Assembly: GCA_945957175.1 (NCBI GenBank)
Contig: CAMFJL010000006.1
Location: 30,137 to 94,136, forward strand
From: an uncultured Legionellales bacterium
GTDB lineage: Bacteria; Pseudomonadota; Gammaproteobacteria; UBA1113
Direction of reading: 5' to 3'
Length of the DNA stretch: 64,000 bases
Positions within the stretch are counted from its first letter, which is position 1; every line of letters begins with the position of its first letter. Made by a program: the position numbers and the translations under genes. Below the pieces are notes generated by a model. The model made no database searches. It was not told where the DNA came from and saw only the letters and a program-made list of their open reading frames with translations. This document shows positions 1 through 64,000 of the stretch, piece by piece.

Positions 1-47
1 CCTTGTGGGAGAAGGTAAGCTGCGGTTATGAATGCTAAAAATCTGTG

Positions 48-614
48 TTACTGCTGATACTCAAACAGGGTAACAACTTTGCTCACGCCAGACACTTGTC
101 TTGCGGTATTGCTGGCAATCTGTGCTTGTTTAGGCGTGGTGCTACCCATGAGATAAACAACGCTGTTTTCTGTTATCACGCGAATTTGACTAGAGTCTAA
201 ACCTTTTGCCGCAAGCAGATCAGATTTAGTCTTTGTTGTTATCCACGAGTCTTTCGATTGTGTGCCCATGGAGATAGGCTGAGCAATGCTTAGCTCGTCA
301 TAAACGCGCTTAACGCCCTTGGTGCTTCGCACAATTTTGACAGCCTGATCGTGATCGGCTTGCGTAGGTGTTTGCCCTGTTAAAAGGACAACGCCGTCAT
401 AGGTTGAGATAACAATGCGCGACTTATTCTTAAGCGCAGGCACGTTATTGATGCTTTTTTCTGCAGATAAACTGATATCGTGATCGGTTTGCTGATTTTT
501 ATGGCCACGAGTTGCATACACAGCAACACCACCGACAGTGGCGCCGGCTAAGAACGCACCCACACAACCTTGAATCATAAAAGTAGCTAAAACTAGGCAT
601 AACAGTTTACGCAT
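48..614 (-). CDS. dolP: BON-domain outer-membrane lipoprotein (DolP/YraP family)
   Basis: Lipobox (…IQGC) after a hydrophobic leader and two BON-like repeats. It is the last gene of a lpoA-yraN-diaA-dolP order as in E. coli. I chose the ATG at 614 because an AGGA sits 9 nt upstream; the ORF track extends to 632. Confidence 0.55.
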   Translation of the reverse strand: MRKLLCLVLATFMIQGCVGAFLAGATVGGVAVYATRGHKNQQTDHDISLSAEKSINNVPALKNKSRIVISTYDGVVLLTGQTPTQADHDQAVKIVRSTKGVKRVYDELSIAQPISMGTQSKDSWITTKTKSDLLAAKGLDSSQIRVITENSVVYLMGSTTPKQAQIASNTARQVSGVSKVVTLFEYQQ

Positions 615-677
615 ATGCATTTTCCTTCTCATTCGTGAGTATCAGTTTAAAAGAAATGTCCGATTGAAACAACGTGT

Positions 678-1274
<597 letters not shown>

Positions 1275-1277
1275 TTA

Positions 1278-1679
1278 TCAGTCTGATAATATATTTGTTA
1301 CCCATTGGTAAGATGGCTCGATAAGTGCGCCCTCAATCACGAGGGCATCAAAACGACAGGGATGATTAGCATACGCTTGGTGACGCTGTAAATAATGCAG
1401 TGCTGTCAGTTTCAATTTGCGTTGTTTGCTTTGAGTAATGGCGGCAAGACCACCACCCCATTGTTTGTTGCGGCGATATTTGACTTCCACAAAAACAATG
1501 GCATTATTTTCTTGCATGACTAAATCTATTTCACCAAAGCGACAACGAAAATTTTGCTGCAATGGTTTAAGCCCCTGTGCTTTAAGATAATGAAGTGCTA
1601 ACGTTTCGGCTTGTTGTCCTGACGTTAGCGAAGTATCCATCATGCGGGTACCACTAAACCATTGCTGAATGTTCCCCAT
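1278..1679 (-). CDS. yraN: YraN/UPF0102 family endonuclease-like protein
   Basis: About 130 aa with a conserved FGEIDLV…VFVEVKYR core typical of UPF0102. It lies between lpoA and diaA. The 5' end overlaps the lpoA 3' end, so the true start may be an internal Met. Confidence 0.5.
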   Translation of the reverse strand: MGNIQQWFSGTRMMDTSLTSGQQAETLALHYLKAQGLKPLQQNFRCRFGEIDLVMQENNAIVFVEVKYRRNKQWGGGLAAITQSKQRKLKLTALHYLQRHQAYANHPCRFDALVIEGALIEPSYQWVTNILSD

Positions 1680-2854
1680 GCGGGCTTGCGATGAATTTGT
1701 TGTTGATTGTCGAGATAAAGTTTACCGGTTAAGCCTTGGTAGCTAAAACCAGGCTGACTCAATGCAGATTGCATGGTGCTGAGCTGATATGCGTCATAAC
1801 CAAAAGCGTAAAGTCTGACTAAACCATTGGGATGGGTTTGTTGCCACAGCTGCATCGATGCTCTGGCGCTTGCTGTACTCGCATCGTTATTAATTAAAAC
1901 AGGCATGTCGACAAATTGAATGCCATTGAGCACTTGATTAGCACTGGCATTGGGCGTACCGCTATAAATGATGGAAGTTGCATAAATCGGAACATTACTT
2001 GCTTTAGCATGCAAAACTGGCACGATTTGGTAAGCCTGTGGCGGGTTGGCAATTAAAATAATCACATCGGTTTTGGCGTTAGTGCTTTGACTACCAATGT
2101 TATTTTTGACAAGCGTGCTTGGATCGCCTGGTAAGTGGTAAGTGACGTGCGCAAGCGTTTTGCCACCGTCGCGTTGCCATTGATTAGCAAAAGCCGTAGC
2201 TGCTGCCTGTCCCCAGGACGTATCCGGTGCAATGATAAGTGGTTGTGAGTAGCCTTGGTACCACGCCTTATCAGCAAGTGCATAAGCCTCATCTTGCGGG
2301 GCTAGCGCAAATTGATAGAAGTTAGTGGGAGGTGACATCGTTGGAACTTGATTGAGCGCTAGCGTGAACGTGTCGACACCTTGGTCAGCTAGCGCTTGCA
2401 CATCGCTTTTTTCCAAAGGTCCGACCACAGCGCTGGCACCATCATGGACCGCATCCGCATAAACGGCTGTTGCTGCTTTACCGCTAGTATTATCCAAAAC
2501 CACCGTAGGTTTGTCGCTGGCGCTATTTTGTTGATAGGCATCAGTGAAACCTGCGCGTACGGCGCTAGATACATCAGCCAATCCACCGCTGGTGGGTAAT
2601 AACACGGCAACTTGATCGCCAGAAGCAGCAGTGGCTGCCGTTGTTGTGGCAGAGGCTTTTGCGGGTATCACAGGATTGCTTGCTAAGGGTAATGCGGTAA
2701 CTTGACTGTCAATGACAGGGGTGCCGGTAACCACAGGCGCCATGGTCGTAGATTTGCTACAAGCCGCGAGTAGTACACTGACTAGCATAGTGAATGCTAA
2801 ACGGACCTGGGGCTGATAAGCGTTAGCATTGTTAAAAAAACCGCGTATTTTCAT
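1640..2854 (-). CDS. lpoA: LpoA-like (YraM family) lipoprotein, putative PBP activator
   Basis: Signal peptide with a LLAACS lipobox and a periplasmic-binding-like C-terminal domain. It is the first gene of the yraM-yraN-diaA-yraP order. It is shorter than E. coli LpoA. Confidence 0.45.
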   Translation of the reverse strand: MKIRGFFNNANAYQPQVRLAFTMLVSVLLAACSKSTTMAPVVTGTPVIDSQVTALPLASNPVIPAKASATTTAATAASGDQVAVLLPTSGGLADVSSAVRAGFTDAYQQNSASDKPTVVLDNTSGKAATAVYADAVHDGASAVVGPLEKSDVQALADQGVDTFTLALNQVPTMSPPTNFYQFALAPQDEAYALADKAWYQGYSQPLIIAPDTSWGQAAATAFANQWQRDGGKTLAHVTYHLPGDPSTLVKNNIGSQSTNAKTDVIILIANPPQAYQIVPVLHAKASNVPIYATSIIYSGTPNASANQVLNGIQFVDMPVLINNDASTASARASMQLWQQTHPNGLVRLYAFGYDAYQLSTMQSALSQPGFSYQGLTGKLYLDNQQQIHRKPAWGTFSNGLVVPA

Positions 2855-3044
2855 TACATTAACCTATCGAGAAGCCAGAATTTTCCGTATTTTATCAGGC
2901 CATGGTGATAAACACTATAGCTTGTTTATAAAGATATGCTCTTGACACAAACCAGCTGTTGTATGCGAGAATGGTCGTCTGTATATACCTAAGTTTTTTC
3001 TAGGCAGGTATGTTGAAGCAGTTTGAGTAGGTGGGGTAGAAGGT

Positions 3045-3935
3045 ATGAGTTGGTTACGTAAGTTATTACCACAAAGTATGCGCACCAGTGGTGAGCGCAA
3101 GAAAGCGGTGCCAGAAGGTGTATGGATTAAGTGCCCCGAGTGCGCTGAAGCTTTGTATTCTCCCGTGCTGGAGCGTAATCTACAAGTTTGTCCACAATGT
3201 AATCATCACTTTCGTATTAATGCTAGACAGCGATTACTCGCTTTGTTTGACGATGATAAACTGACAGAAATCGCCGCAGATATTGCGCCTGTTGATTACT
3301 TAAAATTTAAAGATACCAAAAAATACAAAGACCGATTAGTACACATGCAAAAAGCCACCGGTGAGAAAGATGCACTTGTGGTTATGCAAGGTCAAATTCA
3401 AGGTATAAAGGCGATCGCAGCAGCGTTTGAATACGCTTTTATTGGCGGCTCCATGGGTGCTGTCGTTGGTGAAAAGTTTGTGCAAGGCGTGGAAGCTGCA
3501 ATCAAACATAAACAGCCATTTGTATGTATTTCTGCAAGCGGCGGCGCGCGTATGCAAGAAGCCTTATTATCGTTATTACAAATGGCGAAGACTAGTGCAG
3601 CGTTGCGTAAGTTGTCAGATGCCGGATTACCTTATATTTCTGTGTTAACCGATCCGACCATGGGTGGGGTATCTGCAAGTCTTGCTATGTTAGGCGATGT
3701 GATTATTGCTGAGCCTAAAGCCTTGATTGGCTTTGCAGGACCACGTGTGATTGAACAAACCGTGCGTGAAATACTACCTGAAGGTTTTCAAAGCAGTGAA
3801 TTCCTACTAACACATGGCGCGATCGATATGATAGTCGATAGGCGCGAGCTTAGTGCAACGATTGGACGTATATTGGCGAAGTTATTAAATATGGCGCCGC
3901 ATGTTGCGTTACCGACAGATTATGCAACAACATAA
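3045..3935 (+). CDS. accD: acetyl-CoA carboxylase carboxyltransferase beta subunit
   Basis: N-terminal Cys4 zinc ribbon (CPEC…CPQC) followed by a carboxyltransferase domain; 296 aa. Confidence 0.85.
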
Positions 3936-4132
3936 CGGACATACATGTCGTCTTTTAATCTGCAACTTTAAACACTTTTTCTTCTTGTGGGAGAGGGGGC
4001 TGCGAAGTGGCGGATGAGGGGTAATATAATCATCGCATAGCGATGGCAAGACGAATACTTTCATTGACGATGAACGTATACGCTTTCTCTTTTAATAACA
4101 CTGGCAATGATTGCTGTGGAGGAAAAGATATC

Positions 4133-4660
4133 ATGGATTCTCAACCGGTAGTGACGCAAGTGACCCACCTTAATTGGGTTGACTATAGTATCCTTGTTTT
4201 TATTGCGTTGTCAGTTTTTATCAGTTTGATTCGCGGATTTACGCGTGAAGTGATATCACTTATCACGTGGATTGCTGCTTTTTTACTGGCATTTAATTTT
4301 GCAAATGCAGTGGCCACTTATTTTGATGGTCGAGTTAACTCAGCAACGGTTCGTTTTGCCTTAGGATTTGGTATCATTTTTCTTATTACGCTGATACTTG
4401 GTGCCATTGTTAATTATTTGATTGCAACCTTAGTCGACAAAACAGGCCTATCGGGCACCGATAGAGTATTAGGCATTGGCTTGGGTGCAGCTAGGGGCGT
4501 GCTCATTGTTTCTATGCTTATTGTGGTTGCCGGATTTACCAGTATTCCCAAAGAGCCTGCCTGGAGCGATTCTATGCTGTTGCCGCATTTTCAGTTATGT
4601 GCCAACTGGCTCAAGCAGTTTGTGCCAACGGCGCTTAACTATGTCCAAGGTGATGGTTAG
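4133..4660 (+). CDS. cvpA: colicin V production membrane protein CvpA
   Basis: Multi-TM protein of about 175 aa. GGAGG sits 7 nt upstream of the ATG at 4133; the ORF-track start at 4043 has no RBS. accD-cvpA neighbourhood as in enterics. Confidence 0.65.
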   Translation: MDSQPVVTQVTHLNWVDYSILVFIALSVFISLIRGFTREVISLITWIAAFLLAFNFANAVATYFDGRVNSATVRFALGFGIIFLITLILGAIVNYLIATLVDKTGLSGTDRVLGIGLGAARGVLIVSMLIVVAGFTSIPKEPAWSDSMLLPHFQLCANWLKQFVPTALNYVQGDG

Positions 4661-4664
4661 CTAG

Positions 4665-6311
<1,647 letters not shown>

Positions 6312-6575
6312 ACCGGCGTCAGTATCATTATTTCGTAGTTGCTGATGGCACGGATCTAAACAGCTTGTGATACATGCTTTGATTGTTGTGAGACAGCATA
6401 CTGGATTCAAGCTTACATGGCGGTATTTACAGCATGCCCGAACCTGTAAGCTGGCCCTATAGCCGAATAAAACTTAACTAACGATTTGTCGCATTCGCTT
6501 TTGGACGTGGTTGTTCTGGCACGAACGTCTTGATTTGTCGACGTAGCAATAAAATAAATGATAATGGAGGCTGCA

Positions 6576-6929
6576 ATGCCGTTTTATGAATATGTTTGTC
6601 CTTTGTGCGGACATGCCTTTGAGCAATTACAAAAGTTTTCCGATGCACCTTTGACGACTTGTCCGGCATGCAAGGAAGCAAGCTTGCAAAAGAAAATATC
6701 AGCACCGGCCTTTCACTTAAAAGGTCAAGGCTGGTATGTGACGGATTTTAAGGACAGTGGCAAAAAGCCAGCTGCGCAAGAGAAAACACCAGAAGGCGGT
6801 GCCCCAAGCAGTGCAAGTGCCCCAGCACAAACCTCTGAGGCAGTATCAGAAAAGCCAAAGACGTCTGGTGAAAAAGAAGCAGCCGTATCTGCTAAAATAA
6901 CCACGCCACCTGAAACGAAATCATCATAG
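6576..6929 (+). CDS. FmdB-family zinc-ribbon protein with Ala/Pro/Ser/Glu-rich tail
   Basis: MPFYEYVCPLCGHAFE…CPAC CxxC-N-CxxC ribbon; GGAGG sits 6 nt upstream of the ATG at 6576. Confidence 0.55.
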   Translation: MPFYEYVCPLCGHAFEQLQKFSDAPLTTCPACKEASLQKKISAPAFHLKGQGWYVTDFKDSGKKPAAQEKTPEGGAPSSASAPAQTSEAVSEKPKTSGEKEAAVSAKITTPPETKSS

Positions 6930-6937
6930 GGGTTTTT

Positions 6938-7573
6938 ATGTCAACGCATTTTCGTCGTTACTTACTTGCAGGACTTTTAGTTTGGATCCCTATTATGGTG
7001 ACCCTACTCGTTGTTCGTTTCGTGATTCAGCTTTTGGATAGCAGTTTATCGCTCTTACCTGTGCGATATCAGCCAGAAAATTTATTAGGTTGGCATTTTC
7101 CTGGATTAGGCGTTATCGTTTCTTTGCTTGTATTATTAATCACGGGATTGATTGCTTCCAACGTGATAGGTCATCGTCTAGTGACATTAGGTGAATCGAT
7201 AGTTCATCGTATTCCACTTATTCGTGCTATTTATACAAGTGTGAAGCAAGTGATGAATACCTTATTTACCCCAGGAGGACAGGCGTTTCGCAAAGTCATG
7301 TTGGTTGAATATCCGCGGGCTGGTATTTGGAGTATTGCCTTTCAAACGGGTGCGGTACCTGATGCGATGACAAAAGCGATTGGCGAAGAGTCGCTTACCT
7401 TGTTTGTGCCCACAACGCCTAATCCAACTTCTGGTTTTTTATTAGTAGTGCCGCGCAATCAGGTGACTGAGCTGGATTTGAGCATCGATGATGCCTTAAA
7501 AATGGTGATATCCTTAGGCGTGGTGCAGCCACCCAATACGCCAGATGCGACGACTATCATCAAAGCGCCATAA
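6938..7573 (+). CDS. DUF502-family membrane protein
   Basis: Two N-terminal TM helices and a conserved FVPTTPNPTSGF block typical of DUF502. Confidence 0.55.
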   Translation: MSTHFRRYLLAGLLVWIPIMVTLLVVRFVIQLLDSSLSLLPVRYQPENLLGWHFPGLGVIVSLLVLLITGLIASNVIGHRLVTLGESIVHRIPLIRAIYTSVKQVMNTLFTPGGQAFRKVMLVEYPRAGIWSIAFQTGAVPDAMTKAIGEESLTLFVPTTPNPTSGFLLVVPRNQVTELDLSIDDALKMVISLGVVQPPNTPDATTIIKAP

Positions 7574-7584
7574 TGGCAGCTTCT

Positions 7585-7627
7585 TTGCATATTGTGAGAC
7601 ATTGAACTACAATCTACAATCTACAAT
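7585..7627 (+). promoter_or_regulatory. near-consensus sigma70 promoter (TTGCAT-17-TACAAT) whose -10 is the first unit of a 3x7-bp CTACAAT tandem repeat
   Basis: TTGCAT at 7585-7590, a 17-nt spacer and TACAAT at 7608-7613. CTACAAT is repeated at 7607, 7614 and 7621. The site lies 20-60 nt upstream of the mlaF ATG. Confidence 0.45.
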
Positions 7628-7647
7628 CTTTAGACCATGATAGATAA

Positions 7648-8487
7648 ATGGATGTACCCACCGTGCAAGTACCCGTCGACGCTACTCAAGATTATGTTGT
7701 CGCCAACGATTTGACCTTCAAACGTGGTGATCGTTATATTTTTAATCATGTCAATTTAACAATTCCTCGCGGTAAAATTACCGCTATTATGGGCCCCAGT
7801 GGTACTGGCAAAACAACACTCCTTCAGTTAATTGGGGGTGCGCTAAAACCACAAGGTGGCAGTTTACATGTGAATGGTGAGCAGATTACGCATTTTTCGC
7901 GTCGTGAACTTTATCGGTTTAGACGCCAGATGGGTATGTTGTTTCAAGGTAGCGCCTTATTCACACATATTAATGTGTTTGACAATGTAGCATTTCCGCT
8001 TCGCGAGCATACAAAATTACCCCCAGCTATTTTACGTGAAGTTGTGTTACTTAAATTAGAGGCAGTAGGCCTTCGAGGCGCTGCATCCTTAATGCCAAGT
8101 GAACTATCGGGTGGTATGACGCGTCGCGTTGCGCTGGCGCGCGCGATTGCGCTTGATCCTTGGTTAATGCTTTACGATGAGCCATTTACGGGTCAAGATC
8201 CCATTGCCATGGGTGTTTTAGTCAGACTGATTCGTAAATTGAATGATGCCTTGGGTATGACTAGCGTCATTGTTTCACACGATGTGCCAGAAACAGCAGA
8301 AATTGCAGACTATATTTATGTGATTGCAGATGGCCAGATCATAGGTCAAGGTAAACCCGCTGATGTGATGGAGAATCAAGAACCTAAGCTTAAGCAATTT
8401 ATTCATGGTTTAGCTGATGGGGCAGTGCCTTTTCATTATCCTGCGCGAGCTATCGATGTGGATTTATTAGGAGAGGTACCATGTTAA
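7648..8487 (+). CDS. mlaF: phospholipid ABC transporter ATP-binding protein MlaF
   Basis: Walker [13 protein letters not shown] signature LSGGM, Walker B; first gene of the mlaFEDCB order. Confidence 0.8.
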
Positions 8488-9263
8488 CGCAAGTGCAACG
8501 TTTAGGCCGAGGTGGTATCCGCAAATTGTTGATAGTTGGTGATGCAGGTATTGTTCTTGTTCAGACGCTCTTTCGTTTTCCTAAACTTGCCAAAAGCTTT
8601 CCTTTACTGCTCAAGCAATTATATGCCATCGGGGTTTTTTCTCTACCTATCATCATTGTCTCTGGATTATTTATCGGCATGGTTGTTGCTTTGCAAGGCT
8701 ATAATGTTTTAGTAAAATTCAGTGCGTCTGCAGAGTTAGGCCAATTAGTAGCGTTATCCGTTGTGCGAGAGCTTGGGCCTGTTGTTACCGCCTTGTTGTT
8801 TGCCGGCCGTGCGTGTTCTGCGATGACTGCGGAAATCAGTTTGATGAAAACCACAGAGCAATTGGCAAGCATGGAAATGATGGGCGTTGATCCCCTTTGG
8901 TATGTGATAAGTCCAAGATTTTGGGCGGGCTTTATCAGTCTACCTTTGTTAACCCTTATTTTTTCAACAGTTGCTATTTTTGGTGGTTATGCCATGGGGG
9001 TGCACTGGTTGGGGGTCGATAATGGCGGCTTTTGGAATAATATGCAAGGTGCTGTCGATTTTCGTCTCGATATTGTTAATGGGATTATTAAAAGTCTCGT
9101 TTTTGCTTTTATTGTGACTTGGATAGCCGTTTATCAAGGTATTCGCAGCGTTCCTACCGCGGAAGGTATAGGATTGGCAACGACGCGTACGGTGGTATGG
9201 GCGTCCCTTGCGGTATTGGGTTTTGATTTTGTATTGACAGCACTCATGATGGGAGGGTGGTAA
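8481..9263 (+). CDS. mlaE: phospholipid ABC transporter permease MlaE
   Basis: 260-aa multi-TM permease that overlaps mlaF by 7 nt. Confidence 0.8.
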
Positions 9264-9787
9264 GTGTGATTAAATTAGCGGAAACCTTAGTAGGCTTGTT
9301 TGTTTTAGCAGCGGTGGCGTGTTTATTTTTTCTTGCATTTAAAGTAAGTGGTCTTAGTAGCTATCACCAAAGTAATAGTTATGAACTGACAGCTGCGTTT
9401 GACAATATTGGTGATTTAAAGCCTCGTGCCGCTGTGTCAATGGCAGGTGTCAAAATTGGCCAAGTTACAGCGATACGCCTAGATACGAAAACGTATCAAG
9501 CTGTGGTGACTTTACGTATTGCTAAAAATGAGTCTATTCCAGAAGATAGTTCAGCCAGTATTGTGACTGCAGGACTGTTAGGTGCTAATTATATTTCACT
9601 AACACCAGGATTTTCAGATCAGTACTTTAGCAATGGTGGTACAATTACGGATACGCATCCTGCTATTTTATTGGAAGATATGATAGGGCAGCTATTATTT
9701 AGCATGAAGAAAGATGACAGCAAGACAGATGATGGTAGCGATGCCAGCACAAATACGGCCGTGACCAGCACAGCAGTGAGTTCATAA
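9257..9787 (+). CDS. mlaD: MCE-domain periplasmic component MlaD
   Basis: N-terminal TM anchor plus an MCE domain; overlaps mlaE by 7 nt. Confidence 0.75.
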
Positions 9788-9802
9788 ATTTAATACAAGG
9801 AG

Positions 9803-10426
9803 ATGGATATGCGTCGATTACAAAAATTAGGTTTATGGATGGCGATGTGCCTGTGTTTTAGTATGACTGCCATGGCTGCAGGTGATCCAGTTGCGATGTT
9901 ACAACAGACATCAAATCAAATGATTTCAGCGCTTAAGCAAAATAAAGCGACGATTAAAACCAATCCTAAGTTGGTTGAAAGCTTAGCAAGGCAAATTATT
10001 TTACCGCATGTTGATACCAGTGCAATGTCACAATTAGCGCTTGGACGAACCGCGTGGCAGAATGCAACAAGTAGTCAACGTCAGGCATTTGTCAGCCAAT
10101 TCACGACAATGATGATTCGTACGTATTCATCGGCATTGGCAGCTTATAGCAATCAAAGTGTAACATTTTTACCGGTTCGTGGTGGTACGGATAATTTAAC
10201 TCGGGTTCAAGTGAACAGCCAGATTATCCAGCCAGGTGGTCCAGCCATTCCCGTGAGTTATCGTTTGCTTAATCGTAGTGGTAGCTGGAAAGTCTATGAC
10301 ATGAGTGTGGATGGGATAAGTTTAGTTCAAAGCTTTCGGGCGCAGTTTGCAAATCAAATTAACCAAAGCGGTATGGATGGATTGCTTTCTGTGATGGCTA
10401 AACATAATAACCAGCCACTAAGCTAA
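9803..10426 (+). CDS. mlaC: periplasmic phospholipid-binding protein MlaC (Ttg2D family)
   Basis: Signal peptide, about 200 aa, and its position in the mla operon. Confidence 0.7.
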   Translation: MDMRRLQKLGLWMAMCLCFSMTAMAAGDPVAMLQQTSNQMISALKQNKATIKTNPKLVESLARQIILPHVDTSAMSQLALGRTAWQNATSSQRQAFVSQFTTMMIRTYSSALAAYSNQSVTFLPVRGGTDNLTRVQVNSQIIQPGGPAIPVSYRLLNRSGSWKVYDMSVDGISLVQSFRAQFANQINQSGMDGLLSVMAKHNNQPLS

Positions 10427-10449
10427 ATCGTCAGATTATTAGGGGGGCA

Positions 10450-10776
10450 GTGATGGTGATGCAATCAAAATCGGCTACGCAAGGTGCATGGATGGTGTTA
10501 GGTGATAAACCCATGCAAATTGACTTGTGTGGAGAGTTTAATTTTGATACTGTACCTGCCTTGTACACTGAACTCTTGCCTAAAATACAACGCGGGCTTA
10601 TGACGACAGTGAACCTTGATAAGGTGACCGCAAGTAATAGTGCGGGTCTTGGGTTATTGCTTAGCCTTTTAAGTGCTGCAAGAGCTAAAGGTCATACTTT
10701 ATCCCTGATGAATTTACCACCAGCCATACTGGCGATAGCTAAAGTGACTGGCGTTTCCCATTTATTGACAGCCTAG
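10450..10776 (+). CDS. mlaB: STAS-domain protein MlaB
   Basis: About 100-aa STAS/anti-sigma-antagonist-like protein after mlaC. Confidence 0.6.
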   Translation: MMVMQSKSATQGAWMVLGDKPMQIDLCGEFNFDTVPALYTELLPKIQRGLMTTVNLDKVTASNSAGLGLLLSLLSAARAKGHTLSLMNLPPAILAIAKVTGVSHLLTA

Positions 10777-10792
10777 TGAGAGAACAATAATA

Positions 10793-12309
<1,517 letters not shown>

Positions 12310-12332
12310 GATCCGTAACGAAGGATAATCGC

Positions 12333-13094
12333 TTGAAATCAGTAAAAGCAAAGACATTACTAGATTACCTTAACGATGTGTTAGTGTCTGAACAGTTTCA
12401 AGATTATGCACCTAATGGATTGCAAGTAGAAGGTATTGGCGATATTAAGCATATCGTCACAGGGGTGAGTGCGTGCCAAGCGCTTATTGATGCAGCAATT
12501 GCTGTCGATGCAGACGCGATATTGGTACATCACGGTTATTTCTGGAAGGGAGAAACGCCTTGCCTGTTGGGTATCAAGCGTCAGCGACTGGCCTGTCTAC
12601 TTAATCAAGATATCCATTTATTTGCTTATCATTTACCACTCGATGCTCATCCCACTTTGGGTAATAATACCAGGCTAGCTGCTCATTTAGGCTGGGAACC
12701 TGCCGCTCGTGAACCAAGCGATAGACATGATTTGATTTGGTATGGACACACACCCGAGGCATTGACGCCCTTGGCATTTGCCGAACAGCTTAACTTAAAA
12801 CTTGCTCGCCCACCATTGCACATTGCCGGCCAAAGTTCACATATCCATAAGATTGCTTGGTGTACAGGTGCTGCGCAAGATTATTTTGAAAAAGCGTTAG
12901 CCGCAGGTATTGATGCTTTCATTACTGGCGAAGTATCGGAGCGTACTTGGCATATCGCTAAAGAATATGGCGTGCATTTTTATGCTGCAGGTCATCATGC
13001 GACTGAACGTTATGGCATTCAAGCTCTTGGTCAACACATCGCAGATACGTTTGGTATCAAGCACAGCTTTATCGATATTCCCAATCCCATCTAA
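12333..13094 (+). CDS. Nif3-family metal-binding protein (YbgI/GTP cyclohydrolase 1 type 2 homolog)
   Basis: YAPNGLQVEG…VHHGYFWKGE…LPLDAHP aligns residue-for-residue with the E. coli YbgI N-terminus. The alignment implies a TTG start at 12333. Confidence 0.6.
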   Translation: MKSVKAKTLLDYLNDVLVSEQFQDYAPNGLQVEGIGDIKHIVTGVSACQALIDAAIAVDADAILVHHGYFWKGETPCLLGIKRQRLACLLNQDIHLFAYHLPLDAHPTLGNNTRLAAHLGWEPAAREPSDRHDLIWYGHTPEALTPLAFAEQLNLKLARPPLHIAGQSSHIHKIAWCTGAAQDYFEKALAAGIDAFITGEVSERTWHIAKEYGVHFYAAGHHATERYGIQALGQHIADTFGIKHSFIDIPNPI

Positions 13095-13153
13095 GTTGTG
13101 AATTTCATATGGGGATTTGTTATAATCCGTTCACGATAACGAAAGCGAGTTAA

Positions 13154-14548
13154 GTGATGAATCAAGTACGTATTGAAAACGATAGCATGGGTGATATTGA
13201 AGTGCCTGCCAATGTGTATTGGGGTGCACAAACCGCAAGATCCTTACACCATTTTCCCATTGGGCACGATACGATGCCACCAGCGGTGATTCGTGCATTT
13301 GGTCAGCTTAAAAAAGCAGCTGCAATGGCTAACCGTGATTTGGGTAAGTTACCTCCCGAAGTTGCCGATGCGATTATCAAAGCAGCAGATGAAGTCATTG
13401 ATGGCAAATTATCAGGTCAATTCCCTTTAAAAATTTGGCAAACGGGTAGCGGTACACAAACAAACATGAATGTGAATGAAGTTATTGCTAACCGGGCTAT
13501 CGAATTAACTGGTGGCGTGCTAGGTAGCAAAAAACCAGTGCATCCCAACGATCATGTCAATATGTCACAATCCTCCAATGATACTTTTCCAACAGCCATG
13601 TACATGGCAGCAGCTGATGGTATTGTGCATAGTTTAGTGCCAGCGTTGACTCACTTAAAGCAGGCTTTAGCAGACAAAGCACAAGCATTCGATGCGATGG
13701 TTAAAATTGGTCGCACGCATTTACAAGATGCGGTGCCTATGACTTTAGGGCAAGAGTTTTCAGGTTATGTACAACAGTTAAGCTATGGGCTTAGCTATTT
13801 GCAGACGACCTTACCATCGCTATATCAATTAGCTATTGGCGGCACAGCTGTCGGTACGGGTTTGAATACGCATCCTGAATTTGCAGAACGTACGGCTAAG
13901 TATATCGCGACATTAACCGGATTACCCTTTGTCGATGCCGATAATAAGTTTGCTGCACTTGCTGGGCATGAAGCCTTGGTGTTTGCAAGTGGTGCGGTGC
14001 GTACGATTGCCACGAGTCTTATGAAAATAGCCAATGATATTCGTTGGTTAGGCTCAGGTCCTCGTTGTGGTTTAAATGAATTGGTATTACCCGCAAATGA
14101 ACCGGGTTCATCTATCATGCCTGGCAAAGTCAATCCAACGCAGTGCGAAGCGATGACGATGGTCTGTGTGCAAGTCATGGGTAATGATAGTGCGATTGCT
14201 ATCGCTGGCTCACAAGGTAATTTTGAATTAAATGTATATAAGCCAGTGATGATTCATAATTTCATGCACAGTGTTGATATACTATCAGGTGCGTGTGCGG
14301 CATTTACCGAGTTTTGTGTTGAAGGACTTGAAGCCAATGTGGCTCAGCTTAAACATTATGTTGATAATTCATTGATGTTGGTGACCGCATTAAACCCTGT
14401 GATAGGCTATGATAAAGCAGCACAGATTGCGAAAAAGGCGTATCATGATCAAAGTTCTTTGAAAGAAGCTTGTGTGGCGCTTGGTTTTCTCTCGGCCGCT
14501 GATTTTGACAAACATGTCAGGGCAGAGACCATGGTGCACCCTGGCTAA
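13154..14548 (+). CDS. fumC: class II fumarate hydratase
   Basis: 464 aa with [20 protein letters not shown], the fumarase (not aspartase) signature variant. Confidence 0.8.
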
Positions 14549-14568
14549 TCACGCATAAGGATATCACG

Positions 14569-14994
14569 ATGTCAAATAGCATTATAAAAACCGTGATGGG
14601 TTTTCACATGGATGTCTTTGGACATGTCAATAATGCGTGCTACCTTGAGTTTTATGAGGAAGCGCGATGGTTATTGTATGAAAAGCCGATATCTCTTTTA
14701 ATTTCATCAGGGATTGCACTGAATGTGGTGAATGTGAATATCAATTATCGCGCACCTTTAAGTCTTTTTGATCAAATTAAAATTAGTGCGGATGTCACGC
14801 ATGTGGGTAATCGTAGTGCAGTTATGCATCAAACTATTACGTCGATTGCAGGTGACAGGCCCTATAGTGATGCAGATTTTACGATTGTATTTGTTGATGA
14901 GCATACGAAAACATCCATTGTGATTAACGAAAATCCGCATTGTTTAACATTTATTGAAAGCATGAAAATGCTAAGAGGCAAGGATAATTCATGA
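14569..14994 (+). CDS. 4HBT-fold acyl-CoA thioesterase (YbgC-like)
   Basis: 141 aa with an N-terminal …VFGHVNNA…YLEF hot-dog motif. Confidence 0.5.
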   Translation: MSNSIIKTVMGFHMDVFGHVNNACYLEFYEEARWLLYEKPISLLISSGIALNVVNVNINYRAPLSLFDQIKISADVTHVGNRSAVMHQTITSIAGDRPYSDADFTIVFVDEHTKTSIVINENPHCLTFIESMKMLRGKDNS

Positions 14995-25342: not shown

Positions 25343-26111
25343 GGCGTAAATCTATCAACGGCGTATGACATATCCTGCAGGGAAGGGTGGCTCTATCGTA
25401 GACCTGGAGCGTTTGCTGAAAATAACCAGGTTTACCATCGACTTGACTAAAGTCTTTGAGTGTGGTGCCGCCCATGGCAATGGCCTTGGTTAGTAAGGTT
25501 TTGATGTGATAACAGAGTTTAGCGCAGGCATCTTTGCTAAGCTGGGTTGCGGGGGTTTTCGGATGAATACCTGCGGCAAATAAACTTTCATTCGCATAGA
25601 TATTACCAACGCCAACGACGATATGACTATCCATGATAACAAGCTTAATGGCACGATGACGACCTTGGCAAATCTGCCATAAATAATCCCCATGAAAAGC
25701 ATCCGTTAAAGGTTCTGGCCCTAAGCTTGCTAACAGTTTTACGGCCAGAGGACTTTCATGCCATAACAAACAGCCAAAACGTCTCGGATCGGTGTAACGT
25801 AGACACTGACCATTATCTAACAACCAGTCAATATGATCATGTTTCTGTGGCGGGAGCGAGTGGGGAAGTACCCGAAGCGTGCCGGACATGCCAAAGTGCC
25901 AAATAAGCTTGCCTTGAGTTGTTTCCAAGATAAGATATTTACTGCGTCGGTCAATAGCAAGTATACGAGCCTTGGGTAGACGTTTGGTAATGTGTTCGGC
26001 CACGGGCCAACGCAATTGCGCTTGTCTAACAATCACTTGTTTAATTTGTTGGCCAATGAGCAGTGGCGCAAGCCCTTGACGCGCAGTTTCGATTTCCGGC
26101 AATTCAGGCAT
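25287..26111 (-). CDS. mutM: formamidopyrimidine-DNA glycosylase
   Basis: MPELPEIE N-terminus (catalytic Pro2, Glu3) and a C-terminal CxxC…CxxC zinc finger; 274 aa. Confidence 0.85.
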   Translation of the reverse strand: MPELPEIETARQGLAPLLIGQQIKQVIVRQAQLRWPVAEHITKRLPKARILAIDRRSKYLILETTQGKLIWHFGMSGTLRVLPHSLPPQKHDHIDWLLDNGQCLRYTDPRRFGCLLWHESPLAVKLLASLGPEPLTDAFHGDYLWQICQGRHRAIKLVIMDSHIVVGVGNIYANESLFAAGIHPKTPATQLSKDACAKLCYHIKTLLTKAIAMGGTTLKDFSQVDGKPGYFQQTLQVYDRATLPCRICHTPLIDLRLNRRATVYCSQCQALEAE

Positions 26112-26117
26112 GCGCGA

Positions 26118-26387
26118 TTACTCCGCCTCACCAAAGCGTTGTTGTACCAGTTCATGTAAGGCCTTGAAGGCCTCTTGTTCGTCTTCACCGTCGATAATGA
26201 GCGTGAGTTCAGTTCCTTGACTGGCAGCGAGCAACATAACCCCCATGATACTTTTGGCGTTGATGCGCTGTGTACCTTTGCAGAGCTCAATATGGCTTTT
26301 AAATTGTCCGGCAACGGTGACCCATTTAGCTGAGGCTCTGGCATGCAGTCCTAATTGATTGATGATAGTAATGGGTTGGCTTAACAT
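26118..26387 (-). CDS. ptsO: HPr-like phosphocarrier protein (NPr/PtsO type)
   Basis: 89 aa with the GLHARAS active-site His region; last gene of the hpf-ptsN-hprK-rapZ cluster. Confidence 0.7.
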   Translation of the reverse strand: MLSQPITIINQLGLHARASAKWVTVAGQFKSHIELCKGTQRINAKSIMGVMLLAASQGTELTLIIDGEDEQEAFKALHELVQQRFGEAE

Positions 26388-26764
26388 AATCGAATGCCTT
26401 CACGACCGCCAATAAGTGCTTTATCTGCCAGTTCGTCCAAAGGTAAATCGGCATAATTGACTAACTTAAATAACATCGGCAAATTGACGCCGCTGATAAG
26501 ACGAAGCTTGTCATATGATTTAAGGGTAAGTGCCATATTACAAGGGGTTGCACCAAATACATCTGTCAAAATAAGGACACCGTCTTGGTTTGCGAGCGCG
26601 TCTAGTTTTTGTTGTAATTGTGCGTGCATTTGCTCAGGTGTCTGCTGGTAACTGACGGCGATCAGTTGCCAATGCGCGGGCAATTGTCCGAATGTGGTTT
26701 GCACAACTTGCGTCAGCGCTTGTCCCACATCTGTGTGGGTGACGAGTAAAACATGAACAGTCAT
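26381..26764 (-). CDS. PTS EIIA component, mannose/fructose family
   Basis: 127 aa with N-terminal VLLVTHTDVG of the EIIA-Man fold. It lies between rapZ and ptsO, as in beta and some gamma proteobacteria. Confidence 0.55.
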   Translation of the reverse strand: MTVHVLLVTHTDVGQALTQVVQTTFGQLPAHWQLIAVSYQQTPEQMHAQLQQKLDALANQDGVLILTDVFGATPCNMALTLKSYDKLRLISGVNLPMLFKLVNYADLPLDELADKALIGGREGIRLC

Positions 26765-27603
26765 TATAGCTCTCGGTGACGTACCTGTAGTTGAGGATAG
26801 TCAATGCGTAACTGTTTTGCCAGGGCTTCGGCTATAAAAACTGAACGATGTTGACCCCCAGTGCAGCCGATGGCTACCGTTAAATAATTACGATGGCTAT
26901 GAATAAATTCCGGGATCCAGTGTTTTAAGAACTTCGTGATGTCTTGTAACATGGTTTTGGTTTCGGGCTTTGTTTCTAAAAATGCCATCACTGGGGCGTC
27001 TAGGCCTGTATGTCCGCGCAATGCGGTTTGCCAATAGGGATTAGCAAGACATCGCACGTCGAATACGAAATCACTATCTGCAGGTACACCAAATTTAAAG
27101 CCAAAGGATTCAATGAGCAAAGATAAACCTTGATTTTTAGCGCCAACACGCGTGGTAATAGCTTGACGTAATTCGTGAACAGAATAATGGGTTGTGTCAA
27201 TACGAACGTCAGCAAGCTCTGCAATAGGTGCAAGCATTCGCTGCTCTTCGCGGATAGCTTCAGATAATGACAAGCTGGGACTTGTGAGTGGATGCTTACG
27301 TCGGGTTTCACTAAAGCGTTTCATGAGAGTTGCATCATCGGCGTCAAGATAAACGAGTTCACAACTGGTGCTTTGTTCTTTGAATTGTGTCAGTAGGGGA
27401 TAGAAGCTGGCTAATTCTTTGGGAAGATTTCGTGCATCGATGCCCAAAGCAAGCGATTCGTGGTGATCACCCATGTGGCTGATAAGCTCTGGGAGTAAAC
27501 TCACCGGTAGATTATCGAGGCAATAAAAACCAGCGTCTTCTAAGGCATGAAGACAGATGGATTTACCAGAGCCAGAGCGACCACTGATGATGACGATTCT
27601 CAC
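26764..27603 (-). CDS. rapZ: RNase adapter protein RapZ (YhbJ)
   Basis: 279 aa with Walker A GRSGSGKS and N-terminus MRIVIISG. The start codon is apparently GTG at 27603. Confidence 0.8.
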   Translation of the reverse strand: MRIVIISGRSGSGKSICLHALEDAGFYCLDNLPVSLLPELISHMGDHHESLALGIDARNLPKELASFYPLLTQFKEQSTSCELVYLDADDATLMKRFSETRRKHPLTSPSLSLSEAIREEQRMLAPIAELADVRIDTTHYSVHELRQAITTRVGAKNQGLSLLIESFGFKFGVPADSDFVFDVRCLANPYWQTALRGHTGLDAPVMAFLETKPETKTMLQDITKFLKHWIPEFIHSHRNYLTVAIGCTGGQHRSVFIAEALAKQLRIDYPQLQVRHREL

Positions 27604-27700
27604 GGTGTGTGCCTCATTGGGGGAGATAGAGTCATTATATCACGAGATGATCTCACGATGTTAACCGTAGGGCACGGTCATAACGATACTAAATTGTAGC

Positions 27701-27718
27701 GGCACGGCGTGCCGTGCC
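27701..27718. repeat. GC-rich palindromic element GGCACGGCGTGCCGTGCC (copy 1); an upstream half-copy GTAGGGCACGG lies at 27667-27677
   Basis: A perfect 8+2+8 palindrome 13 nt downstream of the hprK stop, in the hprK-rapZ spacer. The identical 18-mer recurs at 31157-31174. Confidence 0.6.
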
Positions 27719-27730
27719 CCAAAAGGTATG

Positions 27731-28276
27731 TTAAGGATTCAGCAGTTGTTCTTGTCTGGCAATAAATTCATCGGTAGCAAGGTAACCGTGTTGTTTAAGT
27801 ACTTGATTGCGCACAGCTGTTTCAATGAGCACAGCAATGTTACGACCGGGCGCGAGCGGTATAGTGACTTCGGGCACTTCAACATCCAAAATGCTTTGTT
27901 GCCGGTACATCCCTTGAAGCCGGTCCATCTGCGCAAGTTCTTCAGTGGAAAATAGCGCGACGTGCACAATGAGTTGTAAGCGTTTTTCTTGCTTGATAGC
28001 GTTATCGCCGTACATAACGCGAATATTTAAAATACCGAGACCGCGCACTTCTAAAAAATCCTGTAACAGTGGAGGACAACTGCCAATCAAGGTTTCTTTG
28101 TCGATTTGTTTAAAAGTAACCGCATCATCGGCTATCAGGCGATGTCCTCGATTAATGAGACCTAGTGCCAGCTCACTTTTACCGATGCCGCTGGCACCGG
28201 TTAACAAGACGCCAAGGCCCAATACATCGAGAAATACACCATGGAGTGTGGCTGTGTCATCTAAGCTGGTAGGCAT
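27731..28276 (-). CDS. hprK: HPr kinase/phosphorylase, kinase-domain-only short form
   Basis: 181 aa containing the P-loop GASGIGKSE and the HprK C-terminal domain. The upstream space is occupied by ptsN (16-nt overlap), so no N-terminal domain is possible. Confidence 0.65.
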   Translation of the reverse strand: MPTSLDDTATLHGVFLDVLGLGVLLTGASGIGKSELALGLINRGHRLIADDAVTFKQIDKETLIGSCPPLLQDFLEVRGLGILNIRVMYGDNAIKQEKRLQLIVHVALFSTEELAQMDRLQGMYRQQSILDVEVPEVTIPLAPGRNIAVLIETAVRNQVLKQHGYLATDEFIARQEQLLNP

Positions 28277-28734
28277 AGATTTGTTTCAATCAATTGATAA
28301 GCAACCATAGGATCCCTCGTTTGCCTAAGCGCTGTGGTTAAATGCGTTTGACGCAAAAAAGCAGCGATGGCTGCTAGGATTTGCAAATGGGTATTGTGTG
28401 CGGAGCTTGGTACAAACAAAGTCCACAATAAGTCGACCGGTTTGTGATCTTGGGCACTGTATTCGATAGGTTCAGCTAAGGTGACAATCACCATGGTTGG
28501 AATTGTCACCTCGTCAAGCCGACAATGCGGTAAGCCGAGACCATCACCTAAACCGGTGGCGCCCATGCGTTCTCTTGCGAGTAGGTGTTCATAAATGTTA
28601 TCTGCATCCATGCGATAGGTGGTTGCTGCGAGCTCACTAATGCGCTCAAGCGCACGCTTTTTACTCTCAACGACGAGCTTAAGCGCAATAGCATTCACAT
28701 CAAACTGGATAGGTAATTCGGTCAATAAGGACAT
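28261..28734 (-). CDS. ptsN: nitrogen-regulatory PTS EIIA-Ntr
   Basis: 157 aa with the GLGDGLGLPH active-site His motif. Confidence 0.75.
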   Translation of the reverse strand: MSLLTELPIQFDVNAIALKLVVESKKRALERISELAATTYRMDADNIYEHLLARERMGATGLGDGLGLPHCRLDEVTIPTMVIVTLAEPIEYSAQDHKPVDLLWTLFVPSSAHNTHLQILAAIAAFLRQTHLTTALRQTRDPMVAYQLIETNLCLPA

Positions 28735-28746
28735 AGCGGTACAGTT

Positions 28747-29100
28747 CTATTCGCGTTCCTCATCATGGATTTCGCGGTATTCTTTTTCGCGATGCTCCGT
28801 TTGTCTACCACGGTGATCTTTCAATTGGCGGTCAAGCTTGTCAACAAGTGCGTCAACGGCCGAGTACATATCCGCCTTGCTGTCAGCATCGGCATGAAAT
28901 ATTTTACCTGCAGCTTGAACAGTTGCTTTAGCAACATGATTAAATTTGTTTTCCATTTCAAAGGTGACATCGATGCTGATAATTTTATCAAAATGGCGTA
29001 AGAGTTTTGTAAATTTTTCATCAGTGAAGTCGCGCAATGCTTGGCTATTATCTAATTGATGGCCTGTATAATTAATACGCATGAAAGTCTCCTTAGGCAT
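28747..29100 (-). CDS. hpf: ribosome hibernation promoting factor (long HPF/RaiA family)
   Basis: 117 aa beginning MRINYTGHQL… with the YfiA/HPF fold pattern. AAGGAGA sits at -8. It heads the ptsN-hprK-rapZ cluster. Confidence 0.75.
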   Translation of the reverse strand: MPKETFMRINYTGHQLDNSQALRDFTDEKFTKLLRHFDKIISIDVTFEMENKFNHVAKATVQAAGKIFHADADSKADMYSAVDALVDKLDRQLKDHRGRQTEHREKEYREIHDEERE

Positions 29101-29306
29101 AAACAGAAAAGAGGTTTAAGCTATCGCTTACATGAAGCAAGCTTAACACTATTTTTAGTATAGTCAATTATATGCGCCTCGCGTCGCTTAGCTGACATTC
29201 CGTGATGTATATGCAGGGTGTCGCCTGAGCGGACAAAGCCACAAGATAAAACATAGCATTTTAAAGAAGCTTAGGTATACTTATGGCCTATAGCAAGGGG
29301 TATCGT

Positions 29307-30401
29307 ATGTCAGGCAATAGTTTCGGGCAGCTTTTTAGAATCACAACATCAGGTGAATCGCATGGCGGGGCCTTGGCTGTCATTATTGACGGTTGTCCGC
29401 CTGGACTTGAGATAACGGAATTTGATATTCAAGCCGAGCTAGATAGACGCAAACCAGGGCAAAGTGCAATTACCACGCCACGTAAAGAAGCGGATAGAAT
29501 CCATATTTGTTCAGGTGTTTTTGAGGGTAAAACCACGGGTACCCCCATCCTTTTGCAGGCCTACAATGAAGATGCACGTCCGGAAGATTATGATGTGCTC
29601 AAGCAAGTGTATCGTCCTTCGCATGCTGATTTTACCTACGAGATGAAGTATGGTTTGCGTGACTTTCGCGGTAGCGGCCGTGCAAGTGCAAGAGAAACCT
29701 TGGCAAGGGTTGCTGCAGGTGCTATCGCTAAAAAATATCTTAAATTGCACTATCAGATAGAGATCCTTAGCTATGTTGAACAAGTAGGTACGATTCGTAC
29801 GGATATGCCCCATGAAGCAGTGACCCTGGATGCGATTGAAAGTAATGTGGTGCGTTGCCCTGATGCTGATGTTGCCAGCAAGATGATCCAACGTATCGGA
29901 GAGGTACAACAACAAGGTGATTCCATCGGTGGCATTATTAAGGGCGTGATAAGACATGCGCCACCAGGCTTAGGTGAGCCGGTTTTTGATAAATTATCAG
30001 CTGATTTAGGCAAAGCGATGCTTAGCATTAATGCAGTCAAAGGTTTTGATATGGGTAGTGGATTTGAAGGCGTCTCGATGCTAGGTAGTGCGCATAATGA
30101 TATCTTTGTTGTAAAAAATAAGCACGTAACAACCAAAACGAATTATGCCGGTGGAACACTCGGTGGCATTTCCACAGGTGAAACGATTTATTTTCGTGTT
30201 GCTTTTAAGCCCGTGGCAACTATCAGCAAAACGCAAGAAACCATAAACAAAGCGCATGAGCCTATTTTACTTGCTGCTAAAGGTCGACATGACCCTTGTG
30301 TATTGCCACGTGCGGTACCTATTGTGGATGCAATGGCCGCTTTAGTGATAATGGATCATGTATTAAGACATAGAGCACAGGTCAGCACATCCCTATCGTG
30401 A
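29307..30401 (+). CDS. aroC: chorismate synthase
   Basis: [21 protein letters not shown]-terminus; 364 aa from the ATG at 29307. Confidence 0.85.
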
Positions 30402-30468
30402 TCAAATCATTGCTGTGCAGCAGCGCAGTGTGCTAAAGTGCTTTAAGCTAAACAGGGTGGTGTTTTAC

Positions 30469-31026
30469 ATGAATATTCCTAATATGTTAACGTTAGCACG
30501 TATTGTATTAATTCCTTTGTTTGTCGTGTTATTTTATCTACCATGGCATTTTACGCAAATGCTAACAACCATCATTTTTATCATTGCGGCGCTTACGGAT
30601 TGGTTAGATGGTTATCTTGCTAGAAGCCTTTCGCAAACCTCAAGATTGGGTGCTTTTTTAGATCCCGTTGCGGATAAATTGATTGTTGTGACTGCATTGA
30701 TTTTGCTAGTAGGTGCGAATCAGTTCCCTTATATTGCGGTGCCTGCGGCAGTGATTGCTGGTCGAGAGATAGCGATATCCGCTTTGCGTGAATGGATGGC
30801 AGAGCTTGGTAAGCGCACAAGTATTGCAGTGTCCATTCTCGGTAAAAGCAAGACAGTTTTACAGATGTTGGCGATCACTTTGTTATTGTTGGGGCGTAGC
30901 GAAAGCATACCCAATTATCATACCTTAGCAATGGTGGGCTATGGCCTGCTTTATGCGGCAGCAGTGATGACCTTGTGGTCCATGGTTATCTACCTTAAAA
31001 CCGCATGGCCGGAATTCCAAAAATAG
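30469..31026 (+). CDS. pgsA: CDP-diacylglycerol--glycerol-3-phosphate 3-phosphatidyltransferase
   Basis: MNIPNMLTLARIVLIPLFV aligns with the E. coli PgsA N-terminus. CDP-alcohol PTase motif D…G…AR…G…D; 185 aa. Confidence 0.8.
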   Translation: MNIPNMLTLARIVLIPLFVVLFYLPWHFTQMLTTIIFIIAALTDWLDGYLARSLSQTSRLGAFLDPVADKLIVVTALILLVGANQFPYIAVPAAVIAGREIAISALREWMAELGKRTSIAVSILGKSKTVLQMLAITLLLLGRSESIPNYHTLAMVGYGLLYAAAVMTLWSMVIYLKTAWPEFQK

Positions 31027-31124
31027 AGGTCCGGTGGTAACGATATGGCCGGAATTCCAAAAATAGAGGTCCGGTGGTAACGATATGGCCGGAATTCCAA
31101 AAATAGAGGTCCGGTGGTAACGAT
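31005..31124 (+). repeat. perfect 3x40-bp tandem direct repeat (unit ATGGCCGGAATTCCAAAAATAGAGGTCCGGTGGTAACGAT)
   Basis: The three units at 31005-31044, 31045-31084 and 31085-31124 are identical. Copy 1 contains the last 22 nt of pgsA (…W P E F Q K stop) plus 18 nt of 3'UTR. Confidence 0.9.
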
Positions 31125-31150
31125 ATTGACTGTAGAGACATAATGCTAAC

Positions 31151-31180
31151 TGTAAGGGCACGGCGTGCCGTGCCCTTACA
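31151..31180. repeat. GC-rich palindromic element (copy 2), extended to a 14+2+14 near-perfect palindrome TGTAAGGGCACGGC-GT-GCCGTGCCCTTACA
   Basis: Contains the same GGCACGGCGTGCCGTGCC core as 27701-27718. It lies between the 40-bp repeat array and the tRNA promoter. Confidence 0.6.
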
Positions 31181-31224
31181 AAAGCGTGCCGCACCTCTGC
31201 AAATAACAAATTCTTAAATAATAC

Positions 31225-31252
31225 TTGACAGCAGATCGCATTTCGCTAAAAT
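31225..31252 (+). promoter_or_regulatory. strong sigma70-like promoter of the tRNA cluster (TTGACA-16-TAAAAT)
   Basis: TTGACA at 31225-31230 and TAAAAT at 31247-31252. tRNA-Gly begins 13 nt downstream of the -10. Confidence 0.55.
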
Positions 31253-31264
31253 AGGCACCTGTCT

Positions 31265-31340
<76 letters not shown>

Positions 31341-31452
31341 ATATTTTTTCACTTTTCTATGCGTTCACATAGCTAAGTTGCTCTGATAAAGCATACAAAA
31401 GTGATTTTTCATCAGATGATAATCACCCAAGATTCGCATCCGATATGCAATT

Positions 31453-31526
31453 GGCTGGGTGGCAGAGTGGTCATGCAGCGGCCTGCAAAGCCGCGTACGC
31501 CGGTTCGATTCCGGCCTCAGCCTCCA
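31453..31526 (+). tRNA. tRNA-Cys (anticodon GCA)
   Basis: 74 nt, GGCTGGGTGGCAGAGTGG…CCTGCAAAGC…GGTTCGATTCCGGCCTCAGCCTCCA. Confidence 0.85.
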
Positions 31527-31546
31527 CGTTTTATGTGCGTTATTAT

Positions 31547-31635
31547 GCCCGGGTGGCGAAACAGGTAGACGCAAGGGACTTAAAATCCCTCGGGACTTAA
31601 ATCCCGTGCCGGTTCGACTCCGGCCCCGGGCACCA
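31547..31635 (+). tRNA. tRNA-Leu (anticodon TAA), long-variable-arm type
   Basis: 89 nt, GCCCGGGTGGCGAAACAGGTAGACGC…GACTTAAAATCCC…GGTTCGACTCCGGCCCCGGGCACCA. Confidence 0.85.
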
Positions 31636-31671
31636 CTTCCACCCTTTTTTCGATTGCATGGAAGCTTCCAC

Positions 31672-32442
31672 ATGCGCGTATTTACGAAAAAAACCAAGTC
31701 TCGGACTAAAATGCAAGTGTCGAGGCGAGTCACGCCTGGGCTCGTTGCCAATCATTCTTGGTCGTTTTGCCGTCGCTTTATGTGGCCATTGGCAGCGCTT
31801 TTTGCAATCATCATCATGTTTTACCTCCATGTCACCGTGCTTTTTCCTATCACAGCTGTGCGGGTTTACGACCCTGGCCTTCATATCGATCAACAAAGTA
31901 TTGTGAGTACCGTGAACCCCTTAGTCGACAATGGCTTTTTTGGTACCAATTTGGGACATATTAAAACTGCATTACAAGCCTTGCCTTGGGTTGCCATGGT
32001 GGATGTGTCAAGGCAATGGCCGGGGCGTATTGTGATCCATTTGTATGAGCGTGTGCCTTTAGCCAGGTGGAACCTGAATGACTTAGTCACCGCCGACGGT
32101 ATTATTTTTACGCCAGCCACAACGGACAGTATCCCTGACTTACCCCATTTATATGGGCCGCCGACTGAGGTTTTGCGCATGACTCAAGCGTATCTACGAT
32201 TTGTGACTGAGCTTGCGCCTTTACCACTGACTATCACCGCGGTGCGTTTATCTGAAAGATTATCGTGGGATTTACGCTTATCCAATGGTATGATACTCAA
32301 ATTAGGGCGGACCCAGATGCATGAGCGTTTGGTGCGTTTTGTGAAAGTTTACCCTCAAGTTTTTGCAAATAACAATAACAAAGCGGTGTATGTGGATTTA
32401 CGTTACAATCACGGCATGGCTGTGCGTTGGGCGAGTACCTAG
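31672..32442 (+). CDS. ftsQ: cell division protein FtsQ
   Basis: Short cytoplasmic N-terminus, one TM helix, then POTRA/FtsQ domains. It immediately precedes ftsA-ftsZ. I placed the start after the tRNAs at the ATG at 31672; the ORF-track N-extension runs through the tRNA genes. Confidence 0.65.
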   Translation: MRVFTKKTKSRTKMQVSRRVTPGLVANHSWSFCRRFMWPLAALFAIIIMFYLHVTVLFPITAVRVYDPGLHIDQQSIVSTVNPLVDNGFFGTNLGHIKTALQALPWVAMVDVSRQWPGRIVIHLYERVPLARWNLNDLVTADGIIFTPATTDSIPDLPHLYGPPTEVLRMTQAYLRFVTELAPLPLTITAVRLSERLSWDLRLSNGMILKLGRTQMHERLVRFVKVYPQVFANNNNKAVYVDLRYNHGMAVRWAST

Positions 32443-32487
32443 GGTTGTAAGTTAGGTTCATTTAGATGTGAGAGTTAAGGATCATCC

Positions 32488-33720
32488 ATGGCAAAACGTC
32501 GTGAAAAAAATATCCTAGTTGCATTGGATATTGGCAATTCAAAAATTGCCGCAGTGGTTGGTGAGATTCATGAAGATGGAAAGCTTGAGATTGTGGGCTT
32601 TGGTTCACATCCGTCAAAAGGCTTGAAACGAGGTGTCGTTGTGCACATTGATGCAACCATTGCATCGATTCAACGTGCAGTAGAAGAAGCGGAACTCATG
32701 ACGGGTTATCGCATTCATTCGGCATACACAGGTATTGCGGGTAATCACATCCAGGGCTTAAATTCGCATGGTATTGTGGCGATTAAAGCACAAGAAGTTA
32801 CAGAAGTTGATATTGAGCGCGTGCTGGATGCGGCAAAAGCGGTGGCTATCCCAGCGGATCAACAAATTCTACACGTATTACCACAAGAATTTATTATTGA
32901 CAGCCAACGTGGTATTCGTGAACCGATCGGGATGTCTGGCGTACGACTTGAATCACGCGTACATATGGTCGTGGGCTCTGTAAGCGCTGCACAAAATATT
33001 ATTAAATGCGTTGAGCGTTGTGGCTTAGATGTTGCGGATATTATTTTAGAACAAGTTGCTTCAAGTTATGCTGTGTTAACGGATGATGAAAAAGAATTAG
33101 GGGTGGCGCTTGTTGATATGGGCGGCGGTACATGTGATATTGCAGTCTATGTCGACGGGGCCATTGTCCATACAGCGGTTATACCGATTGCGGGCGATCA
33201 AGTGACGAATGATGTGGCGGTTGCTTTGCGTATTCCAACGCCGATTGCAGAAGAATTAAAGCGTCAATATGCATGTACTGAGGCAAAGCTCGGTGACGAT
33301 GCCGATGAGTTTTTACCAGCGCTTCCAGCCATGGAAAGACTCAGTAAACAAATTAGTCGGCGTATGCTCGCGCAAGTTGTCGAACCACGCTATGAAGAAT
33401 TATTAGCGCTTGTACAAGCTGAGTTGATTCGCGCGGGTGTTTTTGAGCTTATCTCTGCGGGTGTCGTGTTAACAGGCGGTTCTGCTAAAATGCCAGGTTT
33501 GATTGCGTTGGCGGAAGATTGTTTGCAAGTGCCTGTACGTTTAGGCGTGCCTTTGCATACTGAGGGTATTCAAGCTATCGTGAGCGATCCTATTTATGCC
33601 ACGGGCGTTGGTTTGCTGCATTATGGTTTAAAGCATCAGCATAGTGGTTCACAGCATGCGCCACGTGAGACAAAGGGGTTATTTGGGCGGATGCGTCAGT
33701 GGTTTCAAGGTCAGTTTTAG
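32488..33720 (+). CDS. ftsA: cell division protein FtsA
   Basis: 410-aa actin-fold protein (LDIGNSKI…, DMGGGTCDIAV). Confidence 0.85.
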   Translation: MAKRREKNILVALDIGNSKIAAVVGEIHEDGKLEIVGFGSHPSKGLKRGVVVHIDATIASIQRAVEEAELMTGYRIHSAYTGIAGNHIQGLNSHGIVAIKAQEVTEVDIERVLDAAKAVAIPADQQILHVLPQEFIIDSQRGIREPIGMSGVRLESRVHMVVGSVSAAQNIIKCVERCGLDVADIILEQVASSYAVLTDDEKELGVALVDMGGGTCDIAVYVDGAIVHTAVIPIAGDQVTNDVAVALRIPTPIAEELKRQYACTEAKLGDDADEFLPALPAMERLSKQISRRMLAQVVEPRYEELLALVQAELIRAGVFELISAGVVLTGGSAKMPGLIALAEDCLQVPVRLGVPLHTEGIQAIVSDPIYATGVGLLHYGLKHQHSGSQHAPRETKGLFGRMRQWFQGQF

Positions 33721-33740
33721 TTTTTTGAGGAGTCAGTTTT

Positions 33741-34913
33741 ATGTCAGCAATGATAGATAATAGGCATCAAGCCCGTATCAAAGTGATTGGGGTTGGCGGC
33801 GGTGGCGGCAATGCAGTTGAACATATGATGTCCGAAGCTTTTGAAGGCGTCGAATTTCTCGTTGCAAACACCGATGCGCAAGTGCTGCGTCGCTCCTCAG
33901 CGCCTACAATGCAACTCGGTGAGCAAATTACCAAAGGTTTGGGTGCCGGTGCAAACCCTGATATTGGTAGACAAGCAGCAGAAGAAGATTTAGAAAAGCT
34001 GCGTGTATTTTTAGCCGATACCGACATGATTTTCATTACAGCAGGTATGGGCGGCGGTACAGGTACTGGTGCTGCACCTGTTATTGCTAAACTTGCGAAA
34101 GATATGGGGATTTTAACGGTTGCAGTTGTCACTAAACCTTTTGCGTTTGAAGGTAAAGCCAGACTGCATATTGCAGAGCAAGGCATGCAGTCGCTTGGTC
34201 AATATGTCGATTCGTTGATTACTATCCCGAATAACAAATTATTGAGCGTGCTTGGTAAAAATATGACCTTGCTCAACGCATTTAAAGCTGCAAACAATGT
34301 ATTGCATGGTGCGGTTCAAGGTATTGCCGAGTTAATTACGCGTCCTGGACTTATTAACGTTGACTTTGCTGACGTGCGTACCGTGATGGCGGAAATGGGT
34401 ATGGCAATGATGGGTACGGGTATTGCTTCAGGTGAAAACCGTGCGCGCGATGCAGCGGAAGCAGCTATTGCGAGTCCCTTGCTTGAAGATATTAATTTGG
34501 TGGGTGCAAAAGGGGTCTTGGTTAATATCACAGCTGGCCTCAATATGTCCATCGGTGAATTTGAGGAAGTGGGTGAGGCGGTTAAGTGCTTTACTTCAGA
34601 TAATGCAACGGTTGTTGTGGGTACTGTTATCGATCCCGACATGGGCGACGAAATGCGCGTTACCGTAGTTGCGACAGGCTTAGGGCGAGTAGAGCCTGAA
34701 GCACCTGTTGTAGCAGCAACACCTTTAAGGCCGGGACAGTTACGTCAAGCAGAAACAGGCGCGATTGATTATCAACGTTTTGAGCGTCCTGCGGTGTTAC
34801 GTAAACAAGCGCCTGCGAGTCGCGCGCAATCAAGTCATACAAGTTCACAACAGCAGGATTTAGATTACTTGGATATTCCCGCCTTTTTACGTAAACAAGA
34901 AGAGGTTTCTTAA
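33741..34913 (+). CDS. ftsZ: cell division GTPase FtsZ
   Basis: The GGGTGTG tubulin signature and the NTD/CTD pattern; 390 aa; C-terminal DIPAFLRKQ peptide. Confidence 0.9.
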   Translation: MSAMIDNRHQARIKVIGVGGGGGNAVEHMMSEAFEGVEFLVANTDAQVLRRSSAPTMQLGEQITKGLGAGANPDIGRQAAEEDLEKLRVFLADTDMIFITAGMGGGTGTGAAPVIAKLAKDMGILTVAVVTKPFAFEGKARLHIAEQGMQSLGQYVDSLITIPNNKLLSVLGKNMTLLNAFKAANNVLHGAVQGIAELITRPGLINVDFADVRTVMAEMGMAMMGTGIASGENRARDAAEAAIASPLLEDINLVGAKGVLVNITAGLNMSIGEFEEVGEAVKCFTSDNATVVVGTVIDPDMGDEMRVTVVATGLGRVEPEAPVVAATPLRPGQLRQAETGAIDYQRFERPAVLRKQAPASRAQSSHTSSQQQDLDYLDIPAFLRKQEEVS

Positions 34914-34914
34914 T

Positions 34915-36195
34915 ATGGCACGACGCGATTTGAGGTCTTTATGGATAGCTTTGGCCACTGCGGGCTTGCTAGCCAGTGCAACAGCATCTTATGCGGATAC
35001 CACATTAGATGCTATGAATTCATTGGCACCTGCACCTGCTGCGCAGCAGGTGACGGGCAATCGTGCGATTATCATTCCGTCGGCACCGGAGGTGACAGCT
35101 AAGTCCTTTATTTTGATGGATGCAGATAGTGGTGTTGTCATCGCCTCGAATAATCCTGATTTGCGTTTACCGCCTGCCAGTTTGACGAAACTTATGACTT
35201 TATATGTGGTTTTTGGCGCTTTAAAAAATGGCCAAGTTCATTTAACAGATCAGGTGCCTATTAGCGAGAAAGCGTGGCGTACCGGCGGTTCTAAGATGTT
35301 TGTGAAGGTTGGCGATACGGTGCCATTCAATGACTTACTACAAGGCGTTATTGTTGCTTCAGGTAATGATTCTGCAATTGCACTGGCAGAATATGTAGCC
35401 GGCAGTGAAGATGCTTTTGTGAGCCTCATGAATCAAGAAGCCAAGAGTTTAGGGCTTAAAAATAGTCATTTTTCTGATTGCAATGGTTTGCCGGCACCCG
35501 ATCATTATTCATCTGCACACGATTTTGCTATATTAGCAAACCATATTATTCATGATTATCCCCAATACTATCCAATGTTTTCAGAAAAAGACTTTGTTTA
35601 CAATAATATTAAACAGCCTAATCGTAACCGTTTGTTGTGGCGTTATCAGTATGCCGATGGTCTTAAAACCGGTCATACGGATGCAGCGGGCTATTGTTTA
35701 GTGGCATCAGCTAAACAAAACGGCATGCGTCTTATTAGCGTAGTGATGGGTGAACCAACAGAGCCGGCACGCGTCAATGATAGTATTGCCTTGTTTACTT
35801 ATGGTTATCGCTTTTATAAGACCTATCAACTTTATGGCGCTAATCAAGCGATGACGCAAGCACGCGTTTGGCAGGGCCAGGATGCAAATGTATCCATTGG
35901 TCTTACAAAACCCTTATTTGTGACGGTACCTATCGGTCAATATAATAAGCTTTCCGCAGCTGCAAACATACAGCAACCTATTTTTGCACCGATTGCCCAA
36001 GGTCAAGTGTTAGGCCAAGTGGATGTCACTCTTGATGGTAAACCTTTGTTAATACAACCGCTAGTTGCATTGAGTGCTGATCCCAAAGGTAATCTGTGGC
36101 GACGCCTAGCAGACAAAGTGAGTTTATCCTTACACAATATGTTAAAGAAAAAAGAAACCGCGAATACGAAGGTGACCAGCAGTAATAATGCCTAA
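34915..36195 (+). CDS. dacC: D-alanyl-D-alanine carboxypeptidase (PBP5/6 family)
   Basis: Signal peptide, then the SLTK (SxxK), SGN and KTG motifs and a PBP5 C-terminal domain. It starts 2 nt after the ftsZ stop. Confidence 0.75.
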   Translation: MARRDLRSLWIALATAGLLASATASYADTTLDAMNSLAPAPAAQQVTGNRAIIIPSAPEVTAKSFILMDADSGVVIASNNPDLRLPPASLTKLMTLYVVFGALKNGQVHLTDQVPISEKAWRTGGSKMFVKVGDTVPFNDLLQGVIVASGNDSAIALAEYVAGSEDAFVSLMNQEAKSLGLKNSHFSDCNGLPAPDHYSSAHDFAILANHIIHDYPQYYPMFSEKDFVYNNIKQPNRNRLLWRYQYADGLKTGHTDAAGYCLVASAKQNGMRLISVVMGEPTEPARVNDSIALFTYGYRFYKTYQLYGANQAMTQARVWQGQDANVSIGLTKPLFVTVPIGQYNKLSAAANIQQPIFAPIAQGQVLGQVDVTLDGKPLLIQPLVALSADPKGNLWRRLADKVSLSLHNMLKKKETANTKVTSSNNA

Positions 36196-37180
36196 TTTAT
36201 CACTCAAACCTAAACCGCATACAGACGTTTGTGCCCTTGCTAAGCATGTGGTACAGACAGAAGCGGAAGCTGTTCAAGCGCTGGCGGCACGCATTGATGC
36301 AAGTTTTGTGGATGCGTGTCAATGTCTTTTGAATGTGCAAGGCCGGATCATTGTGATGGGCGTTGGTAAATCAGGTCATATTGCGCGGAAAGTAGCGGCG
36401 ACCTTAGCTAGCACCGGCAGCCCTGCTTTTTATATTCACCCAGCAGAAGCAAGTCATGGCGATACCGGTATGATAACAACACAAGATGCAGTTGTTATCA
36501 TTTCTTATTCGGGTGAAACACCGGAATTACTCGTGCTGTTACCAGCATTGGCGCACCTTAAAGTACCTATAGTTGCCTTAACCGGTGCAACGGATTCAAC
36601 CATTGCAAGGTATGCGAATTATCACCTTGACGTATCCGTGACACGAGAGGCTTGTCCCTTAGGTTTAGCGCCAACTACAAGCACCACAACAGCGCTTGCT
36701 ATGGGCGATGCGCTCGCGCTAAGCTTGCTTGAATTACGCGGTTTTACCGCTGAAGGTTTTGCATTTGCCCACCCAGGCGGTAGTTTGGGTCGACAGTTAT
36801 TAAAAGTCGGTGATTTAATGAGTAAGGGGGATGCACTACCTAAAGTTGTGCTCAACACGCGTTTGAGCGATGCATTATGGGAAATGAGTCGCCAGGGTCT
36901 TGGTATGACGACAGTGCTTGACGATGTTGGCCATTTACTTGGTATTTTCACAGATGGTGATTTGCGTCGAACGCTGGATCAAGATGTTGATATAAAAAAT
37001 ACTGTCATTGAAACGGTGATGCACACACATCCTAAGACAACCACAGATACAACGTTAGCAACACAAGCGTTGCAAATAATGGAAGCTTTTAAAATTACCA
37101 GTCTTGTAGTGCTGAATGCTGAAAATTGCGTTGTTGGCATCATTCATATTCATCATTTGTTGCGTGCAGGTGTGAGATAA
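36188..37180 (+). CDS. kdsD: arabinose-5-phosphate isomerase (SIS + CBS pair)
   Basis: 330 aa with GVGKSGHIA SIS motifs and a C-terminal CBS pair; first gene of the kdsD-kdsC-lptCAB order. Confidence 0.8.
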   Translation: MPNLSLKPKPHTDVCALAKHVVQTEAEAVQALAARIDASFVDACQCLLNVQGRIIVMGVGKSGHIARKVAATLASTGSPAFYIHPAEASHGDTGMITTQDAVVIISYSGETPELLVLLPALAHLKVPIVALTGATDSTIARYANYHLDVSVTREACPLGLAPTTSTTTALAMGDALALSLLELRGFTAEGFAFAHPGGSLGRQLLKVGDLMSKGDALPKVVLNTRLSDALWEMSRQGLGMTTVLDDVGHLLGIFTDGDLRRTLDQDVDIKNTVIETVMHTHPKTTTDTTLATQALQIMEAFKITSLVVLNAENCVVGIIHIHHLLRAGVR

Positions 37181-37713
37181 TGGTGGATTTAAACACCCGC
37201 ACCGAAGCCATTCGCTTGGTCGCATTTGATGTGGATGGGGTTTTTTCAGATGGTCGTATTTACTATAACAGCCAAGGTGTTGAAACCAAGGCATTTCACG
37301 TTCACGATGGGCTTGGCGTGCAGCTACTTAAAAAAGCAGGCATTATTACTGCAATTATCACGGGTCGACAATCCGCCATTGTGACTAAGCGCATGGATGA
37401 GCTCGGCATTGATTATGTATATCAAGCCTGTCAAGATAAATGGTTTACCTTACAACAGCTACAAAAATCACTGAATATAGCAGCGCACCAAGTTGCTTAC
37501 ATGGGTGATGATTTACCTGATTTAGCTTGTATGCAATCTGTTGGTTTGGCATTAGCGCCAGCTAATGCGCATAGTCGTATCCGCACTGCGGCACATTATG
37601 TAACACGTGCTTCTGCAGGCGATGGCGCTGTGCGCGAAGCCTGCGATTTTATTTTAACGGTCCAGCAAAAATTAGCTTCGCTTACAGCATTTTTCGAGGT
37701 AAGCGATGCATAA
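37180..37713 (+). CDS. kdsC: 3-deoxy-D-manno-octulosonate 8-phosphate phosphatase
   Basis: HAD fold with the AFDVDGVFSDG motif I. The TAATG overlap with kdsD fixes the start at 37180. Confidence 0.75.
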   Translation: MVDLNTRTEAIRLVAFDVDGVFSDGRIYYNSQGVETKAFHVHDGLGVQLLKKAGIITAIITGRQSAIVTKRMDELGIDYVYQACQDKWFTLQQLQKSLNIAAHQVAYMGDDLPDLACMQSVGLALAPANAHSRIRTAAHYVTRASAGDGAVREACDFILTVQQKLASLTAFFEVSDA

Positions 37714-38326
37714 TTACCAAAGTCGCGCCTGGCTTAAGTGGTTATCACTTCGCCACGTGGCAACTTTGCTTGTTTTATTTATTGCTTTTGCCTATTCAGC
37801 TTGGTTAATTAAGGTAACATCACCCAAAACACAAGAAGAACGCTATAGTGATAAAATTCCCGATTATTATCTCACAGATGTTGTGGCGTTAGAATTCAAT
37901 GAACAAGGGCAATTATTACATCAATTGCTTTCACCTAAAGTGATACATATACCATCAGACGATACGGTCTTATTAAAAGCACCGCATATTACCGTCTATT
38001 CCACGGATGTGCCGCCTCAAGCACCATGGCAAATTACGGCGCTCCATGGCAAAACCATTGAAAACAATAAGTATGCTTGGCTCTGGAATCAGGTCGTATT
38101 ACACCAACCAAGTAGCGCACAAAATAAGGAAATGACCATTTTAACGAGTCGCATGCGTGTGGTGCCTTCAGAGAATATTGCTGACACGCATGCACCTGTG
38201 ACGGTGATTCAACCGGGATTAGAAGTCCATTCCATTGGTATGCGGGCATTCCTTAAAGAAAAACGTGTTGACCTACTGAGTCGAGCACAAGGGGTTTATG
38301 ATGTTAATGCTGCGGGCGATAATTAG
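37706..38326 (+). CDS. lptC: LPS export protein LptC
   Basis: Single N-terminal TM helix, about 200 aa, and its position before lptA. Confidence 0.65.
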   Translation: MHNYQSRAWLKWLSLRHVATLLVLFIAFAYSAWLIKVTSPKTQEERYSDKIPDYYLTDVVALEFNEQGQLLHQLLSPKVIHIPSDDTVLLKAPHITVYSTDVPPQAPWQITALHGKTIENNKYAWLWNQVVLHQPSSAQNKEMTILTSRMRVVPSENIADTHAPVTVIQPGLEVHSIGMRAFLKEKRVDLLSRAQGVYDVNAAGDN

Positions 38327-38840
38327 TTTTTGTGCGCTGCTCATGGTAGCGTTCAACTGGCAATTGTCATGGGCCTTGCCCTCTGACGCGCAAGCCACCA
38401 TGTATATTAGCGCAAAGTCGGCTCAAGTTGATAAGCTAACGGGTGACAGTGTATACATCGGCGATGTCAAAGTTGATAGGGGCACGACACATGTCACGGC
38501 GGATAAGCTTACGGTTCACAGTGTTAATGGTAAGGCAGTATTATTAACGGCTTATGGTCATCCTGGGTTGTTAGCGCATTATCAAACTCAAACAGATGTG
38601 AATAAGCCAGTCTTAGATGCCTATGCACTGGTGATGAAGTATTATCCACCTCAGCATGTTGTTGAGCTTATCGGGAGTGCGCATGTGACCCAGGGACATA
38701 ATCAAGTTGATGGTCCACATTTGCAATATGATTTAAATAATAAAGTGCTAGTCACGGTTCAAGATGATACAAATGCGCCGGCAAAAACATTGTTTGTTAT
38801 CGATCCTAATGAATTAAATAGTAGTGGAAATTCACAATGA
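38298..38840 (+). CDS. lptA: LPS export periplasmic protein LptA
   Basis: Signal peptide plus an OstA-N beta-jellyroll repeat pattern; 180 aa. Confidence 0.7.
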
Positions 38841-39562
38841 CGACATTACGTGCAGAACATTTGTCTAAATCCTATAAGAAACGCCGGGTTGTGAAAGATG
38901 TTTCGATTCACATTACTCAGGGTGAAATTGTAGGACTATTAGGACCCAATGGTGCAGGCAAAACCACCAGCTTCTATATGATCGTAGGTTTAGTGCGAAG
39001 TGACGATGGGCGCATTTACCTTGATGATAATGAGATTACGTCGTTGAGTATTCATGAACGTGCCAAATTGGGTTTAGGTTATCTACCGCAGGAGGCTTCC
39101 GTCTTTCGCAAATTGAGTGTGGCTGACAATGTTATGGCTATTTTGCAGTTACGTAAAGAGTTAACACAAACCGAGCGCTCGCAAATCTTAGATAATTTGC
39201 TACATGAGTTTCATATTCAACACTTACATGATGCCATGGGTATGAGCTTATCAGGTGGGGAGCGAAGACGGGTGGAAATTGCAAGAGCCCTTGCCGCTGA
39301 TCCTCAGTTTATCCTACTGGATGAGCCTTTTGCGGGCGTGGATCCCATTTCAGTGATTGATATTAAACGGATTATTTCGCATTTACGCGACAGAGGTATC
39401 GGTATTTTAATTACCGACCATAATGTACGTGAAACGCTAGATATTTGTGAGCGTGCTTATATTGTTAACGAAGGTCAAATTATTTGTTCGGGTAATGCCG
39501 AAACTATTCTTTCCAATCAGCAGGTACGCGACGTCTATTTAGGCGAAGATTTTGATCTTTAA
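38837..39562 (+). CDS. lptB: LPS export ABC transporter ATPase LptB
   Basis: Walker [10 protein letters not shown], signature LSGGE, 241 aa; an ATGA overlap couples it to lptA. Confidence 0.85.
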
Positions 39563-39580
39563 TTATGAAGGGAGAGCCTT

Positions 39581-40624
39581 ATGGCGCAATTAGTTAACCC
39601 GCAAGCCTTATCATTTCACGATGTCTTATTGGTACCCCAGTATAGTGAGGTGGAAAGCCGATTAGACACGGACCTTACAACCAAGCTAACTAAACAACTG
39701 AGCATTGCGCATCCTGTTTGTGCAACTAATATGAGTACGGTGACCAGTGGCGGCATGTTAAGTGCAATGGCCAATACCGGTAGTGTGGGCTTATTGCATC
39801 GCTTTATGTCACATCACAAGATCATTCACAAATGTCAGACGTTTCGCCAGCAGCAGCCGAATGCTATCTTGATCCCGTCCATTGGCGTTAAAGCAGAGGA
39901 TTATGCGCTCGTAGATGCGCTAGTCGATAAGGTCAATCCTAATGCCTTGCTTGTCGATATTGCCCATGGCGATGCAGCACATGCTTACAAAATGTTGACA
40001 TATATTAAGCAACATTACGCTGATGTCGAAGTTATTTTTGGTAATTTAGCGACCGGTGCGGCGGCTAAGCGAGCTGTGGAAGCAGGTGCCGATGCTGTGC
40101 GTATGGGTATTGGTGGTGGCTCTTGTTGCACAACACGTACACAAACAGGCCACGGTGTTGCAACCTTGCAATCGATTGCGGATGCTTATGAGGTGTGTGC
40201 ACCTTATGATGTGCCAGTCTTAGGCGATGGCGGTTTCACGACGCCAGGGGATATTGTGAAAGCGCTGGCTTTTGGTGCAAGTGCAGTGACACTCGGGCGC
40301 ATGCTTGCCGGCACGTCAGCGGCACCTGGTGAGGTATTCGATGTCAAAGGCGAGAAATATAAAATTATGTATGGTATGTCATCTAATATGGCGCAAGAGA
40401 TTCATAAAGGTGGTATGAAACAAGGCATCGCCGCTGAGGGGCGTGCGATTCAAATTGCGTATCAAGGACATACAGAAGATGTTGTTGCTGATATTGTTGC
40501 AGCCATTCGTTCAGGACTTACCTATTCAGGTGCACGTAATCTTGTCGAGCTACGAGATAAGGCAGAATACGTCATTATTAGCACCGGCGGTATGCGCGAG
40601 AGTAAATTAATGGAAGGGGCCTAG
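39581..40624 (+). CDS. guaC: GMP reductase
   Basis: 347 aa, the same length as E. coli GuaC, with no CBS insert. The motifs …TNMSTV…, GIGGGSCCTTR, GDGGFTTPGDIVKA and MYGMSS are collinear with GuaC. Confidence 0.7.
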   Translation: MAQLVNPQALSFHDVLLVPQYSEVESRLDTDLTTKLTKQLSIAHPVCATNMSTVTSGGMLSAMANTGSVGLLHRFMSHHKIIHKCQTFRQQQPNAILIPSIGVKAEDYALVDALVDKVNPNALLVDIAHGDAAHAYKMLTYIKQHYADVEVIFGNLATGAAAKRAVEAGADAVRMGIGGGSCCTTRTQTGHGVATLQSIADAYEVCAPYDVPVLGDGGFTTPGDIVKALAFGASAVTLGRMLAGTSAAPGEVFDVKGEKYKIMYGMSSNMAQEIHKGGMKQGIAAEGRAIQIAYQGHTEDVVADIVAAIRSGLTYSGARNLVELRDKAEYVIISTGGMRESKLMEGA

Positions 40625-41994
40625 TGTTGACAACGAAAACGATACATACCTTAAGTGATATGACGCCCATGATGGCGCCACAGCATGCGCTTATCAACGA
40701 TGTTTTAATGCAAGCAAAAAAACTGGGTAGCAGCGAAGCTTCTGCGGAGATCCAATTTTCTGAAGGTTTTGATGTGGATGTGCGTTTAGGCGATGTTGAT
40801 AAAGTGAGTTTTAGGCGCGATCAAGGTTTAAGTGTGACGCTTTATCATGGCAAGCAATGTGGTACAGCAACAAGCACAGATTTAACGCCAGCCTCGATTC
40901 GCGCAACGGTTGAAAAAGCCTGGACCATGGCACAGTTTTGTGAGGCTGATGCGGCTAATGGTTTGCCAGATAAAGCTAAACAAGCCTTTGCTTACTCAGA
41001 TTTGCATTTGCACACGCCATGGCAAATCACGCCAGAACAAGCGATTTCACAAGCAACTGAAGCAGAAGCGCAAGGTCTTGCGTATGATTCACGCATTGTC
41101 AATTCAGAAGGTGCCAGTGTAAGCACGACTCAGCAATTGTTTACCTACGGCGATAGCCAAGGATTTATTGGTAGCTATCCTTCAAGTATACATAGCTTAT
41201 CTGTTTGTTTAATCGCAGGTGCTGACGGGCAGATGGAGCGTGACTACGATTATGCGCTTGCAAGAGATCCAAAAAAATTAGGAGATTTTGCCTTATTAGC
41301 CAAGCTTGCTGCGGATAAAGCAGTAAAACGATTATCACCTAAACCTATTAAAACAGGCCATTATCCAGTGATTTTATTGCCGGAAGTGGCGCGTGGTTTC
41401 TTATCACACCTTATCAGTGCTTTATATGGTAGTAGCTTATATAAGCGCATGTCATTTTTAGTTGATAGTCTAGGTCAAGCGGTGCTGCCAACAGAAATTA
41501 GCCTATTAGAACAGCCACATTTGTTAGGTGCTGTCGGCAGTGCACCGTTTGATGCTGAAGGTGTTGCGACGCAAGAGCAAATGCTGATTGAGGAAGGTCG
41601 TGTCGCACGTTATGTATTAGGCAGTTATTCTGCACGTAAATTAGGTTTAGAAACGACAGGTAATGCAGGCGGCATTCATAATGTCACGGTACAAAGTAGT
41701 AAACCACAACCAGATTTACCGACATTGATAGCAGATATGGATGATGGTTTAGTGATTACCGACGTAATGGGACAGGGTGTGAATTTAATTACAGGTGATT
41801 ACTCGCGTGGCGCCAGTGGTTTTTTAGTGAAAGCAGGTAAAATTGTACATCCTGTTTCGGAGATTACGCTAGCAGGGCATTTACGCGAGTTGTATCGCGA
41901 CATCATCGCGATTGCTAATGATGTCGACTTACGCGGCAATATCCGCACCGGTTCGATTTTATTAAAACAAATGATGGTTGCTAGTGCACCATAG
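40624..41994 (+). CDS. pmbA: metalloprotease PmbA (TldE)
   Basis: 456 aa, collinear with E. coli PmbA (…TLYHGKQCGTATSTDLTP…, GVNLITGDYSRGASGFLVKAGKI). Confidence 0.75.
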   Translation: MLTTKTIHTLSDMTPMMAPQHALINDVLMQAKKLGSSEASAEIQFSEGFDVDVRLGDVDKVSFRRDQGLSVTLYHGKQCGTATSTDLTPASIRATVEKAWTMAQFCEADAANGLPDKAKQAFAYSDLHLHTPWQITPEQAISQATEAEAQGLAYDSRIVNSEGASVSTTQQLFTYGDSQGFIGSYPSSIHSLSVCLIAGADGQMERDYDYALARDPKKLGDFALLAKLAADKAVKRLSPKPIKTGHYPVILLPEVARGFLSHLISALYGSSLYKRMSFLVDSLGQAVLPTEISLLEQPHLLGAVGSAPFDAEGVATQEQMLIEEGRVARYVLGSYSARKLGLETTGNAGGIHNVTVQSSKPQPDLPTLIADMDDGLVITDVMGQGVNLITGDYSRGASGFLVKAGKIVHPVSEITLAGHLRELYRDIIAIANDVDLRGNIRTGSILLKQMMVASAP

Positions 41995-41998
41995 CCAT

Positions 41999-43444
41999 TT
42001 ACATAATGGCTTTGGATTTAATCACCAACATTTTCTCTATTTGCATATCGTGCATCGTGTAAGGAATGCCGCCTACACCTAAACCTGAATGTTTAAGTCC
42101 AGCAAAGGGCATACCGTCTACACGAAATGCAGTGTGATCGTTGACCATAACGGCGGATGCTTGCATATACTCATACACATGTAGGGCGGTATCAATATTT
42201 TGCGTAAAGACAGCTGCTTGAAATGCAACGGGTAAGTCGTTGGCAAGACGGATAGCCTCATCGATATCTTCATAAGCATAAACACATACCACTGGGCCAA
42301 AGACTTCTTCTTGGCTTACTTTTGCCGTTTGTGGCGGATTGAGCAATACTGTGGGTTCATAGCAAAACGCACTGATGCGTTTACCACCACACATAAGTTT
42401 TGCACCGGCTTGAATGGCTTCTTGTACCCAACTGTCAACACGATCCACTTCTTGTGGGCGAATCAAGGGTCCAACTTCGGTGTTGGCAAGGGTAGGATCG
42501 CCTACAACTAACGCGCTTGCTTGTTTGACTAATTCAGATGTCAGTGCGTCAACGATGTTGCAGTCAGCAAAAATGCGTTGTACGGATACGCATACTTGTC
42601 CAGCATGATAAAAACCACCCTTCACTAAGGCTGGAATCGCGATGGCGAGATCCGCATCTTTGGCAACAATGACAGGAGCAACGCCTCCGTGTTCAAGTGA
42701 GCAACGCGTGCCTTGTGCAAGTTGTGAACGTAAATACCAGCCCACGCGTGCGCTACCGATAAAGCTTAAAAAGGCGACTCTGGAGTCAGCAACGAGTTTG
42801 GTCGCTAAGGCGTTATCACTAATAATAAGGGCTTGACACCAAGCTACGGGAAGGCCGGCTTCATGAAAGAGTGTAACTAAACGTAAACAAGAGAGTGGGG
42901 TATCGCTTGCGGGTTTAACGATAACTGGACAACCCACAGCGACAGCGGCAGCAACTTGATGAACAATTAAGTTTAGCGGGTGATTAAAGGCACTCACGGC
43001 AACGACGACACCGATAGGTTCTTTTTGTGTGAAAGCGATGCGATTAGCGGCTGAGCTTGTACTTCGCATGGGTATGACATGCCCTTGCTCGGTACGAAGT
43101 GTGTCGATACAAAGCCTGATGCCATCTATGGCACGATGGGCTTCTACGCGTGAGTCTATCAGTGGTTTGCCGCCTTCACGGGCTGCTTCTAATGCTAATT
43201 CCTCAACGCGTTCGGTCATGAGCGTAGCAACGCGCTCGAGTATTTGAATGCGTTCTGTAAGCGGCAACCAGCTATGCCTTTGGGTAAATAGCTGATGCGC
43301 TTGCGATAGTGCTTGTTCAATCATGGCCGCATTTGCGCGCTCAACGGTTGCAATGAGGTGTCTATCAAAAGGAGCAATCACGTCCATGGATTCCTCGGTG
43401 TGTTGCTTGTCTGCGACTAAACAAGAAAAATGAGGTACTGTCAT
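41999..43444 (-). CDS. NAD(P)-dependent aldehyde dehydrogenase family protein
   Basis: ALDH fold with a catalytic Cys region …HAGQVCVS… and a Glu region …LEHGG…. The start is ambiguous: TTG at 43462, ATG at 43444 or ATG at 43387. It lies just downstream of, and on the same strand as, the ThDP enzyme. Confidence 0.65.
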   Translation of the reverse strand: MTVPHFSCLVADKQHTEESMDVIAPFDRHLIATVERANAAMIEQALSQAHQLFTQRHSWLPLTERIQILERVATLMTERVEELALEAAREGGKPLIDSRVEAHRAIDGIRLCIDTLRTEQGHVIPMRSTSSAANRIAFTQKEPIGVVVAVSAFNHPLNLIVHQVAAAVAVGCPVIVKPASDTPLSCLRLVTLFHEAGLPVAWCQALIISDNALATKLVADSRVAFLSFIGSARVGWYLRSQLAQGTRCSLEHGGVAPVIVAKDADLAIAIPALVKGGFYHAGQVCVSVQRIFADCNIVDALTSELVKQASALVVGDPTLANTEVGPLIRPQEVDRVDSWVQEAIQAGAKLMCGGKRISAFCYEPTVLLNPPQTAKVSQEEVFGPVVCVYAYEDIDEAIRLANDLPVAFQAAVFTQNIDTALHVYEYMQASAVMVNDHTAFRVDGMPFAGLKHSGLGVGGIPYTMHDMQIEKMLVIKSKAIM

Positions 43445-43454
43445 CACAAATCTC

Positions 43455-45092
43455 CTATGCAATGGGACATTCTAAGTTTTGTAACTGTTCTGTTAATTTC
43501 ATATTTTCACTGTAATCAACAGGTACATCGATAATCACCACCGTATTATCACGGATGGCTTGCTGAATCGTTGGCACAAGCTCAGCAGCACTATTGACAC
43601 GATAACCTTTAGCGCCAAAGCTTTGTGCAAACTGAACAAAATCAGGGTTTTTAAAATCGATATGACTTTCCCTGCCAAAATGCATTAATTGTTTCCATTT
43701 AATGAGACCATACTCACTGTCATTCCAGATAACAATAATAATGGGCGTATTTATCCTCATGGCAGTTTCTATTTCCTGGCAATTCATTAAAAAGCCAGCA
43801 TCACCGGTTACAGCCACAATGGTTCTGTCAGGATGCACGAGTTTTGCACTGATAGCGCCTGGTATAGCAATGCCCATAGAAGCAAAACCGTTGGAGATAA
43901 TGCAAGTATTCGGCAAATTGGCTTGATACATACGTGCCATCCACATTTTGTGTGCGCCTACATCGCTGATACAAATATCTTCATCTTTAAGTGCTTGACG
44001 TAAGTCCCAAACAATTTTTTGAGGCTTGATGGGAAAACTGGTGTCATTTGCATGCGCTTCGATTTCTTGAGTGATGCGCTGGCGCAGGGCTTGTTGTGTT
44101 TCAGTATTCACTTTAGAAACTTGTTGCGCAAGGATATTTAAGGTTTCGCTGACATTACCTACAATACCACAAGCTAAAATATAATATTCATCTACTTCAG
44201 CAGGCGAAGCGTCGATATGAATAATCTTTTTGGATGTATCGGCATGCCATAAATATGGATGGTATTCCACCATATCAAAGCCGACACAAATGATAACATC
44301 GGTTTTATCAAAGGCACAGCCAACAAGATCATGCGCTTGTAAACCGACAGTGCCAAGGCTCAAAGGATGTTTAAATGGAATAATACCTTTTGCCATAAAT
44401 GTATTAGCCACAGGGATATTTAATTTTTCTGCGAAGGCAACGAGTGCATCACTTGCATGTGTGCGGATAACACCATTGCCTGCAAGAATAAGCGGGGCTT
44501 TAGCCTTCGTGATAATATCAGCAGCTTGGTAAATTTTTTCAATGGAAGGAGTCGGTAGCGTTGGTGCTTGTGCTTTTAATGGGACTTTATCGCCGGCATC
44601 CATGGCAGCAATATTTTCGGGTAAATCGATGAAAGTTGCACCTGGTTTTTCGGTTTGCGCCACTTTGAAGGCTTTACGTGTGATTTCTGCAACAATGGTT
44701 GGTTCTAAAATCTGGGCACTGTATTTAGTAATCGGGGTAAACATATTCACTAAGTTTAAGACTTGATGACTTTCTTTGTGTAAGCGTGTTGTACCAGCTT
44801 GGCCGGCAATAGCCACAAGCGGGGCTCTGTCAAGCTGGGCATCGGCAACACCCGTAATTAAATTCGTGGCGCCAGGCCCTAATGTCGCTAAGCACACACC
44901 GGCTTTACCGGTGAGCCGACCATACACATCAGCCATGAATGCAGCGCCTTGTTCGTGGCGTGTCGTAATAAAGCGAATTTTACTATCAAGTAACGCATCC
45001 ATCACATCCAGATTTTCTTCGCCTGGAATCCCAAAGATGGTTGTAACACCCTCATTCTCAAGGCATTTGACAAATAACTCTGCAACATTCAT
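43455..45092 (-). CDS. thiamine-diphosphate-dependent enzyme, acetolactate-synthase-like (catabolic ALS / pyruvate-oxidase family)
   Basis: 545 aa with the N-terminal Pyr domain (…GIPGEEN…), a central FAD/TPP_M-like domain and the C-terminal ThDP-binding motif GDAGFLMN…N. There is no small-subunit gene nearby. Confidence 0.6.
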   Translation of the reverse strand: MNVAELFVKCLENEGVTTIFGIPGEENLDVMDALLDSKIRFITTRHEQGAAFMADVYGRLTGKAGVCLATLGPGATNLITGVADAQLDRAPLVAIAGQAGTTRLHKESHQVLNLVNMFTPITKYSAQILEPTIVAEITRKAFKVAQTEKPGATFIDLPENIAAMDAGDKVPLKAQAPTLPTPSIEKIYQAADIITKAKAPLILAGNGVIRTHASDALVAFAEKLNIPVANTFMAKGIIPFKHPLSLGTVGLQAHDLVGCAFDKTDVIICVGFDMVEYHPYLWHADTSKKIIHIDASPAEVDEYYILACGIVGNVSETLNILAQQVSKVNTETQQALRQRITQEIEAHANDTSFPIKPQKIVWDLRQALKDEDICISDVGAHKMWMARMYQANLPNTCIISNGFASMGIAIPGAISAKLVHPDRTIVAVTGDAGFLMNCQEIETAMRINTPIIIVIWNDSEYGLIKWKQLMHFGRESHIDFKNPDFVQFAQSFGAKGYRVNSAAELVPTIQQAIRDNTVVIIDVPVDYSENMKLTEQLQNLECPIA

Positions 45093-45120
45093 AGGAATAA
45101 TCCCTCATATCATTTAAAAC

Positions 45121-45381
45121 TTATACCAAAGTAATGCGCAATGCATGGATTTCGTGAGGTATGAAATCAGCAAGGGTTTGATACACTTTGCGATGCAAGA
45201 TAATTAAACTGCCATATGATTGCAGGGCGCTTCGTGAAAGCCTTACCTCATAATGGCTTGCGCCATGCATTGCACCCGCATGTCCTAAGTGTTCTTCACT
45301 TTCATCATAGAGAGCCAGGAAATCCGCGCCGAACTGTCGTTGAAGTAACTGTTCAACTCGCGAGAATCGCGTTTGTGTCAC
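45121..45381 (-). CDS. BolA-family protein
   Basis: 86 aa with a C-terminal …IHALRITL motif. Its start codon abuts the map stop. Confidence 0.55.
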   Translation of the reverse strand: MTQTRFSRVEQLLQRQFGADFLALYDESEEHLGHAGAMHGASHYEVRLSRSALQSYGSLIILHRKVYQTLADFIPHEIHALRITLV

Positions 45382-46151
45382 TAGGGCACCTGCTCATGTT
45401 CGCGTAGTGTTAGGATTTCACAACCATCGTCAGTGACCAAAAGCGTGTGTTCCCACTGAGCAGATAAACTATGGTCTTTTGTCACAACAGTCCAATCATC
45501 GCCTAATAATTTAACGCCAGCTTTCCCGGCATTGATCATAGGTTCAATGGTGAAAGTCATGCCAGCAACTAGGGCCATACCCGTACCGGCCTTACCGTAA
45601 TGTAATACTTGGGGATCTTCGTGAAATATACGACCGATACCGTGACCGCAATATTCGCGCACGACGCTAAAGCGTTGTTTTTCAGCATACTGTTGAATGG
45701 CCTCACCGATATCGCCAAGACGTGTGCCTGGTTTGACTTTATCAATGCCAATGAATAAGCATTCTCTGGCAACTTGGCATAAGCGCTTAGCCAGAATAGA
45801 GGCCTTGTCTAGTAGGAACATTTGGCTGGTATCGCCATGAAAACCATCTTTTATCACGGTGATATCAATGTTGATAATGTCATTATCTTTGAGTTTCCTT
45901 GAGCCAGGAATGCCGTGGCAAACTTGATGATTAATCGAGGTGCAAATGGATTTAGGGAAACCACGATAGTTAAGCGGTGCCGGAATAGCCTTTTGAACAT
46001 TGACGATATAGTCATGGCAGATTTGGTCAAGTTCTTCGGTGCTAATCCCGGGCTTCACATGAGGCGCTATCATCTCAAGTACCTCACCCGCGAGCTTACC
46101 AGCAACGCGCATATGCGCGATGTCTTCAGGGGTTTTAATTGTTACGGCCAT
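45381..46151 (-). CDS. map: type I methionine aminopeptidase
   Basis: 256 aa with metal-ligand motifs (…DIDIT…, …HGIG…). Confidence 0.85.
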   Translation of the reverse strand: MAVTIKTPEDIAHMRVAGKLAGEVLEMIAPHVKPGISTEELDQICHDYIVNVQKAIPAPLNYRGFPKSICTSINHQVCHGIPGSRKLKDNDIINIDITVIKDGFHGDTSQMFLLDKASILAKRLCQVARECLFIGIDKVKPGTRLGDIGEAIQQYAEKQRFSVVREYCGHGIGRIFHEDPQVLHYGKAGTGMALVAGMTFTIEPMINAGKAGVKLLGDDWTVVTKDHSLSAQWEHTLLVTDDGCEILTLREHEQVP

Positions 46152-46364
46152 TGTATTGAAACCTTGTTATTTGACTACAATTGTGATATAACGTCGCGAC
46201 GCTCTATGTTCCAAGGGAACGTAGAGTGAAGTATAGACGAAAACACACACTTATGGTTAACACTATTTTGGGTGCCTAAGGTCTTTCCCTGTTTAGCATA
46301 AGCAAGGGATTACTTAGGTGAAATCGTGTTGTAAGTGGAGGCTTAACCCAAGAGGAGTAGATAC

Positions 46365-47138
46365 ATGGCCCACGTGAGCTTACGAGAAATGTTACAAGAA
46401 GGTGTCCACTTTGGTCACCAAACCCGTTATTGGAATCCTAAAATGGCCCCCTTTATTTTTGGGGTTAATCGCAAGATTCATATCATCGATTTAGAGCAAA
46501 CGCAGCGATTATTTGAAGATGCGCTCAATGCTATCAGCCGTATTGCTAGCAATCGCGGTAAGATTCTTTTTGTAGGTACGAAATACGCTGCACAAGATGC
46601 TGTGCGAGAAGCTGCAGAAAGCTGTGGTATGCCTTATGTCAACCATCGTTGGTTAGGTGGTATGTTGACTAATTACAAAACCATACGTCAACAAATCCGT
46701 CGGTTGAACGATTTAATTCGTATGAGTGTCGATGGTACCTTAAAGCACTTAACGAAGAAAGAAGGCTTAACTATCATGCGCGAGCAAGAAAAGTTAGAAC
46801 GAAGCCTTGGCGGGATTAAAGAGATGGGTGGTTTACCCGATGCTTTATTTATTATCGATGTCGGTCATGAAGATATTGCGGTCAAAGAAGCCAAACGTCT
46901 TGGTATTCCCGTGATTGGTATCGTTGATACCAACAATACCCCCGATGATATCGATTACATTATCCCTGGTAATGATGATGCAACGCGCGCTATTCGCCTT
47001 TACTGCAATAAAGCAGCAGAAGTGATTAACCAAGCCAAAGAAGCCTTGCAACTGTCTCAAGGCGGTGCTCAAAAAGATGACGTTGCTATAGACGCACCTG
47101 CGACACCTGCGCCTGAAGCACCTGCTGACGAAGCGTAA
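46365..47138 (+). CDS. rpsB: 30S ribosomal protein S2
   Basis: [27 protein letters not shown] is the canonical S2 N-terminus. Confidence 0.9.
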
Positions 47139-47158
47139 TCATTGTTAATTGATATTCA

Positions 47159-47185
47159 GGGCTGTAGATAACAGCCCTACAATTT
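47159..47185 (+). terminator. hairpin (AGGGCTGT-AGATA-ACAGCCCT) with a short U-rich tail between rpsB and tsf; possible attenuator or partial terminator
   Basis: An 8-bp GC-rich stem at 47159-47179 followed by ACAATTTAAT. This is the position of the rpsB-tsf attenuator in other gammaproteobacteria. Confidence 0.35.
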
Positions 47186-47205
47186 AATAGAAATGAGGAA
47201 ATATC

Positions 47206-48087
47206 ATGTCTGAACCCGTTGCAATTAGTGCGGCACAAGTGAAAGAGTTGCGTGAATTAACCGATGCACCTTTGATGGATTGCAAAAAATATTTACAAAA
47301 GTCACAAGGTGACGTTGAGTTAGCGATTCAATTGATGCGCGAAGATGGCAACATCAAAGCGGCTAAAAAAGAAGGCCGTATTACGGCTGAAGGTATTATT
47401 ACGATTGCTGCGCATGCTGGTAAAGCAGCGATGGTTGAAATTAATTGTGAAACAGATTTCGTTGCTCGTGGACAAGATTTCCGCGAATTTGGCGAACAAG
47501 TTGCGGAAGTAGCACTACAAACACAACAGGATGATGTTGCTAAACTAATGACCCAGGCTTTTGCCGGGGGAACCTTGGAAAGTCTTCGAGAACAGCTTAT
47601 TGCTCGTGTAGGTGAAAATGTTAACGTACGTCGTGTGATGCTTGTCAATACATCTCATGCAGTTGGCAGCTATCGCCATGGTGACAGAATCGGTGTGGTT
47701 GTTGAATATCAAGGTGGGGATGCGGATCTTGGTAAAGATTTAGCTATGCATATTGCTGCAAGCCGCCCAGAAGTTGTTGAACCCAGTGAAGTGTCAGCAG
47801 AATTGATTGAACGTGAAAAAGCTATCTTTATGACGCAAGCCCAAGAAAGTGGCAAACCTGCCGATATCATTGCACGTATGGTTGAAGGGCGTATCAATAA
47901 ATTCTTAGATGAAGTGAGTTTAACTGGCCAGCCTTTTGTCAAAGATCCCGATACTAAAGTGGGTAAACTCTTAACAAGTAAACAAGCAAAGGTTATCCGT
48001 TTCGCACGCTTTGAAGTTGGCGAAGGTATCGAAAAGAAAGTGGATAACTTTGTTGAGGAAGTGTTAGCACAAGCACGTGGGAATTAA
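47206..48087 (+). CDS. tsf: elongation factor Ts
   Basis: 293 aa with N-terminal UBA-like …[19 protein letters not shown]. Confidence 0.85.
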
Positions 48088-48091
48088 TACC

Positions 48092-48832
48092 ATGACACGA
48101 GCAAGCGCCTCTGTTGTGCCGGTCTATCGGCGTATTTTGTTAAAATTCAGCGGCGAGGCGCTTATGGGCGTAGGTCAATTTGGTATTGACCCGCAAGTCT
48201 TGGATAAATACGCCGCTGATATCGCTGAGCTTTGTCGTTTGCATGTGCAAGTCGGTATTGTCATCGGCGGCGGTAATTTTTTCCGGGGTGCTGAGTTGTC
48301 TGAAGCTGGACTTGGTCGTATGACTGGCGATTACATGGGTATGTTAGCAACCATGATGAATGGTCTGGCGCTTAGAGATGCGCTTGAGCGCGCCGAGCTT
48401 GATTCACGTATGATGTCAGCCTTGCCGATGACTGGCGTGATTGATGTTTTTGAAAGGCGTAAAGCGATTCATCATTTGCGTCATGGTCGTCCAGTTATTT
48501 TTGTTGGTGGTATCGGTAATCCTTGTTTCACAACAGATTCTGCTGCGAGTCTGCGTGGCATTGAAATTGAAGCAGAATTACTGGTGAAAGCAACCAAGGT
48601 GGATGGTATTTATGATAATGATCCACGCAAAGATCAGCATGCTAAAAAATACGAACAACTGAGTTATGCAAAAGTGCTCAACGATCGGCTTAATGTGATG
48701 GATGCGACCGCTATTTGCTTATGTCGCGATCATCAATTACCCATTCGAGTCATCAACATCAATGAACCAAACTCACTTAAACGATTGGTCATGGGTGAGC
48801 ATGTGGGTACTTTAGTCAATGGCGTTGAATAA
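48092..48832 (+). CDS. pyrH: UMP kinase
   Basis: …[13 protein letters not shown] aligns with E. coli PyrH. I chose the ATG at 48092, 4 nt after the tsf stop. Confidence 0.8.
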
Positions 48833-48883
48833 ATACTATGCCAATAGTTGAAATGCGAAGAGTCTATTTCTGAGGAAATCACC

Positions 48884-49444
48884 ATGAGTACCAGTACTTT
48901 GTTACAAGACGCCGAACAGCGAATGAAAAAGGCAGTGGAAACACTTAGCCATGATTTGGCGAAACTAAGAACAGGAAGAGCACATCCTAACTTTTTAGAC
49001 CCTGTCATGGTGCCTTATTACGGCAACGATGTGCCGATAAGTCAAGTCGCTAGTGTTTCAATCACAGACGCACGTACCTTTACGGTTACACCGTGGGAAA
49101 AAAATATGGTGGCTGCGATTGAAAAAGCAATTAAGTTAGCGAATTTAGGTTTAAATCCGGTCACGTTGGGCGATCACTTACGGATTCCATTACCCCCCTT
49201 AACTGAAGAGCGTCGTCGAGACTTGACTAAAGTGGTTCGTCAAGAAGGCGAGCAAGCGCGTGTTGCCGTACGTAATATTCGTCGCGATGCGAATAATCAG
49301 TTGAAAGATGCGTTAAAAGCGAAAACGATTAGCGAAGATGAAGAAAGACGTTTACAAGATGCGGTACAAAAGTTAACAGATCGTTTCATTGAGGATATGG
49401 ATAAAGCAGTGACTCAGAAGGAATCTGAGGTTATGTCAGTTTAA
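48884..49444 (+). CDS. frr: ribosome recycling factor
   Basis: 186 aa from the ATG at 48884, with GAGG at -10. …[15 protein letters not shown]… is the RRF signature. Confidence 0.8.
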
Positions 49445-49450
49445 GGTATT

Positions 49451-50179
49451 GTGACGATGTATTTGCCAAAGCATGTCGCTATCATTTTGGATGGTAATGG
49501 TCGTTGGGCCAAATCTCAGTATTTACCTAGGATTGCCGGTCATCAAGCCGGTATCAAAACTGCGCGTGCTATCATTGAATCCGCAGCAAAAACCGGTGTT
49601 GAAGTCTTAAGCTACTTTATTTTTAGCAGTGAAAACTGGCAACGTCCCATCGAAGAAGTCAGCTCAATTATGGATTTTTTCCTAAGAGCACTGCAAACCG
49701 ATGTGAATAAATTACATCAGAATAATATTCGTTTTCAGGTCATTGGTGATTTATCCCCCTTTTCATTAGAGACACAACAACGCATTGCCGATGCAACGCA
49801 AATGACCGCGCAAAATACCGGCATGACCTTGGTCTTAGCTGCCAACTATGGTGGTCAATGGGATTTAACGCAGGCTACACAACAATTGGCAAAAAAGGTG
49901 TTAGCGGGTGTGCTGAATCCTGAGGATATTACGTCGTCGCTGCTTGAGCAACACTTGGCGACAGCGGGATTACCACGTCCAGATTTATTCATTCGTACGG
50001 GTGGCGAACAGCGAATAAGTAATTTCTTTTTATGGCAGCTTGCTTATGCCGAGCTCTATTTTACACCGGTATATTGGCCAGACTTTAGTCATGATGAGTT
50101 TATGAAAGCGGTCAGTTATTATCAAACAAGAGAGCGGCGCTTTGGTAAAATAAGTGAACAGTTGGTTACCCATGCTTAA
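49451..50179 (+). CDS. uppS: undecaprenyl-diphosphate synthase
   Basis: HVAIILDGNGRWA and ER(R)FG motifs. Confidence 0.85.
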   Translation: MTMYLPKHVAIILDGNGRWAKSQYLPRIAGHQAGIKTARAIIESAAKTGVEVLSYFIFSSENWQRPIEEVSSIMDFFLRALQTDVNKLHQNNIRFQVIGDLSPFSLETQQRIADATQMTAQNTGMTLVLAANYGGQWDLTQATQQLAKKVLAGVLNPEDITSSLLEQHLATAGLPRPDLFIRTGGEQRISNFFLWQLAYAELYFTPVYWPDFSHDEFMKAVSYYQTRERRFGKISEQLVTHA

Positions 50180-50987
50180 GCAACGTATTTTCACGGCAGC
50201 TTGTCTTATTCCCCTCGTTATTTGGGTGCTTTTTTGGGCGCCATCTTGGCTATATCAAACCGTATTGACCGCTATTTTTTTAGCGGCCGCCTATGAATGG
50301 TGCGTTTTAGCAACCCCTCGTGCCTGGCCATGGATAGTTACATGGTATGTATTATTGATACTGAGTGCTTGGCTTGTCACCTATGTGCCAATTGCCTGGG
50401 TATTAGGCACTGCCTTGTTAGGTTGGCTTGCTGCCTGTTTTACTGTCATACGATTTCCAAGAAGCGGCGCTTGGTTCCGTCGTTTTACAGGGTTTCGATT
50501 ACTGACTGGGCTTTGGTTACTCATCCCTGCTTGGACTGCTTTATGGATATTGCGGACTCTGCCTTATGGCGCTATATGGATATTATTACTCTTGTTGTTA
50601 GTCTGGGGCGCTGATATTGGGGGCTATTTTGGCGGGCGCTTTTTGGGCAAGCATAAACTCGCACCAGAAGTGAGTCCTAAAAAGACCATAGAAGGTTTAG
50701 TATCAGGTGTGTTTTTGGCGCTATTGCTTGGCACGTTGCTTATGGCGTTTACGTTGCCAAGCGTATTGCAGCAGCCGTTGTTTTGGCTGCTCATGTTAAG
50801 TGGTATTTTAATATCGGTGTTGGGCGATTTGACTGAAAGCTTGTTCAAACGCATACAAGCGGTCAAGGATAGCGGCCATCTATTGCCAGGTCATGGCGGG
50901 ATCTTGGATCGCATCGATAGCTTATTAGCAGCAGCGCCATGGTTAACAGTTGGTCTTTTATTACTCATTAAACCCCCGTATTTTTGA
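50172..50987 (+). CDS. cdsA: phosphatidate cytidylyltransferase
   Basis: Multi-TM protein with the C-terminal GHGGILDRIDS CTP-transferase signature. I chose the ATG at 50172, which overlaps the uppS stop by 8 nt. Confidence 0.8.
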   Translation: MLKQRIFTAACLIPLVIWVLFWAPSWLYQTVLTAIFLAAAYEWCVLATPRAWPWIVTWYVLLILSAWLVTYVPIAWVLGTALLGWLAACFTVIRFPRSGAWFRRFTGFRLLTGLWLLIPAWTALWILRTLPYGAIWILLLLLLVWGADIGGYFGGRFLGKHKLAPEVSPKKTIEGLVSGVFLALLLGTLLMAFTLPSVLQQPLFWLLMLSGILISVLGDLTESLFKRIQAVKDSGHLLPGHGGILDRIDSLLAAAPWLTVGLLLLIKPPYF

Positions 50988-51102
50988 GCTAAAAAATATT
51001 TCTCTCAATCAATCCGAGTATGATACACTCGTTACGCAAATCGAAGAATCGATCGTAATCTTTCTTTTGCTTAAAAAATAGACCAATTAGGATGACATTA
51101 GC

Positions 51103-53451
51103 ATGCTTCATGTTAAACGTACCTTGCTTACGGCGTTATTGGCAACCGTATTATCGGCTAATATTTACGCAGCAACGTTTACGATTTCAAAAATCGAGAT
51201 CAATGGATTACAACGCATCTCTCAAGGTACCGTGCTCAACTACTTACCTGTACAAGTAGGCGACACTATCAGTGATAGTGACACTGACAAAATCATCAGT
51301 GCACTTTATAAAACCGGCTTTTTCACAAATATCAGTTTAGAAAGGCAAGGTTCCGTTCTTATTATTAATGTACAAGAAAGCCCAACGATTGCCAGTATCA
51401 AAATCACAGGCAACAAATTGGTGGCGACTAAAGATTTACTTAAAGCGTTGAATGGACTGGGTATCGCAGTAGGACAGTCCTATGATCCCTCTATTTTAGG
51501 CGGGGTACAAGATTCCTTGCAACGACAATATTATTCCCAAGGTTATTATGATGCGACCGTTAGTGCCAAAGCTATCCCTGATAATAATGGCGGGGTTAAT
51601 ATTCAAATTACCGTCGATGAAGGTAAAGTTGCAAAAATCCGTCAAATTAAAATTATTGGTAATAGCGCATTTCCTCAGAAGAAGCTATTAAGCCAATTTA
51701 GCTTACAAACGCCAGGCCTGTGGAATATGTTTACTAAGAGCTCGCAATACTCACGCGAGAAGCTGGATGGCGATCTTGAAAAATTACGTTCTTATTATAT
51801 GGATAGAGGCTACGTTGAGTTTAAAGTAACATCAACGGACGTTTCTATCAGCCCAGACAAAAAAGATGTCTATATTGTTATTACTATCAGTGAAGGACCT
51901 AAGTATACCTTCAAGGGTTATCAATTCACTGGTGATCTTATTTTCCCCGAAGATAAACTACAACAATTAGTGACATTAAAAGCAGGTGACACTTTCTCAC
52001 AACAAGAAGTGACTGATAATGTCAATCGAATTGGTAATTACTATGGTAACTTTGGTTATGCGCTTGCAAAAGTCGAGCCGATTCCTGATATTGATAGCAC
52101 AACACATCAAGTGTTTATCAACTTTAACGTAGAACCTGGCAATAAAATGTATGTTCGACGTATTAACTTTAGTGGAAATACGAAGACCACAGATGAAGTG
52201 ATGCGTCGTGAAATGCGTCAGCAAGAGGGCGCTCTTGTGAATACTGCCAATATTCAAGAGTCAGAGCACAGGCTCAATGGTCTTGGTTATTTCAAATCAG
52301 TGAAGGTTAATACCATACCGGTACCAGGCTCAGATGATCAGGTTGATTTAGGTGTTGATGTGGTTGAGGCTCCTTCAGCGACATTAACAGCGGGTGCTGG
52401 TTATTCGGATACCGATGGTCTTTTACTTAATGTTGGTTTTACACAGCCTAACTTTTTAGGTACAGGTAAAAACTTAGGCATTAGTGCGAATACCTCAGAC
52501 TATCAACGCTATTTTAATGTGAGTTATTTTAATCCATATTACACAGACAGCGGTGTTGGTCGAGGCTTTAATGCTTACATATCAAGGACCGATACAGATA
52601 ATGATAATATAGATATTTCTACGTACTCGATGGATACTTATGGCGTCAGCATGAATTATACCTTGCCGATGTCTGAGAATAATACGGTTGGCTTTGGTTA
52701 TGGTTATCAATCCAGTACTGTGAAATTGGGGCATGATCCGTCGGATGAATTGATTAACTTCATGAACGGTACTAACTCATTGCCGCCGTCGCCAGCCACA
52801 GCGAAACATAAAGAAGAGTCATTCAATAATATTTTGCTGACAGCAAGTTATAGTTATATCAATTTTGACAATGGTATTTTCCCAACAAAAGGTATTGGTA
52901 GTAGCATTGATGGTAGCTTATATCTGCCTGGCGGTAATTCACCGCAGACGTATTACAAAGCCGATTATTTAGTACACTGGTATCAACCGTTATTTTCCGG
53001 TTTTGTACTGTCAACACGCGCAGAAATGGGCTATGGGGATGGTCTTGGCTCAACGAAATACTTACCTTTTTACGAAAACTACTATGCAGGTGGTATTGGT
53101 GTTAATGGTGCCGTTCGCGGTTATCAAGGTTATTCTATCGGTCCACAGGACTCCAATGGTGATACCTTAGGTGGTAATGCACTTTTTGATGGTACGGTTG
53201 CTATTGTTATTCCAACCCCTATGTTACCTGAAGCAGCGCGGATAAGTGTTTTCAGTGACTTCGGTAATACCTATGACACGGATGGTATAAAAACAACAAT
53301 GGGTTCAGGCCCTATGCGTTTTTCTGTTGGTATTTCAGGTGAATGGCGTTCACCTATCGGACCTTTGGTGTTAAGCTTGGCGAAAGCGATAAACAAACAG
53401 CCGCAAGATGAGCTTGAACCCTTACAGTTTACGGTGGGTACAAGTTTCTAA
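51103..53451 (+). CDS. bamA: outer membrane protein assembly factor BamA
   Basis: 782 aa: signal peptide, five POTRA repeats, a C-terminal beta-barrel and a terminal aromatic residue (…TVGTSF). Confidence 0.85.
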   Translation: MLHVKRTLLTALLATVLSANIYAATFTISKIEINGLQRISQGTVLNYLPVQVGDTISDSDTDKIISALYKTGFFTNISLERQGSVLIINVQESPTIASIKITGNKLVATKDLLKALNGLGIAVGQSYDPSILGGVQDSLQRQYYSQGYYDATVSAKAIPDNNGGVNIQITVDEGKVAKIRQIKIIGNSAFPQKKLLSQFSLQTPGLWNMFTKSSQYSREKLDGDLEKLRSYYMDRGYVEFKVTSTDVSISPDKKDVYIVITISEGPKYTFKGYQFTGDLIFPEDKLQQLVTLKAGDTFSQQEVTDNVNRIGNYYGNFGYALAKVEPIPDIDSTTHQVFINFNVEPGNKMYVRRINFSGNTKTTDEVMRREMRQQEGALVNTANIQESEHRLNGLGYFKSVKVNTIPVPGSDDQVDLGVDVVEAPSATLTAGAGYSDTDGLLLNVGFTQPNFLGTGKNLGISANTSDYQRYFNVSYFNPYYTDSGVGRGFNAYISRTDTDNDNIDISTYSMDTYGVSMNYTLPMSENNTVGFGYGYQSSTVKLGHDPSDELINFMNGTNSLPPSPATAKHKEESFNNILLTASYSYINFDNGIFPTKGIGSSIDGSLYLPGGNSPQTYYKADYLVHWYQPLFSGFVLSTRAEMGYGDGLGSTKYLPFYENYYAGGIGVNGAVRGYQGYSIGPQDSNGDTLGGNALFDGTVAIVIPTPMLPEAARISVFSDFGNTYDTDGIKTTMGSGPMRFSVGISGEWRSPIGPLVLSLAKAINKQPQDELEPLQFTVGTSF

Positions 53452-53640
53452 GGCCATACGAATACGCTTTGTGTTTCGATTTTGGTCGTGTCGCAGCTTG
53501 AACGACGAAAGGGATGTTGGCTTGAGTTATGTACTGGTGTACACTCTCTTATCCTTTACCTTCGTGCGCTTAGGCAAAGTCTGAATGCTGTGGGTATGTT
53601 TTTGATGGTAATGTTAATAATGCTAAGTCTAAAGGAGACT

Positions 53641-54204
53641 ATGATGATGAAACGTGTAGCAATTGCAGTTGCAAGTTTGGGTTTAATGCTAAGTGTACCT
53701 GCAGCGTTTGCAGATAATGCACCTGCTCAGCCTCAAGCAGCGGCAGCTGTGCCTGGTTCAGAAACGAATTTAAAGATTGCTGTGGTTGACATGCGTATGG
53801 TGATTGACAACAGTCCTCAAATGAAGGCTGCGGCTGATAGTTTACGTAAAGAGTTCAAGCCAAGACAAGATAAAATTGTTGCAGCGCAACAAGCACTACA
53901 AAAAGATCAAGATAAGCTGAAACGTGATGGTTCAGTGATGAGTCAAAGTGATTCTGATGCCCTGCAAGCACAAATAGGCACAGAAAGCCGTGATTTGCAA
54001 CGTATGCAAGAAGATTACATGCAAGATTTGCGTACAGCTCAGCAAACAGCGATGCAAAGCTTCTTAACTTCAGTGGATGCTGTTGTTCAAAAAATGACGC
54101 AAAAAAATGGCTATGATTTGATTTTACGTCGCGATACGGTTGCTTATGCAAGTCCACGCACGGATATTACTCAACAAGTCATCGCTGCACTCAATCAAAA
54201 ATAA
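53641..54204 (+). CDS. skp: periplasmic chaperone Skp (OmpH)
   Basis: 187 aa from the ATG at 53641, with AAGGAGA at -9. Signal peptide plus a coiled-coil-rich, Gln-rich body. The ORF-track upstream extension lacks an RBS. Confidence 0.7.
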   Translation: MMMKRVAIAVASLGLMLSVPAAFADNAPAQPQAAAAVPGSETNLKIAVVDMRMVIDNSPQMKAAADSLRKEFKPRQDKIVAAQQALQKDQDKLKRDGSVMSQSDSDALQAQIGTESRDLQRMQEDYMQDLRTAQQTAMQSFLTSVDAVVQKMTQKNGYDLILRRDTVAYASPRTDITQQVIAALNQK

Positions 54205-54211
54205 ATCATAT

Positions 54212-54236
54212 GCAGGGGCAACCCCCCTGCTTTTTT
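54212..54236 (+). terminator. rho-independent terminator (GCAGGGG-CAACC-CCCCTGC + TTTTTT) after skp
   Basis: A 7-bp G/C stem at 54212-54230 followed by T6 at 54231-54236. The lpxD RBS GAGGAG follows immediately, so partial readthrough is likely. Confidence 0.65.
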
Positions 54237-54250
54237 GAGGAGCGAGTTTT

Positions 54251-64000: not shown

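Follow-up and report, generated by a model that had tools for sequence, protein, structure and literature searches.

Comas et al. 2008 (PMC2405797) described an ancestral rpoN cluster in the proteobacteria that was later broken by rearrangements. The canonical cluster of E. coli reads yrbG-mla / kdsDC-lptCAB-rpoN-hpf-ptsN-rapZ-npr (PMC2405797; Francke et al. 2011, PMC3162934), and the extended form found in beta- and gammaproteobacteria adds hprK and EIIA-Man (PMC2405797; PMC3162934). The window analysed here, a whole stretch of 64 kb, holds the same gene set except for rpoN, and both kdsDC-lptCAB and hpf-ptsN-hprK-rapZ-EIIA(Man)-ptsO are ordered internally and packed as tightly as in that cluster; exactly this extended block is present in one outgroup, L093. 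In contrast to the canonical cluster, rpoN is missing here, the halves lie on opposite strands, a guaC-like gene comes after lptB, and hpf is divergent from aroC. Judging from the source names of the nearest protein matches, the host would be an uncultured gammaproteobacterium, with 'Legionellales bacterium' MAGs as its closest relatives that bear a name. Among the informative gammaproteobacterial loci rpoN comes directly after lptB in 67/78 and does not in 11/78, and an arrangement without rpoN after lptB is hence unusual, not unique.

The preliminary description of this DNA had pointed to a PtsN/NPr/HprK/RapZ module possibly running without the regulator to which it is classically tied, but such an unlinked module is not unprecedented. 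In Pasteurellaceae (Haemophilus influenzae and Gallibacterium; loci L041 and L024) the order is lptB-ptsN-rapZ and, as here, PTS-Ntr and RapZ occur without a nearby rpoN. Those remnants however still run on from lptB in collinear order, and no hpf, hprK or EIIA-Man was detected among them, whereas here the full six-gene module is detached and inverted. Legionella moravica (L022), a related taxon, also has kdsD...lptB without rpoN, hpf or ptsN after it, but with trpG/trpD/trpC-like genes after lptB where we find guaC-like-pmbA. In alpha-proteobacteria such as Brucella, hprK-EIIA-Man-NPr is unlinked from rpoN-hpf-ptsN, a further precedent for a PTS without linked sigma-54. The lineage and breakpoints differ from ours, while a truncated HprK is common to both (PMC2405797). 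Neisseria, with an inactive sigma-54, gives a precedent for a HprK/NPr/EIIA regulatory PTS without functional sigma-54 (PMC3162934), although an rpoN remnant persists there and none is seen at the junctions here, and lineage and breakpoints differ again. Legionella keeps rpoN elsewhere in the genome (PMC9803151).

Gene content of the displaced pieces

The gene order given in the preliminary description was reproduced by NCBIfam profile scans, ARAGORN and a tandem-repeat search, and the split of the canonical block onto opposite strands was confirmed by gene calls and NCBIfam. The minus-strand half, with fpg beside it, consists of:

25287-26111, minus strand: fpg (NCBIfam)
26118-26387, minus strand: ptsO, NPr/HPr-family phosphocarrier (TIGR01003, 97.9 bits)
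26381-26764, minus strand: EIIA-Man-family PTS protein (NCBIfam AgaF/EIIA-man matches)
26764-27603, minus strand: rapZ, RNase adapter (NF003828, 350 bits, above cut-off)
27731-28276, minus strand: short hprK of 181 aa, reduced to the catalytic C-terminal domain (TIGR00679, 242.7 bits)
28261-28734, minus strand: ptsN, EIIA-Ntr (NF008145/TIGR01419, about 111 bits)
28747-29100, minus strand: hpf, ribosome hibernation-promoting factor (TIGR00741, 78 bits, above cut-off)

The catalytic motifs of a regulatory PTS-Ntr/HprK module are present. The phosphorylatable His of PtsN sits in the motif GLGLPHCR, and sequence inspection of the ptsO product revealed an active-site His in GLHARAS and, in AKSIMG, the Ser targeted by HprK, the equivalents of NPr His-15 and Ser-46. 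The short HprK comprises the catalytic domain, aligning to positions 128-298 of 300 in the TIGR00679 profile, and its Walker A motif (P-loop) is GASGIGKSE; a truncated HprK of such kind has been described for Coxiella and alpha-proteobacteria (PMC2405797). RapZ has an intact Walker A motif (GRSGSGKS) and C-terminal CTGGQHRSV motif, and the EIIA-Man orthologues in the relatives and outgroups L091, L092, L093 and L096 carry PF03610. No ptsP (EI-Ntr) was found in the 81.8 kb of contig examined, and ptsP is normally unlinked from the PTS-Ntr gene cluster. For hpf the ATG at 29082, giving 111 aa, is the more probable true start, as it has the RBS AAGGAG upstream and the orthologues are 111-112 aa long. 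The six-gene hpf/PTS-Ntr/HprK/RapZ module has stayed intact under purifying selection, with dN far below dS against the relative. All six genes have a negative GC3 skew on the coding strand (-0.07 to -0.38), hence the same sign on the plus strand as nearly all neighbouring genes; the inverted genes have reached full skew equilibrium.

The two halves are about 7 kb apart, with the hpf module upstream of kdsD, and between them lie:

29283-30401, plus strand: aroC, chorismate synthase, at the left junction (NF003793, 462 bits)
30415-31026, plus strand: pgsA (TIGR00560, 180.7 bits)
31005-31126: VNTR, a perfect 40-bp x 3.0 tandem repeat (TRF, 100% matches, score 244)
31265-31635, plus strand: tRNA-Gly(GCC), tRNA-Cys(GCA) and tRNA-Leu(TAA) (ARAGORN; Rfam RF00005)
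31672-34913, plus strand: ftsQ-ftsA-ftsZ (NCBIfam FtsQ/FtsA/FtsZ; start of ftsQ as called in L001)
34915-36195, plus strand: dacC-type D-Ala-D-Ala carboxypeptidase (NCBIfam serine-type DD-carboxypeptidase, 350 bits, below equivalog cut-offs)

The final codons of pgsA, its stop codon included, fall within the first copy of the 40-bp repeat. Here ftsQAZ is detached from the dcw cluster, placed after the tRNA genes and before dacC with no lpxC following it; in the outgroups it lies within a dcw cluster that reads murC-murB-ftsQAZ, and in L087 and L094 lpxC comes next. The dacC gene starts 1 bp past ftsZ and overlaps kdsD by 8 bp.

The plus-strand half, its right junction and a further piece of the canonical layout are:

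36188-39562, plus strand: kdsD-kdsC-lptC-lptA-lptB, with kdsD at 36188-37180 and lptB at 38837-39562 (NCBIfam KdsD, KdsC, LptC, LptA, LptB)
39581-40624, plus strand: IMPDH/GMP-reductase-family gene ('guaC-like'), right junction (best NCBIfam 220-227 bits, below the cut-offs for IMP dehydrogenase, 481, and GMP reductase, 397)
40624-41994, plus strand: pmbA (NF008268, 438.5 bits)
7648-12309, plus strand: mlaF-mlaE-mlaD-mlaC-(mlaB)-(ibaG/bolA-like)-murA (NCBIfam MlaF/MlaE/MlaD/MlaC/MurA; the STAS and BolA genes, mlaB and ibaG/bolA-like, from gene calls in L098)

As in the canonical cluster, kdsD to lptB are contiguous and co-directional, with ORFs that overlap or abut. The guaC-like gene occupies the position that rpoN has in the outgroups. 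Canonically hpf-to-ptsO follows rpoN and shares a strand with lptB, which is not the case here although the module itself is intact, and mlaFEDCB is divergent beside kdsD, whereas here dacC abuts kdsD instead and mla-murA is a third displaced ancestral piece, 24 kb off. Three pieces of the ancestral block, mla-murA, the inverted hpf-to-ptsO operon and kdsD-to-lptB, are thus found within 32 kb.

Relatives and age of the split layout

The relatives are the nearest among the matches listed. L085 (a JGI contig) has the same kdsD...lptB-guaC-like-pmbA array with ftsZ-dacC ahead of it (FtsZ 89% identical), and L091 has the same hpf...ptsO-fpg-GDH-tsaB-yoaA array (RapZ 80% identical). Both share only about 72% nucleotide identity with the window, with dN of 0.08-0.30 and saturated dS. 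The contig of L091, the closest relative among them, stops 138 bp before hpf and so gives no direct view of a missing rpoN at that junction. In a third lineage, L092 (RapZ 73%), pgsA is divergent from hpf-ptsN-hprK-rapZ-EIIA-ptsO and there is no rpoN. Two outgroups, with FtsZ 75-76% identical, have the canonical lptB-rpoN-hpf-ptsN-hprK-rapZ-EIIA-ptsO order. L093 (GCA_002707205.1) reads mlaFEDCB / kdsDC-lptCAB-rpoN-hpf-ptsN-hprK-rapZ-EIIA-ptsO with mlaFEDCB immediately divergent from kdsD, and in L096 hpf is directly preceded by the C-terminus of an RpoN that carries the box ARRTISKYR. Also seen near the canonical block of L093 were pilS/pilR.

We consider it probable (about 0.85) that the kdsD-lptB / rpoN / hpf-ptsO block was broken up in the ancestor of the clade and that the split layout is old and lineage-typical. 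It is taken as old, not recent, because clearly diverged relatives have the same layout, and the change is dated to the branch leading to this clade because two outgroups retain the canonical block, in line with the assumption of the preliminary description that the collinear block is the ancestral state. In the clade ancestor a block mlaFEDCB / kdsDC-lptCAB-rpoN-hpf-ptsN-hprK-rapZ-EIIA(Man)-ptsO would have been cut by successive rearrangements at several operon boundaries, and rpoN would have been taken out of both junctions; the number and order of the steps, along with the fate of rpoN, are what we infer. The kdsD-to-lptB genes would have become fused behind ftsQAZ-dacC and ahead of guaC-like and pmbA, in one tightly packed co-directional array. 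This breakage would be part of a wider genome scrambling in which the dcw cluster was fragmented too.

The preliminary description had instead favoured one recent event, an inversion or translocation whose breakpoints lie on either side of rpoN and right beside it. The absence of rpoN exactly between two kept halves would fit such an event, as would the inversion of the hpf cluster relative to kdsD-lptB where the outgroups are collinear, yet we regard it as very improbable. A recent date is contradicted by relatives that share both halves at about 72% DNA identity, by the saturated dS and by the already equilibrated GC3 skew of the inverted genes, and the third lineage L092 is also without rpoN upstream of hpf. 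The clade is always split in the relatives examined, a finding that the preliminary description itself had named as speaking against a recent event. Further, one inversion cannot turn mla(-)/kdsD..lptB-rpoN-hpf..ptsO(+) into mla(+)...hpf-cluster(-)...fts-dacC-kdsD..lptB(+), because no fewer than four adjacencies of the ancestral block have been lost; the mlaFEDCB-ibaG-murA part is separate at 7.6-12.3 kb and ftsQAZ is out of the dcw cluster. That the junctions are an assembly or binning artefact of a chimeric metagenomic contig seems barely credible, even though the organism is known from metagenome assemblies alone, contig L002 breaks inside the 40-bp repeat and L085 carries an inverted-duplication artefact at its end. 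We dismiss an artefact because identical sequence recurs in contigs of at least four samples (ERZ12289976 (152 kb), ERZ12289969, ERZ12289970 and Logan SRR9109405). The lptB-guaC-like junction is 100% identical in at least four independent assemblies and the hpf-aroC junction is internal to the 152-kb contig. In diverged relatives lptB is likewise joined to the guaC-like gene, with hpf/pgsA as an equivalent adjacency, and an element upstream of hpf, described below, is conserved across lineages.

Fate of rpoN

The preliminary description was right that rpoN is missing at both junctions, and the hpf-aroC spacer of 182 bp and the lptB to guaC-like spacer of 18 bp contain no rpoN relic and are too short for one. 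The RpoN-box motif was found in no frame of the 64-kb window, and tblastn gave no match with Vibrio RpoN, nor with Legionellales-MAG RpoN at E<=10. Neither RpoN nor a sigma-54 activator (GAFTGA-type AAA+) was detected, whether within the window or across 81.8 kb of its contig. The exact -24/-12 consensus is absent from the 81.8 kb examined, and in these 81.8 kb of one contig 9 one-mismatch matches were counted where our estimate would give about 5. No ntrBC was found at glnA, 8 kb right of the window. The contig carries the type IV pilus genes pilB/pilC, and such genes are often under PilR/sigma-54 control.

Deletion of rpoN and its relocation to another site stand at about even odds. Relocation, in which rpoN would persist at another locus and be transcribed separately, much as in Legionella, with sigma-54 control still operating, has in our view an even chance. 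rpoN is kept by the nearest outgroups and also by Legionella and Berkiella, the clade shows a breakpoint at almost all operon boundaries of the ancestral block, and the sequence examined is dense in biosynthetic and respiratory genes with no strong genome reduction; against it, no rpoN or activator occurs in 81.8 kb. Deletion in the clade ancestor, leaving the whole clade without sigma-54 while LPS-export and PTS-Ntr/HprK/RapZ were kept, we place slightly under an even chance. It would agree with the lack of RpoN, sigma-54 activator and exact -24/-12 in 81.8 kb and with a glnA without ntrBC. Coxiella burnetii is not known to have rpoN, and its HprK is of the truncated kind, as here. That truncation is documented (PMC2405797), and sigma-54 is typically absent from endosymbiotic or facultative intracellular diderms (PMC3162934). 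On the other hand the 81.8 kb searched are a small part of the genome, and both outgroups retain rpoN, as do Ca. Berkiella and Legionella (PMC9803151). Legionella moravica has lptB parted from rpoN, with trp genes after lptB, pilB/pilC lie on the contig, and breakpoints are so dense here that one on each side of rpoN would not be unlikely. Sigma-54-less proteobacterial lineages include Francisella, Neisseria and many endosymbionts, and loss and relocation of rpoN both have well-known precedents.

Only tentatively do we suggest the full combination of a clade wholly without sigma-54, a six-gene module on a clade-specific sigma-70 promoter and a super-operon joining LPS-export with ftsQAZ-dacC envelope/division genes. 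If true, a so far undescribed Legionellales-related clade without sigma-54 would keep a complete hpf/PtsN/short-HprK/RapZ/EIIA-Man/NPr module.

Predicted promoter of the hpf module

The spacer between the divergent hpf and aroC contains a conserved element:

29137-29167, minus strand: promoter-like element of 31 bp, TTGACTATACTnAAAnTAnTGnTAAGCTTGC, clade-conserved, upstream of hpf

It can be read as -35 TTGACT, a 16-nt spacer and an extended -10 TGnTAAGCT. The element is near-invariant in the window, L091 and L092 despite the saturated dS, occurs once in the window (0 expected) and was not found in the rpoN-hpf spacers of the outgroups. Most likely it is a sigma-70-type promoter of the hpf operon, as predicted from sequence. 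The hpf module would then be transcribed from its own promoter within the spacer, and we propose that it would therefore be independent of read-through from lptB or rpoN. Against this reading, the sole site that the consensus promoter scanner called in the hpf-aroC spacer is on the plus strand.

Gene order at the split rpoN neighbourhood

The identities and coordinates of the genes were obtained from an ORF map, a tRNA scan and NCBIfam scans of the window, which reproduced the gene list and coordinates of the preliminary description. As proposed there, the block is split on opposite strands, with hpf to ptsO on the - strand and kdsD to lptB on the + strand.

Features at the split locus (NCBIfam scans unless indicated)
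25287-26111, - strand: fpg
26118-26387, - strand: HPr/NPr-family gene (ptsO)
26381-26764, - strand: EIIA-Man
26764-27603, - strand: rapZ
27731-28276, - strand: hprK, 181 aa, catalytic C-terminal domain only
28261-28734, - strand: ptsN
28747-29100, - strand: hpf
182 bp, between divergent genes: hpf/aroC spacer (left junction)
+ strand, across the 182-bp spacer from hpf: aroC, then pgsA
31005-31126: perfect 40-bp tandem repeat, 3.0 copies, the first unit holding the last codons and stop codon of pgsA
+ strand, after the 40-bp repeat and before ftsQ: tRNA-Gly, tRNA-Cys and tRNA-Leu (tRNA scan)
+ strand, between the tRNA genes and kdsD: ftsQ-ftsA-ftsZ, then dacC
36188-39562, + strand: kdsD-kdsC-lptC-lptA-lptB
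39581-40624, + strand: IMPDH/GMP-reductase-family gene, 18 bp past lptB (right junction), with pmbA next

The reported absence of rpoN from both junctions was likewise substantiated: a motif scan and tblastn returned nothing there, and spacers of only 182 bp and 18 bp leave no space for an rpoN pseudogene. From ftsQ to pmbA (31.7-42.0 kb) the ORF map gives a single dense co-directional array with spacers of -29 to +45 bp. The window sequence was found 100% identical in contigs of four independent metagenome assemblies, namely ERZ12289976, whose contig is 152 kb long, ERZ12289969, ERZ12289970 and Logan SRR9109405, hence the gene order is not an assembly artefact. It should be noted that the 'guaC' at 39581-40624 is an IMPDH-family gene without a CBS domain whose score reaches neither the GMP reductase nor the IMP dehydrogenase cut-off of NCBIfam, and that 4686-6311 holds a bona fide guaB.

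The ftsQAZ genes are detached from the dcw cluster, with the tRNA genes on one side and dacC-kdsD on the other; dacC stands in place of lpxC, and other mur genes are located elsewhere. In the outgroups murC-murB-ftsQAZ closes the dcw cluster, with lpxC next in two of three. A textbook TTGACA/TAAAAT promoter (31226-31254) is predicted for the three tRNA genes. The contig L002, a metagenome contig matching the window, breaks within the 40-bp repeat at 31032, and the copy number of the repeat may thus vary between samples.

The locus fails the defining adjacencies of the canonical rpoN cluster and retains both of its sub-modules. PTS-Ntr/HprK modules without a linked or functional rpoN have precedents in the Pasteurellaceae (Haemophilus and Gallibacterium loci), and a Brucella study reportedly provides an alpha-proteobacterial one. 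Neisseria is another precedent (PMC3162934). In the proposal of Comas et al. (2008), proteobacteria ancestrally had an rpoN cluster comprising rpoN, hprK, ptsO, ptsN and the EIIA-Man genes, and later rearrangements took it apart (PMC2405797). Francke et al. (2011) described the conserved context lptABC-kdsCD-rpoN-hpf-PTS-Ntr-yhbJ and noted sigma-54 to be missing in host-associated lineages (PMC3162934). The present locus is a new lineage-specific case of this known phenomenon, the break-up of the rpoN neighbourhood. It adds one more lineage in which a strongly conserved neighbourhood has been dismantled, and has little import beyond cataloguing.

Relatives and the age of the rearrangement

Among the databases searched, ENA and Logan metagenome assemblies alone contained the exact proteins of the window, and a PtsN search of metagenome contigs gave two distant short contigs only. 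For FtsZ (73-75% identity) and RapZ (56-58%) alike, the closest homologues bearing a name are labelled "MAG: Legionellales bacterium", and the short HprK type is known from Coxiella burnetii and alpha-proteobacteria (PMC2405797). These names along with the HprK type suggest a Legionellales-related placement, and the organism is taken here to be an uncultured gammaproteobacterium related to Legionellales, a placement based solely on how the sources name their entries. RapZ identity to everything outside the clade described below is only 53-60% among the matches listed.

Two contigs of JGI sample 3300014198 carry both halves as in the window, with matching outer neighbours: L085 (FtsZ 89% identical) reads ftsZ-dacC-kdsD-kdsC-lptC-lptA-lptB-guaC-like-pmbA, and L091 (RapZ 80%) reads hpf-ptsN-hprK-rapZ-EIIA-ptsO-fpg-GDH-tsaB-yoaA. 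Their nucleotide identity to the window is only ~72%, with a per-gene dN of 0.08-0.30 and dS saturated or undefined. L091 stops 138 bp upstream of hpf, so that the hpf junction falls outside the contig, and positions 1-1075 of L085 repeat the contig's ftsQ/ftsA region in inverted orientation, a contig-end assembly artefact to be disregarded in synteny. A third, more distant lineage (L092, RapZ 73%) has pgsA divergent from hpf-ptsN-hprK-rapZ-EIIA-ptsO, with neither rpoN nor aroC at the hpf/pgsA junction.

The outgroup L093 (Legionellales MAG GCA_002707205.1; FtsZ 75% and RapZ 58% identical to the window) shows the extended block in its textbook form: bolA-mlaBCDEF is divergent from kdsD-kdsC-lptC-lptA-lptB-rpoN-hpf-ptsN-hprK-rapZ-EIIA(Man)-ptsO, with a PilS/PilR sigma-54 activator pair nearby. 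In a second outgroup, L096 (FtsZ 76%), an RpoN C-terminus with the box ARRTISKYR lies directly upstream of hpf-ptsN-hprK-rapZ-EIIA-ptsO. The collinear block is hence ancestral, and the gene orders compared assign the split to the stem branch of the clade of the window, L085/L091 and L092.

The preliminary description pointed to a single, recent inversion or translocation, and neither part of this held. The + strand GC skew is positive throughout the inverted hpf-ptsO cluster; at GC3 the coding-strand skew is negative in all six minus-strand genes (-0.07 to -0.38), which thereby share their + strand sign with nearly all neighbours, kdsC being the sole exception. A freshly inverted leading-strand segment should have the opposite sign, so this equilibrated skew, together with the conservation of both halves across saturated synonymous divergence, rules out a recent event; the arrangement is split in the window, L085/L091 and L092 alike, and the preliminary description itself named a consistently split clade as refuting its reading. 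Further, mlaFEDCB-ibaG-murA, normally divergent from kdsD, lies apart at 7648-12309 on the + strand, 24 kb from kdsD and on the same strand. This makes four broken ancestral adjacencies (mlaF|kdsD, lptB|rpoN, rpoN|hpf and ptsO|rhomboid), more than a single inversion can account for. The three pieces of the ancestral block are still within 32 kb, and the layout points to an old, general scrambling at operon boundaries.

Linkage of rpoN to lptB and the fate of sigma-54

As a survey of lptB-rpoN linkage we searched genome contigs with LptB (best identity among the matches listed, 72%) and took from these matches 80 gammaproteobacterial lptB loci with 10-kb flanks, 78 of which were informative. 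An rpoN start lay within 600 bp of lptB in 67 of the 78, and most of these 67 run on as hpf-ptsN-(hprK)-rapZ. The other 11 loci had no rpoN at lptB: Legionella moravica, with trpG/trpD/trpC-like genes next to lptB, four Psychrobacter and one Moraxella, Haemophilus and Gallibacterium with lptB-ptsN-rapZ, one Solimonas MAG and two Thiotrichales MAGs. Among the matches listed, a broken link is thus a minority state, yet one found repeatedly, in several lineages.

The RpoN-box motif was found zero times in all reading frames of the 64 kb, and tblastn of the window gave no match with Vibrio RpoN or, with the threshold relaxed to E<=10, with the RpoN from a Legionellales MAG. As rpoN might have been displaced locally, the search was enlarged by ~9 kb on each side on NODE_102, a metagenome contig of ~44% GC and ~15x coverage with the window sequence; the resulting 81.8 kb contained neither RpoN nor a GAFTGA-type activator. 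The exact -24/-12 consensus was also absent from the 81.8 kb, and its one-mismatch matches (nine against an estimated ~five expected) are near chance, so the promoter scan is without power at this scale. On L101, a contig reaching past the right end of the window, glnA lies at 18199-19611, ~8 kb right of the window, with a thioredoxin-like gene 35 bp before it and unrelated genes after; this locus holds neither ntrB nor ntrC, and no space for an NtrC/sigma-54 glnAp2-type control region.

We give a probability of about 0.5 to rpoN having been relocated elsewhere in the genome. Both outgroups keep rpoN, pilB/pilC are on the same contig as the window, and breakpoints are so dense that two around a single-gene unit would be unsurprising; Ca. 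Berkiella has rpoN, as has Legionella despite its unlinked lptB (PMC9803151). Outright loss of rpoN from the genome falls just short of an even chance. It would agree with a glnA without ntrBC near the window, and Coxiella is not known to have sigma-54. Endosymbiotic or facultative intracellular diderms characteristically lack this factor (PMC3162934). If the clade is without sigma-54, it would be one more Legionellales data point for an association between host-associated living and the loss of sigma-54.

The detached hpf operon and other features

The motifs of the detached module are intact in NPr (GLHARAS, AKSIMG), PtsN (GLPHCR), the HprK P-loop (GASGIGKSE) and RapZ (GRSGSGKS, CTGGQHRSV), and dN is far below dS in its genes. 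The genes overlap or abut and are hence presumably co-transcribed. The case shows that selection acts on the hpf/PTS-Ntr/HprK/RapZ module as a whole, whether or not it is linked to rpoN and lptB.

The RBS AAGGAG and the upstream alignment of the window, L091 and L092 indicate that the true hpf start is likely 29082. Across these three lineages, whose synonymous sites are saturated, the same alignment shows a near-invariant 31-bp element, TTGACTATACTnAAAnTAnTGnTAAGCTTGC, upstream of hpf (29137-29167, - strand). The window contains it once, against 0 matches expected, and the rpoN-hpf spacers of the two outgroups do not contain it. It can be read as a sigma-70-type -35 (TTGACT) and an extended -10 (TGnTAAGCT) separated by 16 nt, and we infer a promoter, possibly with an operator, that would drive the detached hpf operon. 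A sigma-54 site, considered for the TTGC of the element, was rejected as there is no GG 11 nt upstream of the TTGC. On the opposite strand, a promoter-like site for aroC (29143-29171) shares part of this sequence, hence the element may be a bidirectional control region. The canonical outgroup versus the scrambled clade offers a clean pair for studying promoter gain by rearranged operons.

Between the gene for a 1613-aa NAD-glutamate dehydrogenase and fpg lies a 319-aa ORF (24383-25342) that shares 56 bp with the 3' end of fpg; it has no NCBIfam match, and L091 has no called gene at the equivalent position. The sole non-tRNA Rfam match in the window is a t44 RNA at 46226-46347 (51.6 bits, gathering score 44), upstream of rpsB (46365-47138).

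Follow-up and report, generated by a model that had tools for sequence, protein, structure and literature searches.

Two GC-rich hairpins at transcription-unit boundaries of an uncultured gammaproteobacterium are probable REPs of a RayT-associated type

The window, meaning the whole 64,000-nucleotide stretch of DNA analyzed here, comes from an uncultured bacterium of 44% GC whose nearest named relatives are Legionellales MAGs, with RapZ identities of 56–58%. The GC skew was above 0 in every 4-kb bin across positions 1–64000, and most genes lie on the plus strand. Site 1 is on the plus strand, opposite a minus-strand cluster of hpf, ptsN, hprK, rapZ, an EIIA-Man-family PTS gene, and an HPr-family gene, and lies between the hprK stop codon and a conserved -10-like element of rapZ. 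Site 2 follows aroC-pgsA and a tandem repeat and precedes the promoter of tRNA-Gly. Each site carries one copy of a GC-rich hairpin (copy 1 and copy 2), and the neighboring genes and signals are as follows.

26764..27603, minus strand: rapZ, downstream of copy 1 (PF03668 and PF22740)
27634..27642, minus strand: extended -10-like element TGATATAAT upstream of rapZ (sequence reading and alignment)
27731..28276, minus strand: hprK, HPr-kinase C-terminal domain only, 181 aa, upstream gene of copy 1 (PF07475, E = 9e-65)
30469..31026, plus strand: pgsA, upstream gene of copy 2 (gene context)
31005..31126, plus strand: three perfect 40-bp tandem repeats (repeat family D1; the listed copies are 42 nt long and overlap by 2)
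31225..31252, plus strand: strong promoter-like site TTGACA-16-TAAAAT of the tRNA-Gly/Cys/Leu operon (scan, 11/12 matches)

The preliminary description named the gene upstream of site 1 hprK, and its product is indeed HPr kinase, of which the gene encodes the C-terminal domain only; in all close relatives, too, HPr kinase consists of the C-terminal catalytic domain alone (181–186 aa). The hprK stop codon, TAA, occupies positions 27731–27733, about 10–12 nt from copy 1. The hairpin had been placed 13 nt downstream of this stop; the downstream position holds, and the distance between TAA and the 18-nt core is 12 nt. The element TGATATAAT was not called by the -35/-10 scan. At site 2, the TTGACA-16-TAAAAT site lies 45 nt downstream of copy 2 and is conserved in the relative L210. 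Each 40-bp unit of the tandem repeat comprises the last 22 nt of pgsA, including its TAG stop codon, and a further 18 nt (aggtccggtggtaacgat), with 40 nt from start to start. Several metagenome assemblies (L214–L217) end within approximately 110 nt of the pgsA stop, which suggests a variable number of repeat copies or breaks in assembly. In the relative with 90% PgsA identity, pgsA ends in TAA and lacks the 40-bp repeat. In an Rfam search of the window, only tRNAs and a t44 RNA (46226–46347, plus strand; 51.6 bits versus a gathering score of 44) reached the gathering score, and nothing credible was found on the two hairpins even at E values up to 10.

The central 18-mer of the hairpins, GGCACGGCGTGCCGTGCC, occurs in identical form at 27701–27718 (site 1) and 31157–31174 (site 2), as had been reported. 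Only 0.03 matches with up to three mismatches are expected by chance in dinucleotide-preserving shuffles of the window, and the observed number was reached in 0 of 100 shuffles. The 18-mer had been described as a perfect palindrome; it differs from its own reverse complement at two positions, having 8-bp arms around a non-self-complementary GT. A perfect-hairpin scan of the 64 kb found GC-rich hairpins with a stem of at least 8 bp at sites 1 and 2 only, and returned the 14-bp-arm palindrome noted previously at site 2. The hairpins and an incomplete copy are arranged as follows.

27667..27677, plus strand: truncated REP, foot and left arm only, GTAGGGCACGG (same orientation as copy 1)
27696..27720, plus strand: REP copy 1, foot GTAG(C) and arms GGCACGGC/GCCGTGCC (8 bp) around GT, followed by CC (sequence, hairpin scan, RNA fold)
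31151..31180, plus strand: REP copy 2, double-foot TGTAAG-GGCACGGC-GT-GCCGTGCC-CTTACA with 14-bp arms (sequence, hairpin scan, RNA fold)

The two sites share a 28-nt stretch at 89% identity with the GT center on the same strand (repeat family D20), and their arms are identical at 18 of 18 positions. RNA folding gave 7 bp with a 4-nt loop for site 1 (-15.6 kcal/mol, z = -3.1) and 13 bp with a 4-nt loop for site 2 (-23.6 kcal/mol, z = -6.6). The left flank at site 1 reads TGTAGC, not TGTAGG as given previously, and because the base next to the foot is C, the stem of copy 1 is one pair shorter than the consensus described below. Both feet of site 2 are degenerate in a matching way (GTAA/TTAC), a compensatory change that preserves the pairing. 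The "half-copy" noted upstream of site 1 is present; it proved to consist of a foot and left arm and lies 18 nt ahead of the copy 1 foot (GTAGC, 27696–27700). The GTAG of the feet lies at 27696–27699 in copy 1 and at 27667–27670 in the truncated copy. The foot and GT center of both full copies are on the plus strand and the genes flanking the two sites are oppositely directed, site 1 being on the strand opposite to the hpf-ptsN-hprK-rapZ cluster. The shared orientation would fit insertion linked to the replication strand, with n = 2. A perfect palindrome of 20 bp, CACCTGCTGCGCAGCAGGTG, was found at 35033–35052 within ORF 34915–36195 and has no relation to the REP.

In total, the organism has two full copies and one truncated copy in approximately 84 kb, that is, the window and approximately 10 kb on each side, the added flanks holding no further copy. 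Both sites were identical in at least six independent metagenome assemblies of the same organism (ENA, Logan). A JGI metagenome scan for the window-specific subfamily yielded no further copy and one unrelated contig of 57.5% GC.

Both spacers were compared with those of relatives. Relatives with 89, 84, 80, and 73% RapZ identity keep the order hpf-ptsN-hprK-rapZ, and their hprK-rapZ spacers are 55, 19, 79, and 25 nt long, respectively, versus 127 nt in the window. The REP is absent from this spacer in relatives L203, L204, L201, and L202, and the 89% relative keeps TGATATAAT while lacking the REP. Likewise, L210 (90% PgsA identity) lacks copy 2; its TTGACA promoter hexamer begins 3 nt past the pgsA stop, and the window has approximately 195 extra nucleotides. 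Alignment placed the window-specific DNA at the following approximate positions.

27660..27727, no strand: insert specific to the window, in the spacer that separates the hprK stop from the rapZ promoter region, containing the truncated and the full REP
31011..31205, no strand: insert specific to the window, in the spacer that separates the pgsA stop from the tRNA-Gly promoter, containing the tandem repeat and copy 2

The boundaries of the second insert are ambiguous because the pgsA 3' end is present twice. Since close relatives have neither copy, both are lineage-specific insertions, and since the arms are perfect even though the inserts are missing from relatives diverged by approximately 10% in protein, the copies are either young or conserved. 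At site 1 the insert is flanked by the direct repeat TTAACAT (minus strand; 27658–27664 and 27728–27734), which equals the 3' end of the upstream gene, and at site 2 by a pgsA-tail repeat of approximately 16–19 nt with four mismatches (31013–31026 and about 31207–31221). Judged by sequence, these direct repeats look like target duplications. To our knowledge, such flanking repeats are not expected of Y1 transposition.

To place the hairpins in a wider context, public genomes were scanned with the core GGCACGGCNNGCCGTGCC, taken without flanks, in one genome per species. This gave at least 120 loci, so that all counts are lower bounds and the mix of taxa among the matches listed depends on scan order. 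The listed matches included Acidobacteriota, Chloroflexota, Planctomycetota, Nitrospirota, Omnitrophota, cyanobacteria, and a Methanosarcinales MAG, among others. A GTAGG to the left, a CCTAC to the right, or both (at least 4 of 5 positions on at least one side) accompanied 108 of 131 copies among the matches listed; position -1 was G in 91% of the 262 half-sites from these matches, which held no information content past -5. This flank pattern defines the unit as GTAG-G followed by GGCACGGC-NN-GCCGTGCC, with or without C-CTAC, and the consensus of the listed family is GTAG-GGGCACGGC-NN-GCCGTGCCC-CTAC. The label "ERIC-like" in the preliminary description did not hold, nothing being conserved across genomes past approximately 28 nt in the matches listed.

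All-against-all BLASTP of ORFs within 2.5 kb of 120 listed loci found no recurrent neighbor protein family, indicating that the element is a dispersed solo unit. Listed copies that were flanked by genes on either side and not inside a long ORF lay between tandem (39), convergent (17), or divergent (9) genes by rough gene calls, many of them 1–60 nt from a stop codon. Of the single-footed listed copies between co-directional genes, 25 of 27 had their GTAGG foot 5' of the hairpin and in sense orientation, by crude longest-ORF gene calls. In several listed loci, the TAG of the foot is itself the stop codon of the upstream ORF. The proposal of a REP-like intergenic repeat is borne out by the GTAG foot and GC-rich hairpin, by the dispersal of the listed loci mostly beside gene 3' ends, and by the insertions in the window. 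Readings as a CRISPR repeat, DNA uptake sequence, regulator operator, or sequencing adapter were rejected, the copies being solo, dispersed, in unrelated contexts, and present in both short-read and long-read assemblies. Searches of the literature with the DNA core and with the peptides GTACRAPT, GARHAVPL, and GAKNFSPL as strings returned no paper.

Mobile replicons and viral contigs also carry the element. Footed REPs were found in 65 IMG/VR viral-contig loci (L136–L200), some contigs holding 4–6 copies each (e.g., UViG_3300009502_002133), often approximately 20 nt past a gene of approximately 300 aa common to related contigs. Recurrent protein families at the viral loci were those common to related contigs and were not tied to the element, and the sense-strand foot bias was not seen there (11:14). 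The viral contigs could be a vehicle for spread or could reflect prophages or misbinned host DNA. BLAST with a 30-nt consensus detected a REP with the 3-nt loop AGT on the megaplasmid pn1 of Nostoc sp. UHCC 0926 (L135) and a weak partial match in Nonomuraea gerenzanensis (73% of the query, E = 0.4), and no match among phage records. The pn1 copies, at 9788 and 20002, are inverted, 10.2 kb apart, and have approximately 12 further nt in common to either side. Similar flanks occur in a Chroococcales MAG (L109), and in cyanobacteria the REP may lie within a longer repeat. Clusters of 2–3 copies occur at 4462–4976 of L104 and at 3280–3854 of L100, a Desulfobacterales genome of 31% GC; their flanks are common over approximately 25 nt, on both sides in L104 and only upstream in L100, and these clusters are locally amplified larger units.

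We further examined if the element is linked to transposase genes. A scan of the loci for the HuH signature motif gave one match, in a Dehalococcoidia MAG (L044), where the REP lies inside a Y1_Tnp ORF (PF01797), directly 3' of MPNHVHGIIVIN. The L044 protein has at least 8000 homologues, which bear the JGI name "REP element-mobilizing transposase RayT". Directly after the HuH motif, 93 of the best 120 of these homologues carry RGTACRAPT/GTARRAPT or VGARHAVPL, the peptides encoded by the two open frames of the palindrome, whose third frame holds TAG. The in-frame REP was seen at the DNA level in L044, L205, L206/L207, and L208/L209, and the exact double-foot form GTAGGGGCACGGC-NN-GCCGTGCCCCTAC was found in RayT gene DNA from Thermodesulfobacteriota, Nitrospira, Dehalococcoidia, and a JGI contig. 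Among the amino-acid changes within the embedded hairpin, paired ones (T...R to M...H; G...A to D...V) outnumbered one-sided ones, suggesting that the hairpin itself is maintained in the RayT ORF. The RayT proteins match NF047646, "REP-associated tyrosine transposase", at E values of 1e-15 to 1e-19, below its curated cut-off. A profile built from them matched only 4ER8, E. coli TnpA_REP, in the PDB, and a single-sequence PDB search gave no match.

Of the best 120 of the at least 8000 homologues, 21 (e.g., P0005–P0012) have a different peptide, VGAKNFSPL, at the position of the embedded REP. By back-translation it would fit a second palindrome, GTAGGGGCGAAAAATTTTTCGCCCCTAC, and the proteins that carry it differ in their downstream sequence too, which suggests that enzyme and REP type may co-vary. 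L218 has another GTAGGGGCGCAATTTAT... unit, at about 3130, beside a copy of the GGCACGGC type. In L208, tandem truncated units of foot and left arm (GTAGGGGCACGGCAT...) followed by a full REP occur at 8658–8725 and 10265–10321, one array in a 993-aa N6/N4 methyltransferase ORF and the other in the adjacent RayT ORF. This truncated-then-full layout of L208/L209 is that of site 1 in the window. Paired copies approximately 1 kb apart in L042, L066, and L083 were also considered as possible brackets of a RAYT gene and were rejected, the intervening ORFs not being transposase-like; from their translations we take them to be thiG (L042), rplT with flanking pheS and infC (L066), and pseudopilin-like genes (L083). 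In the window and its flanks (L121–L134, approximately 84 kb), neither a HuH-type ORF with the motif P[DN]HxH nor a RAYT gene was found.

These results support the earlier suggestion of REPs served by a REP-associated tyrosine transposase (RAYT). The REP lies in frame in RayT-type Y1 genes, as described for subclass 2.4 by Quentin et al. (PMC6006769), and the identity of the embedded and free sequences, together with relatives that lack the copies, argues for mobilized REPs. The window copies are most likely non-autonomous REPs that a RAYT spread by acting on hairpinned single-stranded DNA and that now form RNA hairpins at 3' ends. We consider it probable that they are GTAG-tagged REPs of the long/double-foot form belonging to subclass 2.4 (RAYT group 4), of the Y1 HuH type, and that they arose by the following mechanism. 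The unit is a foot of 4–5 nt (GTAG-G) followed by the GC-rich hairpin. As single-stranded DNA the hairpin would fold, a RAYT dimer would recognize foot and hairpin, and cleavage and rejoining of the strand would let copies spread in trans, as extrapolated from other REP/RAYT pairs. Single-stranded REPs are substrates of TnpA_REP in vitro (PMC8266576). A composite of truncated and full REP landed in the window lineage right after the hprK and pgsA stop codons, before the next promoter. The foot of site 1 is on the antisense strand of the transcript, contrary to the 25:2 trend among the listed chromosomal loci, and we count it against the explanation.

After transcription, the hairpins may block exonucleases at 3' ends and may terminate transcription leakily, possibly with the help of Rho. 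As 3' stabilizers and partial terminators, they would keep rapZ separate from hpf-ptsN-hprK and the tRNA operon separate from pgsA. In E. coli, REP hairpins are partial Rho-dependent terminators and also stabilize mRNA (bioRxiv 10.64898/2026.03.23.713779).

Several observations count against mobilized subclass 2.4 REPs, and some of them favor the view that the copies are inert relics of an old REP invasion or of recombined DNA, with the RAYT lost and no selected function of the hairpins. The organism has two copies and no Y1 transposase or RAYT gene in approximately 84 kb; the feet of site 2 fall outside GT[AG]G and the stem base of site 1 is mismatched; and the JGI metagenomes hold no more members of the subfamily. 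However, the copies are identical across assemblies, their arms are perfect, so that the inserts are young or conserved, and the matching change in the site 2 feet keeps them paired. We therefore regard inert relics as possible, if somewhat doubtful.

The direct repeats at the insert flanks and the chance that the unit shared by the two sites may exceed one REP also weigh against mobilized REPs. They raise the question of a larger unit of 70–80 nt, made of truncated REP, spacer, and full REP, which recombination, template switching, or slippage would have duplicated in place of a RAYT. An alignment of the two sites does bring their upstream GTAG and their flanks into register, with a best local flank match of CGGTCATAACGATA versus CGGTGGTAACGATA that was reached in 89 of 5000 shuffles; copies of the upstream-gene 3' end flank both inserts, and the 40-bp triplication at site 2 amounts to local slippage. 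However, the flank similarity beyond the 28 nt is marginal (p about 0.02) and allows two alternative alignments, the similarity of the right flanks was reached in 930 of 5000 shuffles and is not significant, conservation across genomes in the matches listed is confined to the 28-nt unit, and the entry of the REP into the lineage would be left without explanation. We consider duplication of such a unit improbable.

Locally evolved regulatory hairpins, that is, non-canonical terminators or attenuators without a mobile origin, would suit stable structures placed right after stop codons and ahead of promoters, and at site 1 an alternative structure could form between the half-copy and the distal arm. 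As the preliminary description stated, a U-tract is absent at both sites, where the tail of site 1 reads gctacaattt on the minus strand and that of site 2 aaagcgtgcc, and the terminator scan called neither. The same 18–28-nt sequence with the same foot recurs in many phyla and in RayT genes, and it is missing from close relatives whose genes and promoters here are the same, which makes a purely local origin very unlikely. An operator for a dimeric regulator of the PTS-Ntr or tRNA operons, suggested by the palindromic symmetry and the nearby promoters, is scarcely credible, given that the neighbor genes are unrelated in the 120 genome loci listed, that the element lies downstream of genes and not over a -35/-10, and that relatives with the same operons lack it.

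With mobilized REPs as the preferred reading, the finding is real and fairly ordinary, since the copies are of a known REP kind with a widespread transposase family. Two GC-rich hairpins that look odd in a genome of 44% GC are thereby accounted for as young REP insertions. The inserts lengthened the spacers at two transcription-unit boundaries, hprK|rapZ (nitrogen-PTS) and pgsA|tRNA-Gly-Cys-Leu, making these boundaries candidates for altered 3'-end stability and read-through. The most notable aspects are the identity of the REP across phyla and its residence in a transposase ORF, which in general terms have already been published. A REP shared base for base by distant phyla, and lying in the presumed transposase frame, offers a marker for the transfer of RAYT subclass 2.4 and a simple substrate with which the recognition of "perfect-palindrome" REPs could be tested. 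We put forward only tentatively the idea that the 28-nt REP and its RAYT travel as one horizontally mobile unit, with the REP in frame in the ORF and seeding solo REPs. Such co-travel, if true, would explain the identical core in many bacterial phyla, an archaeal MAG, and the 65 viral-contig loci; the embedded copy would seed solo REPs after each transfer, and these would land just past stop codons, their feet in sense orientation. The 25:2 foot bias among the listed chromosomal loci points either to a non-template strand that is exposed and receives the insertion or to RNA-level selection.

Comparison with known systems suggests where the elements belong. Among ERIC/MITE-type repeats a unit of 70–300 bp has conserved terminal inverted repeats, and here nothing is conserved past -5 in the 262 half-sites from the matches listed. 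The hairpins resemble intrinsic terminators in being GC-rich and following directly on a stop codon, whereas they lack a U-tract and are identical in sequence at unrelated loci and in unrelated phyla. Like the subterminal hairpins of IS200/IS605, which Y1 HuH transposases recognize as single-stranded DNA, they have a foot akin to the guide/target tetranucleotide; unlike them, they are single hairpins of 23–28 nt, not left and right ends that enclose a transposase or TnpB ORF. REPINs are similarly thought to be non-autonomous and mobilized by a single-copy RAYT (Bertels and Rainey 2011, PMC3116915). A REPIN consists of two inverted REPs and a spacer, whereas at site 1 of the window a truncated unit and a full one are arranged head to tail, and site 2 is a single double-foot unit.

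GTAG-tagged REPs have a terminal GTAG and a GC-rich hairpin and are mostly situated 3' of ORFs (Di Nocera et al. 2013, PMC3733652). As in this group, which includes E. coli REP/BIME and Stenotrophomonas SMAG, the window elements are short stem-loops within a 20–40 bp palindrome with GTAG at one end, are extragenic after a stop codon between tandem or convergent genes, and include head-to-tail and truncated arrangements (PMC3733652). E. coli REPs differ in having bulged, imperfect stems, hundreds of copies, and BIME clusters, whereas the window has perfect stems at low density. The likeness extends to TnpA_REP subclass 2.4 (RAYT group 4) as presented by Quentin et al. 2018 (PMC6006769), where REPs are long with three G-C pairs at the stem bottom, occur as double-foot forms GT[AG]G...C[TC]AC, lie in frame between HuH and Y, and are spread patchily over phyla. 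The window differs in its partly degenerate feet (GTAG-C; GTAA/TTAC) and in having no REPtron or RayT gene in approximately 84 kb, and its host, an uncultured gammaproteobacterium near Legionellales MAGs, belongs to a group without mention in the text consulted from that paper. In agreement with the same account of subclass 2.4, the public family has a foot at a G-C-based stem, a long/double-foot form, a patchy cross-phylum distribution of its core, and the same REP in frame inside tnpA_REP genes.

Follow-up and report, generated by a model that had tools for sequence, protein, structure and literature searches.

The 3′ end of pgsA in this uncultured Legionellales bacterium carries three perfect head-to-tail copies of a 40-nt unit, and we consider it fairly probable (roughly 0.65) that these copies are a young, lineage-specific tandem triplication that arose by replication slippage or template switching and is most likely neutral. 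As an addition to the original prediction, which had described the repeat itself, alignment to relatives suggests that a REP/MITE-like element inserted into the pgsA stop codon and that the array lies at its margin.

The array and the end of pgsA

The array lies between pgsA and a tRNA operon, in a 64-kb stretch of DNA that was analysed as a whole and is referred to here as the window:

31005..31126: perfect tandem array, 3.05 copies of ATGGCCGGAATTCCAAAAATAGAGGTCCGGTGGTAACGAT (Tandem Repeats Finder and pattern search)
30469..31026, plus strand: pgsA (CDP-diacylglycerol--glycerol-3-phosphate 3-phosphatidyltransferase), 185 aa, ending ...YLKTAWPEFQK* (NCBIfam TIGR00560)
31225..31252, plus strand: sigma-70 promoter of the tRNA operon, TTGACA, 16-nt spacer, TAAAAT (11 of 12 consensus matches)
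31265..31635, plus strand: tRNA-Gly(GCC) at 31265-31340, tRNA-Cys(GCA) at 31453-31526, and tRNA-Leu(TAA) at 31547-31635 (ARAGORN and Rfam)

Tandem Repeats Finder, run on the 64-kb window, reported a period of 40, 3.0 copies, 100% matches, no indels, and a score of 244, against just 66 for the second-ranked array. The units occupy 31005-31044, 31045-31084, and 31085-31124 and are followed by AT. Because this AT repeats the first two bases of the unit, the perfect 3 x 40-bp array proposed originally ends at 31126, 2 nt beyond the end first given. A pattern search for the 40-nt unit that allowed up to three mismatches returned three matches (starting at 31005, 31045, and 31085), all perfect, where none were expected from 100 shuffles, and found no diverged or extra copy elsewhere in the 64-kb window. 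Sensitive blastn likewise found no further copy in the window, so the unit is not a dispersed repeat there. A 24-nt core of the unit had no exact match in JGI metagenomes.

With near-identical head-to-tail units in the range of about 10-100 bp, the array has the structure of a minisatellite or VNTR, and it resembles such loci in its position at a gene end and spacer and in its perfect repeats, each tens of bp long. Minisatellite/VNTR loci are made and resized by slipped-strand mispairing or unequal recombination, for which no function is needed. In bacteria, they serve MLVA typing, for example in Legionella pneumophila and Coxiella burnetii.

The PgsA protein matches TIGR00560 at 181 bits (cutoff 109), and its C-terminus agrees with the YLKAAWPEL/F-type ending that is conserved among 80 gammaproteobacterial homologues. 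Unit 1 is therefore the original gene end. It comprises 22 nt of coding sequence and 18 nt after the stop, as first described, with the TAG at 31024-31026; the 18 nt, which had been taken for native 3′UTR, appear instead to be the left end of a lineage-specific insertion. Each unit contains the palindrome GGAATTCC once, as predicted, and in pgsA this sequence reads TGG-CCG-GAA-TTC, the codons of the conserved C-terminal W-P-E-F. Since the first array copy retains the native coding sequence, the PgsA protein is unchanged by the array, and copies 2 and 3 are non-coding. The original suggestion that contraction below one copy would alter the PgsA C-terminus describes an unrealistic route: recombination among units never involves the junction between the coding sequence and unit 1, which insulates PgsA from changes in copy number.

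The 11-codon mini-ORF MAGIPKIEVRW* that had been noticed in another frame is indeed present in each unit, and a weak GGTGG lies 7 nt upstream of its ATG in units 2 and 3. That the repeat encodes peptides, either as three serial 11-aa mini-ORFs (MAGIPKIEVRW) or as a read-through extension of PgsA, is nevertheless exceedingly implausible. The ATG is composed of the A of a GCA codon and the TG of the TGG (Trp) codon, out of frame with pgsA, the reading frame shows no conservation, the relatives lack the sequence, and no gene caller reported the mini-ORF in any assembly.

In the 30950-31270 region, which includes the array, Rfam returned nothing at E <= 10, and the array region had no match at the gathering threshold. 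No intrinsic terminator was called between pgsA and the tRNA operon. The gene neighbours upstream of pgsA are rapZ, a short hprK, ptsN, hpf, and aroC, and ftsQ-ftsA-ftsZ stand downstream of the tRNA genes; the order pgsA-Gly-Cys-Leu is common to many gammaproteobacteria.

Several other features of the window stood out. In the region 31636-34913, the ftsQ-ftsA-ftsZ genes begin 36 nt after tRNA-Leu, without mur/ddl genes ahead of them. The spacer between tRNA-Gly and tRNA-Cys contains a 25-nt inverted repeat (31349-31404, 80% complementary, 6-nt gap). The HPr kinase homologue (27731-28276) has only 181 aa and matches the C-terminal domain alone (Hpr_kinase_C); it is located within an hpf-ptsN-hprK-rapZ-EIIA(Man)-HPr cluster. 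All domains of the large NAD-specific bacterial glutamate dehydrogenase (Bac_GDH) are present in a 1613-aa ORF (19311-24152), and the 319-aa ORF beside it (24383-25342) has no Pfam match. The sole non-tRNA RNA family match in the window (Rfam) is a t44 RNA at 46226-46347 (51.6 bits, gathering score 44), directly upstream of an ORF (46365-47138) that we take to be rpsB from gene order alone.

Copy number in public assemblies

Exact-protein look-ups identified 14 public contigs that encode an identical PgsA. The listed contigs derive from nine samples in ENA and Logan (L001-L006, L087-L089, L243-L246), and a tenth sample was reported to share one contig. Over as much as 6.5 kb, they are 100% identical to the window; the exception is one low-coverage 784-nt contig that has a single mismatch. 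The 90% clusters of PgsA, FtsA, and AroC have a single member each. From these sequences, the organism appears to be essentially clonal in public data.

The array is spanned with exactly three copies in ERZ12289976, ERZ12289964, and ERZ12289970 (metaSPAdes; L001, L002, L244). Including the window, four array-spanning assemblies all have three copies, yet they represent one clone that is 100% identical over kilobases. One contig of ERZ17996604 (L003/L246) has the left flank followed by 135 nt of pure repeat, or three complete units plus 15 nt from the start of a fourth, at which point the contig ends. It is therefore incompatible with a 122-nt allele and is the only sign of copy-number variation, a hint that comes from a contig end. 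Two Logan contigs (k=31) end 30 nt into unit 1, L006 ends 55 nt into the array, and L088 begins 9 nt before the end of the array. Such breaks are what a loop in a de Bruijn graph would produce and imply at least two copies in those samples. The array accounts for the breaks at the pgsA/tRNA junction in many short-read assemblies of this organism.

The repeat is real. It is unlikely, in our estimation, that its copy number is an assembly artefact, in which case the repeat would exist but the number three would be the choice of the assembler, and the true number would differ or vary within samples. Short-read assemblies were used throughout, five or more contigs are broken within the array or at its edge (L003, L004, L005, L006, L088), and the 135 nt of repeat in L003/L246 clash with a 122-nt array. 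Against this, the array measures 122 nt in each of three independent assemblies as well as in the window, and 150-nt reads can span this length. Reasoning from the point at which L006 breaks, the minimal path for k=55 would be 82 nt, and the assembled 122 nt are one loop longer, hence would have needed read support and would not result from default collapse.

VNTR loci are defined by polymorphism, and the array is unlike them in that the assemblies available here represent one clone, with a fourth copy hinted at by one truncated contig. By analogy with other perfect 40-bp arrays, this one should readily gain and lose units.

At one contig end, positions 1-48 of L002/L245 (ERZ12289970 NODE_1385) have no counterpart in the window. 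The sequence there, …GTCTCGTGGGCTCGGAGATGTGTATAAGAGACAG, is that of the Nextera transposase adapter and represents adapter contamination.

A probable REP/MITE-like insertion in the pgsA stop codon

A homology search identified three PgsA relatives at 88-90% identity, all in Logan assemblies (L092, L093, and L094). Other PgsA matches reach at most 72%; among those with a name, the protein of a 'Legionellales bacterium' MAG comes closest (71%). At the DNA level, pgsA of the three relatives is about 72-77% identical to that of the window (about 23-28% diverged). All three lack array copies as well as the 18 nt found after the stop in the window, which bears out the original proposal that the repeat is young and not a fixed old relic.

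The spacing downstream of pgsA also differs. In L092, pgsA ends with …GCATGGCCAGAATTTCAAAAATAA, and the TTGACA of the tRNA-Gly promoter begins 4 nt on; in L094, the distance from the pgsA stop to the tRNA-Gly promoter is 20 nt. The same distance is 198 nt in the window, and alignment shows that the promoter of the tRNA operon is conserved in both L092 and L094. L093 has a different, convergent gene after pgsA and no tRNA genes. Aligned to the relatives, the window has ~195 nt of lineage-specific DNA between the end of pgsA and the promoter, comprising an insertion of ~115 nt and 80 nt from the triplication. The pgsA stop codon is TAA in all three close relatives and TAG in the window, and the G of the latter was probably supplied by the inserted DNA. 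A deletion in both relatives, instead of an insertion in the lineage of the window, is a less likely alternative at a divergence of about 23-28% in pgsA DNA.

We noted further differences at this locus among the close relatives. In L092 (2258-3507) and L094 (1136-2310), the same tRNA cluster precedes ispA-like and yciO/Sua5-like genes, and the spacer between tRNA-Gly and tRNA-Cys is much longer than in the window and different in sequence. In L093, no tRNA genes follow pgsA. Synteny among these close relatives is thus broken at the pgsA/tRNA locus.

The features of the insertion are:

31024..31026, plus strand: pgsA stop codon TAG, the G of which (possibly the A too) would come from inserted DNA, judging by the position of the junction
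31025..31198: lineage-specific inserted DNA, absent at the orthologous site in L092 and L094
31105..31198: the insert with the array collapsed, 94 nt, with inverted ends AGAGGTCCGG (31105-31114) and CCGCACCTCT (31189-31198)
31151..31180: perfect 14-bp GC-rich hairpin TGTAAGGGCACGGC-GT-GCCGTGCCCTTACA, a GTAG-type REP-like palindrome (inverted repeat, 100% complementary)
31199..31224, plus strand: A/T-rich right flank GCAAATAACAAATTCTTAAATAATAC, alignable with the end of pgsA and the spacer in L094 and L092
27667..27725: second, partial REP-like copy, GTAG-GGCACGG…GTAG-CGGCACGGCGTGCCGTGCCCC, in the rapZ-hprK spacer (19-nt exact core match)

The left end of the insert is present three times (31025-34, 31065-74, and 31105-14) because it falls inside the repeat unit. 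The ends AGAGGTCCGG and CCGCACCTCT are complementary at 9 of 10 positions, which was equalled in 40 of 2000 shuffles (p about 0.02). For the 94-nt insert with the array collapsed, the predicted fold has a free energy of -22 kcal/mol (z = -4.7); in this fold, the two ends pair with each other and enclose the central hairpin. The flanks, CAAAAAT (31018-31024) on the left and G-CAAAT (31199-31204) on the right, form an imperfect target duplication, and the insertion junction can for this reason not be fixed to the base. Based on its alignment, the right flank GCAAATAACAAATTCTTAAATAATAC probably derives from the ancestral pgsA end (…CAAAAATAA…) and spacer and would be the displaced original stop region.

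The insert is like bacterial MITEs (NEMIS/Correia, RUP, and ERIC, with the Rickettsia RPEs as a related palindromic case) in its small size (about 94 nt), its lack of coding sequence, its terminal inverted repeats, and its stable fold. It is also like them in its insertion at or into a gene end without destruction of the gene, at a site between pgsA and the tRNA promoter that is empty in L092 and L094. Unlike in MITEs, its inverted ends comprise 10 nt (typically 15-30 nt), the target duplication is imperfect, and one full copy was seen: no further copy with the same ends is present in the window, in the ±10 kb extensions (L095, L097), or in the contigs of the relatives. About 84 kb of the genome thus contain one copy of the full putative element and one partial relative. 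The empty orthologous sites and the modest inverted ends suggest that the 94-nt insert is mobile in nature. No transposase, including RAYT, was found among the scanned or Pfam-annotated genes of the window and ±10 kb.

The hairpin at 31151-31180 has the form of REPs, a GC-rich palindromic stem-loop of 20-40 nt, with a perfect 14-bp stem. It carries a variant tag, GTAA...TTAC, in which mirrored G>A and C>T changes keep the pairing. Having no U-tract, it is not a canonical intrinsic terminator. A 19-nt exact core (31156-31174) recurs at 27701, in the partial copy, where the GTAG tag is present (27696-27720), and the local alignment score of the 27667-27725 segment is 45, compared to 14.9 ± 2.2 for shuffles. 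The surrounding rapZ-hprK spacer (27604-27730) has 127 nt in the window versus 25 nt in L093 and contains two GTAG+GGCACGG motifs; by this comparison, it holds another lineage-specific palindromic insertion, 3.4 kb away from the one at pgsA. The two hairpin copies in about 84 kb of genome are both intergenic.

The hairpin is not confined to this organism. Its core GGCACGGCGTGCCGTGCCC occurs exactly in at least 120 JGI metagenome contigs and in 24 IMG/VR viral contigs. Among the matches listed, the carriers range from 37% to 70% in contig GC, and some have 3-10 copies. Aligning 165 metagenomic and viral occurrences of the core gave the consensus GTAG-G-core-C-TAC with random flanks, and in another organism (L165), tandem arrays of 117-122 nt are built around this hairpin. 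A literature search by hairpin sequence returned only unrelated rat primer matches. L092 has a GTAG hairpin of its own, with a different stem, after another gene.

By its sequence, the hairpin would thus be a compact GTAG-tagged palindrome, the signature of the GTAG REP super-family (PMC3733652). Published GTAG REPs often give flanking ORFs their TAG stops (Di Nocera et al. 2013, PMC3733652), and their clusters show tandem reiteration that includes flanking DNA (PMC3733652). The site described here is like these GTAG REP clusters and BIMEs (PMC3733652; Nunvar 2010, PMC2817692; Ton-Hoang 2012, PMC3333891) in having a GC-rich GTAG-type palindrome after a stop codon, with inserted DNA that seems to supply the TAG and a reiterated unit that takes in flanking DNA. 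It is unlike REP clusters in that the 40-nt unit excludes the strong GTAG hairpin (31151-31180) and has only a weak one, that two copies are found in 84 kb where genomes typically have >100, and that no RAYT gene was seen.

Origin and significance of the triplication

The comparisons suggest a three-step history. Ancestrally, as in L092 and L094, 4-20 nt would have separated a pgsA TAA from the -35 box of the tRNA-Gly/Cys/Leu promoter. The pgsA stop codon would then have received a REP/MITE-like insertion, about 94-115 nt of non-coding DNA with 10-nt inverted ends and a central GTAG-type GC-rich hairpin, and the first bases of this element would have regenerated a TAG stop. Finally, 40 nt across the left junction, in a structure that is directly visible in the array, would have been duplicated twice, head to tail, using 2 nt of AT microhomology and possibly helped by a weak hairpin between the pgsA end and the left arm. 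Once two 40-nt copies had been made, slipped-strand mispairing or unequal exchange could have added the third.

The order of the last two steps follows from the composition of the unit. It combines about 20 nt of the pgsA end with about 20 nt of the left end of the insert and straddles the left junction; the duplication is therefore later than the insertion. The 2-nt microhomology is between the AT that opens the unit and the one that follows unit 3, and it fits what a template switch 40 nt backwards would use. The slippage origin originally proposed for the array is consistent with this microhomology at the array ends, and the recent origin that had been argued from zero divergence is now indicated both by the perfect copies and by their absence from relatives. 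The pgsA end (CCGGAATTC) and the insert arm (GAGGTCCGG) are predicted to pair across the junction in a weak hairpin (-4.8 kcal/mol); a role for this hairpin in slippage is speculative. As a driver of slippage, the hairpin of a single unit folds no better than shuffles (z = -1.1).

Alternatively, the array could be a nascent REP cluster made by REP-processing enzymes, with RAYT cleavage and rejoining at the (A/G)TAG arm and BIME-like growth. The unit is centred on the left end of the element, and this left end starts with ATAG-AGGTCCGG, like a diverged GTAG REP arm; this left arm agrees with the GTAGGGGCACGG consensus at 8 of 12 positions, and the 117-122-nt arrays of L165 are built around the same hairpin. 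We consider such an origin distinctly unlikely, as the actual GTAG hairpin lies outside the unit, ordinary slippage needs only the 2-nt microhomology, no second junction-centred array was seen, and no RAYT gene is present among the scanned or Pfam-annotated genes of the window or the surrounding 20 kb. If it were true, the array would represent a first step of array growth in which the arm is reiterated together with 20 nt of the pgsA coding end; it would show REP arrays capturing flanking, even coding, DNA and such junctions turning hyper-variable in an otherwise monomorphic organism.

Another possibility is that the array acts as a cis-element, either as three stacked 3′UTR hairpins that stabilise the mRNA or insulate the tRNA promoter from pgsA read-through, or as iterated protein-binding sites. 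It is located between a coding sequence and a strong promoter, the array and the downstream hairpin are together predicted to fold at -82.7 kcal/mol (z = -5.0 relative to shuffles), and effects of REPs and MITEs on mRNA stability are known (PMC3733652). This z-score, however, stems largely from repeating a partly self-complementary unit, as the value of -1.1 for a single unit illustrates. The array is also absent in all close relatives, its perfect identity points to recency and not to purifying selection, and it has neither an Rfam match nor a terminator signature. We therefore regard a cis-acting function as very improbable. A role in helical phasing is unsupported by the arithmetic of the spacing, in which 115 nt correspond to about 11 turns and 195 nt to about 18.6 turns.

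The young triplication by slippage or template switching remains the reading we prefer. Nothing points to a function for the array, and its neutrality, which we assume from the lack of conservation, is most likely.

The array is a fresh instance of well-known phenomena, an ordinary tandem repeat that is probably neutral. Its site stacks three known processes: insertion into a stop codon with the stop regenerated, separation of a gene from a tRNA promoter, and a tandem duplication that spans the junction. Because the public contigs examined otherwise match the window at 100%, the perfect 40-bp array is the likeliest place for strain-level differences in this organism, and it could become a typing marker, the practical value of which would be modest.

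Follow-up and report, generated by a model that had tools for sequence, protein, structure and literature searches.

What reaction is catalysed by an acetolactate-synthase-like ThDP enzyme whose gene stands, with that of an aldehyde dehydrogenase (ALDH), directly behind map and a BolA-family gene in a heterotrophic, non-photosynthetic gammaproteobacterium that probably belongs to the Legionellales? The window (the whole stretch of DNA analysed, 64,000 nucleotides) was examined with this question in mind. As argued below, the two enzymes probably constitute a two-gene bypass of 2-oxoglutarate dehydrogenase, in which 2-oxoglutarate would be converted via succinic semialdehyde to succinate.

Gene order and transcription

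The gene order, coordinates and spacings given in the initial annotation all hold, and the four genes are on the minus strand. map (46151–45381), which encodes a type I methionine aminopeptidase of 256 aa (TIGR00500, 332.8 bits, cutoff 171), is the probable first gene of the transcription unit, and the 213 nt spacer between it and the divergent rpsB contains the t44 rpsB leader. The map stop codon overlaps by 1 nt (TAGTG) the GTG start of the BolA-family gene (45381–45121). The 86 aa product of the latter scores 48.6 on Pfam PF01722 (gathering threshold 25.7), and is below the cutoff of the E. coli BolA equivalog NF008638 (27.5 versus 137). A spacer of 28 nt (45120–45093), whose ribosome-binding site, GAGGGA, stands 8 nt ahead of the ATG, precedes the ogdA-like ThDP enzyme gene (45092–43455; 545 aa, Pfam TPP_enzyme N, M and C domains). 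It is too small to have room for a promoter of its own, and scanning it revealed neither a terminator-like nor a promoter-like site. The next spacer is of 10 nt (43454–43445), and there an AGGAG overlapping the ogdA stop codon suggests translational coupling with the ALDH21-like aldehyde dehydrogenase gene (43444–41999; ATG start, 481 aa, Pfam Aldedh 433 bits). The longest ORF for the latter has a TTG start (43462), but a separate gene prediction for this contig likewise uses the 481 aa form.

Convergent with the ALDH gene is pmbA, which ends at 41994. A 7-bp hairpin lying across the stop codons of both (41993–42011), a terminator-like match on the plus strand, is possibly a weak terminator, though, being T-rich on the plus-strand side only, it has an uncertain part in the minus-strand unit. 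No terminator-like site was found on the minus strand from map to the ALDH start. Promoter-like matches in the region number 10 with 9.7 expected from shuffled sequence, and an operon-specific promoter or terminator was rejected as a candidate since consensus matches are at the shuffled-sequence level. Rfam yielded no riboswitch or leader for the ThDP–ALDH pair. The GC content of the region is that of its surroundings, and with this uniformity recent horizontal insertion is unsupported. Transcription of the pair in this lineage probably starts at the map promoter and reads through. The neighbours of the ThDP gene here are map, bolA, the ALDH gene, pmbA and a GMP-reductase-like gene; the same 64-kb window also holds genes for a large NAD-dependent glutamate dehydrogenase and a fumarase.

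Family and active site of the ThDP enzyme

Among the models searched, the ThDP enzyme scores highest on NCBIfam NF006187 (807.8 bits, cutoff 509), and the next best is the AlsS model NF006378 (538 bits, cutoff 510). As controls, characterised MiKGD gives 877.8 bits on NF006187 and B. subtilis AlsS 507.8, which is under the cutoff. NF006187 (PRK08322) carries the NCBIfam name "acetolactate synthase large subunit", but despite this name what it describes is the OgdA/KGD family of 2-oxoglutarate decarboxylases. The MiKGD reference is a locus of Microcystis NIES-4325, found by means of the peptide NDGGYGLIEWK derived from the MaKGD mutagenesis primers. Over its full length the window enzyme is 60.5–60.7% identical to MiKGD, and to B. 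subtilis AlsS it is 36.9% identical; across the cyanobacterial enzymes SynPCC7002_A2770, Sll1981 and Microcystis MaKGD/MiKGD, which share the NF006187 family, the range is 57–61%. A neighbour-joining tree built from 48 sequences, with distance bootstrap and AlsS as outgroup, unites the window enzyme and cyanobacterial OgdA (including MiKGD) in one clade with a bootstrap value of 94. Both forms of placement that the initial annotation had called for, by HMM (808 bits) and by phylogeny, are thus to the OgdA/KGD family.

The active site is in accord with this. The reported residues in MaKGD are E50, Q254, V382, A384, H385, K386, A408, M410 and D435, together with D462, Y465, L467, K471 and Y531 (PMC10418658). 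The window enzyme is identical at 14 of 14, its equivalents being E47, Q252, V378, A380, H381, K382 and A404 in the first half of the set and M406, D431, D458, Y461, L463, K467 and Y527 in the second. MaKGD is strictly specific for 2-oxoglutarate, six 2-oxo acids having been tested (PMC10418658). In the Microcystis enzyme, docking and mutagenesis put the substrate carboxylates at the sites that correspond to Lys382, Lys467 and Gln252. AlsS is unlike KGD at six of these 14 positions. In MaKGD numbering, and going from AlsS to the window enzyme, the replacements are F to Q at 254, S to A at 384, A or H to K at 386, Q to A at 408, M to L at 467, and Q487 (B. subtilis) to K at 471. Of 122 close homologues, 71 have His in place of Lys471. 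Judged by its family and its pocket, the window protein is most likely a 2-oxoglutarate decarboxylase of the OgdA/KGD type; at ~60% identity to the cyanobacterial enzymes, its substrate may have changed.

The architecture of the enzyme is FAD-independent and AlsS-like. With AlsS/BudB of B. subtilis and K. pneumoniae it has in common the three-domain ThDP fold, a similar length and no need of a small subunit, and its closest solved structures are of catabolic AlsS (1e-107 to 1e-125). Coupled with the NF006378 score just over its cutoff, these features could be taken to indicate a catabolic acetolactate synthase on the path from pyruvate to acetoin, with the ALDH an unrelated neighbour. This is very improbable. 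The NF006187 score is 270 bits above that on NF006378, the score on TIGR02418 falls short (495.7, cutoff 551.1), identity to AlsS is only ~37%, and among the six differing pocket positions K467 and A404 occupy the sites of B. subtilis Q487 and the Gln of NG(M/Q)QT. Further, the partner genes of such a pathway are absent, with no alsD/budA within ~10 kb or in the loci of relatives and no budC nearby, and it is the ALDH gene whose linkage is kept in all nine relatives (see below). Still harder to credit is an anabolic acetohydroxy-acid synthase (AHAS) large subunit (IlvB/IlvI) whose small subunit is encoded elsewhere, for which one could cite the name, "acetolactate synthase large subunit", that the family bears in public databases. 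The score on TIGR00118 is 450.3 (cutoff 538.35) and all other AHAS models are far under their cutoffs; AHAS structures reach 268 bits at most, and the enzyme clusters apart from AHAS. RFDDR, the FAD-binding motif that serves as a criterion for AHAS large subunits, is lacking, the equivalent stretch being GFDMVEYH, as in AlsS and OgdA. Neither an ilvN-like small subunit gene nor ilvC was found within ~10 kb on either side, and the initial description of the gene as outside an ilv context and without a small subunit is borne out. On these counts the enzyme is not an acetolactate synthase of either the anabolic or the catabolic kind.

The aldehyde dehydrogenase and its linkage to the ThDP gene

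None of the NCBIfam equivalog models reaches its cutoff with the ALDH. Its closest solved relative is moss ALDH21 (35.4% identity, 1.8e-84, 288 bits), an NADP-dependent succinic semialdehyde dehydrogenase (Physcomitrium; PDB 5MZ5/5MZ8). The catalytic Asn, Glu and Cys are present (N154, E251, C285). In ALDH21 the substrate carboxylate is bound by Arg121, Tyr296 and Arg457 (bioRxiv 10.64898/2026.01.13.699213), and the counterparts of these in the window ALDH, R104, Y279 and R441, are invariant in 48 of 48 relatives. Also retained is Ser180 of the KPAS motif, a motif compatible with use of NADP+. Arg228 of ALDH21, which is said to have been described by Kopecna et al. in 2017 as a residue of the NADP+-sealing loop, is a point of difference: its position is Asp210 in the window ALDH and Asp, Asn, Ser or Gly in relatives. 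The Arg/Tyr/Arg trio is supportive, not diagnostic, because a Methanocaldococcus lactaldehyde dehydrogenase of the same sub-clade, MJ1411 (PDB 3PQA; NF040648), is about equally distant (280 bits versus 288 for ALDH21) and also retains both carboxylate-binding arginines. MJ1411 differs in having Ile at the Tyr296 position and in functioning in archaeal cofactor biosynthesis, a context unlike that of the window ALDH, which scores 378 on NF040648 (cutoff 650).

The enzyme is not of the SsaD type. Cyanobacterial SsaD, which is non-orthologous to it and ~30% identical, has K, L and D at the carboxylate-binding positions. SsaD/GabD models give the window ALDH 292 bits (TIGR01780, cutoff 646) and 238 (NF006915, cutoff 730), with cyanobacterial SsaD itself at 644 on NF006915. 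The subfamily assignment that had been left to be made is therefore ALDH21-like, and the ALDH is probably a succinic semialdehyde dehydrogenase that completes the conversion to succinate.

Comparison of genome context, also suggested at the outset, showed that the pair is a two-gene unit. The ThDP gene followed by the ALDH gene is found in that order in nine of the nine relatives examined (at least 71% identity), in neighbourhoods unrelated to each other, and in all nine it stands without map or bolA. Dot/Icm genes adjoin it in two of them. In the nine loci no BolA gene was called beside the pair, and tblastn for a BolA-family protein found it to be absent from the retrieved loci of other organisms. 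Only in this lineage is the pair joined to map-bolA, and its placement behind these genes looks incidental. The proposal that the pair is not part of the conserved map-rpsB neighbourhood is upheld, but the description of it as "appended to map-bolA" holds for this lineage only and not for relatives, with map-bolA co-transcription deduced from spacing.

Viewed from the ALDH, an OgdA-like neighbour is present in 24 metagenomic relatives, which speaks for linkage. There is none in 16 for which both flanks are visible; this lack of a ThDP neighbour in ~40% of such relatives speaks against it. A shared alternative partner for these was considered and rejected, as their neighbours differ from one another (a glutamate-synthase-like protein, SpoT, a lipoamide-dehydrogenase-like protein, a CoA-transferase with an enoyl-CoA hydratase, and a second ALDH). 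In a gammaproteobacterial OgdA clade of sulfur oxidisers, no ALDH gene is adjacent. In cyanobacteria, where ssaD and ogdA are an operon in Synechococcus 7002 (PMC5160925), ssaD adjoins ogdA in 76 of 80 informative loci. An ALDH gene adjoins the ogdA-type gene both there and in the window, though the order is ssaD then ogdA in cyanobacteria and ThDP enzyme then ALDH here. Literature searches on a ThDP–ALDH pair yielded no relevant report from Legionella or gammaproteobacteria.

A candidate route from 2-oxoglutarate to succinate

The initial annotation saw a pathway-like pair, decarboxylation followed by NAD(P)-dependent aldehyde oxidation, and the constancy of the pair in relatives supports this. 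In the route considered probable here, the OgdA-type enzyme, with ThDP and Mg2+, would decarboxylate 2-oxoglutarate non-oxidatively to succinic semialdehyde and CO2, as its family membership and active-site identity indicate. The downstream ALDH21-like dehydrogenase would then oxidise succinic semialdehyde to succinate with NAD(P)+, for which gene linkage and the conserved carboxylate-binding residues argue. The predicted net reaction is that of cyanobacterial OgdA and SsaD (A2771). The surroundings also speak for this route, through the glutamate dehydrogenase and fumarase genes in the window and, in three relatives, a GadC-like antiporter homologue divergently upstream of the pair. Of the substrates suggested earlier, a 2-oxo acid stands, with 2-oxoglutarate the most likely because the ThDP enzyme is in the OgdA/KGD family, and a sulfo- or phosphono-compound is less likely.

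There is some chance, though a distinctly smaller one, that the same two-step chemistry acts on another anionic 2-oxo acid, candidates being 2-oxoadipate (giving glutarate), 3-sulfopyruvate (giving sulfoacetate), and hydroxy- or phosphonopyruvate. The second-best NCBIfam match of the ALDH is the sulfoacetaldehyde dehydrogenase SafD (314 bits), the phosphonoacetaldehyde dehydrogenase (PhnY) model gives 293 bits, and the ALDH clade includes a putative phosphonoformaldehyde dehydrogenase (PMC12041015); however, the SafD and PhnY scores are far under the respective cutoffs of 700 and 636. On the decarboxylase side, either Lys or His stands at the Lys471 position in close homologues, but the window enzyme has all 14 active-site residues of one that is strictly specific for 2-oxoglutarate. 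A saccharopine-dehydrogenase gene is near the pair in one relative, but genes for sulfonate, phosphonate or lysine catabolism do not recur beside it in the window locus and the nine relatives. Less probable again is that the ALDH serves mainly in a GABA route, with imported GABA or glutamate giving succinic semialdehyde through a transaminase, and OgdA as a minor second feeder. ALDH21 does function in the moss GABA shunt, and the antiporter homologue seen in three relatives is GadC-like, of the glutamine/glutamate:GABA type. Those permeases score under the GadC cutoffs, however, the window locus has no permease, and genes for GABA transaminase and glutamate decarboxylase are absent beside the pair in all loci examined. 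ALDH21 itself is a eukaryotic cytosolic enzyme unlinked to any decarboxylase, in contrast to the window ALDH, whose gene adjoins that of the ThDP enzyme.

Whether the route from 2-oxoglutarate via succinic semialdehyde extends well beyond this locus is a separate matter. The chances seem about even that non-photosynthetic bacteria, Dot/Icm-bearing Legionellales among them, widely possess an unrecognised way of turning 2-oxoglutarate into succinate by OgdA with an ALDH21-type enzyme. If so, it would have no need for lipoate or CoA, and glutamate-fed carbon could become succinate without a lipoylated dehydrogenase complex. The citric-acid-cycle bypass for which cyanobacteria are known would also be at work in gammaproteobacteria that are heterotrophic and probably host-associated, and that have recruited another dehydrogenase for its second step, and metabolic reconstruction of metagenome-assembled Legionellales-type genomes would be affected. 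It would also bear on which enzyme oxidises succinic semialdehyde where an OgdA homologue is present and SsaD is absent, Sphaerochaeta being an example (PMC3372971); the ALDH21-like enzyme would be the "missing" succinic semialdehyde dehydrogenase of such organisms. Finally, the acetolactate-synthase name of NF006187 propagates through a very large family, and thousands of proteins called "acetolactate synthase large subunit" would be misnamed.

Family of the ThDP enzyme

Cyanobacteria close the citric-acid cycle with an acetolactate synthase (ALS)-like 2-oxoglutarate decarboxylase, OgdA/KGD (examples are SynPCC7002_A2770, Sll1981 and the Microcystis enzymes MaKGD and MiKGD), together with a succinic semialdehyde dehydrogenase, SsaD (PMC5160925; PMC10418658). 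The 545-aa ThDP enzyme of the window (43455-45092, minus strand) is by its sequence a member of the OgdA/KGD family. It scores 807.8 bits on the NCBIfam equivalog model NF006187 (PRK08322; cutoff 509), far above the 538 and 496 bits that it attains on the NCBIfam models for catabolic acetolactate synthase (AlsS), and its 450 bits on the biosynthetic TIGR00118 are under the cutoff of 538. In controls on NF006187, MiKGD reached 877.8 bits and Bacillus subtilis AlsS, at 507.8, fell slightly short of the cutoff. This argues that the model represents the OgdA/KGD family, and that its name, “acetolactate synthase large subunit”, is probably wrong. The family is very large, with over 8000 clusters matching at E < 1e-50.

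Peptides of MaKGD were deduced from published mutagenesis primers, and NDGGYGLIEWK, scanned against reference genomes, gave 120 loci, with cyanobacteria predominating and a Microcystis aeruginosa NIES-4325 contig encoding the characterised MiKGD (L118) among them. Full-length identity of the window enzyme is 60.5–60.7% to MiKGD, 56–60% to other cyanobacterial members and ~37% to the AlsS of B. subtilis and Klebsiella pneumoniae. On a bootstrapped neighbour-joining tree with AlsS as outgroup, it falls in a proteobacterial clade, which is united at 94% support with the OgdA clade of cyanobacteria and a gammaproteobacterial clade of sulfur-oxidiser type. The profile and phylogenetic placement called for by the initial annotation, to which the enzyme was ALS-like, thus puts it in the OgdA/KGD group and not with IlvB.

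Fourteen MaKGD residues have been assigned to substrate or cofactor binding (PMC10418658). In alignment all 14 are identical in the window enzyme; AlsS departs at six of them. One of the six is MaKGD Lys471, which docking pairs in a salt bridge with the distal carboxylate of the substrate (PMC10418658); it is Lys467 in the window protein and Gln487 in B. subtilis AlsS. The closest solved structures are catabolic AlsS enzymes, but defining features of a true AlsS that were tested here are missing, and such an identity is very improbable. That the enzyme is an anabolic acetohydroxy-acid synthase (AHAS) is barely credible: the features tested as defining that enzyme are likewise missing, and inspection of the sequence found no RFDDR, the FAD motif of AHAS. 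Across close homologues (P0002-P0120), the equivalent of Lys471 is His in 71/122 and, as in the window protein, Lys in 51/122.

The adjoining dehydrogenase and a proposed route

The 481-aa ALDH (41999-43444, minus strand) attains no NCBIfam equivalog cutoff. Among solved structures its best match (288 bits, 35% identity) is ALDH21 of moss, a succinic semialdehyde dehydrogenase that depends on NADP. It is followed closely by a lactaldehyde dehydrogenase from Methanocaldococcus (280 bits) and by three Burkholderia ALDHs, all uncharacterised. Identity to the SsaD-type ALDH adjoining cyanobacterial ogdA is only ~30%, and the subfamily, an assignment left for checking initially, is accordingly ALDH21-like and not SsaD type. 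The window ALDH retains the catalytic Asn, Glu and Cys, and the substrate-carboxylate binders of ALDH21, Arg121, Tyr296 and Arg457 (bioRxiv 10.64898/2026.01.13.699213), align with Arg104, Tyr279 and Arg441. This trio is unchanged in all 48 ALDH21-like relatives collected. This evidence is, however, weakened by the presence of both arginines in the archaeal lactaldehyde dehydrogenase, by an Asp in place of ALDH21 Arg228, a residue of the NADP-sealing loop, and by the modest overall identity.

In the route proposed, the OgdA-type enzyme would decarboxylate 2-oxoglutarate to succinic semialdehyde and the ALDH21-like enzyme would oxidise this to succinate, with 2-oxoglutarate dehydrogenase and succinyl-CoA synthetase being skipped. 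From the observed family membership, active-site identity and conserved linkage of the pair we infer the substrates of both enzymes and the coenzyme. A likely source of 2-oxoglutarate is the 1613-aa NAD-specific glutamate dehydrogenase (19311-24152, plus strand; PF05088 at 874 bits; also ACT and helical-motif domains), ~19 kb away from the pair. A class II fumarase gene (13154-14548, plus strand; Lyase_1 and FumaraseC_C domains) implies that the citric-acid cycle is encoded at least in part by this genome, and the two genes are circumstantially consistent with a glutamate-fed supply.

The OgdA/SsaD bypass itself is already known. In Synechococcus 7002 ogdA and ssaD (A2771) form one operon (PMC5160925), and ssaD is immediately 5′ of ogdA in 76 of 80 informative cyanobacterial loci, whereas in the window and nine relatives the ThDP gene precedes the ALDH gene. 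Among the fetched loci, sulfur-oxidiser gammaproteobacterial OgdA genes have no adjoining ALDH. (In three metagenome-assembled genomes of that clade, L040, L110 and L111, a conserved ORF of ~250–270 aa with the motif SYNIQ-G follows ogdA in its place.) Outside cyanobacteria, Sphaerochaeta has been noted to carry an OgdA homologue but no SsaD to go with it (PMC3372971). No description of OgdA paired with an ALDH21-like dehydrogenase, or of such a pair in Legionellales, was found in the literature.

Linkage of the pair in relatives

Nine relatives of the ThDP enzyme (71–81% identity) were placed on contigs. All nine have the ThDP-then-ALDH order with short spacers amid otherwise unrelated genes, and none has map or bolA near the pair. 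The initial annotation had described an operon appended to map-bolA; on this comparison of genome contexts the pair is kept and the tie to map-bolA appears incidental. In two relatives icmT-icmS-icmQ-dotM-dotL adjoins the pair, which marks these hosts as Legionellales, and one close homologue carries the source label “Legionellales bacterium”. A convergent psd is downstream in four of the nine.

A metagenome search starting from the ALDH found 24 relatives with an adjoining OgdA-like gene, in either order, and 16, with both flanks visible, that have heterogeneous flanking genes and no ThDP neighbour. Some of the OgdA-like neighbours form a sister clade (L138, L140, L164-L173, L182, L187, L191) with 48–50% identity and 737 bits on NF006187. 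Its partners are ALDH21-like, mainly in ALDH-then-ThDP order; position 254 is Gly in most members and position 408 is Cys, the remaining active-site residues being the same. The sister-clade substrate may be different. For the window pair, a different anionic 2-oxo acid in place of 2-oxoglutarate is unlikely. A role of the ALDH centred on GABA is more doubtful again. A GadC-like glutamine/glutamate:GABA antiporter homologue lies upstream of, and divergent from, the pair in three of the nine relatives, of Legionellales type (L128, 6301-7707; L129, 1321-2724; L197, 6265-7677; all minus strand); its best model is TIGR03813 (Gln/GABA antiporter), at 447–486 bits under a cutoff of 650, and it is not at the window locus.

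Gene layout and neighbouring features

Four consecutive minus-strand genes begin with map (46151-45381). In the 86-aa BolA-family ORF (45381-45121) the GTG start overlaps the stop codon of map by one base. The ThDP gene (45092-43455; three Pfam TPP_enzyme domains) follows behind a 28-nt spacer that carries GAGGGA as ribosome-binding site, and a 10-nt spacer, its AGGAG overlapped by the ThDP stop codon, leads to the ATG of the ALDH gene at 43444. This gene ends at 41999, convergent with pmbA (end at 41994). A separate gene prediction for this contig has the same four genes and, with the coordinates, spacers and scans, bears out the layout first described, from gapless map and BolA paralog to ALDH, in every detail. 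No promoter would fit in the 28-nt gap unless it reached into coding sequence, and the pair is probably co-transcribed with map-bolA. GC content is uniform, and a consensus scan found no terminator-like site on the minus strand from map to the ALDH start. Promoter-like matches in the region were not above the count in shuffled sequence. The best sigma-70-like match (43469-43496, minus strand; TTAACA, 16 nt, TAGAAT; 10/12 positions) lies in the last part of the ThDP coding sequence, shortly before the ALDH start, and could be an internal promoter, though the total match count is at shuffled-sequence level.

In the divergent map-rpsB spacer, 5′ of rpsB (46365-47138), is a t44 RNA (Rfam; 46226-46347, plus strand; 51.6 bits, gathering score 44), at the position of the known rpsB 5′ leader. 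Also on the plus strand are a three-tRNA gene cluster (31265-31632) and two IMPDH-family genes. One (4686-6311, 541 aa) has the CBS domains typical of IMP dehydrogenase; the other (39581-40624, 347 aa) is without them and is closest to GMP reductase, below all cutoffs.
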